From a virus (lineage: Duplodnaviria; Caudoviricetes), in IMG/VR virus record IMGVR_UViG_3300025152_000065, positions 1 to 26,504 of that record: 26,504 nt of DNA, one strand, 5' to 3'. The translations under genes and the position numbers were made by a program. Below the pieces are notes generated by a model, which was given only the letters and a program-made list of their open reading frames with translations, ran no database searches and was not told the origin of the DNA. Position 1 is the first letter of the stretch. Every line of letters begins with the position of its first letter. Positions 1 to 26,504 of this stretch are shown piece by piece.

Positions 1-135
1 ATGAGCAAATGAGCAAATGAGCAAATGAGCAAATGAGCAAATGAGCAAATGAGCAAATGAGCAAATGAGCAAATGAGCAAATGAGCAAATGAGCAAATGA
101 GCAAATGAGCAAATGAGCAAATGAGCAAATGAGCA
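1..135. repeat. Tandem array (ATGAGCAA)n, at least 16.9 copies, truncated by the window start; candidate parS/operator array
   Basis: Perfect 8-bp repeats read directly: 16 full copies at 1-128 plus 7 nt. Confidence 0.97.
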
Positions 136-136
136 G

Positions 137-165
137 TTGACAAAATTAAAGTAACAAAATATCTT
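137..165 (+). promoter_or_regulatory. Sigma70-type promoter of the par/protelomerase operon
   Basis: TTGACA (137-142), 17-bp spacer, TATCTT (160-165), lying exactly between the two repeat arrays. Confidence 0.8.
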
Positions 166-168
166 TTA

Positions 169-290
169 AGCAGAAGAGCAGAAGAGCAGAAGAGCAGAAG
201 AGCAGAAGAGCAGAAGAGCAGAAGAGCAGAAGAGCAGAAGAGCAGAAGAGCAGAAGAGCAGAAGAGCAGAAGAGCAGAAGAGCAGAAGAG
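169..290. repeat. Tandem array (AGCAGAAG)n, 15 copies plus 2 nt; candidate parS/operator array
   Basis: Perfect 8-bp repeats; shares consensus ARAWGAGC with the upstream array. Confidence 0.97.
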
Positions 291-329
291 GCCAAGAAAT
301 AAAACCATCTTTTTACCTAAAGAGGAACC

Positions 330-545
330 ATGACTACCAAAACCAGCGAACCCAGCGAAACCTTTAAAGGGCAGCGTTCAGCAGCCCAAAAAAGCTACAT
401 TCACCATGGCAAAATTAGCGATGCCATCTTCATGGTCATGCAAGAACGTAAGGCAAAAAACGATGCCCAAAAACACCATCTCGAAGGGATGCGGGAGGCG
501 CTGGACATCGCAATTAAGTTTGAAGCCCAACAGAGGGATCAATAA
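330..545 (+). CDS. Small hypothetical protein (71 aa), possibly a DNA-binding regulator
   Basis: RBS AGAGGA before ATG; first gene after the promoter; no family recognised. Confidence 0.7.
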   Translation: MTTKTSEPSETFKGQRSAAQKSYIHHGKISDAIFMVMQERKAKNDAQKHHLEGMREALDIAIKFEAQQRDQ

Positions 546-569
546 ACAAAAACCAACGGAGAAAAATTC

Positions 570-1247
570 ATGGAAAATTTCACGATCACCATCGGCGGCA
601 GAAAGGGCGGGGTAGGGAAGAGCACCACCGCCTGTAACCTGGCGGCGGAACTCTCCAAAAAGGGCTATGAGGTCCTTTTGGTGGACACTGATGAGCAGCA
701 CACCACCCGTGACTGGGCAGACCGCAGAAAAGAAGACCCAAGTTTGCCGCAGATCCAGACGATCCAGCTGACCGGGAAGACGATTGGCAGCGATCTTAGG
801 GGTTTGCAGTCCAAATACCAACTGATCTTGATTGATGCAGGCGGCCGGGCAACCTTGGAGCTGAAAGGAGCGATGTTGGCCAGCGATCTGGCGATCATCC
901 CCATCGTCCCCAGCCAGCCGGATCTGGATACGTTGCAGTACATGGCCGACTTCGTCGAAGACGCAAAATTGACCAACACCGGCCTGATGACCAAGGTCTT
1001 GATCAACATGGCCTCGACCAACCACAACGAGAGGGACACCGCAGGCATCAGGGGCGTGATCACCCAAGATTACACCGAGTTTGAGATGCTTGAATCAGTA
1101 GTCCGGCAGCGGAAAATCTACCGGACTGCCTATGCCCTTGGTCGGACGATCTACGAGATCGAAAACGACTGGAAAGCCAAACAGGAATTTGACCATCTTT
1201 TGGGGGAAGTGGAGAGTCTCATCAAGGAGGTGGTCCATGGAGTCTAA
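570..1247 (+). CDS. parA: ParA/ParF-family (type Ib) partition ATPase
   Basis: Deviant Walker [10 protein letters not shown]' motif VLLVDTDEQ, Walker B ILIDAGG; 225 aa with no N-terminal HTH. Confidence 0.95.
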
Positions 1248-1689
1248 AAAGACCAGTGGAAGGATCGGGTTCCAGGGGAGGAAAAAGCCCACTGCCGAAG
1301 AGATTGAAAATGCACTGAACCAAGGCCTGCCGCCGGACCCGCTGTCCGGCAAAGTCGGGCAGGATGTCCAGCCGGTAAAAGTAGCAGAAGAACAAAAGAG
1401 CAAAAGAGCAGAAACGCAAGAGATTGATTTGGAAATGATTTCGGTCAGCCGGACCGAACTTCCCCTGGTGTACGTCCAGCGCTTTGAAAAGCTCTCCAGC
1501 CTCTACAAGGAGAAGAAAGGGAAGGGAAGGGTGAAGGGGCTCAAACTGCTGCCCCTGACCCGGACGTTGCTCATGAAAGAAATCGACGACCGATGCGCAC
1601 AAGAAGGCCTGGATTTTAAAGCCCAAGAGGCAGCCCAGGTCAAAGCTGCCTGCCTGGCCAAAAAACTGATCTACCCGGAGGAAAGATGA
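1237..1689 (+). CDS. Putative centromere-binding partner of ParA (ParG-like by position)
   Basis: ATG 1237 with RBS AAGGAGG overlapping the parA end; flexible charged N-terminus and basic C-terminal domain; function inferred from position only. Confidence 0.6.
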
Positions 1690-2660
1690 TCTCGCAAGAG
1701 GCGATGGACAAATATCGGGCAAAGTACCCTAAAGCAACGTTGCAGGATGCCCTGGCGCAATTCCCGGAGCCGAAGTACCAAGCCAAGCTTGTGACCTACT
1801 ACTTTAACGTATACGGGCAGGCAAATGGCAAGGAGCAGGAACATCTCCAAGGGGAAAAAGGAAGCCTAAACAAACAAGTGACCCAGTGGTTGGAAAACAA
1901 CCCGGAAAGCACTACGGAAGAATTGATCGCCGCTTTCCCGGGTGAAAAGCCCAATTCCCTGAAGCAATACCGTTCCGGGTATATGCAGGTAAAGAAAGGG
2001 CGGGACGGGAGGGGCCGGAAGCCCAAAGACCCGGACCAGAACCGGGAAGCGGTGTTTCGGCTGTTGTCCGTTGCAGACCAGCGTTGGAAATTCAGTGAGG
2101 ACGTAAAGCTGGCCGATCTTTTCCCGCACTTTCCCCAAGATGCAATTACCCGGTTGGAGGAACTGCAAAAAGAAAAGGCAGCCCCCAAGAACAGAGACTT
2201 GAAAGACTTTTTCCCCAAGCTGTCCACGTCCGCCTTGAGGACCTACCGAGCGGATTGGGAAGAGGACAAAAGGGTCAAGGCCTTAAAAGAGGAGGAAACC
2301 AAAATAGAAGCGCCCAAAGCGGTGGAGGCCAAAGCCCCGGCTTCTCCGGATGCGGTAATAGCCCAAAAAGGGGTGGAAGAAAAAAAGGCTGAATCGCTAG
2401 CAACCACCGAAGTGACCCAGCCGTCCTTTGATGTCCTGGCCCAGATCCTGGTCAAGCTGTTGGTCCAGGTGGGGGAAGTCTCGGGGAAAATCGATCTGCT
2501 GTTGGAGCAGACCAAACCAGCCCAGCCGTCTGCGGATCCCAACCAATTGCTGCAAAGTCTGCTGGGGTTGCTGGCGAAAAAGGAGGAACCTCCCAAACCG
2601 AAGGACCCGTCCAGCGATCTGTTGGACCTTCTCAACCAAGTCTTGAAGAGGAAGCCGTGA
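1686..2660 (+). CDS. Hypothetical protein with about three repeated helical modules and an LL-rich C-terminus; putative DNA-binding protein
   Basis: ATGA overlap with the upstream gene; internal repeats P..T..(D/E)L...FP......L..YR. Confidence 0.75.
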   Translation: MISQEAMDKYRAKYPKATLQDALAQFPEPKYQAKLVTYYFNVYGQANGKEQEHLQGEKGSLNKQVTQWLENNPESTTEELIAAFPGEKPNSLKQYRSGYMQVKKGRDGRGRKPKDPDQNREAVFRLLSVADQRWKFSEDVKLADLFPHFPQDAITRLEELQKEKAAPKNRDLKDFFPKLSTSALRTYRADWEEDKRVKALKEEETKIEAPKAVEAKAPASPDAVIAQKGVEEKKAESLATTEVTQPSFDVLAQILVKLLVQVGEVSGKIDLLLEQTKPAQPSADPNQLLQSLLGLLAKKEEPPKPKDPSSDLLDLLNQVLKRKP

Positions 2661-2839
2661 TGGGTAAATTGGACCGTATTCGGGAGATCGTTTTTGGTCT
2701 GTGGAGCTTCTTTTTTGTGCTCCTTCCGGGGGGGATTGTCCTGGCTGGGATTATCCTTTTGTTCCTGATTTTGGTGCTCAACCAGATCTTCCCCGGCAGT
2801 GCGGATGCAATCAGCCAATGGATAGCGGAGGAACAGTGA
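2660..2839 (+). CDS. Small membrane protein (about 59 aa)
   Basis: Coupled to both neighbours by overlapping start/stop codons; long hydrophobic stretch IVFGLWSFFFVLLPGGIVLAGIILLFLILVL; alternative GTG start at 2657. Confidence 0.7.
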   Translation: MGKLDRIREIVFGLWSFFFVLLPGGIVLAGIILLFLILVLNQIFPGSADAISQWIAEEQ

Positions 2840-3867
2840 GCCTAAAGGAACTGGTTGAACAACGGATCGGGAACCTGTTGCGGTTTTTGAACAAAAACCC
2901 GCCCGACTTGGAGATCGTCAAGGAAATCTGCCTGGAGGAGGTCAACTTTTTGCGGTGTTGGAAAAAGGAGGACGGGTCTTCGATCAGCCTGAACTACCTG
3001 GTTAGCACCCTGACCACCTACAGAAACGCCATCAAAGAGCAGATGGGCCCCGATTACAAGGCCCTAGAAAACCAATGGCGGGAACTCAAGCGCAACCGTC
3101 GGCAAGCGGTCGAGGCGGTTTACAAAGACAACCCCGACAAACTTTCAAAGGCGCTCAAGGAAATTGACGAGATCCCAGAGATCAAGGCGCTCAAGGAAAA
3201 ATTGGAACCACAGAACGCACACGGGTACGCTTTACGGTACCTAAAGGCTGAACCGGAATTGATCCAGACCTTCAACTCCGAGATCCGCAATCAAATGGTC
3301 AAAAGCCAAGAGCACCAGACCGAGCTTGACGAAGAAAACTTCATGGCGACGACCCTTGAGTTTTTGAAGTCCGAAAGCTTGGTGGAACTGTTTTTGGGCC
3401 TGATGGCCGCAACCGGCAGGCGGAATGCGGAGATCATGGAGACCGGAGAATTTACCTTGACCGAGGACCCAGGGCCCTACCGCTTTGCGGCCCAATACCG
3501 GCTGCTGTTTAAGGGGCAACTGAAGACCAGATCGGTAGAGAAACTGGAAATCTTGATCCCCGTCCTTGCGCCGGTGGAGTTGGTTTTATCGGCGTTTGAC
3601 AAGTTTCGGGATGCCATGGCGCAAAAAAAAGAGGAGGGGAAGGCCACCAGAGAATATATTATGTACCACTGCCTCCCTATGATCCGGATCAAATATGGCC
3701 TGGGGGACGATAAAAAGGTCGAAAAGGTGCGGTCCGTATATGCACACCTGGCCGCCAAAAAATTCAGGCCAAAAACGGTATCGGAAGACGTCTTTATTGC
3801 CGACATTTTGGGCCAGAGGTCCGAGAGCTTTGGTGCCGCTCAATACTACAAAACCGTCACCACCTGA
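2836..3867 (+). CDS. Protelomerase / telomere resolvase (TelN/TelK/TelA/ResT family)
   Basis: Motifs TGRRNAEI, FKGQLKTR, RSVYAHLA, ILGQ...AQYYK; N-terminal LTTYRNAIK; GTG 2836 with RBS GGAGGA overlapping the previous stop. Confidence 0.88.
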   Translation: MSLKELVEQRIGNLLRFLNKNPPDLEIVKEICLEEVNFLRCWKKEDGSSISLNYLVSTLTTYRNAIKEQMGPDYKALENQWRELKRNRRQAVEAVYKDNPDKLSKALKEIDEIPEIKALKEKLEPQNAHGYALRYLKAEPELIQTFNSEIRNQMVKSQEHQTELDEENFMATTLEFLKSESLVELFLGLMAATGRRNAEIMETGEFTLTEDPGPYRFAAQYRLLFKGQLKTRSVEKLEILIPVLAPVELVLSAFDKFRDAMAQKKEEGKATREYIMYHCLPMIRIKYGLGDDKKVEKVRSVYAHLAAKKFRPKTVSEDVFIADILGQRSESFGAAQYYKTVTT

Positions 3868-3872
3868 CCAAG

Positions 3873-3900
3873 CTGCGGAACGGTGTTTCCTGTTCCGCAG
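3873..3900. other. GC-rich stem-loop directly after the protelomerase stop
   Basis: CTGCGGAAC (3873-3881), 10-nt loop, GTTCCGCAG (3892-3900); no U-tract follows. Confidence 0.6.
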
Positions 3901-3950
3901 GGCCACGAAAAAACCCCACCAATCCCCTTCTTTCTTCGCTCTGCACGAAA

Positions 3951-4013
3951 CCGTTTTTAAAAAATTGCCTTATATTAACCGTATGGTATTTTAAGGCAAA
4001 ACTTTTTAAGCGG
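3951..4013. promoter_or_regulatory. AT-rich imperfect inverted repeat; candidate late promoter/operator and/or telomere resolution site
   Basis: TTGCCTTA (3965-3972) and TAAGGCAA (3992-3999), with outer CCG..TTAAAAA / TTTTTAA.CGG arms; contains TTGCCT-16-TATTTT with an extended -10 TG. Confidence 0.5.
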
Positions 4014-4020
4014 AGGTTTG

Positions 4021-4230
4021 ATGAATTCTTCTTTTGTCCTCACCGACAAACGACGGCGCAAGCGAAAAAAATACGGAGACCAGATGTCGGTCTCGGTTGG
4101 CCTGACTCTGGACCAAACGATCCGGTCAGCTTGGTCCGCCATGGGGTACCGGTCCCAAGGGGAACTCCTGCGCAAGCTGGTGGAAATCGGCGCCGAGCAG
4201 ATGCATCTTGGCCACACGGGGGAAGCTTGA
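4021..4230 (+). CDS. Ribbon-helix-helix (CopG/NikR-like) DNA-binding protein
   Basis: RBS GGAGG; beta-strand SVSVGL, then helix, then GYRSQGELLRKLV; basic N-terminal tail KRRRKRKK. Confidence 0.65.
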   Translation: MNSSFVLTDKRRRKRKKYGDQMSVSVGLTLDQTIRSAWSAMGYRSQGELLRKLVEIGAEQMHLGHTGEA

Positions 4231-5594
4231 ACGCTGCTGGACCAGACAAAAAAGGGGTGCTGGAAGCCATCGGCAACCAGGTAGCTCTAAAGGACGGATG
4301 GGTTAACCCCGTGTCCGGCTTTGGGGCTGCTGGCTTTGATCCGATGGCCATCACCTTTTTTTCCTGGTCCGGGACTCTGGACGAACCAACCTTGGAATGG
4401 ATGTTCCGGGGCAGCTGGGTCGCCAGGAAGATTGTCACGGCCCTGCCTGAATGGGCGACCCAAAACGGTTTTGAGCTTGAAGGGGAAAACCCGGCGGAAT
4501 TGGAGCGGATCAAGGCCCAGTTGAAACGGTGGAACGTATTGTCCCTACTCGAAAACCTCGGGACCGAAGCGTCTTTGTACGGTAGGGCGTACCTCATTGC
4601 CTGGGGCAACGACGGTCGGTCGATGGAATACCCTCTGGACGAAAGAAACTTAAGAGGAGAGGTCAAGTTCCGGGTGATCGGCGGGAAATACCGGTGTTAT
4701 CCCAGGCTTTGGGGAGACAACTACTTTGACCCGACCACTCTTTTTGAGCCAAAGCTTTATCAGGTCCTGGACGTTTCCGCCTACGGACAGACGCTCAACT
4801 ACTTTTGCCACCAAAGCCGACTCCGGGGGATGGACGGGAACTACCTGCCCGAACACCTCAAGGCCCAAAATTTCGGCGCCGGAGATCCGGTCTTGCAGTT
4901 AGTCAACAACGAGATCCGCAACCACGGGGTGGCCACCCAGACCTTGGGGAGTCTGCTCCAGGACTTCATCACCAAGAAGCTAAAGATGGGCAACCTCGCC
5001 GAGATGTTGACCATGCCCAACGGAGACGCAGCGGTCAGGGAGCGGCTGCGAAAGCTGTCAGAGCTGCTTTCTATCCACAACATCGCCGCCATCGGTGAAG
5101 AAGAGGAATTTGAAAAAATATCCACTTCCATAACGGGGCTGCCAGAAATGTACGGGGTTGTGCGCAAGGAAATCTCCGGCGCAGCGCATATGCCAGAATC
5201 GGTCATCTACGGTAATTCCGCCTCCGGCGGGGCGATCTCCGCCAGTTCTGGCTACCACGACAAAGGAAACTGGCTCGACCGGGTCGAGGGGTACCAGGAA
5301 AAGCGTTTGGACCCTGTGTTGAGCTGGGTGATCCGGCTGGCCTGTTTGGTCAACAAAGTGGACCCGGAAAGCATCAAGTACCGGTGGAATACCATCCGTG
5401 AGCTGGGGCTAAAGGAAGAGGCGGACATTACGCTGATCCAGTCCCAAGCCCAGAAGGTGGACGCAGAAACCGAAGCGATCCGTGCGGGGAAAATGGCACC
5501 CAAGGAGACCCTCACCCTGGACCGACCCGGTCACACCCTCAACGAATTGAACACGCCGGGCCCGCAAACCTCAAAACTCACGGCGCAGGAATGA
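4227..5594 (+). CDS. Phage portal protein (DUF1073/HI1409 type)
   Basis: DGWVNPVSGFG, SWVARKIV, LYGRAY, HQSRL and ISGAAHMPESVIYG motifs; TTG start overlapping the upstream TGA (start inferred). Confidence 0.88.
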   Translation: MNAAGPDKKGVLEAIGNQVALKDGWVNPVSGFGAAGFDPMAITFFSWSGTLDEPTLEWMFRGSWVARKIVTALPEWATQNGFELEGENPAELERIKAQLKRWNVLSLLENLGTEASLYGRAYLIAWGNDGRSMEYPLDERNLRGEVKFRVIGGKYRCYPRLWGDNYFDPTTLFEPKLYQVLDVSAYGQTLNYFCHQSRLRGMDGNYLPEHLKAQNFGAGDPVLQLVNNEIRNHGVATQTLGSLLQDFITKKLKMGNLAEMLTMPNGDAAVRERLRKLSELLSIHNIAAIGEEEEFEKISTSITGLPEMYGVVRKEISGAAHMPESVIYGNSASGGAISASSGYHDKGNWLDRVEGYQEKRLDPVLSWVIRLACLVNKVDPESIKYRWNTIRELGLKEEADITLIQSQAQKVDAETEAIRAGKMAPKETLTLDRPGHTLNELNTPGPQTSKLTAQE

Positions 5595-7033
5595 ACTTGG
5601 CTCTCGCTCCAAAAAGTCAGGCGAACCCGGTCAACGACCTTTTGGAGTTCACCAAAAGGACGTTCGGCAAGCTGGGCCGGGTTTATGTGCCCAATTGGCA
5701 CCACGAGCTTTTGGCCAAGGAACTCGAAGCCTGGGCCAGGAGGGAGTTCGAGTTTTTGTTTGTGTCGATGCCTGCGGGCTACGGGAAAAGTGAATTGATC
5801 AGCCGAAGTCTTCCTGCTTGGTTGATGGGCCGTGACCCGGCCACGACGATTATGGCCGCCTGCCATACCCAACAAAAGGTGGACAAGTTCAGCGCCGACG
5901 TGAAGCGGAAGATCGGCTCGGACGAGTACCGGTCAATTTTCCCCGGTCTCGAAGTGGATCCGGAGTTCAAAAGGGCGCTTGGGTATTGGCGCAACAATTT
6001 CGGCGGGGCCTTTTATGGTTTTGGCACCGGGGCAGCTTGTTCGGGCGACCATGCCAACTGGATCATCGTTGACGACCCGGTCAAGGGTGACAAACACATC
6101 CAAAACCCGCTGAACCGGGAAAAGGACTGGAGTTGGTTCACCGCAGAGATCACCCAACGGGTGATCCACGCCGAAGGGAGACCCCAGGTGCTCCTGATGC
6201 ACACAAGGTGGAACCACGACGACATCGCCGGAAGGATGATCAAGTTGGTCGAAAGGATCCCCAAAAGCCAAAAGGCAAAATATCGCTTTTTGGTCTTGCC
6301 CGCAGTGCTGGACGACCGGACGGTGCGCACCAAGCACTCAGGCGACCCAAGGGGGGTAGGAGAACCTTTGTGGCCTACGGCCCACAATCTGGACCAACTA
6401 AAGGTCGAAGAACTCAGGAACCGCAGGAACTACCAGGCCCAGTTTTTGTGCAACCCGATCACCCCAAACGCCGGGATGGTAAAGCGAAGTTGGTTTAAAC
6501 CAGTAGCCCAAAACGCTTTGGAGCGTGGCCTTTTGTGGCACCGCTATTTTTGGGTTCCGGCGTTGGAACCTTCGAGCCTCGACCAGCGGGTGGGGATCTG
6601 CGACGCAGCCAAGGACGACCAGGGGCAGGTCTTTTTTAGGATGCCCAGGGCTTTGGATCTGCACTTTGACGAAGCGCTGGAGTTGATGCGCCAGTCGGTC
6701 AAGGAAGGGGGGATCAAAAAGATCGGCGTTTATGAAGGCCGCCAAAAAAGCACCCTCCTAGAAGACCTGCTGCGGTTCCCGTCTTTGGTCTCCAAAGTGC
6801 GCACCATCTCCGGGTCCGACCCACTCAGCCTTGCAGAACCGGGTTTGGCGGGGAAGTTGTTTTTGGTGGAAGACCCGCAAAACGAATCTTTTTTGGAGGA
6901 GTGCGACCAATGGCAAGGTCGTCTCGATTCCGCAGAGGCTATGATCCGAGCGGTCTCTGGTGCGTTTTCTTTGTTCCGTTCCCAGCGCTCTGTGCTTGAA
7001 GTTTGTTTGTCCAAAATAACCACCCCTGCCTGA
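5591..7033 (+). CDS. terL: Terminase large subunit with conserved ATPase and degenerate nuclease domain
   Basis: NWHH, Walker A MPAGYGKSEL, Walker B IIVDDP, coupling motif HTRWNHDD, GEPLWP; C-terminal domain lacks the WD and HDDxVD acidic motifs. Confidence 0.92.
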   Translation: MNLALAPKSQANPVNDLLEFTKRTFGKLGRVYVPNWHHELLAKELEAWARREFEFLFVSMPAGYGKSELISRSLPAWLMGRDPATTIMAACHTQQKVDKFSADVKRKIGSDEYRSIFPGLEVDPEFKRALGYWRNNFGGAFYGFGTGAACSGDHANWIIVDDPVKGDKHIQNPLNREKDWSWFTAEITQRVIHAEGRPQVLLMHTRWNHDDIAGRMIKLVERIPKSQKAKYRFLVLPAVLDDRTVRTKHSGDPRGVGEPLWPTAHNLDQLKVEELRNRRNYQAQFLCNPITPNAGMVKRSWFKPVAQNALERGLLWHRYFWVPALEPSSLDQRVGICDAAKDDQGQVFFRMPRALDLHFDEALELMRQSVKEGGIKKIGVYEGRQKSTLLEDLLRFPSLVSKVRTISGSDPLSLAEPGLAGKLFLVEDPQNESFLEECDQWQGRLDSAEAMIRAVSGAFSLFRSQRSVLEVCLSKITTPA

Positions 7034-7040
7034 GAGGACC

Positions 7041-8330
7041 ATGAGCAGCCAGTTCGTTTTGAAACACCAATCCGTCCCCCCCAGCCTGAGAATCCCGGTG
7101 CACAGCAATTTTTCCGGCAGCCCCCAGGCGAGGTTGACCAACTACGACAACCAACCCCACCCGACCCTTGAAAGGGACGGCGATGGGCAGTGGTTCCTTT
7201 TGTTTGCTCCCCAACTGATGGGCAGGCCGGTCGAGGTTTGTGTGTTTGAGGATGCCCCCCTCTTGCCGGTACTGCCCAGGCTGGAAAACAAGATGATCCC
7301 CAACCAATTGAGCAGTTCCAAAATGGTGGGTTGGTTGTCTGGCCTGGGTTGGGTGGGTAAACTCTCCTGCCTCTTTTTGGCGGCCATCGCCGTTGGTTTT
7401 TACCTGGAAAAAAACGGGTCAGAGTTGCTTCCTGCCTTTTGGGCTGGGTTTCCATTTGGGCTTAAGGTTTTGGTGGCGGCGCTCTTGGGCATCGGGGTGG
7501 CCAAGGGTGGGGCCTTGACCGCTTGGTGGTCCCGCTTGAGTGGGGCGAAGCAGACCGCTTTGACTTCGGCCTTGTTGTTCGGGGGGCTGGTGCTCTCCCA
7601 CCTGACCGGGTCTGATGCGTTGCCGGTGCTTTACAGCGAGGTAAACGTGGGCCAAGCGGCAGCCAAAACGGCCAATGCCCTCAAAAACCCAAGGCAAATC
7701 CTCGCCGAAGGTGGGGAAGCCTTGGAAGAGGCCTCCAAGGTGGCCGTCAACGAACAGAAGTTTTTGGACCATCCGTTTTTTAAGGACCTGGACCCCTCCA
7801 TCCGTGAGGACCTGGGGGAACATTACATCTACACCGGTGCGGGGGTGATCGTTCGCTCCGAACCCTACGAACCTGCGGAACTCTCAGAAGCGGAGGCCGT
7901 CTGTAATCAGATCCCCGGCGGCAGATTGGGGACCCCCGCCGAACTGGAGCAACTCAGCGGCAGCCCCCTGGTTGGCCTTCGCTACAACCAGGCGGAGAAG
8001 GGCGAATGGACTGCCGAGCGGTATTGGTTCGGCCCTGGGGCAGACCACAAACTTTACCACCACAAACACCCGGAGACTCGGTTTTTTATGGTCACCGAAA
8101 AGGCGGACAGCCTAAGCGGCGAGGACCTCCAGACTTTCGTCAAAGCACGGGGATACGAAACCGGGACGTTAAACGACCAGCAGATCCAGCGCACCTTGTA
8201 CCAAGCAGAAAAGCGAAAAGCCCTGGAACAACTACCAGTCGGTACTGATTTGTCCGGCAAGTTCGCTTGGCTGGATGGGGGGAAAAAGGCCGCTTACCGC
8301 TGCATCCTGGGACAGCCGGAGGGGATGTGA
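7041..8330 (+). CDS. Membrane protein (about 3 TM segments) with a C-terminal C-type-lectin-like domain
   Basis: RBS GAGG; three hydrophobic segments; EAEAVCNQIPGGRLGTPAELEQL...EWT...YRCI signature. Confidence 0.65.
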   Translation: MSSQFVLKHQSVPPSLRIPVHSNFSGSPQARLTNYDNQPHPTLERDGDGQWFLLFAPQLMGRPVEVCVFEDAPLLPVLPRLENKMIPNQLSSSKMVGWLSGLGWVGKLSCLFLAAIAVGFYLEKNGSELLPAFWAGFPFGLKVLVAALLGIGVAKGGALTAWWSRLSGAKQTALTSALLFGGLVLSHLTGSDALPVLYSEVNVGQAAAKTANALKNPRQILAEGGEALEEASKVAVNEQKFLDHPFFKDLDPSIREDLGEHYIYTGAGVIVRSEPYEPAELSEAEAVCNQIPGGRLGTPAELEQLSGSPLVGLRYNQAEKGEWTAERYWFGPGADHKLYHHKHPETRFFMVTEKADSLSGEDLQTFVKARGYETGTLNDQQIQRTLYQAEKRKALEQLPVGTDLSGKFAWLDGGKKAAYRCILGQPEGM

Positions 8331-9355
8331 ACCTAAAGCTCAAGGAGTTCTTGCGGCGCATGACCACCCAACCTACCGACCCCCAAAGGATCCTGGTGTG
8401 GATGGGGCTCAATTGGTGTCTGCTTCACCTGACCTTGATCCCAGGACCGGAGCCCTCTCCGCTTCGTGGCGGGGCCCCGATCTGGATGGATACGCTTGTG
8501 GTGGCTTCAATGGCCTTGAGCATCTGCTTGTGGATCTTCTTTAGCGGGGAAAACAATTTATCCCTGGCCATGCGTATGGCCTATACCGGAGCCACAACGC
8601 AGGTCAGCTACATGATCCTGTTTGAGGGCTGGTCCTCCAACTCCGTTCTTTATCAGGCCTTCAGTCTGCTTTCGATCAACATCCTCGCCGGGTTCGCCCT
8701 GACCGGGATCACCCCGGTTCGGCTGTTTGAAGTAACGGCCCCGGAGTTCCAAGGGCTGAGTGCGGCCCAAAGGGGCTGGGCGAACATCAAGGCAGCATTC
8801 CTGGCCCCAGAACTCAGGATCACCCAGGCTTCGGCAATTCGGGGGATCATCTACTGGTATGCGATGCTTTTGGTGGTGCTGTTGTTGGTGCTGTGGCCGA
8901 CTCGTGGGCAATCCATGGGCCTGAACGACGTGGTCCAGGGCTGGGTGCTGTGGTCCAACTGGAGGATCGTTCTTTCAGGCGCCCTGTTGGGGGTTTGCGG
9001 GGTTGGTTGGATCAAGCTCAGGTCTGAAAACATCCCCCAAGAACTGGCCCAATCGGTGGGCCTGTTGCTGCGGGTTTTGGTGGCGCTCTCGGTGTTTTTG
9101 ATCCTGGGCCAGTATTGGCCGCAATCCCTGACTAGGCCGGAACTTGGGGCAGCGGTGATCATTCTTTTGGTTTTCCCCCAGGCCTTTGGGGATCTCGAAG
9201 ATTTTTTGACCAGAAACTTTGGGCTTCTTGCAGCCCGGTCCTTTCGGGCTTTGCCTTTTGTTTTGTTGTTTTTGATCGGGATCAACGTTTGGATCCCGGT
9301 CAACGAGCTGGCCTCGATCTCGGCCGCTTGGGTAAAAGCCCAGAGTTGGAGGTAG
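8327..9355 (+). CDS. Polytopic membrane protein (roughly 9-10 TM segments), function unknown
   Basis: GTGA overlap with the previous stop; hydrophobic helices throughout. Confidence 0.75.
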   Translation: MNLKLKEFLRRMTTQPTDPQRILVWMGLNWCLLHLTLIPGPEPSPLRGGAPIWMDTLVVASMALSICLWIFFSGENNLSLAMRMAYTGATTQVSYMILFEGWSSNSVLYQAFSLLSINILAGFALTGITPVRLFEVTAPEFQGLSAAQRGWANIKAAFLAPELRITQASAIRGIIYWYAMLLVVLLLVLWPTRGQSMGLNDVVQGWVLWSNWRIVLSGALLGVCGVGWIKLRSENIPQELAQSVGLLLRVLVALSVFLILGQYWPQSLTRPELGAAVIILLVFPQAFGDLEDFLTRNFGLLAARSFRALPFVLLFLIGINVWIPVNELASISAAWVKAQSWR

Positions 9356-9356
9356 C

Positions 9357-10571
9357 GTGAACGTTCAACTGCTGGATTATGTTGATCTTGGAAAGCAGGT
9401 CCTCAAAAAAGACCCGGTCAGCGGGTTTTTGCGGATCCCCGTTGCCCTAACCTGTGTGCAGGTACGTGATTACCCGGAGATCAGCAGACCAGACGGAAGG
9501 ATGGGGACCAAGATCGCCTTCCCGAACCAGACGATCCAAGATGCCGCTCCAACCTTTAACGACGTCCCGGTGGTCGTCCACCACGGGGTAGATTGGGTAA
9601 CTACCGGGAATTTCAGGGACAGGGCCGTGGGGCACGTTTCCTCCGGAGTTAGGTTCGACGAAAAAACCAAGCACCTCCGGGGGGAGGTGATCATCTCCGA
9701 TGAAAAAACGATCAAGGAAGTCTTAGGCAGGAAACAATACCGGGAGGTCAGCATCGGGGCCCCTGGGGCGATTGAGTTCCAGGCTTGTTATCTGTTGCAA
9801 GACGGGACCCTGAGCTTCGACCCAAACTCCGGTGGAGAACCGGCAGACGCCTGGTGCTCCGGTATGACGGGGAACCACCTGGCCTTGGTTCCCCAAGGAA
9901 GAGCTGGGGCCAGCTGTCGTCTTTTGATTGACCATGACACCCCGCCAAAAGGCGGCGAACCTAAACCTAATCAAGGAGCAAACGTGAAAATCAAGATCAC
10001 CCTGCCCATTTACTTGGCAGACGGGAAGCCCGTAGTTGAGCAAAGGGAGGTGGAGTTTGAAGACACCGTCGAGCCTCTCGTTGCCGTGTTCAGGGACCGA
10101 GAGGCAAGGATCAAGGCGCAAATTGACCTTACGGACACCTCTAGGCGGACCGCCGAGGAAAGGGCCAAACAAGCCGAAGCCAAGCTGAAAGATGCCGAAG
10201 ACAAGGCCAAGGAACTGGTTCCAAAAAAGGAAGTAGCGGCAATGGTCCAGGATCATTTGGTGGCAATGGGCGCAGCTCAAAACCTGAGGATCGAGATCAA
10301 AGACGGCCAAGGGGCGATGGAAATCAAGCTGGCGGTGATCGAACAGCTTTTGCCTTCGGTTCGCCAGCACTTAAAGGACAGCAAGCACGACCAAGAAGCA
10401 ACCCACGTTGACATTGCCTTCAAGGCGTCCACGGCCAACTTGAGGGATGCGGCGGAGATGGCTCTGATCAACAAGGCCATGAAGGGCGGGATGCAGCAAC
10501 AGACCGGCTTTAATGACGCTCCTGTGGCCAAAACTCCCCGGCAGATCCACGAAGAACGTTACAACCCTTAA
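9357..10571 (+). CDS. DUF2213-family prohead protease / scaffold
   Basis: GFLRIP, VPVVVHH, EVSIG, GNHLALVPQGRAG motifs, then a coiled-coil scaffold tail. Confidence 0.88.
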   Translation: MNVQLLDYVDLGKQVLKKDPVSGFLRIPVALTCVQVRDYPEISRPDGRMGTKIAFPNQTIQDAAPTFNDVPVVVHHGVDWVTTGNFRDRAVGHVSSGVRFDEKTKHLRGEVIISDEKTIKEVLGRKQYREVSIGAPGAIEFQACYLLQDGTLSFDPNSGGEPADAWCSGMTGNHLALVPQGRAGASCRLLIDHDTPPKGGEPKPNQGANVKIKITLPIYLADGKPVVEQREVEFEDTVEPLVAVFRDREARIKAQIDLTDTSRRTAEERAKQAEAKLKDAEDKAKELVPKKEVAAMVQDHLVAMGAAQNLRIEIKDGQGAMEIKLAVIEQLLPSVRQHLKDSKHDQEATHVDIAFKASTANLRDAAEMALINKAMKGGMQQQTGFNDAPVAKTPRQIHEERYNP

Positions 10572-10586
10572 CCTACCAGAGGAACG

Positions 10587-11093
10587 ATGCAAACAAGTTA
10601 CGCCAACCCTTCCACCGGCTACGCCGGGCAATTGTTGAACCAGGGCGAAGTCCCGGACCTTGAGGCCTTGTCGGTCGAGGGAGCGGAGATCGCCTTTGGG
10701 ACCGGCGTTATCAGCGGGACCAACAAAGAGACCCAAATCAAAACGCCCGCTGCGGTCTTTACCCTGGCCCAGTTCCGGGGTGTGGTCATTGCCACCGCAG
10801 CGAGGATCGAGCGGCTTTACAAACAAGTTGGCCTGCCCAAGGTCCCGGTTGGGGAGGCCATCGACGTGCTGCGGCAGGGTTATGCCAAGGTGTTGACCAA
10901 AGCGTCTCCGATCAGCAGGGGCGACGCAGTTTATCTGCAACACACCGCAGGCGGGGTTTATGCCCCCGGCGACCTGCACAACGATGCCGCTCAAGCGGCC
11001 AACGCCGTGGACGTTTCCGCAGTTGCCGCTTGGTACCGTGGGGTATCTGTTGCGGGCGAATATGCCACCATCCAACTTTCGATCAAGGGGTAA
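10587..11093 (+). CDS. Capsid decoration / cement protein
   Basis: Position between protease and capsid; MQTSY...GYAGQL, IAFGTGV, DVLRQG motifs. Confidence 0.75.
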   Translation: MQTSYANPSTGYAGQLLNQGEVPDLEALSVEGAEIAFGTGVISGTNKETQIKTPAAVFTLAQFRGVVIATAARIERLYKQVGLPKVPVGEAIDVLRQGYAKVLTKASPISRGDAVYLQHTAGGVYAPGDLHNDAAQAANAVDVSAVAAWYRGVSVAGEYATIQLSIKG

Positions 11094-11096
11094 ACA

Positions 11097-12254
11097 ATGC
11101 AATTTCTTAAACCGCATCCGGAACAAACCTTGATGGACAGCACCGTTTCCATGCTGCTCAAGACTCCTGGAGTCGTTGGGCAGATGCCGATCCTGCAAGA
11201 GCCCCAGGCCCAAAAGAACCTGCGGGACGCCCTCAACAAGGCGGAACTGCTGGCCTACAACCTCACTGCCACAAGCAGCCAACAATCCAAGGTCTTGATC
11301 GGGTCCGCCGGAGCCCATCAGGTCATCATGGATGGGAAAATGGTTCCCCTTAAGGACGGTCCGGGTGACTACTCCGCAAGGTCGTTGGAGCGATTCGATC
11401 CCAAAATGCGGGAGGCAAAGTTAAAAAAGCTCAACTTTGCCGACATCCTCCCGGTCAATAACTTGGCCGACCCTGCCGTGACGGCGGAAACCTACGAGAT
11501 GAGTTTCCCGATCATCGAAGCCAAGGAGCAGTACTCGGAACACGGCCAAAAGTCCAACCAGATTGATGTGATCGTGAAGGAATTTACCTCTACCGTAAAA
11601 CGGGAAGACGTCGAGTTCGTCCTGACCTACGACGACATCCAAGCCATGGCCCGCACGGGGAGAATCAACCAGGTCGAACGCAAGATCCGGGTGGCCTATC
11701 GGGCTTACCAGGAAAAAGCCCAAGCCCGTTTTATGCTGGGGGATGCAACCCAAGGGGTGAAGGGCTTCACCAACCACGCCTACATGCCGGGGGCAGCAAT
11801 TTCGCAAGGCGGGAAAACCACCATCGCCTCCATGCTGCCAGAAGAGCAGATTAAGTTTTTTAACAGCCTGATCACCCAGGTCTATATGGCCACGGGGATG
11901 AACCATTCCCCCAATGCTTTGTGCTTGGCACCCAACATTTGGTCCACACTTTTTAACCAGATCGTCGATTTCCAATACCGAAGAGTTTTAGAATATCTGC
12001 TCGACCAGCTGGGGGGCATGGGGTACCGGGAAATTCACCCCTGCTTTGAACTCCAGGCAACTGGGGTCAACGCCAAAGACCAAGTGATTGCCTACGAAAA
12101 AAGTATCGAAAACATGGAGGCAACCATCCTCCAAGACCTGACCTGGATTCCCCAGCAGCCTGTAGGTTCCTCGATCAAGTTCACCGGGACCTTCAAACTG
12201 GGCGAATACAAGTCCTTTTTCCCACTCTCGGCCCTCCGGGCATACGAGCAATAA
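11097..12254 (+). CDS. Major capsid protein (DUF2184, HK97 fold)
   Basis: GD...GVKGFTNH, PNALCLAP, IAYEKSIENME motifs; size and synteny. Confidence 0.85.
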   Translation: MQFLKPHPEQTLMDSTVSMLLKTPGVVGQMPILQEPQAQKNLRDALNKAELLAYNLTATSSQQSKVLIGSAGAHQVIMDGKMVPLKDGPGDYSARSLERFDPKMREAKLKKLNFADILPVNNLADPAVTAETYEMSFPIIEAKEQYSEHGQKSNQIDVIVKEFTSTVKREDVEFVLTYDDIQAMARTGRINQVERKIRVAYRAYQEKAQARFMLGDATQGVKGFTNHAYMPGAAISQGGKTTIASMLPEEQIKFFNSLITQVYMATGMNHSPNALCLAPNIWSTLFNQIVDFQYRRVLEYLLDQLGGMGYREIHPCFELQATGVNAKDQVIAYEKSIENMEATILQDLTWIPQQPVGSSIKFTGTFKLGEYKSFFPLSALRAYEQ

Positions 12255-12265
12255 AGGAGCGATTC

Positions 12266-12799
12266 GTGAGCAAAATGTTTGTGATCCAAAACAACGGTAC
12301 CAGCCAAACCAGCTTTTTCTTTGAGGTCAAAAACGAAGAGGAAACGGAGCAGGTGACGCTGGTGATCCCGGCCAGTTTTAACGGCGTTCCCGGCATCAGC
12401 CGGGAGTTGAGCGAAGCCGAAGTAAAGGCGTTGCAGGAAGACCCCAAACAAAAGGCCTTTAAGGTTCTTTGTGAGCAAGGGGTGTTTCTGGTGGTGGAAA
12501 AAAAGCCGCAAGTCTCCCCCACCAAAAAGGCGGAAGAGCTGGCCCAATTTGATCCCCAAGGCCCTGCGGGGCAAGAGATGATCAAAAAGGCCACGGAGCA
12601 GGCTCTCGAAGGGTTGGTCAAAAAGCTGGAAGGCCTGGGGCTGACTCCCGAACTGCTCCAACAGTTTGGGCAATTTAAGGCGGTTTTTGAAGAGGCCAAG
12701 GCTATCCTCTCCAAGGTGGAAGCAGCGGCCAAAGCAGTCGATACCAGCGCCAAGGAGGCGGCAAAATCCGCCGCCGAAGCGAAAAAAAACAAAGAGTAA
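12266..12799 (+). CDS. Hypothetical protein following the capsid gene
   Basis: RBS AAGGAG with GTG start; in-operon position; helical Ala/Lys/Glu-rich C-terminus. Confidence 0.7.
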   Translation: MSKMFVIQNNGTSQTSFFFEVKNEEETEQVTLVIPASFNGVPGISRELSEAEVKALQEDPKQKAFKVLCEQGVFLVVEKKPQVSPTKKAEELAQFDPQGPAGQEMIKKATEQALEGLVKKLEGLGLTPELLQQFGQFKAVFEEAKAILSKVEAAAKAVDTSAKEAAKSAAEAKKNKE

Positions 12800-12802
12800 C
12801 CA

Positions 12803-13471
12803 ATGGGATTGTTGATCACCTGGGAAGACGTGCTGCTCATCGCAGCGGGGGAAAAGGACCTGGCCAACGAGGACAAGTTCACCTTGGACTTGCTGGCCAG
12901 GGTTACCGTCACCGATGTTGGGAGCACGTCCTACAACCTAACCTTGTTGGGTCAGGTGATCAGCTTCCAGCGGCAAGTCGAGGATAGTCTCGCAGCTGTG
13001 GCGGCGGGACTGATCCAAGGCATAAACGAATGTAGGCCCTTGGTTGATCAGGCCAAGGCCAAGCCGGGCCGGTACCCGGACGAGTTCTCCATTTATGGGA
13101 AAATCAGTTTGAATTGGTTTGAAGTGAGCCCCGGAACTGGGACGACGGTGGCCCAGTCCCTGGCAAAAGCGATTGTGTATGGGGGAAGAAGCTTCATCCT
13201 CAAGCTCTGCGAAAAGAAGGTACAGGCCTCGGTTTTTGGGGATTTCACCTACGAAGCACAACTGTATTATGCGGCCCACCTGGCAGCACAAACCAGGACC
13301 CCGGCCCAAGGCAAAGGGAGCCTTTCGGGCCAAAGCTTTGGTGGAGAATCAATGACTTTTACCATGCCCAACCTCAACCCAAAGGCGGGAGAGGTCTTAA
13401 AACAAACCACCTACGGGCAGGCATTCCTCGAACTTTCAAGGGGCTTGGTGTTCCCGATGGTGGTCGGGTGA
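12803..13471 (+). CDS. Head-tail adaptor (DUF4054-like) with an internal inserted domain
   Basis: FGDFTYEAQLYYAAHL, SGQSFGGESMTF, TTYGQAFLEL motifs. Confidence 0.8.
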   Translation: MGLLITWEDVLLIAAGEKDLANEDKFTLDLLARVTVTDVGSTSYNLTLLGQVISFQRQVEDSLAAVAAGLIQGINECRPLVDQAKAKPGRYPDEFSIYGKISLNWFEVSPGTGTTVAQSLAKAIVYGGRSFILKLCEKKVQASVFGDFTYEAQLYYAAHLAAQTRTPAQGKGSLSGQSFGGESMTFTMPNLNPKAGEVLKQTTYGQAFLELSRGLVFPMVVG

Positions 13472-13854
13472 GCGGTCTGGTGATTGAGGTCCTGATCGAG
13501 GAGGACTCCAAAAATTTTGACCAAATGGAAACCCGGTGTTTTGCGGAGGTGCCGTTTGTCGAGATCGGCCTCCTGGAGGAAAGCCCCAGAGCACAATTCA
13601 AGCGGGGGGAAGACCAGATGATCCGCCAAGAGACGGCGGCCTTGCTCCTTCGTGGGCTTGAGTCCAGTCACATCACGGTAACGACGGACCAGGTGGCAGA
13701 GTCGTTGTTGTTGTACTTGATGGAAAACCAAGCCCCGGAACAGGAGCTCAAGATCGTAGGGCAGTTGCTTGGGGAGGTCATGGCCGGACAAACCAACCCC
13801 GCCGCCACCAAGGGAGAACTGAAAAAAGCGATCATTGCCCAGGTAAGAAAGTGA
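13468..13854 (+). CDS. Putative neck/tail-completion protein, divergent
   Basis: Synteny; weak VEIGL...GELKKAIIAQV resemblance to HK97 gp10-like proteins. Confidence 0.5.
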   Translation: MSGLVIEVLIEEDSKNFDQMETRCFAEVPFVEIGLLEESPRAQFKRGEDQMIRQETAALLLRGLESSHITVTTDQVAESLLLYLMENQAPEQELKIVGQLLGEVMAGQTNPAATKGELKKAIIAQVRK

Positions 13855-14201
13855 CCCCAGATCCGCAGTTCTTGGATACGATTTTGGATAACGCCGTGCC
13901 GGTCGAATTGGTTTCTGCGGGGACGGTTGAGGTCATCCAGGGCCGGGCGACCGGGAGCGAGCAGGTCTTGCCCCTGGTCGCTTGGCCTCAGCAATCAAGC
14001 CCAGAGGAGATTAAATTTGCAAGGCAAGACGGGGACCGAATTGGCGAATGGCTGACGTTTCGTGGTGCCTTTGACCCGTTGGTCAAGTCTGGGGCTTCCT
14101 TACGGTACCGGGGCCGGGATTATCAGATCAGAAAACTTTGGCGGGTACCGGTTGCGGAACCCGTATTTTACATAGCTGTAGGCTATTGGAGCGAGGCTTA
14201 G
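13851..14201 (+). CDS. Putative head-closure protein
   Basis: Synteny; beta-rich with DGDRIGEWLTF and LRYRGRDYQI. Confidence 0.6.
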   Translation: MTPDPQFLDTILDNAVPVELVSAGTVEVIQGRATGSEQVLPLVAWPQQSSPEEIKFARQDGDRIGEWLTFRGAFDPLVKSGASLRYRGRDYQIRKLWRVPVAEPVFYIAVGYWSEA

Positions 14202-14819
14202 GTGGACGGATTGCAAAACAACTTCGGCCAGCAGATCAATTCGCTGGTTTTTTGGATCACCGAACTGACCGGGTTGGCCCCAAATAGGGTCCTGGACGGG
14301 CGTTCGGTTGGTGCGGATCGCCCCAAAAACGAGGCTTACACCTTGTTCTACGTGGTCCACAACGATGATGCCGGCCAAATCGGGGTCAAAAGGATCAGCA
14401 ACGGGGATGGAACCGTGGCGGTCTGGAGGTATCGGCCCAAACAGTTGGGGATCGACCTGCACTTTTACAGCCCTGACCACAAGCCGGTCAGCCACAGCGA
14501 CCAGCCGCAAGACGCCGGGTACTACGCCAGGAGGTTCTCCGCTGGTGTAAAAACCGAAAAAGGAAAGACGGCCTTGGCCGAATCAGAACCTTTGTCCGGG
14601 CGCTGCGGTGGGTTGGCCCTGCAAGATTTGGCCGGGCCGATCAACCAGGATTTTAGGGAGGAGCAGTCCTCCGGTTGGGTCAGGCACCAATATCTGGATC
14701 TGACCTTGAGTTACACCGAGGTAACCTTGGAAACCCTGCCGGAAATCAACGAAGTCAGAATGACCGGAACCGGGGCCGGGGCGGCCCCAAATACGACCAT
14801 CGCAGTTAACGCCAACTAA
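14202..14819 (+). CDS. Putative neck/tail terminator protein
   Basis: Directly upstream of the sheath; RPK..YTLF, IDLHFYS, LDLTLSY motifs. Confidence 0.65.
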   Translation: MDGLQNNFGQQINSLVFWITELTGLAPNRVLDGRSVGADRPKNEAYTLFYVVHNDDAGQIGVKRISNGDGTVAVWRYRPKQLGIDLHFYSPDHKPVSHSDQPQDAGYYARRFSAGVKTEKGKTALAESEPLSGRCGGLALQDLAGPINQDFREEQSSGWVRHQYLDLTLSYTEVTLETLPEINEVRMTGTGAGAAPNTTIAVNAN

Positions 14820-14827
14820 GAGGACCA

Positions 14828-16463
14828 ATGAACAGCTCCAAATTCGTCAAAGCCCAAACCAGCACGACCCCTTCGGCACTTGCCGGAGATGACTTGAGCA
14901 TCATTCTGTTTCTTAGTGATGTCTCGACCGCCAGCAACTGGGACGGGAAAACGGTCAAAAGTTATTCCAACCCAGATGAAATCGCCTTGGACTTCCCCGA
15001 AAACCACTGGGCCAGGACGGTAGCGGCAAAGGTCTTTGGACAAGTGCCTTCGGTTTCAACCTTGAAGATCGGCAGGCGTAACCTCGCCCAAACCATGACC
15101 GGGGCGCTGGACGCAGCCGAAGCAGCGGACTCGAAGTGGTTTTTGCTGGTCGGCGCCAGGGGGGAGGATATTTTTGAGGCTGGAGATTGGATCGAGGCCA
15201 GGGTCCTCAAGTTCGGTATTTATGCCTCGGAAGACCCGTTTAGCTTGGATGCGCAAGTGACCACCAGCATCAAGGCCCGGTTTGCTTTGAAGGGTTACAA
15301 AAAATCATGCCTGCTTTGGCATCACCAGTCCGGTACCAAGTTGACCGGGGTCAAAATCACGGTTGCGGCTGGCGTTGCCACCGCCACCGCCGCCAGTGTG
15401 GCGCAAGTGGCCAAAGTTGCGGTGGACACGGTCCTGGACTCCACCAACTACACTCTGACCTTCAACGGGCAAGCGGTCACCTCCAACTCCGGGGTGGGGG
15501 CAACGTTCACCACCATCCGGGATGGGCTGATCAACGTGTTTAACCAGCTTCCTGGGGCCATCGGTCTGGCGGAAGTTGGCGTTGGGGCCAACGAGTTGAA
15601 GATCACGGCCATCGATCGGCACTCCCTTTACCTTGGCGGCCGTCGCCAACATGACCGTCACCGAGACTACCGCCAACCAAACCGCAGAGCACCTTCGCAG
15701 GGTGGGGGATCAAGTGGTGATCGAAGGCAGCAGCGCTGCCTTTAACGGCTTGCGGACGGTCAAGGAGGTGATCCTCCAGAGCAACGGCAAGTCCGACCAA
15801 TTCACTTTTGACGCTCCCCTGGCGGTGGCCAACGATGTAAGCGGGAACGCTTCGATTGACGGCGGATTTACCTACCCGGACGCTGCGGCCGCCGGGATGG
15901 GCTTGGCCTTCCCGATGGGCAAGATCGACTGGGCCTTCAAGTCGCTAGGAGGCATCGAGCCGAGCCCCGAGACGTTGATCACAGAATCGGTCTCGCAGGC
16001 GCTGGAGCTGGCCAACTGCAACTACTACACTGCCGTAGGCGGCAGGAACATCCTCTTTGAGGCGGTCACCGGGTTTGGGATCCCCATCGACCAGATGATC
16101 GGCCTGGGCCTTTGGCTGCCCAATTTGATCAAGGGCGACGTGTACGCTCACATCACCGGCCAAAAACGCTTTACCTTGGACGACTCCGGGCTTTTGGCGG
16201 TCAAGGTGCTGGTGGAGCAATGTCTGGCCAGAGCCCAGGCGGCAGGACTGACCGCTCCCTTTGTCGAGGACTTTGCCCTTTACCCGGACACCGGGCTTCC
16301 GGCTGGGGCCCAATTGGGGGACCACTACGTCGTCAAGGTGCCGCAGCTCAAAGATGTCCCCAAGATTGAGCGGGAGGCAGGCAAAGTCCTTTCGGGGATT
16401 GAGTACCAGATCCAAGGAGCCAAGGGCTTCCATTTCGTCAACATTTTCGGAAACTTCACTTAA
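14828..16463 (+). CDS. Contractile tail sheath (DUF3383), split by a +1 frameshift near 15600-15630 (ORFs 14828-15745 and about 15615-16463)
   Basis: N-terminal VKSYSN..EIALDF, VFGQVPSVSTLKIGRR; C-terminal WAFKSLGGI, NCNYYT, IDQMIG..WL, IEYQIQGAKGFHFVNIFG. Confidence 0.85.
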
Positions 16464-16472
16464 AAAGGAAAC

Positions 16473-16922
16473 ATGCCAAACGAACCTGAATTGCTGGCGA
16501 CCGACTCTTTTCCGCACATCATCGTGACGATCACCAGGGTAAAAAACGGCAAATCGGAAACCTTGAGCGGGCTCAACGGGATTGAAGTCGCTCGGGCTGC
16601 CGGGAAGTACGAAAAAGACGTAAAAATCAGCGAAGACGGCAAAGTGGGGGTCCGCACGGTCAACGCCAACAGCCGGTCGGGGACGGTAAACCTGGTGCTG
16701 GCCCATCACAGCCCCAGCATCGCTTTTTTGAGCGAGTTGGACGCAGCTGACCCCAAGGACGACCTGGTTGCGATCGACATCACCGACACCATGAACAAAA
16801 AAAGCTGGAAGGCCGGTGTGGCATGGCTGTGTGAGTTTGCTACGGCGAACTTGAAAAAAACCAAGGAAGACCGAACCTTTGCGTTTGCCTCGACATTTCT
16901 GAAGATGGACGCCCAAGGGTAA
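16473..16922 (+). CDS. Tail tube protein (DUF3277-like), paralog 1
   Basis: DGKVGVRTVNANSRSGTVNLVLAHHSPSIAFLSEL motif; follows the sheath. Confidence 0.75.
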   Translation: MPNEPELLATDSFPHIIVTITRVKNGKSETLSGLNGIEVARAAGKYEKDVKISEDGKVGVRTVNANSRSGTVNLVLAHHSPSIAFLSELDAADPKDDLVAIDITDTMNKKSWKAGVAWLCEFATANLKKTKEDRTFAFASTFLKMDAQG

Positions 16923-16927
16923 ACAAC

Positions 16928-17362
16928 GTGGACAAGCCGGAACTCATCACCATCGGGGGGGACCAACTCCAAGTCAATTTTGGAGGTAAGCCCCTCAAAG
17001 GGTACGCCCAAAAAGGCGTAGTCATCGAGCCAGCAGCCCCCAGGTTTGGAACCAAAAGGGCCCTGGGCGGGCAGGTGATCCCGGTGATGAGCAGGGACAA
17101 CAGGGCCAAAGCCACGTTGACCCTGCTTCGAGGTTCCGAAAGCAACTCCCTCTTGGACATGTTAGCCAAGGCCGACCAGTTTACCGGCAAGGCGGCCTTG
17201 CCGTTTATCGCCCACGACAAGGTCAGCGGAGGGTTTTATTTTTCCCTCCAGTCCAGGATCACCAAGGTCCCAGGGTTCCAAAGCGGGGAGTCGGAGTTGG
17301 TCTGGGAGTTCGAGTTGTATTATTTGATCAGCAAAGTTGGTTATATTCCAACCCTAATTTGA
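16928..17362 (+). CDS. Tail tube-like protein (DUF3277-like), paralog 2
   Basis: VNFGGKPLKGYA, SRDNRAKATLTLLRGSESNSLL, LVWEFE motifs. Confidence 0.75.
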   Translation: MDKPELITIGGDQLQVNFGGKPLKGYAQKGVVIEPAAPRFGTKRALGGQVIPVMSRDNRAKATLTLLRGSESNSLLDMLAKADQFTGKAALPFIAHDKVSGGFYFSLQSRITKVPGFQSGESELVWEFELYYLISKVGYIPTLI

Positions 17363-17368
17363 GGCACC

Positions 17369-17965
17369 GTGAAGGGTAAATTTGTTTTATTGTTGCTTGC
17401 CTTTGTTTTGGCAGGTGTGGCCCCGGCGTGGGCCGAATGTTGGTTTTTTTGTGGTGCGGCGGAAGCAGCAAAAGAAAGTCTGGCCGAGAGCTGCGATGCA
17501 TTGTCCGACCCGGAGACCAAGCCTTTGGACTACTCCTTGGACGGAAGTCTGATTCTTTCCCCGGCCCAAAGGGCAAAAAGGGGCACCAATCTTTTTGAGG
17601 CCTTTGGGGCCGGTGTCAGTTACGGATTAAGCCCTGATTGGAGGCTCTTCGGCAGGTACGGGCAAAGCCGAACGACGGTCTTAGAAGGCCAAGTGGAGAC
17701 CCAGGCCCGGACGCTGACCGTCTTGGGTGGGGGCAGTTTTTTGACCAAGCTGCAAGGGGGTAGTTTGCTTGAGCTGTCTGTGGGCACCGGGTGGGCCGGT
17801 GCGGACGGAGAAACCGTCTTTGGCCCTCCTTTGTACCTGCGGGCGCAGTGGTTCCCCTTGCCCACCCTTGGGGTGTATTATTCGATTCTTGACCTCCGGG
17901 CGGCAGATTCCAGGCAACTGGGCTTTGGCCAACTGGGGGTCAGCTTTTCTCTTAACCTCAACTAA
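17369..17965 (+). CDS. Exported outer-membrane beta-barrel protein (Lom/Ail/OmpA-barrel-like)
   Basis: Signal peptide ending AWA; amphipathic beta-strands GAGVSYGLSPDWRLFGRY...QLGVSFSL. Confidence 0.7.
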   Translation: MKGKFVLLLLAFVLAGVAPAWAECWFFCGAAEAAKESLAESCDALSDPETKPLDYSLDGSLILSPAQRAKRGTNLFEAFGAGVSYGLSPDWRLFGRYGQSRTTVLEGQVETQARTLTVLGGGSFLTKLQGGSLLELSVGTGWAGADGETVFGPPLYLRAQWFPLPTLGVYYSILDLRAADSRQLGFGQLGVSFSLNLN

Positions 17966-17975
17966 AAAGGCCTCT

Positions 17976-18719
17976 GTGATCACTCAAAAGACCCTTTCCA
18001 TCGGGGAAAACCAGTACAAAATCCAAAGCCTCCCGGCAATTGCGGCCTTGGCGTACAAGGCAAAATTGCTGAAACAGTTGGCCCTGATCGGCAACGACGT
18101 GACCAGCGCCGGGGATCTGCGTGATTATTTTGTCAACAAGGTTGGCGGGGAGGCGTTGGGGGAGGAAATTTTTAAGCAGCTCGGATCCAGCCCGCTGGCC
18201 AAAAAACTGGAGCCCTTGCGGGGCAAAACCTTTTCCGGGGCCCAGGAACTCATCACGGCGGTGACCGTACAGATGGGCCGTGAATTAAACGAAAAGGAAA
18301 CCGCCCAACTTTCGGAAGCGCTGGGAAAAGCGAAGTTCGGAAAGGACCGGGTCTCGGACGTACTTTTTGGCAACCCAGAACAGATGTTTGGAGTTGTGAC
18401 CAAGCTGTCGAAGCGGCTGGACGACCTGGAAGTCCAAGAGATATTCTGGGGGGTTTTGGGTAGGTCTTTGATTTATGCCTGCGAGCTGGGGGCAGACGGT
18501 GCGGAAAAAAACAAGGCCAGCTTCCAAGCCAAGGACGACAAGGCCCTGGACCAATGGTTTTCAAAAAAACTTGATGAAGCGGTAATTCTTTTTTGTGAGT
18601 GCCTGGTCTTCAACTATTCCAGTTTTCTCGAAGGCCTCAAAAAAAAAGGGAACTGGAAAGAGATTGTCCAGCGGATGGGGATCAAGCTGGAATCAGGAAC
18701 CCCAGATCAGAACGACTAG
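17976..18719 (+). CDS. Tail assembly chaperone (gpG-like)
   Basis: GTG 17976; KTLSIGENQYKIQSLPAIAAL and LVFNYSSFL motifs; upstream of the tape measure. Confidence 0.75.
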   Translation: MITQKTLSIGENQYKIQSLPAIAALAYKAKLLKQLALIGNDVTSAGDLRDYFVNKVGGEALGEEIFKQLGSSPLAKKLEPLRGKTFSGAQELITAVTVQMGRELNEKETAQLSEALGKAKFGKDRVSDVLFGNPEQMFGVVTKLSKRLDDLEVQEIFWGVLGRSLIYACELGADGAEKNKASFQAKDDKALDQWFSKKLDEAVILFCECLVFNYSSFLEGLKKKGNWKEIVQRMGIKLESGTPDQND

Positions 18720-18904
18720 AGCGCCTGCTCAACGAGTCGTGGGACGAGGAACTTTCGGTGCTGCGGTTGGTTGTCACCGAAGGTTCAAACGTTACCCTAG
18801 CAGACCTGGAGACCCGGCTGACGCTTGAAGACGTGTTCAAATTGCAATTGTACCTGGAATTCCAAAAAACGCCGTTTTACAGCCTAAAAACCGACCAAAG
18901 GTGA
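18638..18904 (+). CDS. -1 frameshift extension of the tail chaperone (gpGT-like)
   Basis: A9 run at 18639-18647 (A AAA AAA); the -1 frame is open and encodes TLADLETRLTLEDVFKL; no own start evident. Confidence 0.7.
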   Translation, partial: QKKRELERDCPADGDQAGIRNPRSERLERLLNESWDEELSVLRLVVTEGSNVTLADLETRLTLEDVFKLQLYLEFQKTPFYSLKTDQR

Positions 18905-18908
18905 CCCA

Positions 18909-20795
18909 GTGGCCAGAACTCCCGCCAACCTATCAAAGCTGCTCAAGTCCTACGCCGTCCAGATCAAGGTCATGGTGGACAAGGCCTCGACCAACGAGGT
19001 TCGCACCCAGATCAGGACCCTGGTCAACGGGTATGGAGAGCTTTTTAAGGCAGCAAACAGCGCCAAAGCGGCACAAGCCGCAGAGCTTAGGGGGCAGGCC
19101 CAAGCAGAGCAGGAAAAGCTCAAGATGGCCCGGCTTGCCGAGCAGATCGAACAAGAAAGGCTCAAAACGGCAACGGCGGCAGTAAAGGTCAAACAGCAGG
19201 AGTCCAAAGCGAATGCGGAAGCGGCCAAGGCCGCGGCGATCTCCGCCAAGACCCAGCAGGAGATGAACATCAAGGGGGCCAAAGGGCTGGTTGACATCCA
19301 GACCAAACTGGAGCGGCACCAACAAGCCATCAACATCCAAGCCTTGAAGTTCGCCAGATCCCAAGAACGGGCACAGGGATACCTGGAGATCGCCAAGAAC
19401 AAGGCCAAGGAACTTGCCCAAGCGATCCAAGCGGTGGCCGGGGCCGTTGGGGCCACCCAGGCCCTTAAGTTTTCCGTTGATTCGGTAGGGATTGCCTCGG
19501 GGATCGAAAAGGACAAGACCGCCTTGGCCGGTTTGCTGGGCCCCGAGGGGATGGGGGAGGTCGAAGCCAAGATCGAAAAGATCAAAAAGAGCACCAACAA
19601 CGTCATCTCCGGGGAAGAGATCACCAGGGCGGCGGTTGAGTACGCCCAGCTGGACCGCAACGTGACGAGGTTAAACAAGTCCTTGGACTACGCCACTGTA
19701 AAGGCGGCGGTCTCGGGGCGAAGTTTCGCCGAAGTCATGAAGGCTCAGTCCGACTTTATCCGCGGCGGAAATATCGGCAGCCTAGAGGGGTTGATGGACC
19801 CCGAACTGCTGCGGCGGATGCAGTTGGCACAGATCAACTTCACCAACACCTCCTTGGAGGCAAGGCACAGGTGGCTCCGGGAGAACATCAAGCTCACCCA
19901 AAACGAGATCCACACCTACCAGACCACCCAAAACAAGTGGGACAAGAGTATGGACCGGGCCAAAAACAAGTGGGCGGCCATCAAAGAAAGGCTCGGAAAG
20001 GAGTTTGTCCCCATTTTGAACGTTTTGGTCAACAGCTTGACCCGGGTGTACAATTTTTTGGACCGAACCGACAGTTTTGGCGCTGTGGCGATGATCGTGG
20101 GCGCCGGGGTCGCCGTCTCTGGCTTGGTGGCGGCTTTGGCGGTCTTACCTAGCGTGATTGGCGGGTTACAGATGCTCGCAAAAGTTGGAAGCATTTCAAA
20201 GGTCGCTGCCGCAGGTTTGTGGATCTACCACGGTGCGGTCAAGGCGGTGACCCTTGCCACTTGGGGCATGAATGTGGCCTTGGGGGCCTTTCATGCTTTG
20301 GCGGCGATCTTGGAGGTCCCGGTCCTGGTCGTGGTCGCCTTGATTGTGGGCTTGGTGGCTTTGGGATGGCTGTTGTGGGAGGTGTTTAACGACGAAGAGA
20401 ACCAAAAGAAGATCATGGAGTTCTGGAATTCGGTCAAAGAAGCGGTCAAAGCGGCCTACGAGTGGGTGGAAAAGTTGGTCAGTTCGGTGTTGCCAGACTG
20501 GATCAAAAATCTCCACATCCCCAGCCTGGAGGGGGTGATCAACTACTCCGCCGAGGGGATCGGCGGCGTAGGCTCGGTGGTCGGAAACCTTTGGTCGAAC
20601 CCTTATGGGCCACAAATACCGGCCCCGGTAAACTCTCCCCAGACGGTCATCGACCAGTCGAAATCGACGTTGATCAACATCGGCGGGACCAGCATCACTG
20701 CTAATTCGGGGATGAGCGCCGAAGAGGTAGGGGGGCTGGTTAAAAAGGTGGTGGTTGAAGAGATGCACAAGAACTCGATGGGAGCGATGCCCTGA
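18909..20795 (+). CDS. Tail tape measure protein (628 aa)
   Basis: Ala/Lys/Gln-rich helical N-terminus, hydrophobic segments, W-periodic repeats (FWNSVKEAVKAAYEWV); synteny. Confidence 0.9.
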   Translation: MARTPANLSKLLKSYAVQIKVMVDKASTNEVRTQIRTLVNGYGELFKAANSAKAAQAAELRGQAQAEQEKLKMARLAEQIEQERLKTATAAVKVKQQESKANAEAAKAAAISAKTQQEMNIKGAKGLVDIQTKLERHQQAINIQALKFARSQERAQGYLEIAKNKAKELAQAIQAVAGAVGATQALKFSVDSVGIASGIEKDKTALAGLLGPEGMGEVEAKIEKIKKSTNNVISGEEITRAAVEYAQLDRNVTRLNKSLDYATVKAAVSGRSFAEVMKAQSDFIRGGNIGSLEGLMDPELLRRMQLAQINFTNTSLEARHRWLRENIKLTQNEIHTYQTTQNKWDKSMDRAKNKWAAIKERLGKEFVPILNVLVNSLTRVYNFLDRTDSFGAVAMIVGAGVAVSGLVAALAVLPSVIGGLQMLAKVGSISKVAAAGLWIYHGAVKAVTLATWGMNVALGAFHALAAILEVPVLVVVALIVGLVALGWLLWEVFNDEENQKKIMEFWNSVKEAVKAAYEWVEKLVSSVLPDWIKNLHIPSLEGVINYSAEGIGGVGSVVGNLWSNPYGPQIPAPVNSPQTVIDQSKSTLINIGGTSITANSGMSAEEVGGLVKKVVVEEMHKNSMGAMP

Positions 20796-21343
20796 TGTTT
20801 GGACTCCTCGCTTTTGAGCCCAGTTTTCAGGCGGAACTGCCGTTTCGGCGGCTGGCCGTGGACGGCATGGTCCGGGAGTCCCACAAATACAGCTCCAAAA
20901 TCGCCCAACACCCGGTCGAGGAGGGTAGCCCCGTTACCAGCAACATCCGTTTGTTGGCGCCGGTCTTGGAGATCGAAGGGATCTGGACCGACACCCCGGT
21001 CCAGTTCGTCAACGCCCTTTTTGGGACCCTGAACAGCTCCGAGGGCCGGTCTGTCGAAAAGGTGTTGGATCTGATTGATTTGAGGAACAAAAAGAAGCTT
21101 TTCGACATCGTCACCAGCCTGGGGGTGTACAAGAACTATTTCTTCCAAGAGCTTACGTTTCCAAGAGAGGTGGAGGACGAATATTCGAGCCGCTTCACCG
21201 CCACGTTGGTCAAGATCAACTACGTCAAGGCCGCCTTCGGGGTCAGGACCATGATTGGTTTTGGGGTAGAGGATACATTGGGGCCGATCAAAGAAGTGGG
21301 GGCTGTAACCCCGCAGTCGGTCCCACTCAAACTTTGGGGTTAA
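20795..21343 (+). CDS. Baseplate/tube initiator (Dit-like) protein
   Basis: ESHKYSSKIAQHPVEEGSPVTSNI and FDIVTSLGVYKN motifs. Confidence 0.8.
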   Translation: MFGLLAFEPSFQAELPFRRLAVDGMVRESHKYSSKIAQHPVEEGSPVTSNIRLLAPVLEIEGIWTDTPVQFVNALFGTLNSSEGRSVEKVLDLIDLRNKKKLFDIVTSLGVYKNYFFQELTFPREVEDEYSSRFTATLVKINYVKAAFGVRTMIGFGVEDTLGPIKEVGAVTPQSVPLKLWG

Positions 21344-21691
21344 GTGAGCGCCATTTATACCGTCCAAAACATCCCCGTCTTTCGTGGGGCGAGGCATTAT
21401 GCCCAGGACGTGGTCTTGGACCGGGTGATGTACCGGTTTGAAATTTTGCGCAACGACAGGGACAACGGGTTTTATCTGGACCTGTGGTGTGGACAAGAAC
21501 TGGTTGCGGCCGGGATCAGGCTGGTATCCGGTCACGACCTCTTAAAGCCGTATAGCCACAACAAGCTTCCTCCAGGGAGGCTTTTGGTCGTTGATCTGGA
21601 CGCAAAGACTCCTGGGGCGGAGGGCTTGGGCAGAGACCCGGACCCGGAAACCTTTGGAGACCGGGTGATCTTGGTTTATCAGGGGGTGTAG
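21344..21691 (+). CDS. Small baseplate protein
   Basis: YRFEILRNDRDNGFYLDL, GIRLVSGHDLL, TFGDRVILVY; synteny. Confidence 0.75.
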   Translation: MSAIYTVQNIPVFRGARHYAQDVVLDRVMYRFEILRNDRDNGFYLDLWCGQELVAAGIRLVSGHDLLKPYSHNKLPPGRLLVVDLDAKTPGAEGLGRDPDPETFGDRVILVYQGV

Positions 21692-22567
21692 GTGGAACCT
21701 TCAAGCCTGTTTGGTTGGATCTACGAATTGGAGATCACCCCCTTTCGAGGGGGACTGCCGTTGGTGTTTACCGAACTGCGGGTGGAGTTCGAGATCAACA
21801 AGGTCATAGGTGCGGATCTGGACCGGGCCAATTTTAAGGTCTGGGGCATGGGCCCCGACACCAGGGAAGCGGTGGACCAGCCGTTTAACGCCAATCTGCA
21901 AAGAGGCTCCAAGCTGGCGTTTAAGGTGGGGTACGAGTCCTCGGGCCTGTTGGCTCTGGTGTACAAAGGTGAATCCATCGAGGTGCGGAGCTGGCTGGAG
22001 GGGGAAGATTGGGTCACATATTTTGACACCGCCACGATGTACGGGGCACTGGCGGTGGACACGCTCACGGAGTCCTTTAAGCCTGGGACCGGGGTGATTG
22101 ACGCCCTCAACAAGGTGGCCGGTAAAAATGGTCTCCAACCCAGTTTTTTTGGGGAGGTTTCGGCGTTCGTCAAGAAGCGGTTCATCAACGGCAAAAGTTT
22201 TACAGGAAACCTCAAGGCGTTTTTAAAGGAACTGATGGCCGACGTGTCCGGGATGTTTGAGATCACCGTCACTAGTGAAGGGGAGATGCAGGTGACCCAG
22301 TTCGGGATGCCCAACGGTGATCGTCCGGTGGCGCTGCGCAGCGACACGGGGTTGTTGGGGGCGCCGGAGCCGTCTAGGACCGGTTGTAACCTAAAAACCC
22401 TGATCGACCCCAGGATCAGGCCCGGAACTCCGTTGGTGGTGGTGGCAAAGTCGCTCTTGCATTACGGGCAAAACTACACCGCCACAAAGGTAACCCACCG
22501 TGGAGACACCCACGGGGCAGAACTGTTGAGCGAGGTCGAAGCCCTTTTTTTTCCCCCGAGGTTTTGA
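21692..22567 (+). CDS. Baseplate hub protein
   Basis: LRVEFEINK, FKVGYE, TGLLGAPE, LIDPRIRPG, VTHRGDTHG motifs. Confidence 0.8.
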   Translation: MEPSSLFGWIYELEITPFRGGLPLVFTELRVEFEINKVIGADLDRANFKVWGMGPDTREAVDQPFNANLQRGSKLAFKVGYESSGLLALVYKGESIEVRSWLEGEDWVTYFDTATMYGALAVDTLTESFKPGTGVIDALNKVAGKNGLQPSFFGEVSAFVKKRFINGKSFTGNLKAFLKELMADVSGMFEITVTSEGEMQVTQFGMPNGDRPVALRSDTGLLGAPEPSRTGCNLKTLIDPRIRPGTPLVVVAKSLLHYGQNYTATKVTHRGDTHGAELLSEVEALFFPPRF

Positions 22568-23199
22568 TGCGGCCTGGAAACGAAAACGCTATGAAGATCG
22601 TCTTGGAACGGTGGTTCGACAAGGTCATGGACGACCTAAACGTCAGCTGCCCGGCGACGGTGGTGGCCTACCACGCCGCTTCGGGAACGGTGGATGTCCA
22701 GCCAACGGTCGGCACGAAAGGGGAAGACGGACTCCCGGTGGTTCCCCCGGTTCTTCATGAGGTGCCGCTCAGGAGCCCCAGGACTATAAAAGCCATGATC
22801 CGGATGCCGATTGGTGTCGGGGATCTGGTGGACCTGATTTTCACCAATAAAAGTTTGGAAGAACACCAGTCCGGGGCCGGGATAGCTCCGGTTTTTCCGC
22901 TGTCAAAACGGCGGCACAGCTTGTCTGATTGTTACGCCATGCCCCAGGGCGAAACCAAGGGCAACCATACCCCTTCTTTGGCCGAAGGCCATCTGGAGGT
23001 GATCCTTACCCCTGGGACCAAGCTGCACATCGGCAACGGGGCCGATGATCTGACCTCGATCCTCTCTGACCTGCTGGCGATCCTAAAAGGACCGGTGGCG
23101 ATGGGTGGCGTGGCCTTCCCTGGTACTCTCAACCTGGTCAACCAACCGCTGGGCCCTTTGGACCTAGTGGAACTGCGGTTGGCCCAAATCCTGGTTTAA
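22567..23199 (+). CDS. Baseplate spike (Gp138/gpV-like)
   Basis: PATVVAY...TVDVQP, VPL..P, PIGVGDLVDLIF, RRHSLSD motifs. Confidence 0.85.
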   Translation: MRPGNENAMKIVLERWFDKVMDDLNVSCPATVVAYHAASGTVDVQPTVGTKGEDGLPVVPPVLHEVPLRSPRTIKAMIRMPIGVGDLVDLIFTNKSLEEHQSGAGIAPVFPLSKRRHSLSDCYAMPQGETKGNHTPSLAEGHLEVILTPGTKLHIGNGADDLTSILSDLLAILKGPVAMGGVAFPGTLNLVNQPLGPLDLVELRLAQILV

Positions 23200-23201
23200 A
23201 C

Positions 23202-23459
23202 GTGGCGGGAACAACTTTAATCCAAGACAAAAGCTACAGCAGCTTTTCGGAAATTGAAGCGGACATCAACACCGTCTTGGCCGGGGTCAAAGGGGACGCC
23301 TTCGGCGATGCCACCTTGGCCAAGAACCTGACCAAAATCATGGAGAACCTGGTGGGAAGCCTCAAGGGGACAAGCACGGTCAACGGGCCAACAGACCCCT
23401 ATGGCGGGATGATCCCAGGGGCAACGGGAACGATCAACAAAGGAGGGATCACGCTGTGA
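23202..23459 (+). CDS. Small hypothetical baseplate-region protein (possible spike tip)
   Basis: In-operon ORF with a Gly/Thr-rich C-terminus. Confidence 0.6.
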   Translation: MAGTTLIQDKSYSSFSEIEADINTVLAGVKGDAFGDATLAKNLTKIMENLVGSLKGTSTVNGPTDPYGGMIPGATGTINKGGITL

Positions 23460-23536
23460 AACTGGAAACCTTGTACCTTATCTTGTACCTGAGCCCCTTC
23501 GCCGCCTTAGCGATCATCATCCGGTTTTGGCCGTGA
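23456..23536 (+). CDS. 26-aa hydrophobic microprotein MKLETLYLILYLSPFAALAIIIRFWP
   Basis: RBS AGGAGG; GTGA overlaps with both flanking genes; exactly fills the gap. Confidence 0.6.
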   Translation: MKLETLYLILYLSPFAALAIIIRFWP

Positions 23537-23901
23537 AAGACCTCAAAGAAGTGATCGTAGGCGGAAGGCCTGTTTTAATTTTAAGTGCGGCCAAAGACCT
23601 GGAGCTTGCATCCGGATCCCAATGCACGGCCCAACTGGCCCGTGCCTCGGTGCAGATGATCCGGGGGGAGTGGTTTTTGGACCGGACCTTGGGGCTGCCG
23701 TTGTTTGACGAAGAGATGACCCGTGGGAAAAACCTTCCCATTGCCAAGGCCCATTACCGCAGCGCAATCGAGCAGACCCCCGGAGTGACGGCGCTTAAAA
23801 GTTTGGAGATCAACCCCAAGGGGAGCAGGGTAGAAGTCGTTTTTGAGGCGATCACGGACACGGGAGAGCAGATCAACAACAACGGAGTAAACGGTGGGTA
23901 A
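23533..23901 (+). CDS. Baseplate wedge / sheath initiator (gp25/DUF2634-like)
   Basis: RGEWFLDRTLGLP and AIEQTPGV motifs; GTG 23533. Confidence 0.8.
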   Translation: MKDLKEVIVGGRPVLILSAAKDLELASGSQCTAQLARASVQMIRGEWFLDRTLGLPLFDEEMTRGKNLPIAKAHYRSAIEQTPGVTALKSLEINPKGSRVEVVFEAITDTGEQINNNGVNGG

Positions 23902-25093
23902 TTTGATTTTTGAGGGGCAAGAATACGGACTTTTAGAGACCGGATTGAGGATACCGCCCTTTAACGTGCTGCAAAAAATACTGGAGGCGGACCTCAAGGC
24001 CGTTTTTGGGAACGACATTGCGCTGACTCCGACCTCAAAATTCGGCCAATTTCGGGACGTGTTGTCCGAGCGAATGTATCTGCAATTTGAGGCACTTTTG
24101 GCGCTTTACAACAGCCTGGACCCGGAGTTGTCCACCGGGCAGGCCTTGGAGCGAAACTCCCACCGGATCGGGGTTTACCGGAAAAAGGCGCTTCGTAGCC
24201 GGGCCCCTGTGCTTCTGAGCGGTTCCCCCGGCACGCTGGTCCCCAAGGGCAGCTTGGTGGCCCACAACTCAAACGGGGTCCAGTACCGGCTCGTTGAAGA
24301 CGTGGTGATCGGTGCCGGTCCGACCGGCCTTGATACCCTCGGCAACGTGGCCCAATTGGAATCGGTGGAGCACGGTGAATTTATTGCGGCGGCTGGTAGT
24401 TTGTCGGTGATCCTCACCCCAAGGTTTGGCTGGGACGGGGTCAGCAACCCCTTGGACGCAACTCCTGGCCGCTTGGCCGAGACCGACCCGGAACTGAGGA
24501 TCCGGCGGGAACAAACCCTGGTTTCCGGCGGAAACGGCAAGGCGGATGCAATGAATGTCCAGATCGGAAACTTGGCCACGGTCACGGCGGTAACGTATTT
24601 CGAAAACACCACGGACCAAGCGGACGGGCGGGGGCAAGCGGCCCACAGCCTGGAATTCTTCGTGATCGGCGGAACAGAGGCCGAGATTGCGGCCCTGCTT
24701 TGGCTCAAAAGGGGAACCTTCGTTAACTTCCAGGGCAACACCTCCGTGACCGTCAACGACTCCGAAGGGTACCCGCAGACGGTCCGGTTTTCCAGGCCCT
24801 TGTTGGTGGAGATATGGGTGATCGCCGAGATCCAAACCGGCCCCAGCTACCCGGCGGGAGGGGACGACTTGATCAAGGCCAACCTTTTGGCCAGAGGTTC
24901 GGCCCTGGGGATCGGGGACGACGTTGTGGTGGACCCCTACCTCAAAGGAGCGCTGGCAGACATCCCCGGTATTTTGGGGGTCACGTTGAAGGTGGGGACG
25001 GCCCCATCCCCTACCCAGAGTGCCAACATCCCCATCGACATCACCGGGATCGCAGTGTTTGCGACCCCAAGGATCACGGTGGCCCATGTTTAG
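23894..25093 (+). CDS. Baseplate J/gp47-family protein
   Basis: STGQALER, LSGSPGTLVPKGS, GRLAETDPELRIR, VRFSRP motifs. Confidence 0.92.
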   Translation: MGNLIFEGQEYGLLETGLRIPPFNVLQKILEADLKAVFGNDIALTPTSKFGQFRDVLSERMYLQFEALLALYNSLDPELSTGQALERNSHRIGVYRKKALRSRAPVLLSGSPGTLVPKGSLVAHNSNGVQYRLVEDVVIGAGPTGLDTLGNVAQLESVEHGEFIAAAGSLSVILTPRFGWDGVSNPLDATPGRLAETDPELRIRREQTLVSGGNGKADAMNVQIGNLATVTAVTYFENTTDQADGRGQAAHSLEFFVIGGTEAEIAALLWLKRGTFVNFQGNTSVTVNDSEGYPQTVRFSRPLLVEIWVIAEIQTGPSYPAGGDDLIKANLLARGSALGIGDDVVVDPYLKGALADIPGILGVTLKVGTAPSPTQSANIPIDITGIAVFATPRITVAHV

Positions 25094-25102
25094 GAGGAAG
25101 CG

Positions 25103-25819
25103 GTGAAATTTATTGCTGACCACCAGGGGGAATCAGTATCCAGGCTACTTTCGGCCTCCAAGGGGAACCTGGAATTTGTGGGGCTGGTGCGGGCGGCGGT
25201 CAGACCGTTGCAACTGACCGAGGACCTGATTGCGGCGATGTGGGACGGGCTGCACCTGGACCAAGCGGTCGGAAAACAATTGGACCTCGAAGGAAAGCAC
25301 TTCAAGGAGCAGAGAGGTGGCCGGACGGACGAGGTTTACCGGGCGGCCCTGGGCGGGAAGTGGGGGGAATACCAACAGTCCGGGGAGCCGGAGGTCCTGA
25401 TCCCCATTTTTAAAGGGCTGATCGGTGCCTACCGGGTCCGCTGGATCGATTGGGAGGTCCACCGCAGCCCGGTCGTGGAGATGATCGCTTATTTGACCGT
25501 CAACCAAAAAACAACAGAGACCCTGAGTGGCATTTGCCGGACGGTTAAAAAGTCTGCCCAAAACGGCGGGGATATGCGGTTGGCCTTTTTTACCGACCAG
25601 ACCCTGGACCTGTTTGTGCCCCATGAACTGAGTTTTTTTGAGGAGGTGTTTTTTTGTTTTTTGTTTGCTTTTATCGGCGAAGCGACCGGCCCCAAAAACG
25701 AATTTGTTTTTGAGGGCGAATCTCTGGAACTGCCGCAATTTCAGTTTTTATCCAACGAATCCCTGCCGGTTGGGTGGGATGATTCTTACAGGCAACTCTC
25801 TTTTTACCTCAAACCATGA
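25103..25819 (+). CDS. Baseplate protein (DUF2612 / gpI-like)
   Basis: LDQAVGKQLD..G...R...TDEVYR motif; follows baseplate J. Confidence 0.75.
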   Translation: MKFIADHQGESVSRLLSASKGNLEFVGLVRAAVRPLQLTEDLIAAMWDGLHLDQAVGKQLDLEGKHFKEQRGGRTDEVYRAALGGKWGEYQQSGEPEVLIPIFKGLIGAYRVRWIDWEVHRSPVVEMIAYLTVNQKTTETLSGICRTVKKSAQNGGDMRLAFFTDQTLDLFVPHELSFFEEVFFCFLFAFIGEATGPKNEFVFEGESLELPQFQFLSNESLPVGWDDSYRQLSFYLKP

Positions 25820-26504
25820 ACAAACAAATCAAACCCAATTTTGTTCCTACCTGGGCAGAAAACGGAACGAATGTGACCGCTCCTTCTGTCGGTCAGGCGG
25901 ATGTAGGGCTAAACCCGGCAACCTTTCGCAGTCTGTTGGGGGACCACTTCAACCATCTTTTCCGGGAAATTTACCGCTGGATCCGGTTTTTGTCTCGGAC
26001 CTCCAGCCCTAAAGACGAAATCCTTTCGACCCGTGTGGCGGTGGAAGATTCCATGCAGTCCGCCACCATTTGGTACGACTCCGCCTTGGGGGTGTTTAAA
26101 GACGCAGCCGGGGCCCCAGTGGTTTTGCCTGCCGGGGCGAGGGTGCGGGTTGACGGGGTGGACGCCTTGACCGCCGACTTGGTGTTCCCCGCTGCCGTGG
26201 AGCTGGAGTTTATGGCCGAGGTCAACCTTGGCGGCCACGGCCTGACCTTGGCCGACGTTCGGGGCGAAATCCGGGCGACCGGCGGCACCGTCACCTTGGG
26301 CGGCAACAGCGAGGCAACCAAGATCAGCGGGGCAGCCCTGACCGTCACCCAAGGGCCGGGGTTTTCGGGGAGTTACTTTTTGAACGGGGTGCTGACCAGC
26401 CCCGCCGAGGCGGCGCAGGACAGCCGGATCGAGGTTTTGGGGGGCCGGAAAAACCGTCTGGACAACGGCTGGATGGACCTGTGGCAGCGGGGGACGGATA
26501 CGGG
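25816..26504 (+). CDS. Tail fibre protein, partial (runs off the window end)
   Basis: ATG 25816 overlapping the previous stop; MNKQIKPNFVPTWAENG...HFNHLFREIYRWIRFL N-terminus and RKNRLDNGWMDLWQRG motif; open to the end. Confidence 0.8.
   Translation, partial: MNKQIKPNFVPTWAENGTNVTAPSVGQADVGLNPATFRSLLGDHFNHLFREIYRWIRFLSRTSSPKDEILSTRVAVEDSMQSATIWYDSALGVFKDAAGAPVVLPAGARVRVDGVDALTADLVFPAAVELEFMAEVNLGGHGLTLADVRGEIRATGGTVTLGGNSEATKISGAALTVTQGPGFSGSYFLNGVLTSPAEAAQDSRIEVLGGRKNRLDNGWMDLWQRGTDT

Follow-up and report, generated by a model that had tools for sequence, protein, structure and literature searches.

The large terminase TerL encoded in the window (the whole stretch of DNA analysed here, 26,504 nucleotides of IMG/VR record IMGVR_UViG_3300025152_000065, Duplodnaviria; Caudoviricetes) lacks the catalytic acids of its nuclease domain, and it is carried by an element of 47.7 kb, likely a linear phage-plasmid, which also encodes a telomere resolvase. 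The novelty is the pairing of a nuclease-dead TerL with a telomere resolvase; in the CC-licensed PMC and bioRxiv literature, searched by title or start of abstract, no nuclease-dead terminase was found in a telomere phage. To the reading that the resolvase makes unit-length genomes and that TerL only pumps them, converging on phi29, we give slightly better than an even chance.

TerL and its nuclease site

The features of the terminase gene are as follows.

5591..7033, + strand: large terminase TerL, 480 aa (phrog_38, E 4e-52; predicted model, pLDDT 87.1, resembling TerL structures)
5768..6211, + strand: intact TerL ATPase motifs (Walker A K66, Walker B D161/D162, R190, motif III T205-R206-W207)
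6470..7033, + strand: catalytically stripped TerL nuclease domain (acids replaced by W321, Y381, A450 and R453)

The reading frame is open across 5591-7033, with residues ~15-292 making up the ATPase and residues ~294-466 the RNase H-like domain. Because an identical protein is present on 16 contigs, the sequence is no assembly error. In the ATPase, K66, D161, D162 and R190 are invariant in a 41-row alignment and T205-W207 are conserved at 90% or more; the Walker A string of the query is unusual, occurring once in the aligned set, and the Thr of motif III is replaced by Lys in the relative P0048.

The initial annotation had claimed that the catalytic acids are gone from the C-terminal domain. 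All four are indeed absent, the positions being occupied by W321 (codon 6551-6553), Y381 (6731-6733), A450 (6938-6940) and, at i+3, R453 (6947-6949). The motifs that it quoted are present as RYFWVPA at residue 318, IGVY at 378, DPLSLA at 410 and AEAMIRAVSGAF at 448, and the DK..RA motif is lost in the query and in both of its nearest relatives. The beta-1 Asp position is W321 in ungapped register with the nearest relatives, at the end of the predicted strand 316-321, and V322 in the alternative register of the large alignment; residues 312-325 contain no acidic residue in either register.

In G20c TerL, D294, D347 and D429 are reported to be indispensable, the charge of D300 not to be essential, and D428 to be a second-shell residue (PMC5389553). 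No metal-binding acids equivalent to D294, D347 and D429 occur in the query, which still has the auxiliary D331 and the second-shell E449, with roles assigned by analogy to G20c. Mapped by motif position and predicted secondary structure, the kept acids would be the equivalents of D300 and D428, and the lost ones those of the three essential residues of G20c. In P74-26 the D294A change is reported to have nearly abolished cutting and not DNA binding (10.1101/080440). The query TerL is probably without nuclease activity.

The profiles Terminase_6C and TIGR01630 gave no match for any of the three dead proteins (the query, P0048 and P0049), whereas active neighbouring TerLs pass the same profiles (5/5 in Pfam, 3/3 in NCBIfam). 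In structure prediction, the AlphaFold model arranges strands and helices in the sequence expected for terminase nucleases, its pLDDT of 87.1 being that of a model built on an alignment of mostly active homologues, on which its fold leans; folded as a single sequence, the C-terminal domain reached a pLDDT of 36.6, too low to be informative. The T4 gp17 ATPase matches the predicted model with Z 19.9 and rmsd 3.0 Å, and the G20c nuclease matches the predicted domain with Z 13.5 and rmsd 3.4 Å over 155 residues; the nuclease domains of Sf6, P22 and RB49 match as well. An Atlas model of the protein reached TM 0.74-0.79 to TerL clusters, and a canonical TerL nuclease-domain HMM matched the C-terminal domain with E 8.6e-9. 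A full-size RNase H-like fold is thus predicted to be retained.

The frequency of the loss was judged from 195 retrieved proteins, of which 168 with lengths of 400-620 aa were aligned; leaving out the query, the two proteins closest to it and a row with a gap in the nuclease region gave 164 for comparison. The beta-1 Asp was present in 164/164, the i+3 Asp of the last helix in 163/164, and an acid at the beta-4 column in 148/164. None of the four acids was missing in 142 proteins, one in 14 and two in 8 (the last group partly reflecting alignment slips), and none of the 164 lacked three or four.

Relatives lacking the same acids and the age of the loss

The best two matches to TerL among 1.84 billion representatives were P0048 (232 bits, 32% identity) and P0049 (221 bits, 30%), followed by a match of 181 bits. 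At the four acid positions they have R/K/C/Q and R/Q/A/Q, respectively. The query, P0048 and P0049 form a clade with an SH-aLRT of 99 in a full-length tree of 34 rows, where the nearest rows by path are active TerLs, and of 89 in an ATPase-only tree of 25 rows. A FastTree ATPase tree of 56 rows placed one further row inside the group (support 0.71). The nearest active TerLs by tree are P0052, P0075 and P0094. The grouping of the three is likely rather than certain, as the query is a long branch. Identity between P0048 and P0049 is 47% in the C-terminal domain and 41% in the ATPase; between these two and the query it is 26-28% and 31-32%.

Since two homologues of ~30% identity have lost the same acids and group with the query, the loss is old and conserved, and is not decay. 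The proposal that catalysis was lost selectively with the fold kept is supported by this shared loss, by the clade and by a C-terminal domain conserved about as well as the ATPase. Pseudogenisation was rejected in view of the open frame, the 16 identical copies, the conserved relatives and the whole sheath gene in two assemblies.

The net charge of the C-terminal domain is +8 and +16 in P0048 and P0049, -1 in the query, and -2.5 on average in the 164 others. Such basic domains are as expected if those of the two relatives were retuned for DNA binding. The same charges, with Arg or Lys at catalytic positions of the relatives, could be taken to mean that basic residues replace a metal in a rebuilt site that still cuts, as could acids outside the canonical positions, namely D331, D446 and E449, which are kept in all three proteins, and E382. 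We hold such a site to be very unlikely: D331 and E449 correspond to the dispensable D300 and the second-shell D428 of G20c, none of the three indispensable acids remains, E382 is replaced by N and K in the relatives, and the beta-1 Asp is Trp or Arg. The initial annotation had named the acids of LDQR, CDAA and RLDS as those that might form a competent site. They were rejected as substitutes: D331 of LDQR is the auxiliary D300-type residue, reported to be dispensable in G20c (PMC5389553), D338 of CDAA is K and L in the relatives, and D446 of RLDS belongs to the loop that immediately precedes the last helix.

SeAvs3 is reported to recognise terminase active-site residues and to bind the nuclease domain (PMC13601566), so the acids might have been lost mainly to escape Avs3-type sensors, with cutting moved elsewhere in consequence. 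This explanation is silent on what cuts the DNA, and EcAvs2 is reported in the same source to be triggered by the ATPase domain, which the query keeps; we give it very little weight.

No further member of the dead group was found by a motif screen and by full comparison of the 11 best other domain matches. Scans with alignments of the three proteins or with P0049 gave, among the matches listed, only this element and canonical TerLs. The contigs of P0048 and P0049 (5.0 and 8.8 kb) were not recovered among the matches listed in the viral, metagenome and genome scans, so the link between a dead TerL and a resolvase rests on one element. No resolvase homologue was present in the loci retrieved with the TerL scans, scans with the portal protein and the resolvase gave no close relative, and neither did the phage and plasmid collections.

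Telomeres, resolvase and gene content

The window is part of the 47,680-bp record G001, at an offset of 14,432. Its other features are listed below.

1..290, + strand: 8-bp direct repeats in two arrays, flanked by the primase-helicase gene and parA (from the sequence)
570..1247, + strand: ParA partition ATPase (phrog_164, E 9.5e-44)
2836..3867, + strand: telomere resolvase of the ResT/TelK/TelA family (PF16684, E 9.7e-31, passing the cut-off)
3965..3999, + strand: inverted repeat with an 11-base exact match between its left arm and the telomere arm (spacers of 19 bp here and 26 bp in the telomere)
4018..4230, + strand: ribbon-helix-helix-like ORF of 70 aa that immediately precedes the portal gene, where no TerS is recognisable (a lead only)
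4227..5594, + strand: portal protein (PF06381, E 3.5e-56; Pam3 portal 8hds, E 1e-19)
7041..9355, + strand: two hydrophobic, membrane-like ORFs that separate TerL from the protease within the head operon (unmatched in Pfam, PHROGs and NCBIfam)
9357..12254, + strand: head protease (DUF2213), cement protein and major capsid protein
12803..26504, + strand: neck and contractile-tail module (myovirus)

G001 terminates in a perfect palindrome of 82 bp; no other in the record is as long, the next arm length being 11. The left-end contig of run X1 opens with the centre and 25-bp arm of this palindrome before running into the first bases of G001, and the left contig of run X2 carries 21 extra bases likewise. 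The two ends have in common a 50-bp telomere core, with a 25-bp arm at each, and the unit measures 47,655 bp from centre to centre. Run X3 shows an 835-bp fold-back at the right end. Depth at the ends and in the interior was 5.4 against 17.5-18.9 in X1, 3.2 against 9-12 in X4, and 3.0 against 16 in X5, values that the AT-richness of the ends (GC 25-37%) also lowers. The end evidence consists of contigs, several of them possibly from source samples, and contigs alone do not prove hairpins, as a fold-back and a joined circle look alike in a short-word assembly graph. Another assembly, of 47,786 bp, amounts to one unit with 99 bp added (79 extra on the left, 36 past the centre on the right, 32 from a difference in repeat number). 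Its excess may be a circular overlap and the assembly a joined form; 99 is a word length often used in assembly.

Aligned to TelA (4dwp), the resolvase has counterparts of R255, K286, R366 and the nucleophile Y405, while H394 is replaced by Gln; the residue list is that of PMC3558466 and PMC11317167. Identity to TelN of N15 is only ~30%, over half its length. The packaging model proposed below takes the enzyme to be active. Its gene adjoins the head operon, at distances of 17 kb and 29 kb from the telomeres. A complex prediction of TerL with the resolvase scored 0.00, which is evidence neither way.

To the left of the window, G001 encodes an SNF2 helicase, a PD-(D/E)XK-like ORF, an adenine methylase, an anti-repressor and a primase-helicase of 1182 aa, a replication protein of the DnaG-DUF927 type. 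The cumulative GC-skew minimum is at 14,025 of G001, ~0.4 kb upstream of the repeat arrays, which are a candidate centromere or origin. ParB/SopB was not recognised in the element. Between the par region and the resolvase, a 324-aa ORF (1686-2660) of no known family contains three similar short helical segments; a DNA-binding or partition protein is possible. The inverted repeat at 3965-3999 is the longest interior match of the telomere arm in G001, and 0/300 shuffles gave such a pair, in a test whose pattern was chosen after seeing it. For the 70-aa ORF no Pfam or PHROG match was obtained; the nearest named Atlas cluster is RHH_1 (26% of members, score 0.92), and the structure matches fell short of the threshold for a name. 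A single protein may bind the telomeres as well as the late operon, a candidate link to late-gene control. A promoter scan of 2600-9500 gave no sigma-70 site.

TerL is encoded with the portal protein in the head operon; the likely TTG start of the portal gene overlaps the stop of the 70-aa ORF, and the TerL ATG in turn overlaps the portal stop. Between portal and protease, no gene for a minor head protein was recognised. In the tail module, a two-base difference at 15618 splits the sheath gene (14828-16463) in the window's assembly only, while two other assemblies (G001 and the 47,786-bp assembly) carry the whole 545-aa gene; the frameshift is likely an assembly error. The tandem genes at 16473-17362 both match phrog_280, which we take to represent tail-tube genes, and are perhaps duplicated. 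A signal-peptide-like ORF of the tail operon (17369-17965) has a weak match to the outer-membrane beta-barrel family TIGR04565 (E 0.046), which hints at a Gram-negative host. After the tail fibre, L007 encodes at 10015-11874 a 619-aa Ser/Thr-rich, lipoprotein-like cargo protein with no significant family match. In L005, inverted repeat pairs at 7490-7532/9164-9206 (43 bp, 93%) and 8064-8088/9135-9159 (25 bp, 100%) lie around the anti-repressor and repressor-like region.

When G001 was searched in six frames with profiles of canonical TerL domains, only the one TerL gene was found. A weak match at 8625-8825 of G001 was rejected as a second TerL, since it lies in a shifted frame over another ORF and is absent from the six-frame domain search. 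No TerS was recognised among hand-picked ORFs of at least 60 aa in the packaging region; the only TerS match in the element is a weak HTH (E 7e-4) beside the primase. TerS genes diverge fast. Among the hand-picked ORFs of at least 60 aa in the 47.7-kb element no holin or endolysin was recognised, and the scanned ORFs of the 47.7-kb record contain no DNA polymerase.

These gaps (TerS, lysis, and the minor-head gene between portal and protease), together with the sheath frameshift in the window, could point to a satellite-like or defective phage-plasmid whose TerL cannot finish packaging, so that a helper terminase is used or no infectious particles are made; in a variant, heads, tails or the dead TerL are kept for another use. 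This is distinctly unlikely. Two other assemblies are without the frameshift, the module from head to fibre is otherwise whole, the ATPase motifs are intact, and, unlike recent decay, the loss is common to proteins diverged by ~70% with conserved C-terminal domains.

A separate nuclease might instead cut concatemers in trans, with the resolvase only maintaining the plasmid state, as in N15. The candidate is the PD-(D/E)XK-like ORF (2083-2604 of G001, minus strand), whose homologues in Arthrobacter phages are annotated as Cas4-family nucleases, and cutting in trans would accord with the reported block of the T4 motor by hairpin loops (PMC10893049). However, this ORF lies ~16 kb from the head operon, beside the SNF2 helicase and near the methylase, and the same set of methylase, nuclease and SNF2 helicase occurs in Ruegeria phage 45A6, whose TerL retains all acids, so its presence does not depend on a dead TerL. 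Neither Pfam and PHROGs nor a rough motif scan revealed an HNH gene. We consider cutting in trans unlikely.

DNA packaging and genome ends

Under the favoured reading, the resolvase would resolve replicated telomere junctions into unit-length molecules of 47.7 kb, replacing the cutting step, and TerL would pump one unit molecule per head, end to end, with no cut at start or finish. The dead nuclease domain would be kept for docking to the portal and for holding DNA, as proposed for phi29 gp16. The end entering the portal would be either a sealed hairpin or a resolvase-opened end with a short overhang, and the element would produce virions. This reading is drawn from the loss of the acids in the three related proteins only (0/164 others), the terminase-like fold and a resolvase with 4/5 of the active-site residues; from the shared telomere ends, the sole TerL, the lack of a recognised TerS in the packaging region and the precedent of phi29; and from the place of the resolvase gene, far from the telomeres and beside the head operon, unlike in N15. 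The genome context in this way suggests a reason for the loss of the acids from TerL.

The T4 motor is reported not to package hairpin-loop substrates and to accept overhangs of up to ~12 bases (PMC10893049). This is the chief obstacle to the preferred reading, as a sealed hairpin may need opening, and the packaged end is for that reason perhaps resolvase-opened rather than sealed. That the His-to-Gln change of the resolvase bears on end opening is speculation. Also counted against pumping without cutting are the Gln at H394 itself, the PD-(D/E)XK gene, the lack of a recognised lysis gene and the long branch of the query. Some dsDNA phages are reported to work without a small terminase (PMC7617512).

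In phi29, gp16 has a vestigial RNase H domain, the nuclease reportedly having been lost since unit-length DNA is packaged (PMC7672431, PMC13595956). The protein described here is likewise an ATPase motor with a C-terminal RNase H-like domain that lacks the catalytic acids. phi29 differs in relying on a terminal protein, pRNA and protein-primed replication, and only four strands and two helices are left of its domain. The domain described here descends from active Terminase_6-type TerLs, has a predicted full size and belongs to a myovirus that encodes a primase-helicase and a telomere resolvase. With active Terminase_6/TIGR01630 TerLs, including the distant ones of known structure from G20c, Sf6, P22 and T4, the protein shares two domains, the ATPase motifs and a predicted nuclease fold, but it has lost the four acids and the DK..RA motif.

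The replicon resembles the telomere phages N15, phiKO2, NAR688, phiHAP-1 and HMP1 in its palindromic tel site and in its genes for a protelomerase, a Par ATPase, a primase-helicase and an anti-repressor, and its length of 47.7 kb falls within the reported 35-52 kb (PMC9170930, PMC12042878, PMC4669245). In contrast, the virion DNA of N15 is reported to have cos ends cut by terminase (PMC9170930, PMC4669245), whereas the sole TerL here is without acids, and NAR688 is reported to carry TerS and TerL (PMC12042878), whereas TerS is unrecognised here. The tel site is described as adjoining the protelomerase gene in N15 (164 bp) and HMP1, unlike the 17 and 29 kb found here, where only a partial arm-like repeat lies beside the resolvase gene. 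The element is phi29-like in its working without being a phi29-like phage, and it is a telomere-phage-like replicon without the cos/terminase and tel-adjacency features of N15.

The full proposal, that virion ends are made by the telomere resolvase, with a pump-only TerL and no TerS, in an old lineage including P0048 and P0049, falls a little short of an even chance. If true, resolvase-made ends would be a strategy distinct from cos, pac/headful, direct terminal repeats and terminal protein, and an undescribed way of defining the genome ends of a tailed phage. A full-size TerL minus cutting would then be an independent route to cutter-less packaging, and it would offer a natural test of the non-cutting roles of the nuclease domain and of how packaging starts and stops without a cut or TerS. 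It would ask whether a portal motor accepts a hairpin end, and the linear DNA of the virions would be closed or protein-capped, a state that standard methods of mapping ends would misread.
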